Part shown: one piece after another, positions 1 to 64,000 of the stretch | How the letters are laid out: every line of letters starts with the position of its first letter | Numbering within the stretch: the first letter of the stretch is position 1 | Assembly: GCA_037447605.1 (NCBI GenBank) | Contig: CM074809.1 | Coordinates: forward strand, 3,028,689 to 3,092,688 | From: Zygnema circumcarinatum SAG 698-1b | Lineage: Eukaryota > Plantae > Zygnematophyceae | Direction: 5' to 3' | Length of the DNA: 64,000 bases | The notes under the pieces: generated by a model | The model's input: only the letters and a program-made list of their open reading frames with translations | Database searches by the model: none | Told to the model about the DNA's origin: nothing | Translations under genes and position numbers: made by a program

Positions 1-1496
1 CCTCCTACTCCCGCTTCAAGCCCGCCATGCCCGCGAGAGGAATCCTATTGAAGGAAAATCCCACCTCCCGTTCCATTCAGACTGCAGCCTCGTCCCTTCT
101 TCCCCCTCCCTTAGCCCCTGCGCACGCTGAGCTCCCCGCCGCCATGGCTGAGCGAGCAGGCCTCCGTCTTAGGGTTGGGTGGGCCGAGGGCGAAAGAAAG
201 GAAGGGAGGAAGGAAGGCACCGCGAAGCTTCGCCCGCGGACTCTCCCTGACGGGCCGCCGCCGCCGCTGACGGCCGCTGACGGCCGGCCGCGTCACGGCT
301 GCCGGCCGGCGGCCACGTGTCGCCATCCTGACTGTCTGTATCATGCCATCCGACGGTCCATTAAAGCAGCCTCGTGGGGGCGCGTGCGTGGTCGAGGGCG
401 GACGAAGGGTGACGTCATCCACAGATTTTTATTGGGTGGGATTTCCTGCTTTCTCTTTTTTTTTTTGGGTTGGGCAGGGGAGCAGGAAACGACAAAATGT
501 CGGTGCACGAAAATTACGGCGCGCTGCGTGATCGGAGCGGATGCGGGCGGCCGGCGCGGCCCGCGGCGGCATGCTGACGTGGTGGCCTGTGCTTGGTCAT
601 AAGGGGGCGCGACTCCCGTGGAAGCGTGTCGGCGCGAAGCTTCGCATGGCCCTGGCCACCACGTGGCAGCGGCCGCCCGCTGGAGGCCCACTGGGGCGGC
701 TCTTCCGAGGACGATCGTGCGTATCCGCTGACGTATGAAACCATACTAAAAGCGTACGGCTCCAATCCGGAGGAAGACTATCGTATCTAAATGACGCCAT
801 CGATTTGACATGACTCAGCGGACTCCGCACTCGGATAGGTACGGGATTGTTACGGAAAAGTACGAAATGTACGAAATAGTACGGAGGAGATGAGACGTCA
901 GCCAGAGGGCGGCCGCGGGCTGCGGCGAAGTCCCCTTCCGGGATGCCGCCCAGCTGCAACTTCCACGTCACCAGTGACGTCACGTACGGATCCATGTTAC
1001 TGATGCTGCTTACGTAGACGCTCCTTGTTTGGCGATGTGCTGTTCAGTGCTAAATCACTGAAACTGAAGCTGGGATTGCAACTGCAACTGCAACTGCATG
1101 TGTAAGGGTCCGAGATGGGCGACATGAGAGGGACACGCATGCATACATTCCCTGCAAGCCCGCCCTCTTTATTGACGCACAGAAATGCCTGCCTGCCTGC
1201 CTGCTCTCGTCTCGCCCACTCGCTCCAAAAGCAGCCTAGACTCTACCTCTAAGCGTGCTCTGTAGCCGAAGACATACCCTCCCTCCCTCGCATTAAAGGC
1301 CGCTTGGGTTGCCCGACACTGCGAAGGCGTTCATATTAAACCAGAACATGAATACATCTCAATATCTAATCCTCAAACGAATTGAATCGGGTAGCGAAAC
1401 AACGTTGGATGCCCTCCAAGACGCGGTCGCCAGCCAGCGCCCAGAGAGGCGGCTCATGTCAGGGCACGGGACGAAGCGCCCTACTGCCCTACTGCC

Positions 1497-4400
1497 CTAG
1501 TGCCCTACTACTGCTGGGGGGGGGGCGGGGGGGCCGTGGCGGTCCTCCCATTGGCGGCGGCCCTCCGCGGCGAGGCGCAGCATCTCCTTGTACTGCCCGT
1601 TGGCGCCGTCGTAGTCGCACACCGCGACCGTGCTCATGCGCACGCGCCGCCCAAAGGCCTGCGCGCCCACCCGCCCACAGGCCCCCTTCAGTCACTCTCA
1701 CATGGCAGGGGGCGCTAGGCCTGCTGCACCCTTACCGCGCTGCAGCCTGCATGGAGGGAGGCAGAGGGAGGGAGGGAGGGAGGGAGACAGAGGGAGGGAG
1801 ACAGAGGGAGGGAGCGCTCACCTGCGCAATGCGGCTCCGTGTGAGGGCGAATACCACTTCCGTTTCGTTGGCAGCCGCCTGGTCCAGCAGACTCTGCAGA
1901 GTGGAGTCGAGCCCGCCTGCAGGGTTCCATGGCAACACACATTCAAACCGCGTCAAAACGGAACGGCAAGTTTTCGAATTGCATACGCTTCAAATCGCAT
2001 GCGGCAGCAACGGCAAGCTTCTCCTACCCATCGCGTACTCTGAGAAAAGCAGCTCTATTTCTCTCTCTTCCATGAAAGGAATGCTCTGTGTACTGCCACG
2101 TGCAGCAGCTGTCTCATGTTCTCAGCGCAATCCACGTCGACCTCACATTTCGGTCAAAAGCAGTTTCCTAATCTAGGAAGGTGGGGGGGGGTGTGGGGGT
2201 AATGGTGTAAGGAGTGGTCCTACCTTCCGCTGTGACCTCCTCTATGTTTGGCGCCACAATGATGCACTTCGCCCGCTTGCTCCGTACGGCGCGCGAAACT
2301 TCGCGAAGGCCGACAAGAAGGCGCCGCTTTTTCTTTGCCTGCACACAAAATTCAGAGAGAAAAACTCCGATGTTCAACGGAAACGTACTCCACGACGAAG
2401 GTCCACAAAGAAAATGGAAAAAGTCGAGAAGGGAAGCTTTACTTCATTGACCAGCCCAGTCTACTTGCTCTCCCTCAGACCTTGATCCGCAATGCTGAGA
2501 CTTGCAGGCACACTCAAAAGTGGGGAGGAGAGTGGGAGGGAGGGAGGGAGAGAGGGAGGGAGGGAGGGAGGGAGGGAGGGAGAGAGGGAGGGAGGGAGGG
2601 AGAGAGGGAGGAAGGGAGGGAGAGAGGGCGGGAGAGACGGCGGGAGGAAGAGTGGGAGCAGTACTTTGAGAGGGTCTCTGGCCTGCGCTCTCTCCTGAAA
2701 GCGGAGCAGCTCCTTGAGGAGTTCCACTGTGACCCGGTTCAGCTCAGTGCTGATCACCTGCTTGCAATATCTGCACGAACATAAAATTCATTGTAGTTTG
2801 CACGAAAAAACCAGAAGAAAAGCAGAATTGATACAAGGTCAACAGGTAGAATGTGCACACAGGGAGCCTCCCTCCCTACCGTATGTACACCTCGGGCCCG
2901 ATATATGTGTTGGGCTTCTTGCTTCTCGATAAATCTCCATCTTTCAAAGCTTTCCCAGCTTCTGAGGAGGAAGAGGAGAGAGTCCGCCCCGTCCCGCTGA
3001 GAGGGAGAGAGTCTCCGCAGGGCGGCTCATGGCCTCCGCCTGCAGCAGAAGCTTCTTCTGGGTGACAGGGAGCAGACTCTCCCCCTCCCTCTCCCTCTCC
3101 CTCTCCCTCTCCCTCTCCTCTCCCTCTCCCTCTCCCTCTCCCTCTCCTCTCCCTCTCCTCTCCCTCTCCTCTCCCTCTCCCTCTCCCTCTCCTCTCCCTC
3201 TCCCTCTCCCTCCTCCCTCTCCCTCTCCCTCTCCCTCTCTCTCCCTCTCCCTCTCCATCTCCAACTGCCTCTGCTTCTCTACCTCTGCTTGCGCTCTGCT
3301 TCCATGCATTGCAGCCCCTTCCAACCGTTGACTTAACTCAAGCCTCTCCATGGCTTGCTGCACTTCTTCCTGAGCGGCTGCCTCACATTCTACATGTGCA
3401 GCTTCCGACGAAAAACTTTTCCTTGAGGGTCCTTTCAACGATCTCTCTTCAGCCTCTTCGCAATCAGATGGAGGAAAACGGGTCGAAGGAGGGTCGACTG
3501 CTCCATCTGACGGAGCTGTTTTGCACAACTGCAGGGACTCTCCTTCACTGCCACTCCTGCTAGACTCTCCTCCCTTCTCATTATCTGTGTCAGAGCTACT
3601 GTTTACCCCCGCATCATCGTTGGCTGGGGGGGCTTCTGTAATGGTGTCCACTCCTGCGTTGCATTGTGTTCCGGCGTTTGCAGCTCTTTCCTTGAGAATG
3701 ACCTTTTTCAAAGCACTCAGCTTCTTCTTCTTTGGTACAAGCCGTTCTTTGCCCCTGCACACGGTGATGCAGGAAACGGACAATTGAACAACATAGGATT
3801 TTCACCGAAGGTAGTCTTTTCGATTCACTCGCATTCACTAGCATACGACTTGTGGGTTGTGTTACACTCCACGAGAGAAAGCAGTCGATGGATTTGTGGG
3901 GTTCACCTCCTTTGTATCACAGTCGACGAGGCAGGATTGACGGCTGCAGCAACAGGAGAATTTCTGCTAAGGGAGGAGGGTCCGCTTTGCTTCCACGAGC
4001 CTCCCTCCCGGTAATAAGAAGCAATAGCAGATGGAACAGCACCGCTTCGTTGGGCGGCCTGGCACAGAAAAAAAAGGATATAAATCGACTACATTTCCGT
4101 TGCACTTCCTTGCAGTGTTTGCTCGCATCAAACTTGAATAAACAAGGAATAAGGAAGATCTATCTTTTATCTTGTGTAGCAAGATATCCGTAGCCTAAAA
4201 TGTCATCAAAGCAGGAAGTGAATCAACGTCTATGGTCGTTCAACGCATGTACTGAAAAGGAAAGGCAGGCGCGGATGGGAAGGGCAGTACATTGTTCAAG
4301 TTTTGAGCGGGCAGAAGATCGCCGAGGGAGAAAGGACGACGTTTTCCCTGTCCTCTCTCCTTGACAGATGCCTCCCTCTGCGACGGATGCAAGAGGAGCA

Positions 4401-5286
4401 GCGGCTACTCTTAGGGACATTAGATGCAGGATATGAGTCATTGCATTGGAAGCTTTTTCGTAGCAATCCCCTACTTTGCACTTGCTTTCAGATGGACGAA
4501 TGTAAACTACAATGGCACTCAGAAGACAATAGGTGCAGGAGAACGACCGGCCAAAAGTAACTGAAGGTGAAATGAACTATTGATGTCAAAAGCACACCTT
4601 TGCCTCGTAAAGCCTTCGGGACTCTGAATTGTAGCCCTCATGCTTGCTGATTAGGTGGTCCTGAAGAGCTGGAAATGATTGTACGAATTTATGACAAGAG
4701 AGGCAGTGCACCTGGAAAGCAAAAGTCAAAAACCCCTTCACACATTCGTCATCGCAATATTGTTTCCACTTAACAAATATCATATCTTGCCAATCCCCTT
4801 GCCCTCATTCAGCGAAAGAAAGCGGAGCAGTGAAAAGCTTCAACAACCTTCTCCATACTAATGATGATGATGAAGGCATTACCTTTCCTTGAGCATCCAT
4901 CCGGCTATTTCTCGCTTCGAATGCAGCAAGCTCAAGAAGTTTCCTTTCAGCATTCGAGCTATTGTTTGACGGAAGGGGTGCCCGATTGGAGGAGACTGGT
5001 GCCATGTCTTCTCCAGTTGATCCACAGAGTGAAAAGCTATTCAATTCCGGAAATAAATGGGCATACTCGGTGGAAGAGGGAGATGGAACTTGAGAGGGGG
5101 GCTGCTCTCTGCGAGGAGTGTCTCGACAGCTGATCCAACCGCCACTCTGTGAGGGAGGCCTGCATGGGGAGATGCTAGGAGGGCGGTCCAAACTCTGTTC
5201 CATGTTGGGGAGGGGCCATGACAGCAGCCTCTGCAGCACCGGATGGGAGACGAAAGATCGTCAAAACGATACACAGACAAGTCCAT
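1497..5286 (-). CDS. SECISBP2: SECIS-binding protein 2 (selenocysteine insertion factor), multi-exon, with an N-terminal C2H2 zinc finger
   Basis: GT-AG exons 2665-2770, 2224-2338, 1822-1916 and 1497-1658 splice to YCKQVISTELNRVTVELLKELLRFQERAQARDPLK|AKKKRRLLVGLREVSRAVRSKRAKCIIVAPNIEEVTAEG|GLDSTLQSLLDQAAANETEVVFALTRSRIAQ|AFGRRVRMSTVAVCDYDGANGQYKEML. This is the SBP2 SID plus L7Ae RNA-binding domain. Upstream exons (ending 3907, starting 3754) give NPASSTVIQRR|GKERLVPKKKKLSALKKVILKER, the SBP2 Lys-rich motif. There is an FPEL motif in the exon ending at 4883, and the zinc-finger exon is 4598-4711. The 5' start (about 5200-5286) and the middle exons are less certain. Confidence 0.92.
2521..2650. 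repeat. (GGGA/GAGA)n purine tract in an SBP2 intron
   Basis: Direct read. A similar tract lies at 1754-1812 in the neighbouring intron. Confidence 0.9.
3075..3262. repeat. (CTCCCT/CTC)n pyrimidine tract within the SBP2 locus, probably intronic
   Basis: Direct read. It produces the spurious poly-ER/EG stretch in ORF 2944-3783. Confidence 0.85.
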
Positions 5287-6369
5287 GCCTGCACGTTTAA
5301 TGGGGCTTACTTCCCTGCTTTACTAGAAATTGCGGGCTTGCGGTATTCAAAATTAAACAGTAGGCATCATTGAGTTCAAATCATGCATCCGGTTGTTGCC
5401 CCGGCTTACCGACTCCTTCTGGCTGACTCTCCAATTTAACAAATGAATAAATGGTTGTGCTTAACGGTTTTACCAACCAACCTTCTTTCTGACGCTCTCT
5501 GCACCTGTACACTCACTGCAAGTCCCTCCGATAATCCCACTCGCATAACGTGTTTCTATCAACTTATTCAAAGTTTATAAACACAAATATTCAGTGATAA
5601 AGAGAAAATCTTAAATCATTAGAATTAGAAAGGAAGACGACCTTACATGATGGATTTAGCATATCGCCACAATTCATCGTTCTTCAGAGAGAACCCCCAT
5701 TTTATTCCTCCCTTGACTTCAGCCTACGACTTCGACTTTCACATAAAGCGTCCTCCCCCTCTCCGTACGACACCTTAACACCCTGACTTCAATCGTTCAT
5801 AAAAAGATTCAGGCGATAAGCGATTGTTCGAAGCTCAGCATTCCACGGTATTGAGGGAACAAATTCAATTAAAATTCGCAAATTGCTTTTAACTGACTAA
5901 ATTAAAAAACCTGGCCATAATTTCTTAGCTTGACGGTATTAGAGGAACTAAATAGCTTGAATGTGCTCATCGTGCCTGCCCTTGTCTCGCCCACTCTCAC
6001 TCTCACCCGCTCTATCCCTTCGCCTCCCTCTCGCCTTTTCTCCTCCCCTCACTTCTAATTCCTCAACCTACCCACCCCCTCTTCCCTCAACTTCTAATTC
6101 TACCTCTCCTTAATTCCTTGGTCACTTCCCATCCCCATCGTCCCCCTCGCGCCCTCTCGTCTTCTCGTCTTTCATCCTTAACTCTCTCTTTGATTTTCCT
6201 TCGCCTTTCCTCCCCCTGTCCTTTAATCTCCCTCTCTTTCTACCTCGCGCAGATTCTCTTTCCCTCCCTCTCACCCTACCCTTCCCTCCACTCGTCTCTC
6301 CCTGGCGCTTCTCCCTCGTCTCTTTGCCCTATTCACTCTCTCCCACTCCCTCACCGCGCCCTCACTGCC

Positions 6370-6620
6370 AGTATCGAATATCGTATACGATATCGATATC
6401 GTATTCGATCTCGGGGATAGTCCCTGAAGGGACGATATCGTATCAAGTATCTACACGTAACGATATAATGTCAAAATATCGTTGGGTGGCGATATACTAG
6501 CGAAATATCGTCAAGTTCGGATGAGATGTCGAATATCGTCAGGAAACGATATGGTATGGAATATCGTCAAATGACAATATTATATCGGAAATCGTTCGTG
6601 ACGATACAGTATCGAGTATC
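6370..6620. repeat. Cluster of ATATCG/CGATA motifs, possibly a non-autonomous DNA-transposon remnant
   Basis: About 250 bp dense in gatatc/tatcg/cgata words. Nearby, 6873-6884 ends in GGTCCGCCACTG, the reverse complement of CAGTGGCGGACC, which resembles a MITE terminus. I found no matching left end or TSD. Confidence 0.45.
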
Positions 6621-6945
6621 GGGCGGTGTGACCTTCCCTCAGAGCCAAGCCCTTCCGCATTTCTATTCCTGCACCACCCATGCATGCATTCATGATGGAT
6701 GCAAGCATGGATGCATGGATGCATGTATGCATGCATGCTCTCGCTTCTACTCTTGGGGCTGCACAGCAACAACAACAGGATTTTTGCTCCGGGGGGGTGC
6801 TAAGCCTTCTTTCAATAAGAAAGTTGGGGGGCTCAGCTCAGGGGGGGCTAAGGCCCCAAACTTGTATACGTAGGTCCGCCACTGCTGATGGTCTGACTTG
6901 ATGGTTACGATTTAGAAAGCAGTGCTATGCATGAGCACTGCTTTA

Positions 6946-8964
6946 TCACTTCATACGCTGCCATCCCAATTGCTGCCAACCCATTAAAATAAATCGAGGT
7001 CCCCCAATTTCAGCCAAGAGGGAGCGACACCGCGGACGTACGTACTCGATCGCTCTCCTCTACAAGGCCAACTTAAAGAAGAACGTGCAGAAGCATGAAG
7101 TCAGGGCATGCTCGTCAGGTAGCCGTTAGTTCCACATTTCAGAAGCGCCTATGGGACGTGGCTTACCTGCTCAATTTCCTTTGGAAAGCCCCTTCCATGG
7201 ATGCGTGAGAAAGAGGCGTCGCCGTGCCATTCTCTGCCTTCTCCATACACACTGTGAGCTCTCAAGCTTTGTAAACTCTGCAGCAGTGGATGCAAAGAAG
7301 GAGCTAATGTTTAAATGCGACATTCAGCAAGTAATCTTGTAGACCTTCTAGAGGGTACAAACGAGCACTGGTCAGCTTGGCGAGGCACTGACCTGTGGAG
7401 AGGCGGGTGGAGGGTGGCTTGCCGTGAGCTGAGAGAACTTCAAAGGGGAACTTCTCCCCCGCTCCTCCGTGAACTGCCACTCGAGCACTTGCATCCTTTC
7501 AAGGGAGCGCCCTCGCACCTCCGCCTCTCCCACTCCCACAGCCGAGTGGCCGCCATGGCTCCCTGCTCTCGCTTCGTCACTCCATCGCTGCTGCCTTGCT
7601 GCCAGGAGACACTCAATTGCGAGCGCCTCCTTGCTTTGGTAGGGAGCCTCCTCCATCGCGTAGCCGGGCGAGGATGAATGCGCAGCCCCGAAACTTCTAG
7701 AGCCTTCTAGAAGCCTCTGCGCGGCCTCCTCCCAGCTTCCCGCAGCTGCGGGGGAAGGAGACGGGCAAGATGGAGGAACGTCGCCAATTGAACGAGCTGT
7801 AGATAGCGGCCAGTCGGGCTGCCAAGGGGAAGTAAACTCCCCTCTATAGCTGCGCCACGTGGCATCATCTTCTCCTCCGCCATTTTCACGCTCACCACGC
7901 CGGCCAAGCTGCAGGCGGTGTGCAAAAGGGCTTCCCATGGAGGAGCCGAGTGAAGGCTCCGAGCATCCAGGAGATGGGATCTGAATACCGCTAAAGGTAA
8001 ACTGCACGCAGAGAATAGGGACGCATGGGTTTGTGGAGAAGACAATGATCAACAATGGGAGACGTAAGCAACGCAGCGTAAAATCCGCGATATCAGAATC
8101 CGCAGTTCCGGCACATGCGAGCCTTCTCCCGTCAGTGAGAGGATAGGCGTACCCCCTCCGGTCAGTGCCAGCGGACAGAGACGATCTCGCCGTCTCTTTC
8201 CGCAAGGCGCAAGAGGCGAGCAATGCATGCGCATGGCTGCCCGGAGGAGGGCGACTCTCTAGAGATTATCCATACTGATGCCGACGCAGAAATGCCCTCA
8301 TTCCCGCCCTGCGCAGCATCCCAGCACAGAAACACTCCTTCCATGCAGCAAACCTCCGAGCTCATATAGAGCTCCTGGGAGCACAAAGGCTCCGACTCCG
8401 ACAGCCTCTGCGTGAGGGACCGCCATGGAGAGGTCAGAGGGAGAGAAGGAGGGAGGGAGGGAGGGAGGGAGAGTGTGCGAGCGCGACCTGTGGTAGGAGG
8501 TGCGCTGCCCGCGGGGGGGAGGGAGGGAGGGAGGCGTCCGCGCTCGCTGGCTGGCGGGTGGAGGACAGAAGCCGGTGCAGGTGACGAGTGGGCAGGAGCG
8601 GCCGGGGGAGGCTTATCTGGGGCGGGGGAGGCTCATCTGGGGACGGGGAACGGGCGACAGGCGGGCAGGCGCGCACTGCGGCCCGTTGCCGTCCGGGGCA
8701 GTTGGCGCCCGCGGGCGGAACGTACGGACAAGCGTACGGCTGTACGGGATGGGGACCCATGCGCACATGCATGCCATGCGGGCAGTGGCTTTGTTTGGGA
8801 AAATTGGTGACGAGGGTTTCATAGGGATTGACTTTTTCATGTTCCCGCGGAGGGTACTTTTGTGGGACTGGCTGGCTAAGCAGGTAGACAAAGTACAGAA
8901 AATATAGCGTCGGGCAAGCTAAGACTAACAAACTGACTTGGGGATAAAGATTGGAACGTGACAT
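6946..8964 (-). CDS. Hypothetical multi-exon, low-complexity protein
   Basis: Long ORF 7372-8223 ends at a CAG|GTCAGT donor. An in-phase exon near 7167-7277 (SLQSLRAHSVYGEGREWHGDASFSRIHGRGFPKEIEQ) follows, then a terminal exon ending at TGA 6946-6948. No recognisable domain; the 5' structure is uncertain. Confidence 0.3.
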
Positions 8965-9683
8965 TTGAAACGAAAAGAACCTATATCGCATATTTTCTTG
9001 GTAACCATTAGAAAATTCGGAAACCACACTTCGTTCAATTTTCTGTTTTGGTTTCCACGAGTTTAAAGTTGAAGTTCAGCTGCTCGTTCAAACAGTACGA
9101 TTCGTACATTCATGTCTGTATGATGTGATGGGCTGAAAACTGGTTTGGTTCGATTTATGCGAGTCATATAATCTGCCCAATTTTTGGGACAAAACTAACC
9201 GCCATTCACCTGTACAAAATCCCCCCACTCCTGCATTCTTGCTGGAGCACATTCGCTGGGTGACTTTTTCTACAAAGACCAACCATTGGCGCTGACAAAC
9301 GGCTGCACATAGAAAGGCATGCACCACATCTTCACACCATTTGCCATGCACAGCATACAAAACAACAAACGTGAAAGCCTTGAGCAAAAAACCCCAGTCA
9401 GCATGCAACCGTAGCTATCCAAGCCATCCTCACAACCTCCAAACCCTCAATATTGGCGTGCCTTAAACCAGCCATGCTTGAATACGATCAGCACAACCAA
9501 GAGCCAAACTTATGGAGTGCAGAAGTTGGACACAAAGTGGCAGCATCATCCATTGGAAAAAGTTGCATCCATTTGCAAGTGGCGCCACCCTTCGGAACTT
9601 ATATCACATATCTACAGGCAATACCCCGCCGGCTCTCTGCTTTCCATTATGCCCTGACACGCGCAGCGCCGCCCTCCCTCCCT

Positions 9684-11360
9684 TCAGACGGACTGGCCCT
9701 GCGGCACCATGCTGTCAGGCAGCTGAAACTTCAACTGCCAACCCTTCACAATCATGTCATTTGGATAGGAAGTCTTTTTGAAGCTTGGACAGTTCTCAAC
9801 CTCCTGTAACAGAAGACAGGAGTGTGCATCAGTAGGGAGTAACGGGGGGAAGAAGTTAAGCGCAAACCGGCCCACTGTGCGAAGGTTAAGGCTGAATCAA
9901 CAAAGAAAGAACAAGAGTGGATGGAGTTATAGTTTGCATAAGAGACCCGTATTAGGCTCACCTGCATGTAGCTCTGCAGAGCTGTCCGATTGTCAGGAAA
10001 CTTGTAGCCGTAATAGTGTCCCAGCGCCACACGAGAATGGAGCAGCTTGGGTACGAGGGCGCAATCAAGATCGGTGAATTTTTCTCCAGCAACAAAGGGA
10101 CCCTGCGGTAGAGACATCATTCGACATATAAATTGCTTTTCAAGCATACAGTCCAAGCTGTCACAAGTGCAGCGGCAAGCAGCAATCGTGCATAGGGCAA
10201 GGCACTGACATTGCTCTTCAAATGTTCATTCAAGGCAGCAAGCTCTTTCTCAAAGTCGTGCTTCGCTGGACTGTTTGCATCCTTCGATTGAAGCCACTGT
10301 GTGAACGTCTGAAACACGCCTGCACCGCTGCAAGAGAAAGGCAACAGTCGAAGAGTCATATAACAACTACTGGAAAAACGATAATAGACTTGCCAGAAGT
10401 TGCAGAAGTTTGCCAGGAACACCATTTAAGTCCGAAAGCATAAGAGCAGCTCAATCTGGTTTCAACTTTGCCAGAGAAAATAGACTTACACTGATTTCAA
10501 ATGGTCAGGACCCTTAAGTGGATGTTCGGGAAATTTCTCTTCCAAGTAGTCGATGATTTTGTCCGAATCTTGAATCCACTTTTCTCCATCACGAAGCACT
10601 GGCATGAGTCCCGAAGGATTGTTTTCCATAAACCTGCAAACGAGAAGAACCCAGAAATCCCTCAATCCACAAACCACAGCTTGCTATATATCCAAAGAAT
10701 GTTCCAACGTACTCACCATTGTGGCTTGCCGGGTCCTTCTTCGATGTATGTCGCCTTGTATTGCAAACCCTTCTCTGCAAAAGACATAATGAATGGGAGA
10801 TACTCAGTAACCATTCGTTGTTACAAGACGTGCGACTGGATTTCAAAGACGTGCCTTCATGTTCTATGGTGCATCAACCCAACGGCAACTTGTTACGAAA
10901 GCAATTGCACTGCCCTAAGTTAAAGTGCGCACCTTCCAGATCCATGTACGTACGTTGCGAAAAAGGGCCTGCAAACAAGCGAATATAAAAACGATGAGTA
11001 TATGTGCAGGCATTTAAAGTCGATACACGTTATTTACGAACGATATTGAAAATCGTCTTCCACGACGACGTGAATGTTGCTTAAAAAGTTCATGGAGATG
11101 CTCTCCAAGGCACAGTGAAGAGACGTGATAATCACGATATTGTAGAAGAGCTCCAGTAAGCCATTCCGAGTTTGCATCCAACTGCTAAATTGATGAATTT
11201 GTGTCATAATTGGATACTTGAGTTGATGATACCTGGGTTCATTCCGGGATGAATTTCATTTCAGAAGGTACGACGTATACTTACAATCGCCACGCACAGT
11301 GCTAGGACTGCCTGTTCCAGCAGCGGCTTTGCCAAACACCTCTATGTCGTACGAAGCCAT
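9684..11360 (-). CDS. DHAR: Dehydroascorbate reductase (GST/CLIC-like DHAR), 7 exons
   Basis: Exons 11285-11360, 10933-10968, 10717-10774, 10490-10633, 10210-10327, 9962-10102 and 9684-9803 splice in frame: MASYDIEVFGKAAAGTGSPSTVRGDCPFSQRTYMDLEEKG...NPSGLMPVL...GPFVAGEKFTDLDCALVPKLLH. It carries the DHAR CPFS active-site motif. Confidence 0.9.
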
Positions 11361-11849
11361 GGCAGAGGCCTGAGACGATTGCACTCGAAAGGCCTTCCAA
11401 GAAAGGACTGAAGCAGTAGCAGGAATTCTCTCGGTTGTCTTGAGACCTCTCGTTTCCCTTCCCTGAGGGACGAATGCAAGGCTATTAGGGCGAAAGTACA
11501 GCACCGCCACCGCTTGAGAGGGAGCCCTGCAAAGATAAGGAGCGAAAACGCGCAGGGCAGACCCGGGAGCTGAGCCGCAGCTTGCAGCGAGCATGCTGGA
11601 CACTGCCACGCAGCGAGCGCTAAGAGCTTAATATTGCGTTCTTCCATCCTGCAGCGCATCCACATATTCCCAAAATGCCAAATTTCCATGGCGCTACACA
11701 TAACAGGCGGCGCGTCCTGCTGATGACACGTAGCGGCCGAAAGCCACGAGGGCCCTTGAGAGCCCGCCTCGTGGGAGGCCGCCATGGATACCCCCGTCCC
11801 TCCGTGCCCGCGTGGCGGCCATGCCGAACTGCTGCCCGTTACTGCCGTC

Positions 11850-11972
11850 ACGAGACGATACGACGATACGATACGTGACCACTCCCACCATTCGATACGA
11901 TACAACACGATACTCACAGTACGACGTTTATCGACAGTTCACGATACGATACGATACTATACGATACGATTC
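11850..11972. repeat. Degenerate (ACGAT)n microsatellite between divergent DHAR and LYRM9
   Basis: acgatacgatacgatactatacgatacgat and related pentamers, read directly. Confidence 0.75.
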
Positions 11973-12122
11973 CATGCGGTCGTGGACCACAGGCGAGCCG
12001 GAGCTCGCAGTTGGACGGAACTGCGCATGGAACGCGGCGGGAGGCGAGGGGAGGGGAAAGGGGACGTCGGAGGCGCTGTGCGTGCGCCACGTGGCGCGCT
12101 CTCCCGCGAGGCCTTCTCCGCC

Positions 12123-12852
12123 ATGCGCGAGGCACTGCAGCTTTACCGGCGGCTACTGCGGCTCATAAGGGAGCTGCCCAGGGACGCGCAGGTCTACTAT
12201 GGGAGCTACTTGAGGGAGAACTATGTCGCCTTCAGCGACGAGCTGGAGCCCTCCCGCGTGGAGACTCTCGTGCAGAAGGGCCGCGAACACGCGCTATGGC
12301 TGCTCAAGAAGGTGCGCCGCTGCCTTGGGGGGTGCGTTTCTTCGCATATGGTTGGGAAAGGACGACTTGTGTTGAAAAATGTGGGAGTGAGTTTCTCGTT
12401 CTTGGTGGGGTAGGGATGAAGGTGGGGGGGTTAGTGGATGGGTTGTATCATGTCGGGGGAGAAGGCATTCCAGCAATTCTTTCCCGCTTTAATGAAAAGT
12501 AGGGATGTACCTAATTCCTGGTTGCTACCAATAATATTTTTTTTGCTCCATCGCGATTACTCGCTGTAGAAGGAAACGGAGGTGTTAGAAGAAATTGTTA
12601 TGCACTCATGGATGAGTGAGTCCTTATTCTCTGTATTCCATATGGGGAATCTAGATAGCTGCATTGAATCGTCATACATTTGTTTTCATGTTCAAAAAAA
12701 ACAGACTCAATTTGACTTTGGACGGCCTTACTTTTGAAGCGATATTCGACGTTGAGTATGGGAATGGGCGTCGTGTTTCTGGTCTCGTGCAAACGCAGTA
12801 CAATGTCGACCCCGTCAAGGCGGAATGCTTGAACACGATTGGGCAGCAGTGA
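12123..12852 (+). CDS. LYRM9: LYR-motif protein, LYRM9-like, 2 exons (12123-12311, 12799-12852)
   Basis: MREALQLYRRLLRLIRELPRDAQVYYGSYLRENYVAFSDELEPSRVETLVQKGREHALWLLKK|YNVDPVKAECLNTIGQQ*. The LYR motif plus the SDE..P.R...W...KY pattern matches LYRM9. Confidence 0.8.
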
Positions 12853-14481
12853 AAGGGCTGCAGCTGGCGACCCTGCTCAAGTTCACAGCCAACGCTATGA
12901 GTTCGTAATGACGTGTTTTTGAAGCCACCTCACATCAACCATGTGCCTGAACGTGTTCATGCTGAGGCCAACCCACTTTCAAGGCAAAACGAGCGGAGCG
13001 GAGCGGAGCAGCATGCTTTCGCACTTCTTTACTTCTGCAGCATTATGGGTTGCCTCCTCAATCGGAACGGAACGTCAAAATTTTATGTCTAGCCATGTTG
13101 TGTGACGGCTGCAATGCTCGCCTTTGTATTCCACGCATTGTAGATCCTGTTGCTGAAGAGACGTGAGCTAGGTAACGCTGGAGGTGCTGGATGACTTGAA
13201 CGTCAACAGGAGAATGTGAATAAGCAGATGAAGGGGCAGTAAAAGTTTTAGGCATACACGGCCACACCTTCTCCCACGGACCGGAGTGCTTTGAAGGTGG
13301 GACAAACCGAGTGGTGCTCTAAGCAAGTCGTGTTTAGGCTCTCTTCTCAAGCCCACTCATTGTTCATCGTTAACGGTGTGCCAAATACTCCTTGTGACAA
13401 AGAAGTACGAAATTCTGTTTTTTGTAGACTTCTTGTGCTGTTCCTTCTGGAGATTCTGAATTTTTAAGCAGTGACATTGTGTGCTTCACTACCGTGATTG
13501 GGATAAAAAAACCATTTGATTCACTTCGTTACTAAGACAGATGACAAGGATGGTGGCGTTTCGGTGCTTTTTCAAGGCACGGATGGTGACTCTCCAAAAC
13601 TCTGCCCGTCTCACGGAACACGAGCGTTAGATCTCCTTCATCACCGGGTTCAGGTGGGTGTTGGATCGCAGGCATTGAGAGTGCCTGCGAAACTAACACA
13701 TTTCAGATGTTGGCACACTGTTGCTGCTACACAATGCCCTTACAATTCTTAAAACATTTCTTAAAAAAAAATCTGGCAGACCTCTCTTGGATCCAAGAAG
13801 AAGGCTTGCCAACAACCACTTTCACAACCAACCTCGGCATGGAGCAGAAACGTCCAATTTCACAAACTTCAGACAATGACTGATGGAGAAGTCGGAAGGA
13901 TGAGCAGTGTAGCCATTGACCCTCGTCTGTCTGCATTCCCCATGAGAGATATCACAAGCATTGGGCAAATAATAATGCATTCAAAACAAAACAACGATCT
14001 CACCACTTTGTCCCAGTAAATGCAGTCGATAACAGCACCCCTTTGTATGGAAAAGCACACTATTGAACAGTTAGATTTTGCAAACAGTATTTGACATGAA
14101 GGGCGGAACACCGTTTGCAGGAGAAGGACTGTGGGTGCAAGGGTGTCCTGACGGCTACCACCAAATCACTACTGAATATTTCACCCAACCCGCGATGTAA
14201 ATTTTGAATAGAGTAAATACCTTGCTACACTACACTGAAGGGATATTGTTCACCAGTAAAAATCCCAATTCAATCATTTCCAGCATACCTGCCTCCTGCG
14301 AACTCCTAACCATGGAGGCAGTTGCTAGCTCTATGGCTTAAAGCGACCTGCACAATAGTGTTCGCACCCAAGTAGAGCACGAGCCTCCAAAGAGAGCGCC
14401 TCAGGTTTTTAAGACCTTTTGAGAATAGCACCAGTCAGCGGAGCCGTCCATTGTACAGAGCATAGACATGACGCAGAGGTT

Positions 14482-15907
14482 TTATTGGGTGAGAATAGCG
14501 TCGTCATAGCGTGGTTTTCCCATGCTGAAGTTCAGCACGCGGCAATCCATGTTGTACTGGATTTCTCCTGCCAAGAGCATCTTCCGAATATAATGCTCCA
14601 GGTCTGATCCAATCAAGCGTAGAGTGTACTCTGTAAGGTCAGCACCCTGCAAGACAAAAGTTGCTAGAACAACTTAGTTATGGATATGGACAGCGAATAG
14701 GAAGGGAGGTAAAGCACCTCACCAGGGTTAAAGTCAGAAAGTCAGAAAAGTCTGCATCTGTTCTTGGGATCACCAAAAGGGACTAGCGTTAACAACGAAG
14801 GAAACACGTCGTGTCGTTAGTTCAAATTCAAGCAGGTCATGCCACGTGTACTCATAATTAGACCAAATGTCGAAATTTAATTCACAAGTGTCATTAGGAA
14901 ACATGTCTTCAAAGGTGATGCACAGGTTCAAATACACCTCGGCATGTTATTGGAGGAGAACCCCTACCGCATAGTTGTCCACTAGCTCCGCGAATTCGTC
15001 GTACACGCTTTGCAGTTTGTCATCTGGCCAGACAAACTCATTATCCGGATCCACCATGAGCGACAACTTCTCCATTTGTGACTGATCCATCGCCATTGTT
15101 TCCGGGTCAATGTAGCCAACATAAATGCGAATATGTCGTGTTGTGCAACTCAGCCATCTCCCTCCCTGCGGGAAGCAAAGGAAATTCAAAGTCACAAAGC
15201 CTATCAAACCCGATCACAACGAAAAAGGAGAACATCGTTTCCCTGCAAACGTAAAAGCCAATAAGGGCTGTGGCTATGTGTCGTGTGCACGGGAATTTTG
15301 CTTTCCGTAGAATTATTGCTGTGATGAGGGTTGAGAACAAGGAAAGGGTAGTGTAACCTCTGGTTGCTCACGCAATAAGTTTGTATTTACAAACGATGCA
15401 ACACATAAAACGAGAAGAGACTTGCAGTTACAGAAAGTTTCCTCATCTAGGGTTATTGATGGAGATAAGAGCTTATGTAAAGTTAAGGCCAGCAACGATC
15501 TAGCTGCTTGCTGTCTCCATTTCGAGCCTGCCTTACAAGTGGGATACACAATGCAGTTTGACATAAGGGAAATCGAACAATCGTCCGATGGACCAAAATG
15601 TAGCCTCGACGCTGCATTTCAAACGTACCTGCAGTACACCCTTCCTTTGAAGACCCTTGTTCTGAGTTATGCCGGAAGTCTCCCCCACAGCCTGCTGCAC
15701 TAAGGACCCTCCGCGAGCACCTCTCCGAACAGTCTTCGCAGAGCAAAGCTTCGACGTCTCCCCAAAGAAGCACACATCTCCTCCAAACCCTCCTAGAGCC
15801 ACCGAAACTGCGGCTGGCGCCGCTCCTGTAGTGACGGCACCCCTCTCACGGGCACAAACGCTTCCTCCACATGCTGCCTGAGCGAGCACGGAGCTGATGG
15901 CAGCCAT
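14482..15907 (-). CDS. ndhM: Plastid NAD(P)H dehydrogenase (NDH-1) subunit M with transit peptide
   Basis: Exons 14968-15165 and 14482-14646 give WLSCTTRHIRIYVGYIDPET...VDPDNEFVWPDDKLQSVYDEFAELVDNYA|GADLTEYTLRLIGSDLEHYIRKMLLAGEIQYNMDCRVLNFSMGKPR, the diagnostic NdhM sequence. The Ala/Ser-rich first exon runs 15629-15907. Confidence 0.93.
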
Positions 15908-16743
15908 GGCGGGCGCTACAAACCCTTGCAAGCCTGCCCTTGAAGCACCTCCTGCAGCGGCTGCAGCCAACGGCCGGCTCTCAGCCAGAGGGCATTATCC
16001 GTCCGGAGGCCGCCCGGCGGGCGCGGTAAATCCACTTCACAAACTCAGGTTTGCAAACCTGGCGGCCGCCAAACCGAGTTTCTGGTTTCTGGTATTTTAG
16101 CTTTGACTCGTTACGAATGGCTGACTAAAGTCACAAGTCATGTGTTGACTTAGTCATTTCGATATTTTGGCATTTCGGTCATGGTCAAATATCGGAGGTA
16201 TCGGGATATAAGGGACAGTATCGGTATTGGAGATATCCCTTTTCTCAGCTTTCGCCAACTGGAGCTGATGGTCTGCTGAGCGCTATTCGCAAAAACAAAA
16301 AAAAAAAAAATGGGGGAAGGGGAAGGGGGATTCGTAGAGGATACGGTATGGGGCCGATATGAGACTCGGAACTATGCTGAGATTTGTGGTCCTTTTTGGA
16401 GGGAAGGAAAGTCGCACTGAGCTGACATGATAGAAACAGCTTACTTTCTCAGCACGCCTTCAGAAGAACATTCAGCAATGTTCAGTATTTGGCCCCAAGC
16501 CAAGTCCGGCAATGAAAGTTTTAGGGTCACAGCACATAGCCATCAATAACACTCTCTGTTTGTTGCGGTTCATTTGGCCACATTCAGGTTGGTATCACGA
16601 ACAATCGAGCTCGTTGTCTGAGGGGTTGTTTTCTTTACAAAAAACCAAATGAATGTACTACTACTACAAAGGCAGTCTCCAGTATTTCAGTTGAGCTCCC
16701 ACCGTGTTTCCGCCTCCTATCTTTCTCCTTGTCAAACTTACAA

Positions 16744-19700
16744 TCATAAACTTCTTTTCCTGCCTTCCCTGGCAAACCCTAACATCTCCTGCCATTCACT
16801 CCCGAGCGGGCAGGGCACACCCCTCCAAAAGGGGCTCTCACGAACCAGGAACGGCCAAACTCCTCCCAACTTTTCCGCGAGACGTGACCGCCTCTCTTGA
16901 GCTTCTCCCACACCCTCACTAAGTCGGGGTATCAAGAATTCCTCCATTAAGAGCGAGTTTGCCTGTTTTCCATTAATCTCACGTAAACTTGCTAGAAGCT
17001 GCTGCAGATCCTGGGCAGTCATCTGCCAATAAGCAGATGCCTCAAAGGCCAACCCCAACTCCCCCGCAGCCAAGAGGTGCTCTGCCGCAGCACTGAGAAG
17101 GATGGAGTATGCTGCCCCCGACTTGGCTACTATACGAGCTGTTAAAGGCATCCCTGCATAAAGCCTAGTTAATGGACATCTGCTCCGTGCACGCCCTCTG
17201 ACTTGTGAGAGAGATGAATGATGAGAGTGCGGGTAAATGTCCCTAAATACTTTCCACGCTCGGGAAAGTAAGCCAGAACCTTTGCACATCTAAAACAGGT
17301 TTTTGGATCAGATTTGAGGAGCAGAACCTTCTCATGTGCAGACATGCCAGAAGCTTCAAACCAACACATTTCCGACAGGAAACAGCATGACAATGACGAC
17401 ATGCAGGCCTTACCAAAGTCAGAAAGTGGTGTCACCTGTATCCTTGGCCTCCATATTGTCAGAAGCCTTCATCTCTGCAGCAGTTAGCCGCAGCATGCTT
17501 GCAAGAACAGTGTAAGCGTCCAGACACGTGCGATGCCAAGGGTGCAGGCCTTGCCACACTCTCGAAGTTGGAGCTCTTATACTTGCCCTCTGAAGTTCGA
17601 CAAAGCTTGGTTCTCCCGAAGAGTAGCTTCCTGTCTCTCCCCCAATTTCCCCCCCTCCCTTCCCTCATGAGTCACGGGAATCATCCTTCTTCTCATCACA
17701 GATCTAGAATGTTCCGCTATTTCTACAAATGAACTGTAATCAAGAAATGCATAATTTCAGCAGAGGTCTTGGACACTCTTGGTCACCATTTCTACTGCAA
17801 TTCCTGCTGTCGCCGCTACCAGAGCATTCCTTTCCTGCAAAGCTAGGGGAGCCATCATAATTCTGGCATTGCTTTGAACGCTTCAAAATGCTATATGTAT
17901 TTAGAAGATTAGAATGAAACCCAGGGCACATTTTCTACTTTTTTCTTGTCCACTTCCCAATGGTCCATGAAGACCCTCATTCCCTGTATGCCACAACCTT
18001 TCTTAACTCCTTTCCATCACATGCTCGCTATCAAATTGAAAATGAACACCGCTCAGGAAAAAAGAATTGGCGAAACATGACGTACCCCTCACTTCCGATG
18101 TCCGAGCCTCCGAAGTTGCATGGAATCCTTCAGTCCTCCCCCCCCTAAGAGCTTGGAACAGAGCTGCCTCCAGAAGACGACAACTTTCTTGTATTTCGGA
18201 AGAAGAAGCTGCTGCTACCATTTCCACTGCCTGCGATAGGGCCGCCTCCAACGAACCAAGCCTCTCCTGCGTGCTGTCAGAATGTTTTCCGCACAGCGAG
18301 CAAATGCTTACCTTCTCGCTTTGAGTTTCTTCCGTTTCCCTAGTCACATCGTCGTCCTGCCCATAATATTACCCCCAATATCTGGTCACTCCCATGGCAG
18401 TGAGCCTGAAACCAATGCTTGCCCAAACAGATATGACCAAATGTAGGCGAAGTAGCGGATACTGATACATTCATAAGCAAGAATGTTGAGAGCATGCACC
18501 ATGAATGCGGTGTTACGTGTTAGTTATCTAGTAAAGCAAAGGAACGCTCAGGGAAGGTCGTAATGCAACCCCTGCATGCGACCTGGCCAAAAAATCTCCA
18601 TAAAGAAAACATCTTGATCTGCTCACATTGGAAACCAGCCAACCGTTGCAGGAAACAGCGGAACAGCGGCCAATAGCCGCAAGGAAATAGTCTGATGCAG
18701 CTGACTGCGGAACTTGGCAGCGCAGACAGGAGCAAGTGAAGAGATATCGGGACAATAGGGCAGTCTGACGCTGCCTCTGCAGGACAACAATATGGAATTA
18801 GCCCTTCATGGACACCTGCATATCCGAAGAAACCTGCTTTTGTCTTTCTGGCAAAAACCACGTTTGACCTCGCTTTTTCCAACTTGGCCTTTCTACGTCA
18901 TTAGTCCCGTCAAGGTCTCAAAGGCCTCGTGCTGAGATGCAACTTCATAAAAACGCCGTTCATAACTAAGTAACAAGGCATTCCATCCAAAGTCTATCAC
19001 TTAACGGCTTGCCGAGAGCTTTTACAGAAACCAGGCAATCACCTTTGGTTGCAGCAGATCAGTATATGTTATGCATATTTCTTCCCCTTCAGAAATATCC
19101 CTTAGCGTTTGCACCACAACAACAGGCCCCGGGCCGCGACTGGTCGGCCCGGCCCTTGCGTCACCTCCCTCACAAGAATGTGGCAATGTTTCCTCTCCAA
19201 CCCCCTCCCTGCGTCTCTTCCCAGTTACTCTATGACTGGCTTGATACAGTTCCTTAGCATTTGGTGGGTACATCACGTTATGCTTGATGCTTCCCCATAG
19301 CTGCAAGTTATACCCTGCTGTAACTTTATCTGGTGCGGCTTCAGTAATTGCTGAATCTTTGTTAATGCTGTCTGACAAAAACTTGCTAACATTGAAATTT
19401 GTAGGAACACCTGCAGCAGCGGCAGCCTCATGAACTGCCTGGGCTAAAACTGAAAGGATGTTCGTTTGATTACCGGTAGGAACCACTAAAGGAAATTCAA
19501 TTGAAGAGGCCTTAGCACTTCCAGACTCTTCGCTCGACCAAGAGTGTGCAGGCCCGCTCAAAGTGGTGCCACTGGATAAATCTGCAAAACAAACTCCTGA
19601 CTCGGGGAAGGTTTGGAATGTAGCTGAGCTTTCCTGCAAGTTTGATTCATTGACTCTAGCTTGCTGCGAGTTCCTGCTGGGATCCATCACAACGGCAGAT

Positions 19701-21079
19701 GACCCGAATGATCCCTGTGGATGCATTGTGCAAAACTTGTAAAATGCATTGGGACGGCAGCTGTGGTTAAGCCATGAAAAGGGTGGCGGATATATGGAGC
19801 AGCCTACTGGACTCGAGTGCCCTGATTTATGCTCGTACGCCTCCAATCCTGTACAGAGTCCTGAATCAACCGTGATAGGTAAATTACTAGTGGTTGCTTG
19901 GCATCCGCAAGTACTGAAACAAGTACTAACAGATGCCTCTCCTAGGCAGACCTCTACAGCATTCGTAAGTACATATAAGAGCGCCTCTTCAGCCCGACTT
20001 AACACATCTGCACTCTTGAGTTTTCCCGAAACTTCGGTTTCGCTCATCACGTTTGGCATCGAATTACCATGATTGTCGATTACATCAAAGTCTACGGCTG
20101 TTCTCGCAGGCCCATTACGTTGCTCCCGTTTATTATTACCCGTAAGCTGTTCCTGAATGTCGACTGAGTCAGGTTTTCCACAGTTTCCTCTAAAGCAATG
20201 TTCGTTTTTTGTGCAAGAATTTACTTCCGCATTCCCCGCCAAACCTAAACTACTGTCCTCAGCCAGCTCCGTGAACATACCCATGGTAAGTGCTGCTTGC
20301 CGAATTTCATGGGCCATGCGCTGGATGTCATCTATTGTCCGCGGTTCTCCTACTCGTTTAAAGCCATTGTCCTTTATCGAGCCATAATTACAAATCTTTT
20401 CAAATGCCAATTTGTTGCTCGCAAGTCCAAACACTCTGCATTCACGAGCATCTTCGTTTGTAACTTCTGAATCATCGTCGTTGCAGACGTTTAAATCATG
20501 ACACCAAAGCTGCTTCGAGTTGCACTCCAACTTTGTAGCGCACAGAATTAACCGCAGGCCCAATCGTAAATCTCGCAAACCTCCAAGGCTGGGAAATGTC
20601 TCTATCTGAGGATGAGCCAGTAGATGGCATTCTCCACTTGCCATATGATAAAACTTGGCAGCAGTCGCACAAGTGTAACTGCAAAATATCGCTCTCCCCT
20701 TACAAAATTTGGAACATCGCCTTAGACCTTCATTACACTCGTTTGAAAATGTAAGTGGGAGTGATGATGTGGCCAAACTAGCAGGTTCCGTTATTTCCAG
20801 CCTATCCTCCCCCTGAAGTGAAGTTCCTTGCTGTTCAGATGACGTGAAACCAGACCTGCACTCATCCGAACCAGCACAGACTTCGGCTAATCCTGATAAA
20901 CTGCGAAGGCAGACTGAGCAGTGCGACGACAAGCATGCATCATCTGGCACTGCAGCGATTGGATAAGCTTCAATGATGCGAGTGAGCGCGCTGATGTTCG
21001 CCCTTGCAAGAATATGCCGCCCTCTCGCAGCGCTTGCTACGGAGGCCAAGCTGTGATGCGCGTAACTCGCCATGAGCAT
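16744..21079 (-). CDS. SMYD/ASHR-type SET + MYND protein, SET DOMAIN GROUP 41-like
   Basis: First exon 19043-21079 has a split SET domain (GRHILAR..., HCSVC...CSYTC MYND-like, FSWLNHSCRPN, GEEICITYTDLLQP). The next exon, from 18776, reads RQTALLSRYLFTCSCLRC (post-SET). The C-terminus VWPFLVRESPFWRGVPCP resembles plant SDG41. The internal exons at 17.4-18.4 kb were only roughly placed. Confidence 0.82.
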
Positions 21080-21093
21080 GAACTGCCCGTGGC

Positions 21094-21277
21094 AACCCTA
21101 ACCCTAACCCTAACCCTCACCCTCACCCAACCCTAACCCTAACCCTAACCCTAACCCTAACCCTAACCCTAACCCTAACCCTAACCCTAACCCTAACCCT
21201 AACCCTAACCCTAACCCTAACCCTAACCCTAACCCTAAACCTAACCCTAAACCTAACCCTAACCCTAATCCTAACCC
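21094..21277 (+). repeat. Interstitial telomeric repeat, about 30 units of (CCCTAA)n with a few variants
   Basis: Direct read. It begins about 15 bp upstream of the SET-gene ATG (minus strand). Confidence 0.95.
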
Positions 21278-21389
21278 GAGCTGCAGCGGGTCCTCCAGTA
21301 GCACTCCTGCGCCACGCGGTGCCGGAGAGCCTGGCTGTGAGCGCGCCGGAGGAAAACCAGCTTCACTGCGGTGTTGGTAACGTACGGCG

Positions 21390-21675
21390 GTTCAGGGTAC
21401 AGGTTTAAGGTCTAGGGTTTAAGGTTGAGGTTTAGGGTTAGGATTAGGGTTGAAGTTTAGGGTTCCGCATTCAGCTTAGATTTAGGGCTCAGGTTTACGA
21501 TTTTTAGGTCTAGGGTTCAGGATTCAGGTCCAAAGGTCAGGGTTCAGGGTTTAGGGTTGAGTGGTGATGGTTTTTAGGGTTTTTAGGGTTTTTAGGGTTT
21601 TAGGGGCTAGGGGCCAGGACCTAGGGGCGAGGGGTCAGGACCTAGGACCTAGGGGCGAGGGCCCAGGGCCTAGGG
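21390..21675 (+). repeat. Degenerate G-strand telomere-like array (TTAGGG/TTTAGGG/TTTTTAGGG/TTCAGGG, grading into CTAGGGG)
   Basis: Direct read. It lies in the opposite orientation to the 21094-21277 tract. Confidence 0.8.
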
Positions 21676-22811
21676 GCTACGGGCTAAGGGCCTGCTCCGT
21701 TCGCAGTGGGGAAAAGCGGAGAGGGGAGCCGAAGGGAGCGGGCGGGCGAGAGGGCACGAGGGGGTGGCTTGGCTCGGGCAGAGAGGGAGGGAGAGAGTGA
21801 GGCATAGAGAGGCCGGATGGGTCGAGCTTCTCATGGTCGGGACTGGTCCGTCCGTCCGTCCGTCGGCGCCGCCAGGGAGGCGTGGCATCCCCCGCAGGGC
21901 CCGTTTCTGGACATCCACGAGTTGAACACGGGGGAGGCTCAACTTCCACCTCTATTTTTGTGTGGAACGAAGACTCGAGATTGCGTTTGGCATAACTCAA
22001 ACCAAAAGCAGAGCAGGAGACAGCGTCACTGGAAAGGAGAACTTGCGCGTGCCAATTTGGAATTGCATGCCATTGCCAGACAGACGCGCTCTTTACGGTA
22101 AAGTGGCTTTCTGCAGGATATCGACAATTCTTGGTGTGACCTAACAACCTGCACATCGTCTGAGCGACGGTCGCAGGTACAAAAAGGGAGAGAGCGCATA
22201 GTAACAGAGGAAGAAACAATGGACATCATCACTACTTCCACTAGGGAGTAAAAACGGTTGCTAGCAACTACTGGATCGTCGATCATAGTTTACAACCCTA
22301 ATTTGAGCTCGTAAATGAAGCTGAAACTAATCAAACCACTCTTCCAACATCTACAATATGAGCATGTCTGAATAGACATTGAAAAATAATTAAATGTAAA
22401 ATCTTCCCCGGCGAGAAGAAAAAGGAAGTGGAGGAAAAAAGCAGCTTCCAAAACGTTGAGCAATTCTGCTCTTCCACTGCAAAAACTTTACTCTCACTCC
22501 ACCTCCGGTTTCCTCCTCACGAGATAGCAAGGGCCAATACAGCGAATGTCCGATCCCACCTCCTTCTCCACCGCTCTATGGGCCTGTTCACTGGGCACAA
22601 AAGCTGCACCAAAAAAAGCCGCCACGTTTGTTTTGACAAACTTGGCAAAAAGTCGTTTCCTTTCAATCCTGCCACCTGCTCCTCCCTGCCCGCGCCTGCC
22701 TGCTGCGCATCTGCCATCGATATCGAAGCTTTCTAGCTTGAAAAAAGGGCCATGAAGGGATACAGGCGGAAGTAAAAGGCGATGCATGTCCTGAAATACA
22801 GTCGGCGGCTG

Positions 22812-24509
22812 CTACATCCTGGAAAGGAAAGGGAGCAGCTCAACTATCGCTTGGTTGAACTGGAGTGGAATTGCTGCTTCAGTCGAGCCATGCCGCGGAG
22901 CGAGCATGCTCCGGCAGTTGCAGTTTGAGAGATTTTCAGGTTGCTCATTAACGCCCAACATTTCCCTAATCTCTGCAACGGAAAATTTGTTAGTCACAGA
23001 GGGTGAAGGTAACTGTTCGTCTTCTGCGTATGCATGCGAGCTTTCTTCAATCCGAGGTATATGTGGTACAACTATGGATTCCATCTCATTTTCGTTCCCA
23101 CATAGGGGCAGCGCCTTCTGTTTATACTCACAGAAGCTAGAGTTTGACACAAGGTCCCAACTGGGAGAGGCTGAATGAACGTAGGGGAGGTCCATGGAGG
23201 GCGGGAGAAGAAACTCTGACAAATTTGCACTTGCAGGTTCTGGTGAACCCTCATGCCGGCTGCGAGGGAGTTCAAGAGCATGATGGTGGGATGGTGCCAA
23301 CACTTCAACCTCGTTCTCTATGTGAAGTTCAGCCATTGCCTTCTCTTCGGCATGCCCCACTTGGCATCCATGGTCTAACTCCATCACAGCAGAGTCCCCT
23401 CCGAGAGTCGACGGTTTGCAGGGTATTATAAAACCCTCTTTGGCAGAACATTCTTCACCACTGCTACTGCTATCGTTGAGAAAGGCGTCACGACCAAGAA
23501 CAGATGCAATGGTTGACTTCTCAACGTTGAAGGCGCAGGCAGCCTCGATATCGTCAGCCTGCAGAGGCAGAGGAGCCACATATTTACTTGTCAGACTTGT
23601 CTATCTCCATCCGAAATTCAGTCGTATCAGACGGTTGACGTTCTGCTTTCTCCATGTACTAATCCTCTGATTTCATCCTGCAACATTTTATTATCCTTTA
23701 AAAAAGAAAAAAAAATGTTGCAGACAGACATACATACATACCGTAGCATTGTGAAGAATGCTGGCGAGTACCTTGCGGTAGCGATTCCGGAGTGAGCTTT
23801 TCCAATGGTTCTGCAACCCTAACGCGCCGAGCGCTTGCATGAGGAACATCCTTCACCGTTCATCAAACAAACGAAAGTTTGGCTAAAGAAAGAAAGAAGT
23901 TTCCAAGCTTTATGCAGAGGATGAAAGACGACGTGAGGAGGCCTCACTCTGACGGCGCAGTCAGTCCTCCCCGGCAGCTGCTTGGCGATGCGAGCCCACT
24001 GCCGGCCGTGCTTCACCAGTCCGAGGGCGATTGTTCGGCTCTCCTTCTCCGAGAACGGGACATGCTTCAGCTGCGCAGACACCATTCATCCCCATCCATA
24101 ACGTGCACATAATATCGTTAAATAATGCGACATTCATTTTCCTATTCCCTCTGGTTCTTTCAAACACTCTCACTCGCACTGGCGAGCACTGCTGTGCTCG
24201 TTTCACCCCCCAGCATCTACCACCAAAATCGATTCCTATTCCCTCTCCACCCCTCCCTCCCCGCCTCCCTTTCACCTTCCCCCCCCCTCCCCCCCTCTCC
24301 CCTCCCCTCACCTGCGGGTCCAGGTGCTGCAGCCACCTCCTCCGGCAGCTCTTGGCGGACCGCCCGCGCAGGCCCGCGAGCGCTCGCACTGCGGGCCACG
24401 CCACGGCCATGGCCGCCCCGCCCCGCGCCACTGCGCGCCGCAGCGCCGCGTCCTCCGCCGCCGTCCACACGCGCCGCCGCGAGCCCCCGCCCCCGCGCTC
24501 GCCCGCCAT
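22812..24509 (-). CDS. R2R3-MYB transcription factor
   Basis: Exons 24312-24509, 23948-24070, 23772-23810 and 22812-23558 splice in phase 0: WTAAEDAAL...GLRGRSAKSCRRRWLQHLDPQ|LKHVPFSEKE...HGRQWARIAKQLPGRTDCAVR|NHWKSSLRNRYRK. The C-terminus may extend further through extra exons at 21.3-22.8 kb. Confidence 0.88.
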
Positions 24510-25290
24510 GGCGCCGCCGCCATTGCTCCCTCCCCCCCGCCAATATCCTCCCTCCCCTCCCCCTCCCGCCGTCAGCCGTCAGCCGTCAGCCGCCCGCCCG
24601 CGGGAACGTTCCGGCGGGCCGATCCGGCCAAGTGGCCATCTGTCGATCGACATCGACGGCTCCCAGAGCCCCGCCGGCTGGCGGACCCGATCTAGCCGTC
24701 GGTTTGGTTGAATGTCCTCCTGGATCCGCGCCAGCGGCGCCTGCTCCCATTGAAAGTTCGCCGACGTGGCCGCGCCGCGATCGGTCTCTGCGCTTCCAGA
24801 AGAGGCCACGCGCCGGCCCCTCTTAAAAGGGGGCACGGCGACATAGGGCGGGAAGGACGGCCGGACGAATCTGCGAGGCAACGAAAGATTTGGTGGATGT
24901 GCCGAATCCGATTCGATTCAGATTTTCGAATCAGATATTCTTGTCGTATACGTTCCCTACATGAAAGCGTCGCGTGCGATATCGCAGATTTCGAACGTCG
25001 GAGAGACTGCGGGCGGCGGTAAAGAAAAAGACACGAACACGTGGCAGTTTGGCATTGGACGGACGGCGCGGATCTCTGTGTGGCAGCGCCGGAGCCTGTG
25101 GCCCGATCGCACGGAACAGACACGCGGTCCGAATTGCGCCGCGCGGCAGCGCAGGGACTGCGATGCTCGCGGGCCAATGTTGGCGCGGCGTCAGTCAGCG
25201 CGTAGCAGCGGACAAAGCAAACGTACGGAGATCGCCGTCGGTGGCCGTTGGGGGCGGCCTTCAGTGAAGGGTGGATGCAATGGTTGGCGG
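24510..25290. repeat. Dispersed GC-rich repeat, copy A, abutting the MYB start codon
   Basis: Colinear with 31629-32329 (for example ccccccgccaatatcctccctcccctccccctcccgccgtcagccgtcagccgtcagccgcccgcccgcgggaacgttccggcgggccgatccgg). Its distal part recurs at 48590-48640 and, inverted, just left of 47111. Confidence 0.85.
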
Positions 25291-25871
25291 CACGGGGGGG
25301 TCGCGGGGGGAGCACCGGGGGGGGGGGGGGGAGGGGGCATGCCCACGGGGGTTTGGGGGTTCACGCGATCGGCCGTGCCCGAGGCACGACTATAGCTCCG
25401 TATTATACACTTTGAGGTAACGCAAACTTTCATTGAGGTTCGATACAATGTTACAATGATGATGATGTTACAATGATACAATGTTCGATATAATACAGTA
25501 TTAATACTGTATTATACACTGTAGAATACCTTAACGCAACTGTTAACAGCCGTACAATCGGAACATAGATACGTACGGAAATTATGTACGGAGGGGGTGT
25601 ACCAACATGTACGGAGCAAGTCACACGTGTTGAATGTTTGGCAAGTGACGTGACTTGGCAGGTGCTGGAATTTCAATATTATAATCAATCTTTGTTCAAC
25701 TAAGCACGAAATAAAAAAAATACGTTAAATACATTAAAAATACACTGTATTTTTAAATGTTGTATAATACGCATGTATTATACAGTGTATTAATACACGC
25801 GTTTGATACATACGGAGCTTTAGGCACGACAAACCTTGCTCTGTAACTGGTCCGATCTAAACTGTATACAA

Positions 25872-26067
25872 TAGGGGGAGTCAGACCTTGACCATCGCTT
25901 ACGAAATTCCCGAATTCCTTTTACTAAAAGTCAAAGTTTCGTGTACGAATTCCGGGTCGGAATCCGCGGCTCCGCCGTATACAGTGAAATGTGTACCTAG
26001 CCAATCTTAATTCGCCCGACAGGCTTACGAAATTGATTTGGCGATGGTCAAGGTCTGACTCCCCCTA
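25872..26067. mobile_element. 196-bp MITE-like element with 27-bp perfect TIRs
   Basis: TAGGGGGAGTCAGACCTTGACCATCGC (25872) and GCGATGGTCAAGGTCTGACTCCCCCTA (ending 26067). The TAGGG start is hAT-like. No TSD seen (gtatacaa vs atgtggtc). Confidence 0.65.
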
Positions 26068-26169
26068 ATGTGGTCACGTCACGGGGCACGAAAGGGGCAT
26101 ACCCCCCCGGGCATGTCCCCCGTGGGCCGGGGAACGAATTGGGCCGGGACCGTGGCCCCAACCCTAACT

Positions 26170-26450
26170 GGCTGGCTGTGCAATGGTTTGCGACCATTGG
26201 CAATGGTTGGTTAAGTCTCACGCCAATGGTTGGCACATTGCCAATGGTTGGCACATTGCCAATGGTTGGCACATTGCCAATGGTTGGCACCTTGCCAATG
26301 GTTAGCTGTCTGATGCCAATAGTTGGAACCATTGCCAATGGCTGGCAAACAATTATTGGCTAAGTCTGACGCCAATAGTTGGAACCATCTCCAATGGTTG
26401 GCGATCAATGGTTGGTTGATTCTGACGTCAGATAGTTGCCAATGGTTGCC
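26170..26450. repeat. CCAATGGTTGG-family array (18-bp ccaatggttggcacattg tandem plus longer units)
   Basis: Direct read. Same family as 29820-30070, 45385-46080 and 48628-49000. Confidence 0.8.
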
Positions 26451-27373
26451 GGCGTTCTCTTCAGTCGGCAAGGAAAGGCCTTCGCTGTGACGACACTCAG
26501 GGTGAAAGAGATTCGGACACCTGTTAGCTTCTAGCTTTGCGTCTATGTCAAAGATCATGTTTTCAAAAAACTGTTTTATGGAGAAGTTCTCGTATAGCTG
26601 TAGGTTTGCAGAATGTCCTACCAAAACTCGCACCCCCGGTATTTTCTTTGAAAATTTTAGGCTTGCACCTACGTTTGACTCCGCTCTGCAAACCTGCAGT
26701 GCTTTCAGCGGACTGCATTGATTCGATAGCAGCAATACGAATCCAGATGCCTGTGGGCCCGCCGGATTTCCATTCCTCTTTCCTGCTCTGCCTCGAGAGG
26801 GGCGCCATCGAAGATCTCCGTCGCTTTCCGCCGGATGCGACTTATTTTTGCCCTATGTGACGCGCACATCAGCACTGGAATACGAAAGCTTTGAAGCGGG
26901 CAAGGCGCGCCTCATTGAAAGAGGGGAGCGCTTCAGCGATATTTCCTCAAAGGTTTGTCTACTAGACCTCAGCAACCCCCTTTTTTTGGATATGTAGTTC
27001 TGTTATCATCTATATTTGCGTGTATCTTCAAGAACATAGGCTGAACCTGATCGCCCTTAACGAGAAATGTCAATGATTTGGTGTTGACCAGACGCGAGAG
27101 ACCATAGCATTGTTGGGGCAGGATTTCGTGCGTGATGGCAGCACCAACTTGGTCCATGGCTTCTCGTGTCACACCTTTTTTTTCTAGACACAAACCTTTT
27201 TTCGCCGGGCAGATTTTAAAATAGACAATAAAGGATTAAAAACTGAAAATGCTTTCACATCTTTCAGGAATCGATACACACCTTTTTCGACGGGCAGATT
27301 TTATCCCTGATTTTTTTTTTGAGAGACAAAATATATGTTAGGGCCTGTCCGAATCCGCTCGGACGTACGTACG

Positions 27374-28530
27374 ACGTATAGCACCTTCTGTTGTGATCTT
27401 GCATCACACGGATTCGGTGAGCTATGCAACCAAGGATACAGACACGCTGTGTGTTCCAAAGAATGTAAGATTCAATTTGATGTCACCGCAGCTCCAGCAC
27501 CGCAATATTGTGAATTACTCATGGTTAGCTATAGCACGTGTAGTGAGGCCATCCTATTGCCATTGTCATATCTCACAATGAGATGACTAGGGCCTAAAGT
27601 GGGACTCTGTGGTCACCTAAGGTATTCAAGAACCTAAGCATTGCAGATCCATAGTTACCGCTCAAAGCGTGCAATATTTACTGTGCAGTTGTCATCGTCC
27701 CAGAGCATCTTGACGGGTCAGCCAGCATGGCCCGTTCCAGTAAGGTTGATGGGACCGCTCAATGGCACATCCATGAACCACTCATGGACACAGAAGAGCT
27801 TCCTTTGGATATACGTGTACAGCGGCAGCAGCGGGTAACATTAGTTAGCTGCTTTTCAAGTTATATGCATCTGGTTTCTGCTCAATAACTACAGGAACAC
27901 AGTTTTCGTTAGTTCTGAGTGAGTCTGTGGTCTCAGCGTATTGCAGAGATGAAGAGCGTCTTGCATCTGTTAGAGAGAATAGACGCGGGGAGCATTCCTG
28001 ACTCATCCAATGTGCTCCGAGGAAACGAAGCTCTGAGACTTTCGCTGTTCACTGGGCGATTAGATTTAGAGAAAGTGGCGATTGCTGGGCATTCATTTGG
28101 GGCTGTGACAAGTGCGCTTTTCGCTGACAAAGAGCCGCGAGTGGCTGCATGCCTTGCACTCGACGCATGGTGGACCCCTCTTGTCGATGTGAGGCTTCCA
28201 GGCGGACTCTCTATCCTTGAATTTTGAAGGTTTACCGTTCCCAAACCTCGTTTGTAGAATATGTGCTACAGCCTACGTTTCAGCAACCCAAGCATGTGTA
28301 CATACGTGAGTCCTTTTGCTGGAAGTCAAAAATGAGTCACAGATAGGCGGTTATGCTGTGTTGGGCAGGCAGGGGTGCATATCACCGCGGGTTCGTGTCC
28401 TATGCTTATTGTAAACAACTCAGACTTTGGTGGGGCTAAGCTGCGGAATGCTCGAGATAGAGTTCTGGCGGCGCGGAAGGCAGCGTATGAGGGGGGAATG
28501 GCCACTGACATTTTGATCGTTCAGTTGTAT
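27374..28530 (+). pseudogene. Platelet-activating factor acetylhydrolase (PAF-AH) family lipase, internal fragment lacking the N-terminus
   Basis: Spliced TYSTFCCDLASHGF|VVIVPEHLDGSAS...QRQQR|RIAEMKSVLHLL...GRLDLEKVAIAGHSFGAVTS...ACLALDAWW. It has the GHSFG nucleophile motif and the LDAW motif. The first exon starts mid-sequence, right after transposon-like DNA. I could not find an intact catalytic-His exon. Confidence 0.75.
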
Positions 28531-29819
28531 CTTACACTTCCTGTTCCAATAGCTGTTCTATATGGTTGAACTTCAGACAGTAGTCAGTAGGATGAGTGAT
28601 GAATGCATTGATAATATGTAAGCAGCTGCTTTCAATCTCGCATACTGGCACATCTCTAGATTGACCTTTTCTTTTCAGGGCGGTTGATTTCACATGTAGC
28701 TCGTTTCCAACTACAGCAAACAGCCTAGCTTGGAAAGCTACATGCGCTTGAACCGCAATGCTTTTCTATGCCGACCTGCCATACCATTACCATACCATTC
28801 TAATCCATCATTGCGAAATGGATGGCTGCAGGGCTCCCGGCATCAGGATCAGTCAGACTTGCCTCTCCTTTTCCCATGCGTAACTCGTAAATTAGGGTGA
28901 GACGAGCTACTACTCTGCTTCGATGACTCTGTCTACCGTCTTTGCGCTGTGAGAGACGGAGGACTTTCCTTCTGCTTGCTCACGCTTGGGGGCCATGGAG
29001 GGAGACATTTCTGCAGAGCTTCCGGGAAGCTTTGAGGCTTCCGCATGCGGCTCATCACCAGTCGAGCGTGCTTGGCGTTTCTTCACCGGAACTTCTTGTC
29101 TCCAGGTCTGCATAGGAAGCAGCCGTTCCCCTGCCACACCGCAAGTTGATATTGGGAGAGGTATGCAGGGTGGGATTATGTGTGAGAATCATACCTGAGG
29201 GTGACCTTGTGTGACCGTACTTGTGGAGTTTGGCAGGTGCGGGTGCTCCATACGATGCAGCCTATTTGACAGAGTCGGACAAAGAGAATACCGGAATTGA
29301 GACCTTTTGAGTTCCACATGTACGAATCACCATCTGCAGCACTGGAGTTCGTCGTGTGCACGGGCTACTCACTGTCTGGCTTGAGAGCGGGTTCTCCCTC
29401 GCGTGATTATTCATGTGTGGACGAATGGAAACCGTATAATCATTCTCAAAGGAAATTGTTGGCTTCTTCGGGCATTGTTTGGGTTTTGGACGCCGTTATG
29501 ATTCTCGTTAGTGATTATGAAGGAGCATAATGCTGTGCTTCCAGAGATATGATTGGGGTGGGCATTCGTGATAGGCTTGTTTGCTAATTGGCAGCATTCT
29601 TTTGCAACTTTGACCACGATCCAGAGCAATCAACCAGCCGTGTGATGACTGATCAAGACAATAATGATATAGTCAACTTTGTGCCACCCATGTAATGTGT
29701 CAGAGCATTTGCAAGCGTGAGACGTATCTTTAGACCTTTTGGAACCATAAATCTCTGACAGATCTGGAATGAGATGACAATAGATCAGCTCTGAGACTCG
29801 GGCCACTCCTGTGGAAACA

Positions 29820-30070
29820 ACCACAGGTCCAACCATTGGATCACCGTCGGAATGATTCCAACAATTGGTTGCCAAGCATTAGCCATGGTAATCGTTGATT
29901 GATGGACTTGCGCACTTGACGGCCAATCATCCAACCATTGGTCGCCAAGGCTTGCCCACCATCGCTAAGGGTTGAACCACAGCTTCAATCGTTCGTAGCC
30001 ATTGCCAGTGGGTTAAACCAATTGTGACAATGCTCGCCATCCGTACCACCAACCAATCGATGCGAAAAGC
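29820..30070. repeat. CCAACCATTGG-family array, mostly inverted relative to 26170-26450
   Basis: Repeated ccaaccattgg/ccaatc/caattgg words, read directly. Confidence 0.6.
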
Positions 30071-30089
30071 GTGGTTTGACTCGTGAAGT

Positions 30090-30396
30090 TGTGATGCAAA
30101 CTTATCCCCAGCAATAACATCACAAAGGGAAGAACCTTCAACAGAGAGCATGAGAGCAACAAGAGTGGCCCAGCACCAACAACAACAACAGCACTAGGAT
30201 CAACAACAACATAGAGCATGAGAGCAACATGAGCGCCCCCACAAGTTGAAGCAGTAGCGCCCCAGTCCCAGTCTGACCTTTCCACAGGGGGGGACTGCGC
30301 CCTTCCGGTCGCGGCTGAAGCGTTAGCTCCGTGTCCCCTCCCTCCGCCGGCAGCTTTAGGGTTGACTTTTCCCTCCTTCCCCTGCGCCTCCGCCAT
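30090..30396 (-). pseudogene. 5' fragment of a membrane-protein gene, possibly RNFT-like (RING finger transmembrane)
   Basis: MAEAQGKEGK...LLKVLPFVMLLLGISLHHNF resembles the first TM segment of RNFT proteins. It contains an internal duplication (agagcatgagagcaaca twice) and ends in the CCAACCATTGG array. The family call is tentative. Confidence 0.35.
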
Positions 30397-30587
30397 GGCT
30401 GCGGGGGAGTTCTGCGCCGTCCTTACCTCTCGCTCCACATGGTCAGGAGCGAACTTGGTGGACTGCAGGCAGTGGCGCTCTGCCGAGCCGCTCTACAAGC
30501 AGGCCACCTGGACTGTAAGAGAGGGACTAGGCTAGTGAACAGGCTAGGGTTTGAATTGAACGCAGATTAGAAGGGCTGCGCGGCGCC

Positions 30588-31339
30588 ATGGCGCAGAATA
30601 TCGAAGATTGGTATAAGCAGATGCCGATCATCACTCGGTCATATCTCACCCTGTCGTTCCTCACAACAGCTGGATGCGTTTTGGAGGTGCTTGACTTCTC
30701 CTCTCGGCAGCTTCTGTCCCTTCCATGAGTTTTTCCCACTGCCTGTCTTATTCTATTTGATTCTAAGAGGGATCCTCGTGCGAGTTGCTGAATAGTCCTG
30801 CTCGTGCCCAACAGAGGGATACACAAGTTTCTATCCTGAAGTATGTGTGGTAGTTCAGCTCTGTCCTCACAGCTGACTGTATTTGTGAGGCCTGTCCCTG
30901 ATGCAGATAATCACACCTCTAAAAGTGTATATTAATGCCAAATTAATCTTTCAGAATTTCGAGTTATGGCGATTGTTTACGAACTTCCTGTTCTTTGGTA
31001 ACATTGGTACGTACGATACGTTCACGAAGCTTCTAGCCTGATGCAAAAATCTATCACTCTTTTGTGCTCACGTGGTCAAGGAGAAAATGGTTGACTCGAG
31101 TACGTTTGATGGTCCAGGCAGCAGCTTCTTTAAAACAAGAGGATGCTTTTGTTTTAGGTATCGATTTTCTATTTCATACGTTCTTCTTATCTCGGTACTG
31201 GAAATTGTTGGAGGATACTTAATTCTGTGGGCGAACTGCTGATTTATTCTACATGCTCGTCTTTGGCGGCTCTCTCCTTAGGCTGGTGGCTCCTTTTGTG
31301 AATATACAGTTTTTGGGCTAGTCGCTTACCTTTATGATG
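30588..31339 (+). pseudogene. DER2: Derlin-2 (DER2) pseudogene, first three exons only
   Basis: Exons 30588-30686, 30907-31006 and 31158-31339: MAQNIEDWYKQMPIITRSYLTL...WRLFTNFLFFG...DFLFHTFFLSRYWKLLEDT*FCGRTAD...FLG*SLTFMM. In-frame TAA at 31220-31222 and TAG at 31319-31321. The expected next exon (VYVW...) is absent before repeat copy B. Confidence 0.88.
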
Positions 31340-31628
31340 GTATGTATGCTCCCAGCCTTTGAATGGTTGGACATACCTCTGATTTCTCGAAAATTACATT
31401 CTTTCACCTGTCAAAAAAAAATTGGTACAGACAGGATTGAATCTTGTTCTATGCCAAGGCATACAACTGGTCGGCATTGCAGGTCCGTTAACTAACTGCT
31501 GCACTGTTTGTGCATCAAGTATTTGTTCTTACGAACCTGGCAGATAGCATTTGTGTAATTCGTATTGATAAGAAATTTAACCGCAGCCAATATGCAGAGA
31601 GAAATCAACATGCCAAATGCAAAGGGAC

Positions 31629-32329
31629 GGCCCCGCCGCCATGGCTCAATCCCCCCCGCCAATATCCTCCCTCCCCTCCCCCTCCCGCCGTCAGCCGTCA
31701 GCCGTCAGCCGCCCGCCCGCGGGAACGTTCCGGCGGGCCGATCCGGTCAAGCGGCCATCTGTCGATCCGCCATCGGACGGCTCCCAGGGCCCCGCCGGCG
31801 GGTGGGCGCGATCTAGCCGTCGGGTTGTTCGAGCGCCCTCCTGGATCCGCGCCACCGGCGCCCTCTCCCATTGGAAGTTCGCTGACGTGGCCGCGCCGCG
31901 ATCGGCCTCTGCGCTTCCAAGTGCGGCCGCGCGCCGGCCCGACTTAAAAGGAGGCACGGCGACTTCGGGCGGAAAGGACGGCCGTGCGAATCTACGAGTC
32001 AACGAAAGATTCGGTGCATATAGCAGTTAAGATTCGAATCAGATTTTCGAGTCCGACTTTATTGTCGTATACGATACCGACATGAAGGAGTAGCGTGCGA
32101 CATCGCAGAGGTGTCGAACATCGGAGGGGACTGCGGGCGGAAACAATGAAAACGACACCGTCCACGTGGCATCTCGACATTAGCTGAACGGCGCGGATCT
32201 CTGCGTGGCAGCGCCGGAGCCTGGCCCGATCGCACGGAACAAGCCCGCGGTCCGAATTGCGCCGCGCGCTGTCAATCGGGGGGCAATCCGGAGGCAATCA
32301 GCGCGCGGCGTCAGTCAGCGCCGTGGGAG
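31629..32329. repeat. Dispersed GC-rich repeat, copy B, truncated by the hAT end at 32330
   Basis: Homologous to 24510-25200. Confidence 0.85.
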
Positions 32330-33392
32330 TAGGGATGGATTAATTACGACTATATAATATATATTATATTATACAACTGTGACGACTAGATAACGGCTGT
32401 TATATATTACTTTACAACGCCTTTACAACATGTACGGTCGTACGGTCGTACCACTGTACGGTATTATGCGGCCCGAGCACGATGTAGCGTAACGGAGCTG
32501 CGTTCGGCGGATCCGCGTCCGTTCAGTTGTACTTGACGTATGCCTCTTCCGTGTCACGGATCAACGGAATCCAGGAGCTGCCAGCGGAGATTGAGAGAAG
32601 GCGGCGCCATGCGTTGGCGGCCCACGGAACAGCACACCATCCAGCAAGGCGCACTCGGGNNNNNNNNNNACTGCTAAGACTCAAGATCTATTGTCAGTGT
32701 TAAGTAGATGGGATGTCAGTGATGCTTGTTTGTCTTTTAGTGCTGGGCTTAGTATTTGGATTTGCTGTGTGGTTTGTTGTCTTGTTCTTCTTTCTTCTTT
32801 TCCTTCCTCTTCAGTTACAGCAACAGATGCTAAGTAAGAGAGAGAGAGAGAGAGAGAGTTCCATGCCATAGAGAGAGAGAGAGAGAGAGAAAGAGTTTCT
32901 TGCTGATAGCATTTAGACGTCCCATTCAGCCCAGTTAGACAAAGATTTCAGTGAGANNNNNNNNNNACGTCTTCAGAATCCCTACGTCTTCCGCTGCGCG
33001 TACCTCTGAATCCCCCGGATCCTGGCTCTATGCTGCAGGCAGACCCACAGCACCACCCCAACCCTACGTCAGTTTCAGCACGGACACGCGAGTGGCCGTA
33101 CAGCCCCTGCAGCTAGCTCAGCAGTCTTTGTTTAACCCCACTTATCTTGTGCTACAACGAGCAGACAGAGAAAACCAGACGGACGCATTTCGCAACGCCA
33201 ACGCCAAAACGACCTAATTTTGGTGTGGTACGACCGTACGACCGTACGACTACGGCCGTACGGTCGTTAATTGTTCAAAACGAATGGGTATAATATATAT
33301 AATAAAGTCTTTTACTTTATAATATATTACTACTTTTAAACCCGTTGTAAAGTATATAATATATTCGGAATTTATAACGCGGGCCATTCCTA
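32330..33392. mobile_element. hAT-superfamily element ends (Ac/Ds-like TIR), interior interrupted by two N-gaps
   Basis: TAGGGATGG at 32330 and CCATTCCTA ending 33392 (one mismatch), with subterminal CGTACG/ACGACCGT repeats. Both ends are homologous to the ends of 47119-48576. Gaps at 32660-32669 and 32957-32966. Confidence 0.75.
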
Positions 33393-34033
33393 GTCAGGAC
33401 CCCCTGCGAAATCGCTCGCGACGCCTTCGTGTCGGGAACGTATGCCGTGAAACTTCTACGACAAGAAAATCTGAAAATTTGAGCCGCACCGTGTAGCGTA
33501 AAACCGAAGAGGCTGAGACATTTGGAAACGAGGGTACTGTACTTAATTTCTCAATTCGCAATCTTGTTGCACACGCGAGGTCGAAACTTTTTCGATTTGA
33601 AAAAGCGAAAAGTAAAAAAAAAACGTTCAAAGACTCAACACGTTCGGCTGCAAGTGTGGATTCCACTTTTTGCCACGTTGTTGGTTTCGTGCGATTGAAG
33701 GGATCCGGTTAGCCCGAGCCCCAGTTTTGCCGTACGAATCTCTCGCGAGCCGATCAACAATTTCTGTACGGACAACCGGGTCCATGCGCTTGGCAATGGC
33801 AAAATCTCATTGTTGCTCAGTGGACCCAAGGAAAACTCAAACTGAACACGAACGATGATTATTTGTTCAATGTTTAATTGGTTTTCCATAAAAATAATTT
33901 TGAGAAAAAAAATTTAGGAATTCATTTCTCATTTCTCAAAATGAATCGTATTCACAAATACAGGGTTTCTCATAAAGAAACTGGTTTTCAATTTTTTTAT
34001 TTTGAGAAGCCAAAATCTTTAACTTCTTTTCGT

Positions 34034-34989
34034 GGGTAGTGATATTTCCACCCCTTTTTTGGATCCAAACACCCCTTCCCGGCCGGGCAGATTTCAAAAG
34101 GGATTAAAAACGGAAAATGCTGTTTTCACACCTTTTTGGAATCGATACCCACCTTCTTCCGTCGGCTGATTTTATTTTTGCTAACCAGCGAAAATGATAC
34201 CCCGTCCCCGCATTTTGAATACTGTATGATCTGTATCCCGCCTCCCTGAATTTTTTTTTTGAGGGAAAGATATATCTGCCTGCCCGAATCCGCTCGGAGC
34301 GGAAGATCCGTCTGCCACGAGATCGTTCGCGAGTGTCCGTCCTTCACACGTGCGTGTCAATCGCATCTGTCGATTTCCCTCGCAGATCGCACCACTGCAG
34401 ATCAAACGTTTGATCTGCAGCCGGGCTCGATCTTAGCGAATGGAAAGCGCCCACGAGTCCCGCCAAAGCCGGATCACACGTGCGAGTGCGCGCGTCCCTC
34501 GGCCCGAGATCTCGTGCATTGTCAGATCTCAGCCAATCAACATCTGCCACGTGTTAAATTTTTGACGTGGAAAACTTTGATTGGTCCAAGCTTTTAATGT
34601 ACGAAATATTGGGTTCCTCAAAGTTGCGACCGTACGACATTTGTACGAACAAACTTTTGAGAAGAGTTTGGCGGGATACGTGGGCACGTGCCATTCGCTG
34701 TGACCGAGCCCGGCTGCAGAGCAAATAGTGATCTGCCGTGTTAAGATCTGCGAGGGAATCGACGGCTGCGATTAACCGCACGCGTGAAAAAAATTCAGGT
34801 AGGCCGGATATTCAAAATGGGGTGACGGGTTATTTCCTTGTTTCGCAAAAATAAAATCTGCCGATGGAGGGTGGGTATCGATTCCAAAAAGGTGTGAAAA
34901 AAGCATTTTCCGTTTTTAATCCTTTTTGAAATCTGCCCGGCCGGGAAGGGGTGTTTGGATCCAAAAAAGGGGTGGAAATATCACTACCC
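34034..34989. mobile_element. 956-bp non-autonomous long-TIR element (Merlin- or Mutator-like MITE)
   Basis: TIRs of about 135 bp (imperfectly longer) begin GGGTAGTGATATTTCCACCCC and end GGGGTGGAAATATCACTACCC. The flanks CTTTTCGT (34026-34033) and CTTTTCAT (34990-34997) are an 8-bp TSD with one CpG-type transition. A related TIR remnant lies at 27170-27365. Confidence 0.8.
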
Positions 34990-35318
34990 CTTTTCATAAC
35001 CTGTTCGGTTTTACCAAACGACAAAACATTCAGATTCCAAATCTGATTCAAATCAGAAATCCGCATCCACCGACTCTTCGCGGCCGCCCAGACAGCTGAC
35101 GCCAGCGCGGCCTTGCAAGAGTTTGGAGCCTGAAAGGTAAAGGAAGCCGGACGGACAAGACGGTCTTACAAGACGGTTCTGCTTCCCGCAGAGCCGTCTT
35201 GTCTTGCAGGATCTGCAGGAAACTGCAGGGCAGGGCAGGAGGGAGAGAGGGAGGGACGGAGGGAGAGACGAAGGGAGGGAGAGACGAAGGGAGGCAGAGG
35301 AAAGGGGGGAGAGTAGCC

Positions 35319-38300
35319 ATGCCGGAGCCCACGGGAGATTTGGTGGCAGATGCGGCCCACAAGATTGAGGCCGATGCGTCGGCCCGAAGTATGGGGCTGC
35401 AGTCGCTCAGCTCGCTCACAGCAAAGCCCCCGTATCCGGGTACGCGGAAGGCCGGGAGGGAGGAGAGTGGGAGAGATATAGGAGGGGGGAGATAGAGAGG
35501 AGATGGTTCGGAGGAGGTTTATTTGCTACTCAGGGAAATGTAGGGTCCTCTTACGAGATGTCTGTAATAGGCCGTGAACAGGTCATAACCGGTTGCGTTT
35601 GGCGTTTGAAATAGAAAGAAGGCAGGTAGTTTAAAGAGGAAGGAGTGCAAGGAAGGAAACAGTCGCTTGTATTCCATCGAGAAAAAAAAAAACAATCGGT
35701 TTTGTTTTGTGGATGATTCAGAGGAAGGCCAAGCGGACGAGCAGATGCTCAAATGGGCGGCATTGGAGCGCCTCCCAACTTTTGACCGGCTAAAGACCGC
35801 GATCATGAGCAAGGTGTTGCAGGGGATGTCTTGGATGCATGCTGCTCGTATTGTTTAAGCCGACTAGACCACATATGAAACTTATTTCTAAGTCTCAGCT
35901 GTTCTTGGATCAGGAAAATAGCGCCCATGTTCGAAGTAAGTGTCCACAGCGTCCTCTGACTGACGATGTTGCTTACCTCCACTTGACCTGGTCATTCTAG
36001 CGTCTTATTGAGATGTAGGTTTTATGTTCCAACCGTTGAATGCATCCACGCCTTGAGCTACTGCTGTTTTTTGACTCACAGAATTTAATGTCACATTGTT
36101 TGCTGATGACCTCTCTCCCCCTCTCCCTTTCCCCCACCCCCCCCCTTTCTCTCTCTCTCCCCTCTTTCTCTCTCTCCCTCGGGGTTTTGGTCGTGCAGGT
36201 GCTGGACGACGGCAGCATTGTGCCTGAGGAGGTGGACGTGAGCAAACTGTCGACCGCGGAGCGGCAGAAGCTGGTGGAGCTGGCGCTGGAGACGCGCGAC
36301 CAGGACAACGAGGCGCTCCTCCGCAAGCTCAAGGCGCGCCTCGACAGGTGCGCCCTCCCTCCCTCCTCCCTCCCTCCTCCTCCTCCCTCCTCCTCCCTCC
36401 CTCCTCCTCCCTCCCTCCCTCCCTCCTCCTCCCTCCCTCCCTCCTCCTCCTCCCTCCCTCCTCCCTCCCTCCCTCCTCCCTCCCTCCCTCCCTCCTCCCT
36501 CCTCCTCCCTCCTCCTCCCTCCTCCCTCCCTCCCTCCCTCCTCCTCCTCCCTCCTCCCTCCTCCCTCCTCCCTCCCTCCCTCCCTCCCTCCCTCCCTCCT
36601 CCCTCCTCCTCCCTCCCTCCCTCCCTCCTCCTCCCTCCCTCCCTCCCTCCTCCTCCTCCCTCCCTCCCTCCTCCTCCCTCCTCCTCCCTCCCTCCCTCCC
36701 TCCCTCCTCCCTCCCTCCTCCTCCCTCCCTCCCTCCCTCCCTCCTCCCTCCCTCCATCCCTCCCTCCTCCCTCCCTCCCTCCTCCCTCCTCCCTCCCTCC
36801 CTCCCTCCCGTCCCTCCCGTCCCTCCCGTCCCTCCCGTCCCTCCCGTCCCTCCCTCCCCTGCATCCCCTCCGTCCCTCTGCCCCCTCCCCCGTCCTTTCG
36901 TCCTGCCTGCCTGCCGCGGCCTGGCCTGTGACACCGCGTCGCGTCACCTCTTGGGGCATGCAACAGGGTGGGCATCGAGTTTCCTTCCGTGGAAGTGCGC
37001 TTTGAAGACGTGTCCATAGAGGCGGGCGTGTATGTGGGAGACCGCGCGCTGCCGACGCTCATCAACTTCACTCGCAACACCATTGAGGTATGGAGGGAGG
37101 AGCTGTCGACCCTGCTGCGGCTGCTACAGACTTTGAAATGATGCAGTCCTGGTTACATGCGAAGCTTGTAAGGAAATGAAGTTAATAGGAAGAAAGCAAC
37201 ACTTGAACAAATCCCCTTAGTTATCAGTGGAGCAGAATGTCATTGCCACCCTCAAGCCTCCCTCCTCTGTCTGCTGTGCTGTGCAGGCCTTCTTGGTGAG
37301 TTCGAGGCTGCTTCCGGACAAGAAGCGGAAATTTCCAATTCTGCACAATGTCAGCGGCGTGCTAAAGCCCGGCCGGTACTTATCGACCCTGCTATGCCTG
37401 ATCCTCCGTTTCTTGGTTGCGAGAAGCAGCGGTTGATTCCGTACTGTATCAGATGCCAATTCCCTTTGGCCTTTCCAATATGCGGTGCAGGATGACCCTC
37501 CTTTTAGGGCCGCCCGGTGCTGGAAAGTCCACGCTGATGATGGCTTTGGCTGCGAAACTCGATTCGGATCTCAAGGTGAGGCTCAGCGTGACACTTCCGC
37601 AAACCATAAGTAACGTGTTGAGAGTGCGGTGGCGGTAAAGGGGCTTGAAACCTGCTCTGAGAATGAGCCGGATGTTACATTGCCGGATTGCAGTTTGAGG
37701 GCAACATCTCCTACAATGGACACGAGATGAACGAGTTTCTGCCTGTACGGACAGCGGCGTATGTGAGCCAGAACGATGTTCACATTGGAGAAATGACCGT
37801 GCGGGAGACGTTGGATTTCTCAGCGCGAGTGCAGGGAACGGGTTTCAAGGCTGGTACGGTTCGGAAATGAGCTTTTGCTGCCAGTTTCAAGTCAATAATA
37901 AAAATTTCTCACTTAAAATCACTTAGAATACGCTGCAAACGCCGCAATTCAGTAGCGGCACGAAGTCGTCGATATTCCGCCACAATGGTCATTTGACGGT
38001 TTTTGCGATGCATGTCCTTTAGTAAAGCTCGATGCTGTGCGTCCTAGCATAGAAGGAGGGCGGCTGAGGTGAAATTGCGCGCTTGCGTTGCTGCAGGCCT
38101 TGCACATGAGCTGGAAAAACGTGAGAAGAAAGAGGGAATCAAGCCGGACCCCACCATGGATGCATTTCTCAAGGTGAAAGCTTCTCCTTCCTGAAGGTCT
38201 GCCTCGGCGTGAGCCCTCCGGGGCAGTCCAAACCACAGCACCTTCAGTGCGGCGCACTCCTCTCAGAGCTGAAATTTCATCAGGATGTGGAGGGGAAGAG

Positions 38301-41300
38301 ACTTGCATCTGACGCGGCTGCGTAATCCAATGCAGCCAAAAGTATGATTCAAAGAAAATCGACAGAGTATGACGCGTTACTCTTTCCTCTTGCGTACAGG
38401 CTCTCTCTGTGAACGGACTTCCGGAGAACGTTGTCACTGATTACGTTCTTAAGGTGAGCGTGGGAGAGGCACTCCGACGTGCCATAGGGCTCCGCATTCG
38501 ATCTCCTTGCTCCTTTTTTCTCTCTCATCGATCGGTTTTCTTCTGTATTTAAAGTTTGTCTTTTATGGTTTTGGTATGTTGGTTTTGGTCGAGGGCAGAT
38601 TCTCGGCCTGGAGGTTTGCGCTGAGACATTGGTCGGAAACGAGATGGTTCGCGGAATTTCAGGCGGACAGAAGAAACGCGTCACCACAGGTGAGAGCCCG
38701 GGGCCCATTTGGATTTCCTTTGGGTTGACCTGCTGCTTTTTTTACTTTTATTCACAGGGATGGTAAGAACACTTGGGATACAAGTCGCTTCAAATCATTC
38801 TCAACATTCGGCTCTGCCTCGGAGCATGCAGGTGAAATGATTGTCGGCCCCAAGCAGGTGCTTTTCGCTGATGAAATATCGACAGGCCTCGACTCGTCCA
38901 CAACCTTCCAGATCACTCAGTGCTTGCGCAATTTCACTCATTTCCAGGTAACGTGCCCAGTTCTTGTTCCCTGCTGAGAAACCAACTTCATTTTTCTAAG
39001 CGAAGGCCCTCATTACCGAGCCCCCCCGCACCCCCCTCCTTCCCCCTTCTTCTGCAGAATGCGACCACTCTGATCGCACTCCTCCAGCCCGCTCCGGAGA
39101 CGTACGACCTCTTTGACGACATTCTGCTTCTGGCGGAGGGTCACATTCTGTTCCACGGCCCGCGGGAGGAGATTGTGCCCTTCTTCGAGGCGCAGGGCTT
39201 CATCTGCCCGGAGCGAAAGGGAGTGGCGGACTTTTTGCAGGAGGTGAGATGCGCAGCCGCGCTTGTGTTCAGCCGTCTATGAGAGCGGGAAATTTACTGG
39301 GGCTGTTGCTAAATGGAGTATATTTGGAGAAACCGCTTTTGAAGCAATGAGGCTGAGGCATGTTCGTTCATACATAGTGTGGCTGCACACTGTGAACAGG
39401 TGACATCTCGGAAGGACCAGCAGCAGTACTGGGGCAAGGAGGAGCAGTACGAGTATGTCCCTGTCCAGGCTTTCGCAGATACCTTTGAAGCATCTGTTCG
39501 TGGAAAGGAAATTAAGCAGACTCTCTCGGTACGCTTGTCACACATACATCCTTATGCCTAAACTCTCTATAGCAGCTACTGTTTCAGTTACGCTTTTTTC
39601 GAAGAGTTGGAAAGCATTTGATGGATGAGTCGGGCTTGCTTTCCTGCAGACTCCCTATCCGAAGGAGAAGAGCCATCCTGCAGCTCTTGTGAAGGAAACG
39701 TTCGGCCTCTCTCAGGTGCAGCTGTTCAAGGCTCTCTTTGAGCGCGAGGCGCTGTTAATGAAGCGCAACGCCTACTTCTACATTGCGCAGACAATCCAGA
39801 CGATCATCTTGGCCTTTGTCACTATGACCGTTTTCTTTAGGACGGAGAACACCGCTGCGGACATCCCTACAGGGAACAGGCATCTCGGGGCCCTCTTCTT
39901 TGGCCTCATTGTGATGCTCTTCAATGGCTTCGCAGAGCTTTCCCTCCTTGTCATGCGCCTGCCCGTCTTCTACAAGCAAAGAGAGAACTCCTTCTTCCCA
40001 GCATGGGCGTACTCTCTCCCAATGTGGATTCTCTCCATTCCATTCTCTGCCTGGACGTCTTTCGTGTGGGTGGTTATGACGTACTATGTGATCGGGTACA
40101 CGCCTGAGGCTGGGCGGTTCTTTCGCCACCTTCTGGTGATGTTTCTCCTTCATCAGATGGCGATTGGGGGGTTCCGCTTGATTGGAGCCTTGAGTCGAAG
40201 TATGGTGGTTTCCAACACCTTTGGCACATTCATTTTGATCGTCATCTTCTGCCTCGGAGGCTTCATTATTGCAAAAGGTAGGCCGATCTGCATGAAAAAT
40301 TGCATGCATTGAAACTGGAAAATATCAGTACAGGGAGTGATTAATTTGTGGGTCTTCTGAGGTTTGGTGCTATAAGATAGAGATATTTGTGAAGGGGGCC
40401 AGAGGTGTGTTTAAGAATTGCCTTTTGGCAGTCTCCTGAATGGAAGGCTTCTAGCATCTGTTTGTTGATCCGAATTTCACTTTGTAAGCAGGTGACATCA
40501 AGGTCTACTGGATATGGGGCTTCTGGACCTCCCCACTAGCATATGCACAGAACGCGATCTGCAACAACGAGTTCAAGGGCAGCAGGTGGCAGGGGGTGAG
40601 CTCTACGTTTGCTTACTGGCATGTGGGTGGACATACAGGACAGGAGCCCACTGAATCCTTAATCTTTCTGTATGGACAAGTGTACGCGGAAGCTATATTT
40701 TATGTAGAGTTGCTCCCATGAGTACATGTCCAGCAGCTCACAGTCTTAGAGATGGCTTTGGTTGCAGACGCTGGTTGCTGAGAGTATCCGAAACTATGAA
40801 GGGCAGACTGTGGGAGATTTCATACTGCAGTCGCGAGACCTGTTTGATGAGCCAGGGTGGTACTGGATTGGGGTGGCCGCCACGTTTGGATATCTCGTCC
40901 TTTGGAATCTCATCCTTCCTCTCGCCCTCAAGTATTTAAATCGTGAGTGCCTCGAGCTTGCTTTCACTTGATTTGCTCTTTTTCGATACGCTCGTTGAAC
41001 CCAACAGTTCCCTGTTGACAGGCAGTTTAACCGGATAAGCTGGCATCTCCCTCCAATCCTGGCAATTAAATTTGCCTCGTTAGATTCCATCCTTTTGAAA
41101 CCTCCAGCTTACATCCCCTCTCAATGTCTATGTTGGACGTTCAGCTCTTGGCAAGCCTCAGCCAGTGGTGTCCGAAGATTACATCGTGGCAAAGCATGCG
41201 GCACTAACCGGAGAGATGGAGGACGACTCTAAGAGTTCCATGCGGTCCAAACGGAAAATGCAACGAGCAACAACGCTCAAAACGTTTCGCTCCGGTGAGT

Positions 41301-44300
41301 CGGATTTATTCTTTAGCGAAGCTTAGTCGATGCAGGTTTGCTGGAACTAGTTTTCGTGCCTCTTTTCTGAAAGCGAGTTTTGGTCTGGAAGGAACGTAAT
41401 ACCAACATACGGGAAGTTTATTGTCGTCTTTTTCTGCAGCTTCCAGCAGCTCTCGCCGGGTGTCCGACTTGGGCGCGCACTCTGGACGAGGACTGTATGG
41501 TCAGAGGTCAATTCAACGAGCTCCGATTAATGAAGCCGAAGTAGCGGAAAGCGGAGGAGACATGCACAAGGGTATGATGGTCCTTCCATTCGAGCCTCTC
41601 TCTCTCTCCTTCCACAATGTCAATTACTACGTCGACATGCCGGCAGAGATGAAAGCGGAGGGAGCCCCTGAGGACCGGCTTCAGCTTCTTCGGAACGTTT
41701 CCGGAGCCTTCCGGCCGAGTGTGCTCACAGCGCTGGTCGGTGTGTCGGGAGCGGGCAAAACGACTCTTATGGATGTGCTGGCGGGCCGGAAGACGGGGGG
41801 GTACATTGAAGGCGACATTCGCGTCTCGGGGTACCCAAAAGTGCAGGACACCTTCGCCCGAATCTCTGGCTACTGCGAACAAAACGACATTCACACGCCC
41901 CAAGTCACTGTTCATGAATCGCTGCTCTATTCTTCGTGGCTTCGCCTTCCGGCGACGGTGGACAAAGAGACGAGAGAGGTGAGCCTACGAGATTCTACGA
42001 ATTTGTGCATGGACTGGAGGCAGAATGGAGCCCGTAAGCGAACCTTAGTCCGCTTTGCGGAAGTGAAGCGAGTAATTATTTGTAATCAACGTGAATCTCA
42101 AACTCCTTAAATGGTCACTTGGCTGGATACCTAGAGCCTTCTTGTTGGAAGATTGGTGTGTTCATTTTTCACAAGTTCTCCATTTTGTAAGGGATCTCCA
42201 CACTTGCTTTAGTGCCAAATAGGTCACATCAAAGGCTTGCGCCTTGAAGCTGGTTTATGGGGTTGCGTCATTTTCAGGCCTTTGTCGAAGAGGTGATGGA
42301 CCTTGTGGAGCTGGATACCCTTCGCGATGCTCTTGTGGGACTTCCCGGCGTCACCGGGCTGTCAACCGAGCAGAGGAAGCGGCTCACTATAGCTGTTGAG
42401 CTTGTCGCCAACCCTTCCATCATCTTCATGGATGAGCCGACTTCTGGTACGAACCTGCTTCAAATGCTACTCATCATTCATTGCTTGCTTTCTCTCCCAC
42501 GTTTCATTACATTTCATGAATGTCTGTGCCCATCCTGTTGTGCTCCTATTGTAGGCCTCGATGCTCGCGCGGCTGCCATTGTGATGCGAACCGTACGGAA
42601 CACTGTGGACACGGGCCGTACGGTGGTGTGCACCATCCACCAGCCCTCCATTGACATCTTTGAAGCCTTCGACGAGCTGCTCCTCATGAAGCGAGGAGGG
42701 CAGGTCATCTACATGGGACCTCTCGGAACCAACTCGCAAATCATGGTTGACTACTTTGAGGCGATCGAAGGGGTGCCCAAGATCAAGGAAGGCTACAATC
42801 CTGCCACGTGGATGCTTGAGATTTCGCATCCTGCCGCAGCCGAGAAACTCGGAGTTGACTTTGCAGAGCTCTTCACCAAATCAGAACGCTTCAGGTGAGA
42901 TTGCTATTTGAATCATGAACCGGAATGCAGTGTCAAAAATTCTGGGGGTGTTTTCCCTTGCATGGAAAGTAGGCCTGTGACTAATGGAACTGGTTACGGG
43001 GTGATTTCATGGGGCAGGCTGAATGAGGAGCTGATAGAGTCTTTGAAGGTGCCTCCTGAAGGACATGAGGACCTCCATTTCGAGTCCAAGTTCTCGACCT
43101 CTGCAACTACGCAGTTCATTGCCTGCTTGTGGAAGCGCAACCGCATGTATCTTCGTGCGCCTGACTACAATGTCGTGCGATTCTTTTTCTGCCTCACTAT
43201 CGCCCTTCTTATTGGCTCCCTGTTTTTCGGTCTTGGAACAAAGACGTCGAACCAGCAGAATGTATTCAACGTGATGGGTGCCCTCTACACGTCTGCACTC
43301 TTCCTCGGCTGGTCCAACGCTTCATCTGTGCAGCCCATTCTCGCTGTTGAACGGACTATTTTTTACCGTGAGCGAGCCGCCGGAATTTATTCGGCTCTCC
43401 CTTACGCTATGGCTCAGGGCATCATTGAAATCCCCTATGTATTCGTACAGTGCATCCTTTACTCGCTGGTCACGTACGCACTGATTCAGTTCGAATGGAC
43501 GGCGCCCAAGTTTTTTTGGTACACGTTCTTCATGTTCCTCACTCTGCTCTTCTTCACCTATTACGGTATGATGGCGATTTCGATCACGCCTAATGAGCAG
43601 CTGGCTATGGTGGTCTCGGCATTCTTCCACTCGCTTTGGAATCTTTTCTCCGGCTTCATCATCACGCGCAAGGTGAGTGGACGAGCTTTCCCTTGTCGAC
43701 GAACTTTTCCAATCTCGTGTCAGCTTAGGATTAATCCGTGATGGATTTCCTTTTCCATCGGTTACACTGGGGTTGCCCTACCCAATTCCTCGCGTCTTTC
43801 TTCCCTTCCCTGGTTTGATTCAGAAAGCAGAAGCCGTACCGGTGATGTAATCGATGTCTATATGCAGGCGGCTGGTTGTAACACTGGAACATTGCTCGTC
43901 CTGGTTTCTTTTTGGTGCGCAGGCCATCCCTCCATGGTGGAGATGGTATTATTTCATCAACCCTGTAGCGTGGACCCTCTATGGTCTGATCGCTTCGCAG
44001 GTGAGCACTGATGACGTGGCATGCATCGGCTTGGGACGACCCATGCCTCTCTCTCTGCATGTTGAACCTATATGTTGATAGCTCTTATATTTGTCTATTG
44101 CTAAAGGAATCAACTGTGCGTTGTGATGGGTTTGACCTTATGGTGCAGCTTGGTGACTACACGAATTTGATCAATCAGCCGGGGTCGACCCGACAGCAAA
44201 CAGTGAAGGCTTTTCTGAAAGATTACTTCAGCTACGAGGATAGCTTCTTGGGTGAAGTCGTCGCTATCCTCATCGCCTTCACCATCGTGTTCTTCTTCAT

Positions 44301-44343
44301 ATTTGCATACGCTATTCAAAAGCTGAACTTCCAGCAGCGTTAG
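35319..44343 (+). CDS. Full-size ABCG (PDR-type) transporter, copy 1, about 22 exons
   Basis: [14 protein letters not shown]; [15 protein letters not shown] (Walker A1); [15 protein letters not shown]; [18 protein letters not shown]; [15 protein letters not shown]; [21 protein letters not shown] (Walker A2); [42 protein letters not shown]; C-terminal LNFQQR*. The exon junctions I checked were in frame. Confidence 0.95.
36349..36880. repeat. About 530-bp (CCT/CCCT)n polypyrimidine tract filling ABCG intron 3
   Basis: It starts immediately after the CAG|GTGCGC donor and is the source of the poly-P/S/L and poly-E/G/R ORFs in the track. Confidence 0.95.
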
Positions 44344-45384
44344 CATAGGGTGTGTTAGTTGCAGCAAGCAAACACTAATGAATAAGGGATTGTGAGGCAC
44401 GTCCCAAGGGTAGTTATGTGTACCCAATTTATTTAGTTTCAAAATTCATATTAATGTTTCATAAATGTGTACATGAGGGGGGTAGAACTGAACTGAGACG
44501 TAGCAGATGTAGGAGCTGGCGGGAGAGGGGGGGGTGGGATGATGGGTGCCAGTCGATTACTGCCGAAGATGATTTTTGGTGGGAGCAATCTCTGGCCTCG
44601 ACGGCTATATACAAATCGTATGCGCTTTTTTTTTTACTTGCAATGGATTTCATCTGGTCTGGGCTTTTTTGCATCTCCCTACGTTTGCAGTCCTCCAAAC
44701 CATGCATGTTTTCATTTGCAGAGAGCTTGGCGTAGACTTCATTGCCTGGTTTCAGCTCGAATGGTTGTTTGTGGTGGTGTGAGACCAACTCTTCCGCTCC
44801 CGGCTCCTCTAGGCGAATCACTTTCCTTAGGAACTCTGGTCCCCACTGAGGAAGACATCTGCTCTCTTCAAATCAAAGGAACTCACTCATAGGCAATTTT
44901 ACCCACAAATCAAATGCCAGATTTAATTCTGCGGGTCAACACTAGAGAGAAGCGTGTAGGATAAAGCTCACAGCCCTAAAAATCCTTTAATAAATGAACA
45001 CCCACATGAAAGTTGCTTCCCAACACTAAGAGGTAAGCTCGGTCACTCACTATCTCACACCACGAGTGACGGTAGCCTCGAACACAAGCAAGCACAGAAT
45101 AAGAGGTAGGTTGTAATCACTACCAAACAACCCTCGCTAAGTATTCGAACATGGCTATGTGACGTGACTCCTTCCTGTTTACCGGACGTCCCACACAGCC
45201 GTCCCTTGCAGGCGCATGCAGTCAACAGCCAGCAGGCCGTTCAATGGCCAGCTACGCGGCCTCACGTAAACCTACGACGGCACCGACCTATATAAGGCTT
45301 GCCGTACGGCTCCGCCGCCCGACCGTACGCGCTGCCGCCCGCTCGTGCATGTCCGCCGCCCGTGCAAGTTTTGCAGAGTTCGGA

Positions 45385-46080
45385 CCAGTGGATCGGCAAC
45401 CATTGGACAACCATTGGATGGCAATGGTTGGACGTCTACTGGTTGGCAATCAGTCGACTGGTTGCCAACCAGTGGATGCCACTGGTTGGCAACCAGTCGA
45501 ATGGTTATATCCATTACATCAAATGGTTGGCAACCATTAAATCACTAGTTGTAGCGAACTGAACGCTACAGCTACCAAAATGCCGTCGGCGTTTCGGAGA
45601 AAACTATTACGGTTAAGCCGTACAGAATCCCCGTACTACCGTACGACTCGGCTGTACGAATCCGTACGCATCTGTACGCATCAGGCGTGTTACACTAGTT
45701 GTCAACGGTTGGCAACCAACCAAAAAACACAAACGACCCATTTTTGCAAAAAGGCATAATTTCAGAAATTCAATGGTTGCCAACCATTGGATCACTGGTT
45801 CCGAACCAGTCGAATGGTTGTTTCAGTCCTGCGCCACTGGTTCGCAACCAGTCGACTGGTTTCCAACCAGTGGATGCCACTGGTTGGCAACCAGTCGAAT
45901 GGTTGTTTCGATCCGGCGGCACTGGTTGGCAACCATTCGACTGGTTGCCAACCAGTGGCATCCACTGGTTCCAAACCAGTCGAATGGTTGCCAACCAGTG
46001 GCATCCACTGGTTCCAAACCAGTCGAATGGTTGTTTCGGTCCGCAACCACTGGTTGCCAACCAGTCGACTGGTTTGTCTA
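45385..46080. repeat. Array of short palindromes (CCAGTCGACTGG, CCAGTGG-nnn-CCACTGG, CCAACCATTGG) in about 40-85-bp recurring units
   Basis: AACCAGTCGACTGGTT perfect palindromes at 45846-45861 and 46059-46074; an approximately 43-bp near-tandem at about 45950-46035. Confidence 0.8.
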
Positions 46081-47202
46081 ATGGTCCGATCTGTGAAGTT
46101 TTGACTCGGTCCCCTTCTCAGATGGAGAGAAGGCGCGGCTCTTCTCAGCGCGCTAGGCCCACACTGTCAACGTTTGTACGGCCGCCATGCATGGTAGAAG
46201 TACTAGGAACACACCCCACATCACACAAACTTAGTACCACCATAGTGAGTGTTATACTAATTAATTGACTAACAAACATACAGTAACGGTTTGCTCTGTG
46301 GAGGGGGCTCATTTCTTCTGATAGGACATAATACTACTTCCAGTTTATTTTTCGATGGAGAATGTTGATGGGGATATATACTGGAACGGATTGGATATGG
46401 GGTGGAGATTCAATATGAGCTTTTTTTTCTCAATTGTTGTTCTCAACACATTGTTCTGCGTCCTAAGAAGTTTCTTGGATGACATTTGTAAATGTATGGT
46501 TCACATCAAGGTGTTAGTACTTAGTTCCTCGCATGAATGTTGTCCGGGACATGAATGTGTTGGAGGAAAAGGTACAATGTGGTATAGGGACAATGTCCAT
46601 GCATGGATGTTATGTTTGGTGTAGGACCGAACATGGGGTTGTCCGCATTCTTAGGGCACGGTACGGGCAGGTCTCGGGATTGTCTAGGGTCGTAGGTTTG
46701 CGGCCTAGTCTAAGACCTTACCAAAGGGGTTGCGCGGAATGCGCCTGGACAAATGGAGCGCGGCCGTTCGGACGGCGCGTGATTGTTACAACGCCGAAGT
46801 GTACGGACGAGGGGATTTGGCCGCGAGAGGCGAATTTGCGCGAACCGACATGATTGGTCATGACGCGCACAAATCGCGATGCAATCTCTGTACGTGACGT
46901 GACGGATGGTCCAGCAATGTCGGTGGAGAGAATTCGAGATGTCGGAGCGCGCGAGACACTCCAATGGTAGTGCGCGAAGCAGCGGCGCGAACTGTCAGTG
47001 GTGCCGCTTCAGAATGTCGACGACGGTTCAGGGTGCACCACGTGGAGCAGGATGTAGTGGGTGCAACGCGTCTGCGCGGACGGCAGGATGGCCGCCCCCG
47101 ACGGCCGCCACTCCCACGTAGGGATGGCCCGCGTTGTAAATTCCGAATATATTATGTACTTTACAACGGGTTTAAAAGTAGTAATATATTATAAAGTAAA
47201 AG

Positions 47203-47418
47203 TGCAAACTTTCATTGAACTCGCGATGGCGAGGCCATCAAATGTACATGGACAAAGGCAAAATGTGGAACCACGAAGGACTGGTCACAAAGGACCGAAA
47301 CACAATAAAACGAAGCTAGGAGCGGAAAACTACGCCTAGGCACAACAACGCAGCCCTAGAAGCAGCCGCGAAGGTCACCGATGTGAGGCACGTCGCGAGG
47401 GAGCGGCGGAAGTCCACC
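47203..47418 (-). mobile_element. 216-bp 5'-truncated non-LTR retrotransposon insertion
   Basis: Flanked by the 10-bp direct repeat AAAGTAAAAG (47193-47202, 47419-47428). The uninterrupted target is seen in reverse at about 33300-33325. The sequence is a subset of 48115-48508. Confidence 0.75.
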
Positions 47419-48340
47419 AAAGTAAAAGACTTTATTATATATATTACACCCACTCGTTTTGAACAATTAACGACCGTACGGTCGTACGGTCGTACCATAC
47501 CAAAATTAGGTCGTTTAGGCGTTGGCGTTGCGAAATGCGTCCGTCTGGTTTTCTGTCTGCTCGTGCTCGGGCCGCATAATACCGTACAGTGGTACGACCG
47601 TACGACCGTACATTTTGTAAAGGCGTTGTAAAGTAATATATAACAGCCGTTATCAAAAGGTGTGGAAACTTTCATTGAACTCGCGATGGCGAGGCCATCA
47701 AATGTACATGGACAAAGGCAAAATGTGGAACCACGAAGGACTGGTCACAAAGGACCAAAACACAATAACACGAAGCTAGGAGCGGAAAACTACGCCTAGG
47801 CACAACAACGCAGCCCTAGAAGCAGCCGCGAAGGTCACCGATGTGAGGCACGTCGCGAGGGAGCGGCGGAAGTCCACCAAAGTAAAAGACTTTATTATAT
47901 ATATTACACCCACTCGTTTTGAACAATTAACGACCGTACGGTCGTACGGTCGTACCATACCAAAATTAGGTCGTTTAGGCGTTGGCGTTGCGAAATGCGT
48001 CCGTCTGGTTTTCTGTCTGCTCGTGCTCGGGCCGCATAATACCGTACAGTGGTACGACCGTACGACCGTACATTTTGTAAAGGCGTTGTAAAGTAATATA
48101 TAACAGCCGTTATCAAAAGGTGTGGAAACTTTCATTGAACTCGCGATGGCGAGGCCATCAAATGTACATGGACAAAGGCAAAATGTGGAACCACGAAGGA
48201 CTGGTCACAAAGGACCAAAACACAATAACACGAAGCTAGGAGCGGAAAACTACGCCTAGGCACAACAACGCAGCCCTAGAAGCAGCCGCGAAGGTCACCG
48301 ATATGAGGCATGTCGCGAGGAGGGAGCGGCGGAAGTCCAC
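47206..48340. repeat. 460-bp tandem repeat, about 2.5 copies
   Basis: aaactttcattgaactc recurs at 47206, 47666 and 48126. Identical ORFs appear in the track 460 bp apart. Confidence 0.95.
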
Positions 48341-48508
48341 CAACACGATCACCAACAACTGCAGCACGCCGAAGAAGCGTAGAAGCGAGGCAACGCTGAA
48401 GGGCGACGGAAATACGCTGTCGATAAAAGGTAGCCAAGATCGCCGGAGGAGGGCTTCCGGGGCCGTGCATCTCGAAGGAGCGATGGGCGCACTGGCGAAG
48501 GAACTGGT
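48115..48508 (-). mobile_element. 394-bp 3' end of a non-LTR retrotransposon, probably restriction-like-endonuclease (CRE/NeSL-type)
   Basis: Flanked by the 9-bp direct repeat GCCGTTATC (48106-48114, 48509-48517). The frame is open from the 5' truncation point: QFLRQCAHRSFEMHGPGSPPPAILATFYRQRISVALQRCLASTLLRR...*. The RQRISVALQR motif resembles the C-terminus of RLE-type LINE ORFs. A 3' UTR follows. Confidence 0.65.
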
Positions 48509-48627
48509 GCCGTTATCTAGTCGTCACAGTTGTATAATATAATATATATTATATAGTCGTAATTAATCCATCCCTAGTTACCATACGGGCGGGCCGTCGG
48601 GGGCGGCACTCAGTGAAAGGTGGATGG

Positions 48628-48825
48628 CAATGGTTGGCTGAGTCTGACGCCAATGGTTGGAACCAGCGCCAATAGGTGGCAACCAATGGCTGGCCGAGTC
48701 TGACGTCACAATGGTTGGAATCAGTGTCAATAGTTGGCAACCAATGGCTGGTTGAGTCTGACGCCAATGGTTGGAACCAGTGCCAATAGGTGGCAACCAA
48801 TGGCTGGCTGAGTCTGACGCCAATT
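48628..48825. repeat. About 56-bp tandem repeat (3.5 copies) of the CCAATGGTTGG family
   Basis: gagtctgacg at 48640, 48696, 48754 and 48810. Confidence 0.85.
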
Positions 48826-49798
48826 GCCCTAGTGGTTCCCCTTGGTGCTTTTGTCCATCTACATTTGATGCCCCATAATGAGATAAATGCCATTTTCCCC
48901 CCTTGCAACGGTTGCGAACCATTGGATCGTGCGATTATTGCCATGCAGAGGTTGTCCAATGGTTCCCGATGCAATGGTTCGACCTGCGAAGGGTTGATGC
49001 AGTTATCCGACCGCTGCAGCACTGCCAATTTTCTTTTTCAACTTTTTGGGCCGTGACCACATTGAAGTTAACTTTCATTGAAAGGTTTCCAGATTGATAA
49101 GCCCCATTTGAGCAGAATGAAACCGTAGTTGTGCCATCTGATGACTGTCGAGCGAGTGACAAACTTGCAGGAAACCGAGAAATTACATTCATGTTAATTT
49201 GAATGAAACATCAAATATCATTGAAAGTATCTTCCAGGAAACGTCGTAGGATGCAGAACAATGCTTTGTGAATTACAAGTGAGAAAAAAAGTTGCCATCG
49301 AGACTATACATATATGTATAACAAGGTTGCTGGAAGTAGATTGATGCCCCATCAGAAGAAATGATGCCACCAACACAGAGCAAACAGACATTCGAGCTGA
49401 AAGCAGGCAATGAAGTCCACGCCAAGCTCGGTACAAATGATATGATGCATGGTTCGGAGGACTGCGAACATACAGAGATGCAGAGATGCCCAAACCAGAT
49501 GACATTCATTGCAAGTGAAAAAAAAGCGATTTGCATTTAGCCGTGGAGGACAGACATCCCTCCCATGCTCGCCACCAAATCATCTTCGGCAGTAATCGAC
49601 ACGCATTCATCCTCCCACCCCCCCTGCCCCCTTCCCCCCAGTTCCTATATCTACTACGCTCTCAGTTAAGTTCTATCTCCCCCATGTACACAGTTATGAA
49701 CAATAAATAAGTTGCATACACATAACCCCCCTTGGGAAGGGCCTCACAATCCCTTATTCATAAGTTTTGCTTGCTGACAACTAACACACCCTGCTGTG

Positions 49799-51258
49799 CT
49801 AACGCTGCTGGAAGTTCAGCTTCTGAATAGCGTATGCAAATATGAAGAAGAACACGATGGTGAAGGCGATGAGGATAGCGACGACTTCACCCAAGAAGCT
49901 ATCCTCGTAGCTGAAGTAATCTTTCAGAAAAGCCTTCACTGTTTGCTGTTTGGTCGACCCCGGCTGATTGATCAAATTCGTGTAGTCACCAAGCTGCACC
50001 ATAAGATCGACCCCATCACCACGCATTGTTGATTCCTTTAGCAATAGACAGATATAAGAGCTATCAACATACAGGTTCAACACGCAGAGAGAGGCATGGG
50101 TCGTTCCAAGCTGATGCATGCCACGTCATCAGTGCTCACCTGCGAAGCGATCAGACCATAGAGGGTCCACGCTACAGGGTTGATGAAATAATACCATCTC
50201 CACCATGGAGGGATGGCCTGCGCACCAAAAAGAAACCAGGAAGAGCAATGTTCCAGTGTTACAACCAGCCGCCTGCATATAGACATAGGCACAGCATATA
50301 GGCATATGGACAGAACTGGGGGGGGGGGGGGAACTGATGGAAAAGGAAATCCATCACGGATTAATCCTAAGCTGATACGAGATTGGAAAAGTTCGTCGAC
50401 AAGGGAAAGCTCGTCCACTCACCTTGCGCGTGATGATGAAGCCGGANNNNNNNNNNNNNNNNNNNNNNNNNNNNNNNNNNNNNNNNNNNNNNNNNNNNNN
50501 NNNNNNNNNNNNNNNNNNNNNNNNNNNNNNNNNNNNNNNNNNNNNNCGGGTGGAACAGAAAACCAATATCTCAAGAAGACGCTAGAATGACCAGGTCAAG
50601 AGGAGGTCAGCAACATCGTCAGTCAGAGGACGCTGTGGCCACTTACTTCGATTAAGGGCGCTATTTTCCTGATCCAAGAACAGCTGGACTTAGAAATAAG
50701 TTCCATGTGCGGTCTAGTAAGCTAAAACAAGAAGAGAAGCATGCATCCAAGACATCCCCTGCAGCACCTTGCTCATGATCGCGGTCTTTAGCCGGTCAAA
50801 AGTTGGGAGGCGCTCCAATGCCGCCCATTTAAGCATCTCCTCGTCCGTCTGGCCTTCCTCTGAATCATACACAAAACAAAACAGCATTTATTAGTTTTCT
50901 CGATGCAATACAAGCGACTGTTTCGTTCTTTATATGCCTTCCTCTATTGACTATCTGTCTTCTTTCTATTTCAAACGCCAAACGCAACCGGTTATGACCT
51001 GTTCACTGCCTATTACAGACATTCGTAACGTGGCCCTACATTTCCCTGAGTAGCAAATAAACCTCCTCCGAACCAATCTCCCCTCTCTCCCCCCTCCTAT
51101 ATCTCTCCCACTCTCCTCTTCCCGGCCTTCCACGTACCCGAGTGCGGCGGCTTTGCTGTGAGCGAGCTGAGCGACTGCAGCCCGATACTTCGGGCCGACG
51201 CATCGGCCTCAATCTTGTGGGCCGCATCTGCAACCAAATCTCCCGTGGGCTCCGGCAT
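49799..51258 (-). CDS. ABCG (PDR-type) transporter, copy 2; 5' and 3' ends present, middle missing in an assembly gap
   Basis: 51258-50547 is the reverse-complement homologue of 35319-about 36030 ([21 protein letters not shown]..., [19 protein letters not shown]). 50446-49799 is the homologue of about 43650-44343 ([32 protein letters not shown]). 100 N at 50447-50546. Intactness cannot be judged. Confidence 0.8.
50447..50546. other. Assembly gap of 100 N; the true size is probably about 7.6 kb if ABCG copy 2 is full length
   Basis: The flanks correspond to about 43650 and about 36030 of copy 1. Confidence 0.8.
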
Positions 51259-52117
51259 GGCTGCTCTCCCACCTCCGCTCCCTCCCTCTCTCTCTCCCTC
51301 CTGCCCTGCCCTGCCCTGCAGTGTCCTGCAGGACTTACAGGACGGCCTTGCGCGGCCCCGCCTTTTGAATCTCCAACTCTTGCACGGCCGGGCGGCCGGG
51401 CGGCCGGGCGGCCGGGCGGGCGTCAGGGCGGCCGAGCGCGCCCGCCGGGAGGCTTCCCAAACCTGCGCGCTTCCGCGCTTTCCCGCGTGGGGTGGACAGA
51501 GGATGATGTCAGCCCGGCGCGCCGGCCCCGGTTCTGCCGCCCCCGAGCATCATATCTGGCGTATTTTCGATAGTCATGATCCAGTCAGAGATCGCCACGT
51601 CAGAAAGGCGCTGATGTGGCAGGCTACGGTTGGTTAAATCTCTGTGGTATCCCATTGGGTCGCGATCCTCATTCGCGGCATGGGCGGGGCTGCACCCATG
51701 ACGTCAGCGTCCTTGCGGCGCCTGCCGCCCGAGCCTGCCACGTGGCGCTCTCTCTGTGGCTGGGACTTGACAGCCTCGGACCAAGCGAGAGCCGTCCGAT
51801 TGTGATGGCTGGTTTGGATCGACGGCTCGTAGCTGGCCGGAGGCAGCCCGACTGCGAGCTAGCCGTTTCCCCAGCCCTACAGGCCGTACAGTATCTGTGC
51901 AGTGCTGGTGCCCTTCGGCGGCGGCGGACGGCCCAGGCACATGTCGCTGTTGGGGAACCAGTTCCAGTTGTTTTCGCGCGTAAGAAACATGTGAATAGAA
52001 CGGCTGTTCCTCAAAGCAGGAACGGTGGTAGAGGCATGGATCCGCCGTTAGGGTACGGAAGGAGGACTTTCGGTTTTGTGAAGGGCGTGCTGTGCCTTGG
52101 GAAGGGCTGGGCCGGCC

Positions 52118-53995
52118 ATGGCGTTCCAGGCGCTGCCGGATGACGTCCTGCTGCTCGTGCTATCCCACCAGGAGGCTGCTCTCAGCGCCGCTGACCTCGT
52201 ACGCCTCCGCTGTGTTGCTCGCTTTTTCAGAGGGCCGACAGAGGATGCAGCCCGGCTGCTTTGCGCGCGTCATCGCTGCGCTCGCGGTGTTCCCAGGGGC
52301 CTCTTGAAGGGCATTCTCTCTTTAGGGTTTGGGCCCGTAGAGAGGGAGCTGTGGAGGCCGAGCAAGGGAAAACCTGCAGGATCTACGGGGGGGGCGCTTG
52401 AAGATGGCTGTCGGCTCTCATGGATACGCTCGTTGCACCATCTGGAGGCTCTGGATAACGTCCTCTTCCGACGAAGTGGAACCGTGGCCGCTGGGAGTTG
52501 CTTTAGTTTATGCGTATCTCTTAATGGAGAAGTTTATGGCTTTGGCTCAGGCAGCAAGTTTGGGCTTGGCGAAGAAGCAGCTGCAGTTGAAGCGCCTGTT
52601 AGAATTCCAACAATTCCGGCGGGTGTGAGGATCGTACAGGTGGCAGCAGGGTGGGGTCATAGCTTGTTTCTTTCTGACGCTGGGGAAGTGTTCGCGGTGG
52701 GAGACAATGGAACTGGTAGCCTTGGACTAGGTCGTAGAAATCATCTTAGTCATGTGGCAACTCCTCAGAAGATTGACGGTTTCCATAGTGCAAGGGTGGT
52801 GAAGGTTGCCGCTGGCAATCAAATGTCAGCTGCAATTGATGAGGATGGAAAGCTTTTCACCTTCGGCGGGACACCGATCATGCTCGGACACGGGGATTTC
52901 CATGACGAGCATGAGCCGCGGCAGGTGGCGGCACTTGATGGAAAGAAAGTTCACATGGTTTCAATCGGATTATCTCACGTTTTGGCAATAGCAGATACTG
53001 GCAAGAATGAGGGCAGGGCGGTTTATTCGTGGGGCTTTTCAGATGACGGTGCTTTGGGGTTGGACGTTGCCAGATTTCAGAAATTTCCTAAGCTGATTTC
53101 TGGATTTTGTGAAGCTCCAATCTGGCCAATATCTGTTTCTGCGGGCAGAAACCATTCTCTAGCCTTGCTGCTGGGAGGCAACCTCTTGTCGTGGGGAAAT
53201 TTTGTTATCCGTCCCAAGCTCCCTCCATGGATGCGTTATCAAGGTCGTGGTGTCACAGAAATTGAGAAGCAGGGAGAGCCTGAAACCTCGTCTTCCAATG
53301 TAGGCCGTTTGGTCCCTGAGGGCATCGAGAGCCCTCTGAATGGAAGTTGCAGCAGCCAGGATAGTTCAGGCATCAGGTTCAACTTATATGGTCGAAGCGC
53401 AAAGGATGACCCTGCAAGGGACACCATATTGGAAGCTTCAGATAGCCATTCCTTCCAGTTGAGTGAACTTGACATTGCAAACGAGTATGGACCTGAATGG
53501 GGCCCAGCCGTGGTGCCGTCAGGTTGTTTAGGCCACCCAGACAATGTGGCATGTTGTAGACCTAAACTTGTGCAACGGTTCATTGGTAGACACATAGTTT
53601 CCATCGCTGCAGGCTGGTATGTGAGCTATGCTGTGACGGATTTGGGAGACGTTTTAGAATTTGGATTAGCACATCCAGCTGGGGGAGAGCTTAAGAATGC
53701 ACTCGTCAAATGTGATCCAAATCCTTCTAGCGTTGGAGGGAAGCAGGCTGCTGAAACATTTGACGCAGATATTTCCAGCGTAGCTGCTGGTGAAAAATTT
53801 GAATCGATTTCGTCGAGTTTCTACGACATTGCAATGCATACTTTATTGCTTAGCAGAAGTGGCAGGCTATTCTCCTCCGGGTTCTATGCATCCGGGCAGC
53901 TTGGCTTGCAGAGAAAAGACTATGAGCGCAGTTTTTCTGGCATGTATATATCAAAACCGCAGGAGATAGGAGATTTGAATCTAGGAGCACTATGA
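52118..53995 (+). CDS. Intronless F-box + RCC1-repeat protein (about 625 aa)
   Basis: The N-terminal ALPDDVLLLVLSH...LVRLRCVARFF is F-box-like. RCC1 blades: VQVAAGWGHSLFL, VAAGNQMSAAI, VSIGLSHVLAI, VSAGRNHSLAL, IAAGWYVSYAV, GQLGL. Single uninterrupted ORF. Confidence 0.85.
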   Translation: MAFQALPDDVLLLVLSHQEAALSAADLVRLRCVARFFRGPTEDAARLLCARHRCARGVPRGLLKGILSLGFGPVERELWRPSKGKPAGSTGGALEDGCRLSWIRSLHHLEALDNVLFRRSGTVAAGSCFSLCVSLNGEVYGFGSGSKFGLGEEAAAVEAPVRIPTIPAGVRIVQVAAGWGHSLFLSDAGEVFAVGDNGTGSLGLGRRNHLSHVATPQKIDGFHSARVVKVAAGNQMSAAIDEDGKLFTFGGTPIMLGHGDFHDEHEPRQVAALDGKKVHMVSIGLSHVLAIADTGKNEGRAVYSWGFSDDGALGLDVARFQKFPKLISGFCEAPIWPISVSAGRNHSLALLLGGNLLSWGNFVIRPKLPPWMRYQGRGVTEIEKQGEPETSSSNVGRLVPEGIESPLNGSCSSQDSSGIRFNLYGRSAKDDPARDTILEASDSHSFQLSELDIANEYGPEWGPAVVPSGCLGHPDNVACCRPKLVQRFIGRHIVSIAAGWYVSYAVTDLGDVLEFGLAHPAGGELKNALVKCDPNPSSVGGKQAAETFDADISSVAAGEKFESISSSFYDIAMHTLLLSRSGRLFSSGFYASGQLGLQRKDYERSFSGMYISKPQEIGDLNLGAL

Positions 53996-54866
53996 TTGTC
54001 GCTAGGATTGTACAGTTTACTCGCTTGTCACTGTGACCAACTGTTCGTTTCAAGCATGTCTTGATGGATTGTGCCACCACGCGTGAATGTTGGAAACGTG
54101 CTACATTTAGTGTTACTCTTCAATTGAGTGAAATCTGTTGTATAGCATGTGTGAGACCAAACGAGCTTGGAATGATGCTATGGCTGTTGAGGGTCTTAGG
54201 GTTGTATCGGAAAGCAGAGCAAGGCCCAGGAAGAAGCTTTGCATGTATGATGGACGAGCGACGGGAAGATGATCAGACCTTCCAGTAGCGCTTGACTCCA
54301 TATCGGGTCTAGATCTGAGTTTTCTCTGGTCGTGCCCATTGTGAGGTTGTTGGACAATTTCAGTGTTTTGCAAATGAGATGAACACGGATTCAATTTCGT
54401 GCTCACATGATCACTAACAGTCAAGCACACAGAAGTGCAACTAAATCACTAACACCATCACATAGAGTAGAGATCGACGAAGCGAAGAGTTCCACTGAAG
54501 AGAAGAAAGACGAACTTCCGAGGAGCCGTTTAGTGTTGGTCCTTAGTTGTAGTGAGTACGGAGTACCACAAGGCAGTCAGAGCCATGGTATTCGCGAAGG
54601 GCCAGCCATCAAAGCAGGGCCCACAGATAGGCTGCAGGCTGCCTCTCAGCTCTCACACTCGCCGTACAGCCTCTGGCACCGTCCGTCAGCGGCTGACGCG
54701 AGCGCTCAGCTGCTGCGTCGCTGCACGGTACCTAACAGAAACGCTCTCAAGCCCTGTATTTCAAACTGCGTTTGTAGGGCATAGAGACAGCAAGGCTCCG
54801 TAGCGGGAGGGTTACGCACTTACTACGGTGTTGCGGCAGTGTGGTGTAACTGGTGTTGCAGAAGAT

Positions 54867-54892
54867 TAGGGTTTGAAACCCTGAAAACCCTA
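54867..54892. promoter_or_regulatory. Telo-box cluster (TAGGGTTT, AAACCCT, AAACCCTA) just upstream of the EIF1AD ATG
   Basis: tagggtttgaaaccctgaaaacccta ends 14 bp before the ATG. Telo-boxes are known plant 5' elements of translation-related genes. Confidence 0.55.
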
Positions 54893-54906
54893 CAAGAAGG
54901 AAAACG

Positions 54907-56847
54907 ATGGGGAGGGCGAGAAGACACGTTCAGCAGGCCTCATTGCAGGGCATTCCGGAACCTCGCGATGGCGAAGTTATTATGCGGGTGGTGGGCCCTC
55001 GGGGAAGCAACATTATTGAGGTGAGAGAAAGGAAAGACATGGAAGGAATTTATTCTTACGCTTGAAAGAGGTTTGATGACGCTTGATCTCAAACGACTCA
55101 CTTTCTGACTGTCCTTAGACTTCAAAACGTTGCTGTGTGTAGCAAGAATCATATCAGAAGGAGCCTCACTCAAATAGTCCTGCGTTGGTGAAGAGAAGCA
55201 GATGAGAGCGATAAGCGAGTGGCATTGGGGGAGGGAGCGCTTAGGTTAGGCTCCAAGCCGCTGATGGGAGACTGCATGACTCAATCTTTGTCTATTCTGA
55301 CGGGCCTTTTGTCTCCTATTGAATGTCCTTAATCGAGTAACGCTATACAAAAGGCCGCCTTCTTTTGGAGAGCAGGGAAAAGTTTAGTCCAAACCTCTCT
55401 ATCCGCTAACCCACTTTCGCGTAGCATGATGATTGCCGGAATGCTGAATCAATTTCCTGTTACTATTATTGACAGCAAACAGCATTTTCTGGCGACTGAA
55501 TATCCTTCTGGGATTAGCCTCGAATTATTTTATAGTCTGCAAGGAGAGTTACGAAGTTTTGGGCTGTGCAAAATTGGTAAATTCTTCTTGCTGTCTGGAA
55601 GGTTGATATCAGAGGAAACTCTCCGATATCTTGTCACAGAGCTCACTTCTAGTTCTTCTTCTTCTTTTAGTGTGCTTTTCCTTAGTTCCTACTTTGTCGC
55701 CATTCGTTGCAGGTGGAGAGTGATGAAGGCCGAGCCACTCTGTGCATTCTTCCCGCCAAGTTCCACAAGCTCCTATGGCTCAAGCGAGGTGTGTCTTCGC
55801 TTGTCACCATGAATGGATTGATGTGTTCTGCACTTGAATCCAACCGCATCTGCGCAAATTCAGACGACGGCGCTGTGGGCTGCGCTCGTAAAGGTCACAT
55901 ATCAAAGAGCCATGGGCTTTGTTGTGACACCTCGGCTATGGAACACTGACAGCTCAGTTCAAACTTTGAAGAATACAGGATTTGGATTGAACATCTTCCT
56001 GTTTCACTAACGTGTTATTATGTCACTCTTCCAACTTTGAGTTCATGAAACAGAAGTTACCATAAGATTGAGGTTCATCTTAATTGGCTTTTTGTGGGAA
56101 ATGTGCTACTTTTCCTTTTTCTTTTTTTCTCACAGCTCTTACACCGAGCTGTTATTGTTTTCCTGAAGTGAAGATGATGGAGGTTGAATGTGCAGGCAAT
56201 TTTGTGATCGTGGATGAGGGCGATAGAGATGCCGCTGACAATGCAGGGAACAAAGTGACTGGAACGATTTCCGGAGTACTGTATGCAGAGCATGTATCTT
56301 CGCTGCGCAAAAAACCATGCTGGTATGTTGCTGTGGCTCGTTCGTAAGTAGAAGGAAAAGATTTGATTTTGAAGTATATGCAAGCCTTTATATCTTCTTT
56401 GTTTTTGTCAAATCCGCGAAAACAGTTAGCTGCGTTGTGTTTATGCTCATTCATTCTCTCTGGAGATGTGTGAGCAGGCCTGCTGGTTTCAACAACGAGC
56501 CAGTTGGTTTCAACAACGAAGCGCGAGCCGTGGCCACAACGAACTCCGATATCCGTTCTCGTCCACTTCAGGATAACGAGGATAGCTTATGTACTTTTGT
56601 TGAGAAGAACACTGAGGCAGAGTGTGATGGTGGTCGTTTAGAGCGTGAGCAGCAGGGAGACAGCGCTTTGCAGGTGGACAGGGAGGACGCTGTTGGATGC
56701 GAGGAAGGGGACGATGATGATGATGAAGAAGACGACGATTTGCCCCCCTTGGAGGAAAACCCCAATAGACAAAGAATACCGACCTACAGCGATAGCTCCG
56801 AATCTGATGAAGGAGAAGATGGCATACAAAGGACTCGCCATCGTTGA
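54907..56847 (+). CDS. EIF1AD: eIF1A-domain RNA-binding protein, 4 exons
   Basis: Exons 54907-55020, 55713-55788, 56196-56322 and 56478-56847: MGRARRHV...VMRVVGPRGSNIIE|VESDEGRATLCILPAKFHKLLWLKRG|NFVIVD...KVTGTISGVLYAEHVSSLRKKPCW|P...acidic tail with NPNR. Confidence 0.92.
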
Positions 56848-57795
56848 CAGTTTGCGTGCAGAGGGGATCTGTCGAATTATGTTGATTCGTTTGTTCATTA
56901 TGTATTCCCATTGTTTTCTGTGCAGTTTTGAATAAAAATTACTTGTATCAATTTGCTGATACACCTTAAATGGACCACAGTCCGCCAATTGCTGCGTTAC
57001 ACTGACTTGATACTTTATCCAATCAAAGAGTTCGTCATCTTTTCAGAACTATTTGCAAAACATGTCCTGTTAGGATTTCAGCGCAAACACATTGCACTGT
57101 GGCATTCATTGAAAAATGGCTTGACATTGTGAGAGACACTGCCATGCCACTTATATAACTGAGGAGATTGCAAACTCCCATGGGAAGGAAAAATCTCTAG
57201 CACACACAGTCTGGCAAAGTTGTTGCTTTTCTGCACATTCGAAACTTACATGCTTAATACATTGAGGTACGGTGCTTCCTGCTGCCCAGAACTGGTCTTG
57301 CCTGCGAGAGAGGCCGTGAAGGGCAGCATTCCCTTCTACATGTACAAAATATCTTCACGATGAGAAGTACCAAAACTTCAACAGCGCAGTCCACTGGAAA
57401 AGGAAGTCCCAGAGCCAAGGGGAGCGGGGGAAAATACAGAACACTACGCTGACGCTGACACTGGAAGAATACAGCCTTTGATAATACAGCGACGACTCCG
57501 CGGCTGTCCGAGTAACTCAAAAAAAAAAAAAAACAAAACTCTAATATGCGCATTTTCCAAATCAGAATAGTGCTGATGCTGTCAGTTGGGATCATTAACC
57601 AATACCGCCACAGCTAATGGGCTAGTCCTGAATTTCTTTCATCCCGACAAAATCTTATGCCAGATGAAAGACAGTCAGAATTTATCTACATCTGACCAAT
57701 GAATTACGATCAGTTCTCGCAGCATACTGTCCATGAAGCAAAAGAGGAACATCTGTACTCCCTCCTTCAAATGCTTAAGCTGAGCACTTCAAGAG

Positions 57796-58092
57796 TTACA
57801 GCCAACCATCCTGAGCAGTATTCCTTTCCACGTCCATACTTATTTGCTGCTCCTGTTCTCTCGCTTCCTCGGCTTCCCTAATTTCAGCTTCAAGCAGTGC
57901 AACCTTCTCTCGCATCGCCTGCATTACATCCTGATTCTCTTGAAGGGCTTGCGAGTAAACAGGATCATTGTCAGATTTCAGCGCTTCTTGAAGCTCTTCA
58001 TTTGAACGAACTAAGTGTCGTAACGCGTTCTCGACACGTGTCTTTTCCAGCTCAAGCCCCTCCACTTGCCCGACATCAGACGGCTGCCCCAT
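57796..58092 (-). CDS. Small intronless coiled-coil protein (98 aa), unknown function
   Basis: MGQPSDVGQVEGLELEKTRVENALRHLVRSNEELQEAL...ALQENQDVMQAMREKVALLEAEI. Heptad pattern and coding-like composition; divergent from the glucosidase gene. Confidence 0.6.
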   Translation of the reverse strand: MGQPSDVGQVEGLELEKTRVENALRHLVRSNEELQEALKSDNDPVYSQALQENQDVMQAMREKVALLEAEIREAEEAREQEQQISMDVERNTAQDGWL

Positions 58093-58523
58093 GCCTCTCA
58101 CAACCAGAAAAAGATGCCACCAAGAAGCAAACGAGGTATTCAAGCCCAGATCCAAATAGCAGCGACAGCAGTGCTGCAGTGTAAGCACAGCAGAGAGCAA
58201 TCACCCCCGCTTTCTTCAAATAATCGGCCTCCTCCGCCCTCTCCCCCTCCCCTTCAAACTTCAAGCGGAGAATTTGCGTCCGAGACTTCGTGCTGAGAAG
58301 CTTCCGTCTCGCACGTGCAAACCAACACAGAACGTGTAAAACTGGAATGTTTGTAAAACGACGTATCTCATTCTATGCTGTTCGGAAATCCGTTTTACGA
58401 TACACAACCAGCATAGAACACCCCTCTCTCGTTTCTCCTTGGAGGGCAGACAGTGCTTAAAAAGTAGAAACGAGTGAGAGGGCGAAGCTTGGAGGAGGAA
58501 GTCAGGGTGGGAGGAGTTCGTCT

Positions 58524-61500
58524 ATGGCGATTGCAGGAAGTCTAGCGTGGCGACCTGTCCTGTTACTTCTGTTTTCCAGCCTGTTATGCTCTGATATTCT
58601 CTTACCAACTGTCGCTTTCAAGGCGCAAGAATTCAAGAAATGTAGCGATGCACATTTCTGCAAGCGGAACCGAGACCGAAAGCCGGGTGAAAGCTCTTAC
58701 TTTCTGCACAGCGCGACCTTGAGCGAAGGGAGGTTCTTTGCCACCCTTGGGAATGAAGCTGCGCCCAATGCATCTTTTTCGCTCGCCATGACAGCTTATG
58801 CAGGAGGCATTATCCGAGTCAAGATCAATGAAATTAACGGAAACAAACGGTTTGAAGTACCCGATGTGATCGAACCTGACCTTGAGGAAAAGATTGTGCC
58901 ATTCACTAAAAGCAATGTGGGAGAGACTGGTGATCCAACGGACACAGCTTTAGAGGTGGAGAACTACGGAGTGCTGGTTAAGATGAAGCCTTTTTTTCTT
59001 GTAGCATATAGAGATGGCGAGGTTGTAATGTCCCTCAATAGTAAAGGATTATTCAATATTGAACACAGTCGGACAAAGCAGGAAGGAGATGAGGCGGGAT
59101 TGTGGGAGGAAAACTTTCGAAGTCACGCAGACTCGAAGCCGAAGGGGCCACAAGCCATTTCATTTGACCTCACCTTCTTGCAATCAGCTCATGTCTATGG
59201 CATTCCAGAGCGTGCAACCAAGTAAGTGATGACTTGGTTCCTGTGGTGCGAGCCTTTCTCGTGTCACTACTTGATGCGAGCCCTTCTTTCCACGGTCTAT
59301 CTCAGATATCTGGGTTGCATTGAGATCGACTTCCACTCCACTTTTTTGGTGTCCACCCGTTTGGGGGACTAGGGGATTGTCATCATTTTTATAATGGTTT
59401 AAAACCCAAAGGCCAAACATGATCCTTCCTAAGTCGGACTGGATTGGTTTGCATGCTCAAAGAATTTCTTTTTTTGCTTAGTTGACGAATTGCCCTTTTT
59501 GTACCGGAATTGTTTTCGCAGCCTTGCCCTTCAGCCCACCTTTGGACCTTCAGTGTCCTCAGAGCCTTATCGGCTTTATAATTTGGACGTGTTTGAGTAT
59601 GACCACCACTCACCTTTTGGTCTCTACGGCGCTATTCCATTCATGATGACGCACAATGAACGATTTTCAGTGGGGTTTTTTTGGCTGAATGCGGCCGAGA
59701 TGTGGGTGGATGTGCTTGAATCAAGCTGGGATCCAAATCCGCCCGCTTTCCCAAGTGTGAGTTGGGCTTCATTACCAAAAGCCTGTTTTACTCAATGGGG
59801 AGGATTGATTCCTTCGTTTATCTTAAATTCGTGACATCAGAATGTTATGAGAATACGCACCATTAATAAAATCACAATCGGAGTAAGCACCACCATATGT
59901 TGTTGGACTTGTGCTCCTTGTACATTTACAGTTATGAACTTCCTCTTTTGATACAGGTTAACACACATTGGATTGCGGAATCAGGAATCTTCGATGGGTT
60001 TTTCTTTTTCGGAGGAGGTCCGAAGGATGTTGTTCGACAGTACACGACAGTAACAGGGACGACAAGAATGCCACAGCTTTTCGCTATCGCCTTCCATCAG
60101 TGTCGTTGGAACTACAAGGATGAAAATGATGTAGCGCAGGTAGATGCCAACTTTGACATTCACGACATCCCCTATGATGTGCTTTGGCTCGACATTGAGC
60201 ACACCGATGGCAAAAAGTACATGACCTGGGACAGTGTTCATTTCCCAACTCCTGAAAGGATGCAGAAGGAAATTGCAGCTAAAGGCCGGCATATGGTCAC
60301 TATTATTGATCCTCATATGAAGCGCGATTCTGGCTATGCACTACACACAGAGAGCACGCAGAAGGGATATTATGTGAAGGACAAGAATGGGAACGACTTC
60401 GACGGGTGGTGTTGGCCCGGATCCTCGTCCTACTTGGACATGCTTAGCCCTGAAATTCGCAAATGGTGGGCAGGAAAGTTCACTTATGCAAATTACAAAG
60501 GGTCTACTCCCATCTTGTACATATGGAATGATATGAATGAGCCCTCGGTGTTCAACGGGCCAGAGGTGAGTCAATGGTGCTCGACGACTGGTCGAATGTC
60601 ATAGGATCCTGGGATTGCACTGATTATGCTTCTGTCAATGTTACTGAACTAACAGTGAACGCGATTCTCAAATGAAATTGGAAATTTGGCATAGTTGTTG
60701 ATGTTTATTTTAGTTCCAGCCTTCGTTTGAGCTCCTCTATCCTATCGCCACTGAGCTGGATTTCTGCACTCATACTTTTTTCCTTATTTCCTTGTCCTTG
60801 TTTCCTCCACTTCAGGTGACGATGCCGAAGGACAACTTGCATCATGGGAGTGTGGAACATCGCGATGTGCACAACGTGTACGGATACTATTATCACATGG
60901 CAACTGCGGAAGGCCTGCTCCTTCGCAGCAACTACAAGGACCGCCCTTTTGTCCTATCTCGGGCTGTCTATGCCGGGACTCAGAAAGTTGGCCCCATCTG
61001 GACAGGCGACAACACTGCCAACTGGGACCATCTCCGTGTCTCAGTTCCCATGTTGCTCGCCCTCGGGCTGAGTGGGGTCGCATTCTCAGGTGACTAGGCA
61101 AGCTCTGTGCTACTGTAAGAGCATGGGGGAACTGAATGCATGTAGACACTTTGTTGTGCATGTAGTCATTTGTTGTTTCGGGGGCTTACACGAGCAAGAC
61201 TGCAGGCCAATGTACATGAAGGGTTGAACTTCTCGAAAGCTAGAGAGAATGGCATACTGCTACAATTACGAAATCGTAGCAGTCCCCATATGAAGGGAAT
61301 GGATGGTTAATGGGGAATGTAATATGCAGCAAACTAGACTAAGGAAAGTGAAACAATGGGAGAATGCTTAACATAATTACATTTGATGTCGCTATCGACT
61401 GCAAGTCGCACTAAATACCGTCTCCTACTAATTAGTTATTTAAAGTGCTTTGATATTGTAGAACTGAGAGGATGCACTTGAAGGAAGTTAAAAGCATTTG

Positions 61501-63392
61501 AACCATTTAGCCGGTTCATATGCACAGATCTAGAGAAAGATGACATATCAGACCTCAACTTTTGAAACGAATGTCAGTTTTGGAATACCACACGCTCTCC
61601 TAACAGGACCTTGGCTAGGAGACGGCATTTGCAGGAGCTGATGTAGGAGGGTTCTTCCAAGACCCCAACGGCGAGCTCATGACAAGATGGTTCCAATTGG
61701 GCGCCTTCTATCCCTTCTTCCGCGCCCACGCCCACCTCGACACGAAGCGGCGAGAGCCGTGGATCTTTGGGTGCGTCGCTGCCTCCCTGCCGTCGATGCG
61801 TTCCCTTTGGCAACTCCACCTTTTCTAAGCCCTGATTGGTATTGTAAGCCGGTTTGGCTTTCCATGTTTACGACTGTTTGCTTTACACCTGCATGATGAT
61901 GGGTTATGATTAGATTATTTAGCAAGATGTGGGAGGAATGATGCAGAGAGCCCTATACATCGCACATCCGTGAGGCCGTTCGCATGCGATATGCCCTGCT
62001 GCCGTATATGTACACCCTCTTCCGGGAAGCCGCAACTGAGGGAACACCATTAATGCGCCCTCTGTGGATGGAATTCCCAGCGGAAAATACCACCTTTGCT
62101 AGAGAATACTGTTTCTTGCTTGGGCCTGCACTTCTCGTTCGCCCAATAACAGAACCTGTGAGTCCTTATCCTAAAGCAAGCCCCACAACGGGGGCACGGT
62201 CGATCATTGTTTTTACTGTTTCACTGTCTGGTTGGCCAGTTTGGGAAACGTCAGGCATGTTCATATTGGGATGGGATTCGTTATGAAGGGCCATAATTGC
62301 ATTGTTCTGGCCTCGTCTATTGACTCCAGTGAGTGAATCTCACATCTGGAGAGTTCTGTTTGTATGGGGTGGGGTACGAATTGAACTCAGGATGCAAAAT
62401 CAGCAGAGGTTTACTTTCCTGGCGGTGAGCCATGGTATCACTTCAAATCAGGAGAGCAGTATGCCGGTGGCTCTGATCACACTCTTCAGATTCCAGTGAA
62501 TGGGCTGGAGACAGTCCTTGCATTTCAGAGGGCAGGGACGATCATCTCTCGAAAGGATCGGACACGAAGAAGCTCAACGCAGATGGAATTAGATCCGTAC
62601 ACTCTGGTGAGGGGGCTCATGGGATCATTAATATTCGATCAAAAAACTTCATCCATAATGTCAAGGGTGGAGAAGAGCAGTGATGAATGAAGGGGTAATG
62701 TTGTTGTTAAAGCGGAGATCTTACGACCATTCATTCATCTTAGTGCGATGTGGTTTGGAAGCATTTTTTTTGGTTGGAGTCCCTGGTTTGATGTTTGGAG
62801 AGTGGATGCAGGTGGTGGCACTCGACAGTCAATACCGGGCCGAAGGCGAGCTCTACATTGATGATGGAAAAAGCTATGAGTTTGAGAAGGGAGCATACAT
62901 TCACAGGCATTTCACATTTGCTGGTGGGAAATTGGAATCCAAAGCTGTTCCCAAACCACACACGGCAACCAGTAGCTTCAAGAGCTCCTGCAAGGTGGAG
63001 CGCATTATTGTACTTGGGCTTCCTCAAGATATCCTGCAGCAGGAGAGGCGTGCTCTGGTAGAGAGCAGGGAGATTGAGGTACGTATCACTTTGACTCTGC
63101 ACAGTTCTTGAAGTTTGGCATGTCAGTTCAACTGCTTCCAATAAAGCAGGCAGACCCAAAAGGAACTAGTCTTCTCTGAGTGAATGACTTGATTGTACTG
63201 CTCTGAAAGTAGGCAGACGCACTATACATATCTCTACATGGATGTTCCCCACTCACGTCATATGTGGCTATCTGACAGGAGGAGCCGGGGCCCGCCTTCC
63301 TGCGGCAAGACGTGCCAATGGCAGCCCTCGTGGTCCGCTTACCCAATGTTCGCATCGATGAAGATTGGAGCATCACAATTTTTGACGTCTGA
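58524..63392 (+). CDS. GANAB: ER glucosidase II alpha subunit (GH31), 9 exons
   Basis: Signal peptide, then FKKC; [13 protein letters not shown]; HQCRWNY; [15 protein letters not shown]; [15 protein letters not shown] (nucleophile); WTGDN (acid/base); GADVGGF; [16 protein letters not shown]. Exons 58524-59221, 59522-59756, 59957-60565, 60816-61089, 61635-61770, 61947-62157, 62391-62606, 62812-63078 and 63279-63392. The plant orthologue is RSW3/PSL5. Confidence 0.95.
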
Positions 63393-64000
63393 CAACAGTC
63401 AGGGTAGACCCAATTGTACATCCGCGGAGTCATCTTTAAGCCGAAAGCAGCCGATCAGATGAACCGGTGTTCCTTTCTCTTGATCCCATTTGTGGCCCTG
63501 GACATGTGGTCGCCGCTTATAAATGAATGAATTATTATGTGCAGTCATTCCTTTTGTTTGCGTTTGGCTGCTTAGCAGAAATTCCTTGGATCCCGTGTTC
63601 AATGAAATTAAACATTCAGTAACATTTTGCCAACATTAGTATGCTGACATGCGACATGCTACATTCCGCAAACAGCCTAGTGGCAGAGGAGAGGCGCATA
63701 GCTCTCGGGCCCACCCAAAGCATGCTCTCGCCATCTATCGTGCCCACTAGCCAACAACCATGTGCCCATTGGCCCCAACTTTTTCCCAGTGCCCATCTTT
63801 TGGTGGCAAATTCTCAACTCAGCCATTACGATGAGTGCAGAGGAGAGAATTTAATCTCCATAGAAACTAATGTCTTAAGTAAAAATCTGGCATTGGTTTC
63901 ACGTTGGGGAGACCATTAAAAAGGGCCATCCAAGGGCCATGTAAGGGTAAGTCGTTACCACTCGAGCGCAGCGCCGCGGATTGGCCGCGGAGGGTCTGGA

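What the first reader, a model, noticed from the sequence alone, without database searches (positions are those of the whole stretch)
1497..5286. A true SBP2 gene in a plant-lineage genome: selenocysteine recoding retained in a streptophyte alga
Seen: the SBP2-specific Lys-rich motif, the SID (YCKQVI...LLRFQER...DP) and the L7Ae domain in the correct order, with canonical splice sites and no disruption in the domain exons. Established: SBP2 is required for UGA-to-Sec recoding, and land plants lack selenoproteins and this machinery. The neighbours (NdhM, SDG41-like, R2R3-MYB, PDR) are streptophyte-type genes. Inference: this organism still makes selenoproteins and is informative for dating the loss in the plant lineage.
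Basis: partly seen in the sequence, partly recalled or inferred. Interest (0 to 1): 0.8.

Follow-up and report, generated by a model that had tools for sequence, protein, structure and literature searches.

The report
SBP2 gene of a streptophyte alga
This is a real, expressed gene for SBP2, the protein that lets ribosomes read UGA as selenocysteine, in a green alga close to land plants; it is a correct catch, but such algae are already known to keep this machinery.

Summary
Confirmed. A minus-strand, multi-exon gene ending at the TAG at 1497-1499 encodes a SECIS-binding protein 2 (SBP2). Spliced transcript contigs from three runs in two studies support nine introns.

- **Family:** single exons match human SBP2 residues 518-606, 632-666 and 667-702 in order. 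They match SBP2 better than ribosomal L7Ae proteins.
- **Relatives:** the closest named one is Spirogloea muscicola, then Klebsormidium, Chara and Chlorokybus. Vertebrate SECISBP2 and SECISBP2L follow.

- The ATG at 5286 lies in an intron. The first ATG in the supported exons is at 5203, and upstream 5' exons exist.
- The stretch called "SID" is the N-terminal extension of the RNA-binding domain. The Lys-rich motif is the SID core.
- The 875-nt Lys-rich "exon" is out of frame as assembled. A GT..AG intron at 3077-3282, which removes a GA microsatellite, most likely restores the frame. This is inferred, not seen.

Not new in kind: Liang et al. 2019 (PMC6627142) report full Sec machinery, SBP2 included, in all streptophyte algal lineages. 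Elsewhere in this genome the scan has noted selenoprotein genes, eEFSec and SepSecS; I did not check those notes.

Small extra: green-lineage SBP2s share a C2H2 zinc finger that I found in no paper.

The parts
1150..1496 (-). 3' UTR, about 350 nt
   Evidence: Transcript contigs X7 (1150-1657) and X1 (1186-1556). The end point is approximate.
1497..1658 (-). Last coding exon: AFGRRVRMSTVAV...AVVGH, then TAG at 1497-1499. C-terminal end of the L7Ae module plus the tail.
   Evidence: X10 contig 6. tblastn to Spirogloea P0002 residues 570-626, E=1e-16.
1822..1916 (-). Exon carrying the GLD...VVFALTR part of the L7Ae module. It holds the Arg equivalent to human R731.
   Evidence: Joint 1916/2224; alignment A5; tblastn.
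2224..2338 (-). Exon with the L7Ae core start: AKKKRRLLVGLREV...APNIEE. It holds the equivalents of human G676, E679 and E699.
   Evidence: Pfam PF01248, E=1.7e-7; human SBP2 667-702; invariant R, G, R, E, P, N, E columns in A4; joints.
2665..2770 (-). Exon with the SBP2-specific N-terminal extension of the RNA-binding domain: YCKQVI...LLRFQER...DPLK (the FRDY and RFQDR motifs).
   Evidence: Its only PDB hit is human SBP2 632-666. 21 hits in 1.84 billion proteins. Alignment A6. Joints 2338/2665 and 2770/2880.
2880..3076 (-). Exon E7b, ending in ...SRSKKPNTYIGPEVYIR. The 5' border is inferred.
   Evidence: Contigs cover 2880-3071. The KPNTYIGP motif is conserved in homologues, in frame 0.
3077..3282 (-). 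Inferred 206-nt GT..AG intron, phase 0/0, made almost entirely of a GA-rich microsatellite. Removing it restores the reading frame.
   Evidence: Frame analysis. The 3' contigs of X1 and X7 carry exactly 35 letters beyond 3071, which is 5 letters to 3076 plus 30 (k-1) letters. The 5' contigs stop 1, 4 and 16 nt past 3283, although 31-mers stay unique as far as 3183 and 3117. The joint itself was not shown, because this stretch was masked as a repeat.
3283..3754 (-). Exon E7a: the K-rich/SID core (GKERLVPKKKKLSALKKVILKER) followed by a poorly conserved acidic and Ser-rich linker.
   Evidence: Contigs cover 3280-3753 and joint 3754/3907. Human SBP2 518-606. Alignment A2.
3907..4058 (-). Exon ending in ...NPASSTVIQR. 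Joined to the next exon, this gives the conserved NPN..S...RRGKE lead-in to the K-rich motif.
   Evidence: Joints; comparison with P0001, P0002 and P0024.
4291..4377 (-). Exon with ...KRRPFSLGDLL..., the probable counterpart of the QLDL motif of the SID.
   Evidence: Joints. The alignment is weak but collinear (A3).
4598..4711 (-). Exon encoding a C2H2 zinc finger: C-x2-C-x12-H-x4-H, then G-x-N-S.
   Evidence: Joints. tblastn to P0001, P0023, P0002 and P0024, E=1e-7 to 2e-10. Invariant C, C, H, H in A1. Only weak Pfam zinc-finger hits.
4883..5230 (-). Exon holding the first ATG found in supported exons (5203-5201, MEQSLDRPP...). It ends in ...EARNSRMDAQGK, which leads into the finger.
   Evidence: Contigs and joints; translation.
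5647..6025 (-). Alternative non-coding 5' exon of a minor isoform. The 5' end is approximate.
   Evidence: Joint 5230/5647 in X7 and X10. X1 contig 5 ends at 5647 and has 125 further letters beyond 5900. A stop lies in the main frame four codons before the junction.
7167..7277 (-). 5' exon 2 of the major isoform. It is open in the main frame but has no ATG. The 5' border is inferred from an AG.
   Evidence: The loose end of X1, X7 and X10 at 5234 matches 7171-7200 exactly, and GT follows at 7166-7165. Translation.
7393..7656 (-). Possible 5' exon 1, with in-frame ATGs at 7656 and 7494. Tentative.
   Evidence: Open frame and a CAG|GT donor at 7393|7392. No transcript evidence was seen for this part.

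Best explanation
The locus is the alga's orthologue of SECIS-binding protein 2.

**Shown.** It is a transcribed and spliced gene of at least 11 coding exons. The protein is about 606 aa from the ATG at 5203, and up to about 740 aa if upstream exons are coding. In order it carries:
- a variable N-terminus;
- a C2H2 zinc finger;
- a QLDL-like motif;
- the K-rich SID core of the I/VILKE type;
- a low-complexity linker;
- the FRDY/RFQDR extension;
- an L7Ae K-turn-binding module that keeps the residues equivalent to human G676, E679, E699 and R731.

**Inferred from what is established for rat and human SBP2.**
- The L7Ae module and the K-rich region bind the kink-turn of SECIS hairpins in the 3' UTRs of the alga's selenoprotein mRNAs, and also bind the 60S subunit.
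- The SID and the RFQDR region then allow eEFSec with Sec-tRNA(Sec) to decode in-frame UGA as selenocysteine.
- The conserved zinc finger is a green-lineage addition of unknown role. My guess is an extra RNA or ribosome contact, or a regulatory one.
For: **Exon structure and expression**
- Nine GT..AG joints appear in spliced contigs of runs X1, X7 and X10, from two studies.

**Family membership**
- Pfam L7Ae on exon 2224-2338.
- Three exons match human SBP2 at 518-606, 632-666 and 667-702, in order.
- For the L7Ae exon SBP2 outranks eL8, 29.1 against 21.6 bits.
- The exon 2665-2769 search of 1.84 billion proteins returned 21 hits. Seven of the eight I fetched are SBP2-type proteins; the eighth is a truncated fragment or chimaera with the same motif.
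- Named relatives are Spirogloea, Chlorokybus, Chara and Klebsormidium, then Varanus and Crotalus SECISBP2 and fish SECISBP2L.
- Spirogloea P0002 has human SBP2 as its sole PDB hit, E=7e-39.
- tblastn and per-exon alignments are collinear with all homologues.
- The invariant columns include the RNA-binding residues.
- The K-rich motif fits the published consensus (PMC2673426, PMC2746813).

**Context**
- The literature reports full Sec machinery in all streptophyte algal lineages.
- Earlier scan notes list selenoprotein genes with SECIS elements, eEFSec and SepSecS in this genome. I did not check them.
Against: - As assembled, the 2880-3754 stretch is not one open frame. Intactness depends on an intron at 3077-3282 that I infer from where contigs end, not from a displayed joint. 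Its acceptor is a poor GAG| with no pyrimidine tract.
- The start codon and N-terminus are unresolved.
- No biochemical evidence exists.
- tRNA-Sec, PSTK and SPS2 of this genome were not seen by me. The window itself has no tRNA and no Rfam hit.
- A search for this organism's own protein fragments across the junction found nothing.
Confidence: 0.88

Rival explanations
1. A decaying or broken SBP2 gene. The GA microsatellite is exonic, the frame is really shifted, and translation stops at the TGA at 2944-2946. The product would carry the finger and SID core but no RNA-binding domain.
For: The assembled sequence needs a frame change between 3337 and 2947. The putative intron has a weak acceptor and is purine-only. 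No joint was listed for it.
Against: - The downstream exons are 83-89% identical to Spirogloea in the two best-conserved ones (58-74% in the last two), have no stops and have exact splice phases.
- Frame 0 has no ATG that could start the domain separately.
- Contig ends on both sides fit a splice at 3283|3076 and do not fit a collinear mRNA.
- The gene is well expressed.
- Earlier notes report expressed selenoprotein genes in this genome.
Confidence: 0.07
2. An SBP2-family protein kept for a role other than Sec insertion, for example general mRNA or ribosome binding like that proposed for vertebrate SECISBP2L. Sec recoding itself would be absent or independent of it.
For: SBP2 relatives with roles beyond Sec insertion are discussed for SECISBP2L (papers listed). 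The rest of the machinery was not checked by me.
Against: - All SBP2 motifs tied to SECIS binding and Sec incorporation are conserved.
- Non-vertebrates have a single SECIS-binding protein, and it does the SBP2 job (PMC2746813).
- Scan notes report UGA-containing selenoprotein genes with SECIS elements, eEFSec and SepSecS in the same genome.
Confidence: 0.04
3. A generic L7Ae-family protein (eL8, eL30, SNU13 or NHP2 type) that only resembles SBP2.
For: The only Pfam domain found is PF01248. Ribosomal L7a chains appear as weaker PDB hits.
Against: - Exon 2665-2770 matches nothing in the PDB except SBP2.
- The K-rich/SID core is present.
- Architecture and length fit SBP2 and not the small L7Ae proteins.
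- The relatives are SECISBP2 and SECISBP2L.
Confidence: 0.01

Closest known systems
Spirogloea muscicola SBP2 homologues (eukprot SM000158S02040 = P0002; SM000070S21284 = P0022)
   Same: Same architecture: C2H2 finger, NPN..RRGKE lead-in, K-rich core, KPNTYIGP, YC.QVI..RFQER and the L7Ae module. Identity is 83% and 89% in the two best exons.
   Different: The N-terminus and the linker between the K-rich core and KPNTYIGP are unrelated in sequence and differ in length. These homologues have no GA microsatellite.
Klebsormidium nitens KFL_000530420, Chara braunii CBR_g23730 and Chlorokybus Chrsp23S03678
   Same: Streptophyte-algal SBP2 orthologues with the same C-terminal half. Klebsormidium also has the zinc finger, and UniRef labels it 'C2H2-type domain-containing protein'.
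   Different: Identity in the domain exons is 52-71% (58-71% in the two best-conserved). The Chara and Chlorokybus models lack the finger region, perhaps because the models are incomplete.
Human SECISBP2 (PDB 7ZJW/7ZJX chain B) and vertebrate SECISBP2L
   Same: K-rich/SID core with I/VILKE, the FRDY and RFQ(D/E)R motifs, and the L7Ae module with G676, E679, E699 and R731. About 47-51% identity in these exons.
   Different: Vertebrate proteins have a roughly 400-aa N-terminal extension with LSAD, PFVQ and other motifs and no C2H2 finger. The algal protein is about equally distant from SBP2 and SBP2L, so it predates that split (PMC2746813).
Drosophila SBP2
   Same: A single SECIS-binding protein with a K-rich domain and an L7Ae module.
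   Different: The fly protein is 313 aa and has SVRVY in place of IILKE, which restricts it to form 2 SECIS (PMC2673426). The alga has VILKE, the type that also allows binding of form 1 SECIS.
Ribosomal eL8 (L7a), eL30 and SNU13/15.5K
   Same: They share the L7Ae K-turn-binding fold (Pfam PF01248).
   Different: They have no K-rich/SID core and no RFQDR extension. Their scores against the L7Ae exon are lower, and they do not match exon 2665-2770 at all.

Membership tests
SBP2 (SECIS-binding protein 2 family) | L7Ae/K-turn-binding module with the residues needed for SECIS binding (human G676, E679, E699, R731) | tested here: met
   Pfam PF01248, E=1.7e-7. Alignment to human SBP2 667-702. G, R, E, P, N and E are invariant in A4. 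FALTR with the Arg is in A5. Residue roles come from PMC1874613.
SBP2 (SECIS-binding protein 2 family) | SBP2-specific extension N-terminal of the L7Ae core, with the FRDY and RFQDR motifs | tested here: met
   The motifs IRYC...RFQER are present. The only PDB hit is human SBP2 632-666. Seven of the eight proteins fetched from the hits in 1.84 billion are SBP2-type. Alignment A6. Motifs as defined in PMC2746813.
SBP2 (SECIS-binding protein 2 family) | SID core / K-rich domain: KGKxxRxxPKxKKxTxLKxxI/VxxxR | tested here: met
   RGKERLVPKKKKLSALKKVILKER. It matches human SBP2 from residue 518. Alignment A2. Consensus from PMC2673426.
SBP2 (SECIS-binding protein 2 family) | QLDL motif in the N-terminal part of the SID | tested here: inconclusive
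   FSLGDLL in exon 4291-4377 aligns with vertebrate LDLGNML and algal SLGNII / VLGDLV (A3). There is no significant score. The motif is also absent from some bona fide SBP2s (PMC2746813).
SBP2 (SECIS-binding protein 2 family) | Motifs collinear in one protein, and reciprocal best similarity to SBP2 rather than to other L7Ae proteins | tested here: met
   tblastn and per-exon alignments. Named relatives are SECISBP2 and SECISBP2L. The Spirogloea orthologue's only PDB hit is SBP2, E=7e-39.
SBP2 (SECIS-binding protein 2 family) | Uninterrupted reading frame through all the domains | tested here: inconclusive
   A frame change is needed inside 2880-3754. It is resolved if 3077-3282 is an intron, which contig end points support, but no joint was displayed. 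The protein search across the junction came back blank.
SBP2 (SECIS-binding protein 2 family) | Binds SECIS RNA and supports UGA-to-Sec recoding | not testable with these tools
   This needs EMSA, in vitro translation, 75Se labelling or a knock-out.
SBP2 (SECIS-binding protein 2 family) | Co-occurs with tRNA-Sec, eEFSec, SepSecS, PSTK, SPS2 and selenoprotein genes in the same genome | not tested
   Only this 64-kb window could be read, and it has no tRNA and no Rfam hit. Earlier scan notes list eEFSec, SepSecS and several selenoprotein genes with SECIS elements. I did not verify them.
Generic L7Ae proteins (eL8, eL30, SNU13, NHP2) | A small protein that is essentially the L7Ae module, and that matches its own family best | tested here: not met
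   The protein is 606 aa or more and has SBP2-only segments. eL8 scores lower than SBP2. Exon 2665-2770 gives no L7Ae-family hit.
Vertebrate SECISBP2L subtype | SBP2L-specific motifs (QTDF, DSGY, SEIS, TPVS, PISE, RIES) | not tested
   Per-exon scores against SBP2 (P0030) and SBP2L (P0033) are about equal. The SBP2/SBP2L split occurred within animals (PMC2746813), so the subtype question does not apply to an alga.

The most novel reading that the evidence does not exclude
Green-lineage (Viridiplantae) SBP2 proteins carry a conserved single C2H2 zinc finger, C-x2-C-x12-H-x4-H followed by G-x-N-S and preceded by EA(R)KS..D..GK. It lies upstream of the SID and is absent from animal SBP2 and SBP2L. 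It could be a lineage-specific RNA- or ribosome-binding or regulatory module of the selenocysteine recoding machinery. I found no paper that describes it.
Probability: 0.5. Interest if true: 0.4.

Novelty: new member of a known kind. Interest (0 to 1): 0.25.

Why it matters
**What it confirms.** At the genome level, and with expression evidence, a streptophyte alga close to land plants keeps the central trans-acting factor of eukaryotic selenocysteine insertion. This supports the many selenoprotein gene calls this scan has made in the same genome. Those UGA codons should therefore not be annotated as stops.

**What it does not change.** The loss of Sec in the embryophyte ancestor, with the machinery retained in all streptophyte algal lineages, was published in 2019 (PMC6627142).

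**Modest added value**
- A corrected gene model, including a microsatellite-only intron that automatic annotation would probably get wrong.
- A possible gap filled: if earlier notes are right that this genome is Closterium-like, the 1KP Closterium lunula transcriptome showed no Sec machinery at all.
- A zinc finger conserved in green-lineage SBP2s.

Tried and rejected
- **Wrong frame.** One search used the wrong frame for exon 1822-1916 and its hits are meaningless. The correct frame and exons 1500-1658 and 4291-4377 gave no significant PDB hit on their own. They are too short or too diverged, and they were placed later by tblastn and alignments.
- **Nothing else in the window.** There is no tRNA and no Rfam family, so the window holds no tRNA-Sec and no SECIS.
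- **Frame break.** I considered in turn:
  - an exonic microsatellite with an assembly indel;
  - a donor at 3266|3265;
  - reading the TGA at 2944 as Sec, which is rejected because the next exon would then be out of frame;
  - an acceptor at 2963|2961, which is rejected because contigs run through it.
  
  The best fit is an intron at 3077-3282.
- **Search across the junction.** A search for this organism's own protein fragments found nothing. A blank here says nothing either way.
- **Naming the organism.** A search with the neighbouring F-box/RCC1 gene was not decisive. The best hit was 47% identical and unnamed, and a Closterium sp. Naga37s-1 paralogue reached only 33%. So 'Closterium-like' rests on earlier notes, not on my data.
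- **No relative of this window's organism.** No protein that this window encodes appeared there, and no Closterium SBP2 either.
- **Literature.** Searches for a zinc finger in SBP2 and for Closterium selenoproteins found nothing relevant.
Full report
**What is there.** The gene lies on the minus strand. ORF listing and reading of the sequence showed SBP2-like peptide blocks separated by introns. I laid contigs of four public runs on 900-5900. Three of them (X1, X7, X10; one organism label; two studies) hold spliced contigs. The fourth laid nothing.

The contigs give GT..AG joints that define these exons, in plus-strand coordinates:
- 1497-1658
- 1822-1916
- 2224-2338
- 2665-2770
- 2880 onwards, and up to 3754
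- 3907-4058
- 4291-4377
- 4598-4711
- 4883-5230

The 1658/1822 joint is not in the joint table. It follows from X10 contig 6, which has exactly 95 letters between its 900-1657 and 2223-2337 pieces. Low-depth contigs also cover introns, which means pre-mRNA or a little DNA. The gene is therefore transcribed and spliced.

- Exon 2224-2338 hits Pfam L7Ae (E=1.7e-7). Its best PDB match is human SBP2 667-702 at 29.1 bits, ahead of eL8 at 21.6 bits.
- Exon 2665-2770 has one PDB match only, human SBP2 632-666 (E=2e-5). That is the segment immediately before the previous match.
- The 5' part of the next exon matches human SBP2 518-606.
- An exhaustive search of 1.84 billion representative proteins with the 35-aa exon returned 21 hits, best E=1e-9. 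Seven of the eight I fetched have the motif followed directly by an L7Ae module. The eighth (P0008) carries the motif at its truncated C-terminal end after an unrelated N-terminal part.
- Using one of those hits as query (P0002, Spirogloea muscicola), the family contains Spirogloea, Chlorokybus, Chara, Klebsormidium, Prasinoderma and Symbiochloris. It then reaches reptile SECISBP2 and fish SECISBP2L.
- P0002's only PDB hit is human SBP2, E=7e-39.
- tblastn of five homologues against the window and per-exon Smith-Waterman scores are collinear throughout.

The literature gives the defining features, in human numbering:
- SID at 408-545, with core K517-R543;
- RBD at 623-784;
- motifs QLDL 449-452, FRDY 629-632 and RFQDR 654-658 (PMC2746813);
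- the K-rich consensus, and the IILKE element that allows binding of form 1 SECIS (PMC2673426);
- E699 and the Arg near 730 as base-contacting residues (PMC1874613).

The alga has RGKERLVPKKKKLSALKKVILKER (A2) and IRYC...RFQER (A6). It also has the invariant G, R, E...P, N, E and FALTR positions (A4 and A5). The QLDL counterpart (FSLGDLL) is only weakly alignable. The generic-L7Ae alternative is therefore rejected.

1. Labels. The Lys-rich motif is itself the SID core.

2. Start codon. The ATG at 5286 lies inside an intron and in the wrong frame.
   - Exon 4883-5230 is joined either to a minor 5' exon ending at 5647 (X7, X10) or, in the main form, to an exon ending at 7167.
   - The evidence for 7167 is that the loose end of all three runs matches 7171-7200 exactly, with GT following.
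   - The first ATG in the supported exons is at 5203 (MEQSLDRPP).
   - The main frame stays open through 7167-7277 and a putative exon ending at 7393, which has ATGs at 7494 and 7656.
   - The protein is therefore 606 aa, or up to about 740 aa.
   - The N-terminus is not conserved in relatives, so homology cannot settle this.

3. Frame. Transcripts enter 2880-3754 from both sides, but the K-rich 5' part and the KPNTYIGP 3' part are in different frames. Homologues confirm both frames. The frame of the 3' part has no ATG. The stretch between them is a GA-only microsatellite, open in all three frames.

**The likely solution is an intron at 3077-3282.** It is 206 nt, GT..AG, phase 0/0, and its length leaves remainder 2 on division by 3, as the frame change requires. 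The read-laying tool masked 3072-3279 as a repeat, so no joint could be listed. The contig ends still speak:
- The 3' contigs of X1 and X7 both carry exactly 35 letters beyond 3071. That is 5 letters to reach 3076 plus 30 letters, which is k-1 for 31-mer assemblies and is what a junction-spanning path gives.
- A collinear mRNA should instead have run on to about 3117, where 31-mers first repeat.
- The 5' contigs, at depths of 68-179, stop 1, 4 and 16 nt past 3283, although 31-mers stay unique down to 3183.

I put this intron at about 0.8. The points against it are a GAG| acceptor and the lack of any pyrimidine tract. However, another confirmed acceptor in this gene, upstream of 1658, is also G-rich. 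If the intron is wrong, an indel in the assembled microsatellite is the next most likely explanation. A true frameshift is the least likely, given 83-89% identity of the two best-conserved downstream exons to Spirogloea. My attempt to find this organism's own protein fragments across the junction came back blank.

**How it most likely works.** This part is inferred from the biochemistry of rat and human SBP2, not shown here. The L7Ae module and the K-rich region bind the SECIS kink-turn in 3' UTRs of selenoprotein mRNAs and bind the 60S subunit. The SID and the RFQDR region then enable eEFSec with Sec-tRNA(Sec) to decode UGA as Sec. The VILKE version of the K-rich element is the type that in human SBP2 permits binding of both SECIS forms.

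**Context and novelty.**
- Relatives rank Spirogloea (Zygnematophyceae) first, then other streptophyte algae, then chlorophytes, then animals. So the "streptophyte alga" reading is supported.
- Earlier notes of this scan call the genome Closterium-like. I could not confirm that.
- The same notes report expressed SelT, SelK, SelH, SelU, GPX and TR genes with SECIS elements, plus first-reader notes on eEFSec and SepSecS. I did not check them, but they argue against an orphan SBP2.
- The scan has no other SBP2 finding on other DNA.
- Liang et al. 2019 (PMC6627142) already report complete Sec machinery in all streptophyte algal lineages. They count 27 SBP2 hits in 40 zygnematophyte transcriptomes and place the loss in the embryophyte ancestor.
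- Green-algal SBP2 had already been noted in 2009 (PMC2746813).
- Their supplement lists zero Sec machinery for the Closterium lunula transcriptome. If this genome is a Closterium, the gene fills that gap.
- Overall this is a new member of a known kind. It is a sound catch of low to moderate interest.

**Extra observation.** Exon 4598-4711 encodes a C2H2 zinc finger. Its Cys and His residues and a following G-x-N-S are invariant in Spirogloea, two unnamed zygnematophyte-like transcripts, Klebsormidium, Prasinoderma and three other green-algal proteins (A1; tblastn E down to 2e-10). Vertebrate SBP2 and SBP2L lack it. I found no paper that mentions it. Other lineages carry different accessory domains on their SBP2 (PAM2, RRM, a second zf-met finger).

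Noticed in passing
window 4598-4711 (-); P0001, P0002, P0006 and P0022-P0027: A single C2H2 zinc finger (C-x2-C-x12-H-x4-H, then G-x-N-S) is conserved upstream of the SID in green-lineage SBP2 proteins. It is absent from vertebrate SBP2 and SBP2L. No paper on it was found.
   Followed up: partly
proteins P0037, P0038, P0044, P0046, P0026 and P0027: SBP2 homologues of other lineages carry different accessory domains according to precomputed Pfam: PAM2 (PF07145), RRM (PF00076), and a second zf-met finger (PF12874). The N-terminal half of SBP2 looks like a swappable adaptor region.
   Followed up: no
window 1748-1817, 2523-2638 and 3077-3282: Three introns of this one gene each hold a GGGAGR-type microsatellite. 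Two read as CT-rich on the transcript. The third reads as GA-rich and seems to make up almost the whole intron.
   Followed up: partly
window 5201-5230 and 7167-7277 (-): The 5' leader has upstream ATGs out of frame. One at 5219 opens a 14-codon ORF that overlaps the ATG at 5203. One in exon 7167-7277 opens a frame that runs to the TGA at 5041. These are possible uORF control of SBP2 translation. There are two alternative 5' exons.
   Followed up: no
window 900-1657 and below (+ orientation contig of X10): One 2224-nt contig continues 1148 letters beyond position 900, past the SBP2 3' UTR. The downstream neighbour may be transcribed into or across the SBP2 3' end.
   Followed up: no
window 52097-53992 (+): A long single ORF encodes an F-box plus RCC1-repeat protein. 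Its best database relative is only 47% identical (unnamed transcript), and a Closterium sp. Naga37s-1 protein is 33% identical over part of it.
   Followed up: partly
window 11784-12410 (+), 19025-21079 (-), 42908-43738 (+), 58524-60601 (+): Neighbouring ORFs hit Pfam families: LYR (Complex1_LYR), SET domain, ABC-2 membrane domain (ABCG/PDR type) and glycosyl hydrolase 31. I did not check NdhM or MYB.
   Followed up: partly
PMC6627142, supplementary file 5: The 1KP transcriptome of Closterium lunula is listed with zero hits for eEFSec, PSTK, SBP2, SecS and SPS and no Sec proteins, while many other zygnematophytes have them. This is probably a false negative of a transcriptome.
   Followed up: no

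Follow-up and report, generated by a model that had tools for sequence, protein, structure and literature searches.

How did two transposon ends lying 14.8 kb apart come to carry the two halves of one 8-bp target duplication (TSD), and two ABCG genes beside them to lie tail-to-tail? We asked this of a window of 64,000 nucleotides from Zygnema circumcarinatum SAG 698-1b, where a sequence-only reading had proposed that a hAT transposon inverted one gene of a tandem pair. Alternative transposition by Ac/Ds ends has been studied thoroughly in maize and in transgenic rice; to our knowledge, its footprints at the sequence level in wild genomes have been documented less often than inversions based on recombination.

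One 8-bp duplication is divided between two inverted MITE copies

The left element, el1 (32330–33392, + strand), is an Ac/Ds-like hAT MITE in A-to-B orientation, with an A part at 32330–32482 and a B part at 33157–33392. The right element, el2 (47119–48576, – strand), is the same MITE in B-to-A orientation, enlarged by LINE-like inserts and by an internal tandem duplication of 460 bp. We found that el1 and el2 are inverted copies of one MITE that bracket 14.8 kb and share ~390 bp at ~97% identity: the A parts agree at 161 of 162 positions and the B parts at 81 of 84, with a further stretch at 87.7% that includes two indels, a small number of differences for which the two copies are each other's only reference. 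All four ends carry the 9-bp terminal repeat (TIR) of the family, TAGGGATGG, one of them as a variant; in the window the exact 9-mer is present at three of these ends only, and the fourth, the B end of el1 (33384–33392), has a single change (TAGGAATGG). The two end types differ, A reading TAGGGATGGATTAATT... and B reading TAGGGATGGCCCGCG.... The first 8 bases of the TIR are identical to those of the Ac TIR, C/TAGGGATGAAA (PMC3260210), and the subterminal motif GTACGG/CCGTAC, which is not Ac's hexamer, is enriched 18-fold in the MITE (18 per kb as compared to 1.0 per kb in the window). Judged by these ends, el1 and el2 are copies of a putative non-autonomous Ac/Ds-like hAT MITE of ~389 bp. No cognate hAT transposase was seen in the examined part of the window. 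The 25-base A end had no match in metagenome contigs, and no intact family copy was found there; the window has none either, and it shows no 8-bp duplication apart from that divided between el1 and el2.

TSD copy 1 (CGTGGGAG; 32322–32329, + strand) adjoins the A end of el1, and TSD copy 2 (47111–47118, – strand), which reads CTCCCACG on the + strand, adjoins the B end of el2 and is the exact reverse complement of copy 1. As the sequence-only reading had it, TAGGGATGG begins at both 32330 and 47119, and the two ends point rightward and are of opposite type. Its further claim that neither element has a TSD with its own partner end also stood up: the B end of el1 at 33392 is followed by GTCAGGAC and the A end of el2 at 48576 by GTTACCAT, and since these flanks differ from CGTGGGAG/CTCCCACG, each element lacks a TSD of its own. 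GTCAGGAC and GTTACCAT are not complementary to each other, so that each is left without a partner.

The two parts of el1 are separated by a nested insertion, J (32483–33156, unstranded), which runs from TGTAGC to GCTACA between the two copies of a 4-bp duplication, ACGA. The el2 sequence at this point is an uninterrupted GAGC-ACGA-GCAG, and the A and B halves of el1 break at exactly one point of the MITE. Both 10-N gaps of the region (32660–32669 and 32957–32966) lie inside J, around a 287-bp piece with a GC fraction of 0.41 and a composition unlike the rest. We found no overlap between the sides of either gap, so base-level continuity through el1 is not demonstrable; however, the single TG...CA insertion, its ACGA duplication and the single MITE point indicate that the halves belong to one copy. 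J thus ties the halves together and makes the scaffold join credible in order and orientation. The gap-free sequence that follows (32967–50446) runs from the B half through the reversed fragment of X, ABCG-1, the reversed 16-mer, the complement of the TSD and el2 to Y', the X and Y sequences being those described below.

The flanks of both elements are inverted paralogous sequences

The window contains a repeat unit with the order X-Y-Z-ABCG. In the uninterrupted reference, copy A (24510–25288, + strand), a 41-bp spacer separates X (24510–25209) from the Y 16-mer (25243–25258), and Z arrays follow at 26181–26438. Z-type arrays match on both strands and were therefore not used as orientation markers. 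The X part of unit U1 (X'; 31629–32321, + strand), now severed from its Y part, is 85.7% identical to copy A (24510–25145 against 31629–32268, self-BLAST). On the other side of el1, the old flank of the B end is a fragment of X (X''; 33393–33475, – strand) whose first 8 bp are GTCAGGAC; it is homologous to X at ~24917–24996 in reverse (E 4.9e-8), a short homology of ~80 bp at 75–88% identity. Thus el1 sits between X' and a reversed X fragment. In the same way, el2 sits between a reversed and a forward Y 16-mer. The 16-mer of unit U1, GGCCGTCGGGGGCGGC (47091–47106, – strand), lies 4 bp from TSD copy 2, and the old flank of the A end of el2 (48577–48638, + strand) consists of GTTACCAT, the second 16-mer (48592–48607) and the remainder of unit U2's Y'. 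Exact or one-mismatch sites for this 16-mer number three in the window as compared to 0.07 expected in a motif scan. Measured against the paralogs X and X', 202–231 bp of X are absent between the two old flanks.

Between the elements lies ABCG-1 (35187–44771, + strand), a full-size PDR-type ABC transporter that we delimited by Pfam scans, exon by exon, and by the limits of its homology with ABCG-2. It contains the NBD1 P-loop at ~37.4 kb, TMD1 at 39.7–40.3 kb, NBD2 (41.4–42.9 kb), TMD2 (42.9–44.1 kb) and PDR_CDR (44.0–44.3 kb). ABCG-2 (49381–51352, – strand), assigned by homology with ABCG-1, is 88–91% identical to it in both its 3' part (50286–49381) and its 5' part (51301–50547), and its middle is masked by a 100-N gap (50447–50546). 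Inverted homology reaches from the 3' ends of both genes to el2, ~1–2 kb into both arms, with blocks at 46289–46494 against 49385–49219 and at 45377–45449 against 48985–48912. At the far ends, no homology was detected that would link 33.4–35.2 kb to the sequence beyond 51.35 kb. A neighbouring F-box/RCC1 gene had no match above 47% identity in the protein collection. The units are diverged (64–91% identity) as compared to the ~97% between the MITE copies.

The arrangement is consistent with an inversion made by reversed-ends transposition

When we flipped 32330–47118 in silico, two tandem X-Y-Z-ABCG units were restored. The proposal that an inversion turned a tandem ABCG pair tail-to-tail is supported by the inverted X sequences around el1, the inverted Y 16-mers around el2 and the inverted homology from the ABCG 3' ends to el2. 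Two details of the sequence-only reading change. It had the rejoined flanks follow copy A, and we found that the end of X and the 16/17-mer do match, whereas the spacer is 12 bp rather than 41 bp. It had also set the inverted span at 33.4–47.1 kb; the inversion itself is supported, but under the mechanism favored here the segment would be 32330–47118, with el1 included, and its body (33393–47110, unstranded) would comprise the whole of ABCG-1 and its flanks.

The reading that we prefer is that 14.8 kb of the chromosome were inverted through alternative transposition with reversed ends (reversed-ends transposition, RET); in our judgment from the sequence it would be right with about an even chance. 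The ancestor would have had two tandem units, each with X-Y-Z and then a minus-strand ABCG gene, and the second unit would have carried two MITE copies at its X/Y boundary, in direct orientation and ~200–230 bp apart. Two MITE ends would then have inserted jointly 14 kb away, where CGTGGGAG stood at the X/Y boundary of the first unit. This insertion would have created the 8-bp duplication and turned around all that lay between, ABCG-1 and one MITE copy included, while the X segment between the transposons was lost. Derived step by step, the product of RET has the four flanks and the two orientations of the locus: the segment lies between oppositely oriented copies, the reverse-complement TSDs stand at one A end and one B end, the old flanks are mismatched and the inter-transposon segment is gone. 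What this model leaves unaccounted for is that the breakpoints are nearly paralogous, the distance to the 16-mer that follows being 12 bp for the new target in unit 1 and 15 bp for the old site of el2 in unit 2. Both breakpoints would fall within ~15 bp of the 16-mer if one hAT family had acted twice, first making the tandem unit duplication with its junction at the insertion site and then inverting one unit; we regard such a two-step history as a long shot.

Other routes to the same arrangement

Ectopic homologous recombination between independent, oppositely oriented MITE copies, one at each X/Y boundary, would give this topology too, with the CGTGGGAG pair exchanged in the same way, if there had also been an adjacent deletion at unit 2, where the copy would separately have lost its TSD and ~200–230 bp of flank. 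This is the best-documented route for natural TE-flanked inversions (Galileo, PMC2775673), and the sequence shared by el1 and el2 offers a substrate, although it is short for such an exchange. Recombination needs four events as compared to three and predicts an exchange of both TSD pairs in which nothing is deleted or duplicated (PMC2775673), whereas here only one pair is exchanged, the second is mismatched and at the other breakpoint X is cut short; the coincidence of near-paralogous sites also remains. We therefore consider recombination rather unlikely: by the criteria of PMC2775673 and PMC8225341, the single exchanged flank pair and the ~200–230 bp missing at the other argue for alternative transposition, as first suggested. 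The near-paralogous breakpoints do speak for a more complex history, for example insertion of a hybrid element between homologues or sister chromatids in which the two ends integrated uncoupled from each other, or serial transposon-mediated duplication followed by inversion, and alternative transposition is known to produce tandem duplications with their junction at the element (PMC3744419). However, the units are far more diverged than the MITE copies, and 33.4–35.2 kb is without detected homology to the sequence beyond 51.35 kb, and we find such a history quite unlikely.

Scaffolders err at repeats, and the segment between the inverted repeats could have been oriented arbitrarily, or el1 could be a chimera across the two 10-N gaps that surround its piece of differing composition; there is also the 100-N gap at 50447. 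Against an assembly artefact stand the one MITE breakpoint shared by the el1 halves, the 4-bp duplication around the TG...CA insertion and the gap-free sequence from the B half to Y', and even with the flip undone in silico one copy lacks a TSD and keeps the X deletion, so we hold an artefact to be very improbable. An 8-bp match is short, and unrelated insertions with decayed TSDs could be complementary by chance, but we found that two 8-mers of the window are reverse complements with an empirical probability of 2.6e-5 per comparison, or ~1.5e-4 over the six possible flank pairings, and a further 21 bp beyond the shared 8-mer also agree with the X-Y order of copy A; chance is close to negligible.

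Five further arrangements were tried and rejected. X' to the left of 32330–48576 and Y'Z' to its right are collinear with copy A, as expected of a composite "macrotransposon" inserted in one repeat copy, but the outer ends are both of type A and CGTGGGAG and GTTACCAT are mismatched. A single-element inversion of the sister-chromatid or replicative type needs both flank pairs to be complementary in its hand-derived product, which they are not. A palindrome formed from a hairpin where an element was excised would give inverted 16-mers, but the 12-bp and 15-bp spacers next to el2 are unrelated, and inverted homology extends ~1–2 kb into each arm. An ancestral inverted duplication with el2 at its center leaves X' at the far end and the shared 8-mer unexplained. 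If contig 32967–50446 had been flipped by a scaffolding error, neither copy gains a TSD.

Comparison with known systems

The locus resembles the RET inversions made by maize Ac/fAc at p1/p2, where two linked copies, as proposed here, had their facing ends cut and re-inserted nearby (PMC8225341). In p1-wwB54, a 331-bp segment was lost, the inversion includes Ac and 8-bp TSDs stand at the breakpoints (PMC8225341); here the lost inter-transposon segment would be ~200–230 bp and one element would likewise lie inside the inversion, and 8-bp TSDs at the breakpoints and a TIR starting with TAGGGATG are common to both. In contrast to maize, where the progenitor was known and observed, the algal ancestor and the order of events are ones that we infer from one genome sequence, the elements are non-autonomous MITEs of ~389 bp whose subterminal repeats read GTACGG in place of AAACGG, and the event would be old enough for later nested insertions. 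The Galileo inversions of Drosophila buzzatii are also natural, lie between inverted cut-and-paste copies and were diagnosed by exchanged TSDs; however, both of their TSD pairs are exchanged, in chimeric copies and with no deletion (PMC2775673), as compared to one exchanged pair and a missing flank segment here. Closely linked Ds pairs in rice likewise yield inversions and deletions, in a system that is experimental and transgenic (PMC3239180, PMC3429523).

For a single assembly, the locus offers a worked criterion by which transposition can be told from recombination, namely one exchanged TSD pair and a missing inter-element segment, read against paralogous units. Transposon-made inversions are already known as a mechanism from maize; if our reading holds, the locus would be a natural example in a streptophyte alga. 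An Ac/Ds-like family would then have reshaped a duplicated PDR-type ABC transporter locus as in maize, ABCG-1 would have acquired a new upstream neighborhood by the flip, and the change from a tandem to a convergent pair would alter how the ABCG copies can recombine. Should the two-step hAT history be true, this streptophyte alga would keep at the locus a natural record of transposons duplicating and then reorienting a gene in successive events.

Two MITE copies with a split target site duplication

el1 and el2 are copies of one Ac/Ds-like hAT MITE in opposite orientations. el1 (32330-33392) runs A-to-B, with a left end of type A (TAGGGATGGATTAATT...) and a right end of type B (read inwards, TAGGAATGGCCCGCG...), and el2 (47119-48576) has its B end at 47119 and its A end at 48576. 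When we re-read the ends and flanks, we found that the 8 bases ahead of the el2 B end (CTCCCACG, 47111-47118) are the exact reverse complement of the 8 bases ahead of the el1 A end (CGTGGGAG, 32322-32329), in agreement with the sequence-only reading, which had proposed that a single target site duplication (TSD) of 8 bp was split between the two elements. The other two flanks, GTCAGGAC from 33393 and GTTACCAT from 48577, show no match to one another or to the first pair. For two random 8-mers, the probability of reverse complementarity computed from this window is 2.6e-5, rising to ~1.5e-4 once all six possible pairings of the flanks are counted.

The core MITE, delimited by BLAST of el1 against el2, is ~389 bp long and in el1 comprises an A part (32330-32482) and a B part (33157-33392). 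The two copies are identical at 161/162 positions in the A part and at 81/84 in the terminal B part, and share 87.7% identity in the internal B part, with indels of 2 bp and 14 bp. The terminal inverted repeat (TIR) is 9 bp, and its leading 8 bases are the same as those of the Ac/Ds TIR, C/TAGGGATGAAA (PMC3260210). Within the window, the exact 9-mer TAGGGATGG is found only at three of the four el1/el2 ends, and subterminal GTACGG repeats number 18 per kb in the MITE as compared to 1 per kb in the window. A search of metagenome contigs with the MITE end gave no match.

el2 is larger because it carries LINE-like inserts and, internally, a 460-bp tandem duplication with copies that are 98.8% identical. 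Its order is B-terminus, insert I1, B-internal plus A-internal, I2, B-internal plus A-internal, I3 (long) and A-terminus, with I1 bordered by a 9-bp repeat (AAGTAAAAG) and I3 by an 8-bp repeat (CCGTTATC). The insert copies have one end in common and the other variable, a pattern that resembles 5' truncation on the - strand. The left junction of I2 is that of I3 and its right junction that of I1, the arrangement that unequal crossing-over between I1 and I3 should leave; such an exchange would yield the 460-bp duplication.

Repeat-unit orientations support an inversion

The X-Y-Z part of the repeat unit is uninterrupted in copy A (24510-26438), where X (24510-25209), a 41-bp spacer, the Y part and the Z arrays follow in that order and the Y part starts with the 16-mer GGCCGTYGGGGGCGGC (25243-25258). 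X' (31629-32321), which has 86% identity to X, stops 8 bp short of el1, and el1 is followed on its right by ~80 bp (33393-33475) of reversed X, a fragment that matches X at ~24917-24996 (E 4.9e-8). The 16-mer has only three sites in the window (0.07 expected): the one in copy A and those at 47091-47106 (-) and 48592-48607 (+), which thus form an inverted pair around el2, 12 bp and 15 bp from its ends. These two 16-mers are identical at 16/16 positions, as compared to 64-84% identity in the surrounding arms, and the 12-bp and 15-bp spacers are unrelated. By sensitive BLAST, the ABCG 3' flanks share inverted homology that reaches el2 (46289-46343 with 49385-49330, 46422-46494 with 49290-49219, and 45377-45449 with 48985-48912). 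Tandem arrays of the Z type, with a near-palindromic CAATGGTTGG-like unit, lie at 26181-26438, 45379-46074 and 48620-48824; they match one another on both strands and so carry no orientation information.

These orientations place el1 between X' and reversed X, and el2 between reversed Y and forward Y. Flipping 32330-47118 restores two units in tandem, [X' - 12 bp - Y16 - Z - ABCG-1] and [X fragment - MITEs - Y' - Z' - ABCG-2], where Y16 is the 16-mer at the Y start. The inversion suggested by the sequence-only reading is thus backed by additional evidence, a case in the repeat units that stands independently of the 8-mer. Taken together, these sequence comparisons indicate that the observation is real and that the inversion is well supported.

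The tail-to-tail ABCG pair

Exon-by-exon Pfam scans (exons unjoined) identify ABCG-1 (35187-44771, +) as a full-size PDR-type ABCG gene, with a P-loop at ~37.4 kb, TMD1 at 39.7 kb, NBD2 at 41.4-42.9 kb, TMD2 at 42.9-44.1 kb and PDR_CDR at 44.0-44.3 kb. ABCG-2 (49381-51352, -) lies tail to tail with it; 51301-50547 matches 35274-36035 at 91% identity, and 50286-49381 matches 43854-44771 at 88%. A 100-N gap (50447-50546) between these 5' and 3' homology blocks conceals the middle of ABCG-2, so that ~8 kb of the gene may be absent from the assembly, or ABCG-2 may be an internally deleted pseudogene. A long minisatellite array (36353-36912) separates the ABCG-1 5' homology block from the first recognisable exon, and akin arrays lie near the window start (2523-2661 and 3077-3262).

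Between el1 and ABCG-1 is a further TIR element (34034-34989), distinct from the el1/el2 MITE. Its inverted arms of ~220 bp start with GGGTAGTGATATTTCC and are 84-91% identical, it has an 8-bp TSD matching at 7/8 positions (CTTTTCGT / CTTTTCAT), and an akin arm lies at 27172-27363. Beyond ABCG-2, a single 632-aa open frame (52097-53995) encodes an F-box and RCC1-repeat protein (Pfam WD40_RLD 9e-57, F-box-like 2e-5) whose best match in the protein collection has 47% identity.

A nested insertion in el1

The interior of el1 holds a 674-bp insertion, J (32483-33156), that contains both 10-N gaps of el1. J begins TGTAGC and finishes GCTACA, an LTR-like TG...CA form with a 6-bp terminal inverted repeat; it is bordered by a 4-bp direct repeat, ACGA, at the point where the unbroken MITE of el2 reads GAGC-ACGA-GCAG. 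J looks like one single insertion, perhaps a solo LTR, perhaps a collapsed LTR retrotransposon. A nested insertion that splits one MITE copy at a single point implies that the el1 halves belong together, and the order and orientation of the scaffold join through el1 are very probably correct. This claim stops short of base-level continuity through J, because the sides of each 10-N gap have no overlap and the piece between the gaps (32670-32956, 287 bp) has a GC content of 0.41, as compared to 0.57-0.62 in neighbouring sequence. This middle piece carries (GA)n runs and may be a misplaced small contig.

Mechanism of the inversion

Ectopic recombination between inverted copies exchanges both TSD pairs with no deletion, while aberrant transposition that draws on ends from two copies at different sites results in a single new TSD together with a deletion or duplication (PMC2775673). 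In maize reversed-ends transposition (RET), a 331-bp inter-transposon segment was lost, Ac lay inside the inversion and 8-bp TSDs marked the breakpoints (PMC8225341). At el1 and el2 we found only one exchanged flank pair, and X plus spacer sequence is missing between the two old flanks, from 202 bp (X' coordinates) to 231 bp (copy A coordinates). With T as the split TSD, RET would start from X' T Y'' ... X-fragment [B<-A] ~200 bp [B<-A] Y' and would produce X' T [A->B] reversed-X ... ABCG-1 ... reversed-Y rcT [B<-A] Y'; this product, derived by hand, equals the present arrangement, including all four flanks. hAT targets follow the pattern nTnnnnAn, which both old flanks fit and the new TSD fits at A7 only, a weak support. 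From this arrangement, we consider reversed-ends alternative transposition the likeliest mechanism, with about an even chance of being correct.

Ectopic recombination between the inverted MITE copies would require two insertions, made independently and oppositely oriented, as well as an additional deletion next to one of them, and we regard it as less likely. Models with a single element, whether of the sister-chromatid or the replicative type, fail, as they predict that both flank pairs are complementary. An assembly artefact is unlikely given the nested insertion J and the 17.5-kb gap-free stretch (32967-50446) that spans the el1 B half, ABCG-1, the TSD complement, el2 and the ABCG-2 start; reversing the flip in silico would still leave one MITE copy without a TSD.

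The new target (unit 1) and the old el2 site (unit 2) both lie within ~15 bp of the 16-mer, a coincidence of ~1e-3 (assuming uniform targets over 15 kb) for which the RET model does not account. The cause may be an insertion hot spot or, more speculatively, an older transposon-mediated origin of the unit duplication itself. The units are far more diverged (64-91% identity) than the MITE copies (~97%), which suggests that the unit duplication long predates these copies. Reversed-ends transposition is an event type already known; the inversion described here would add a natural case from a new lineage.
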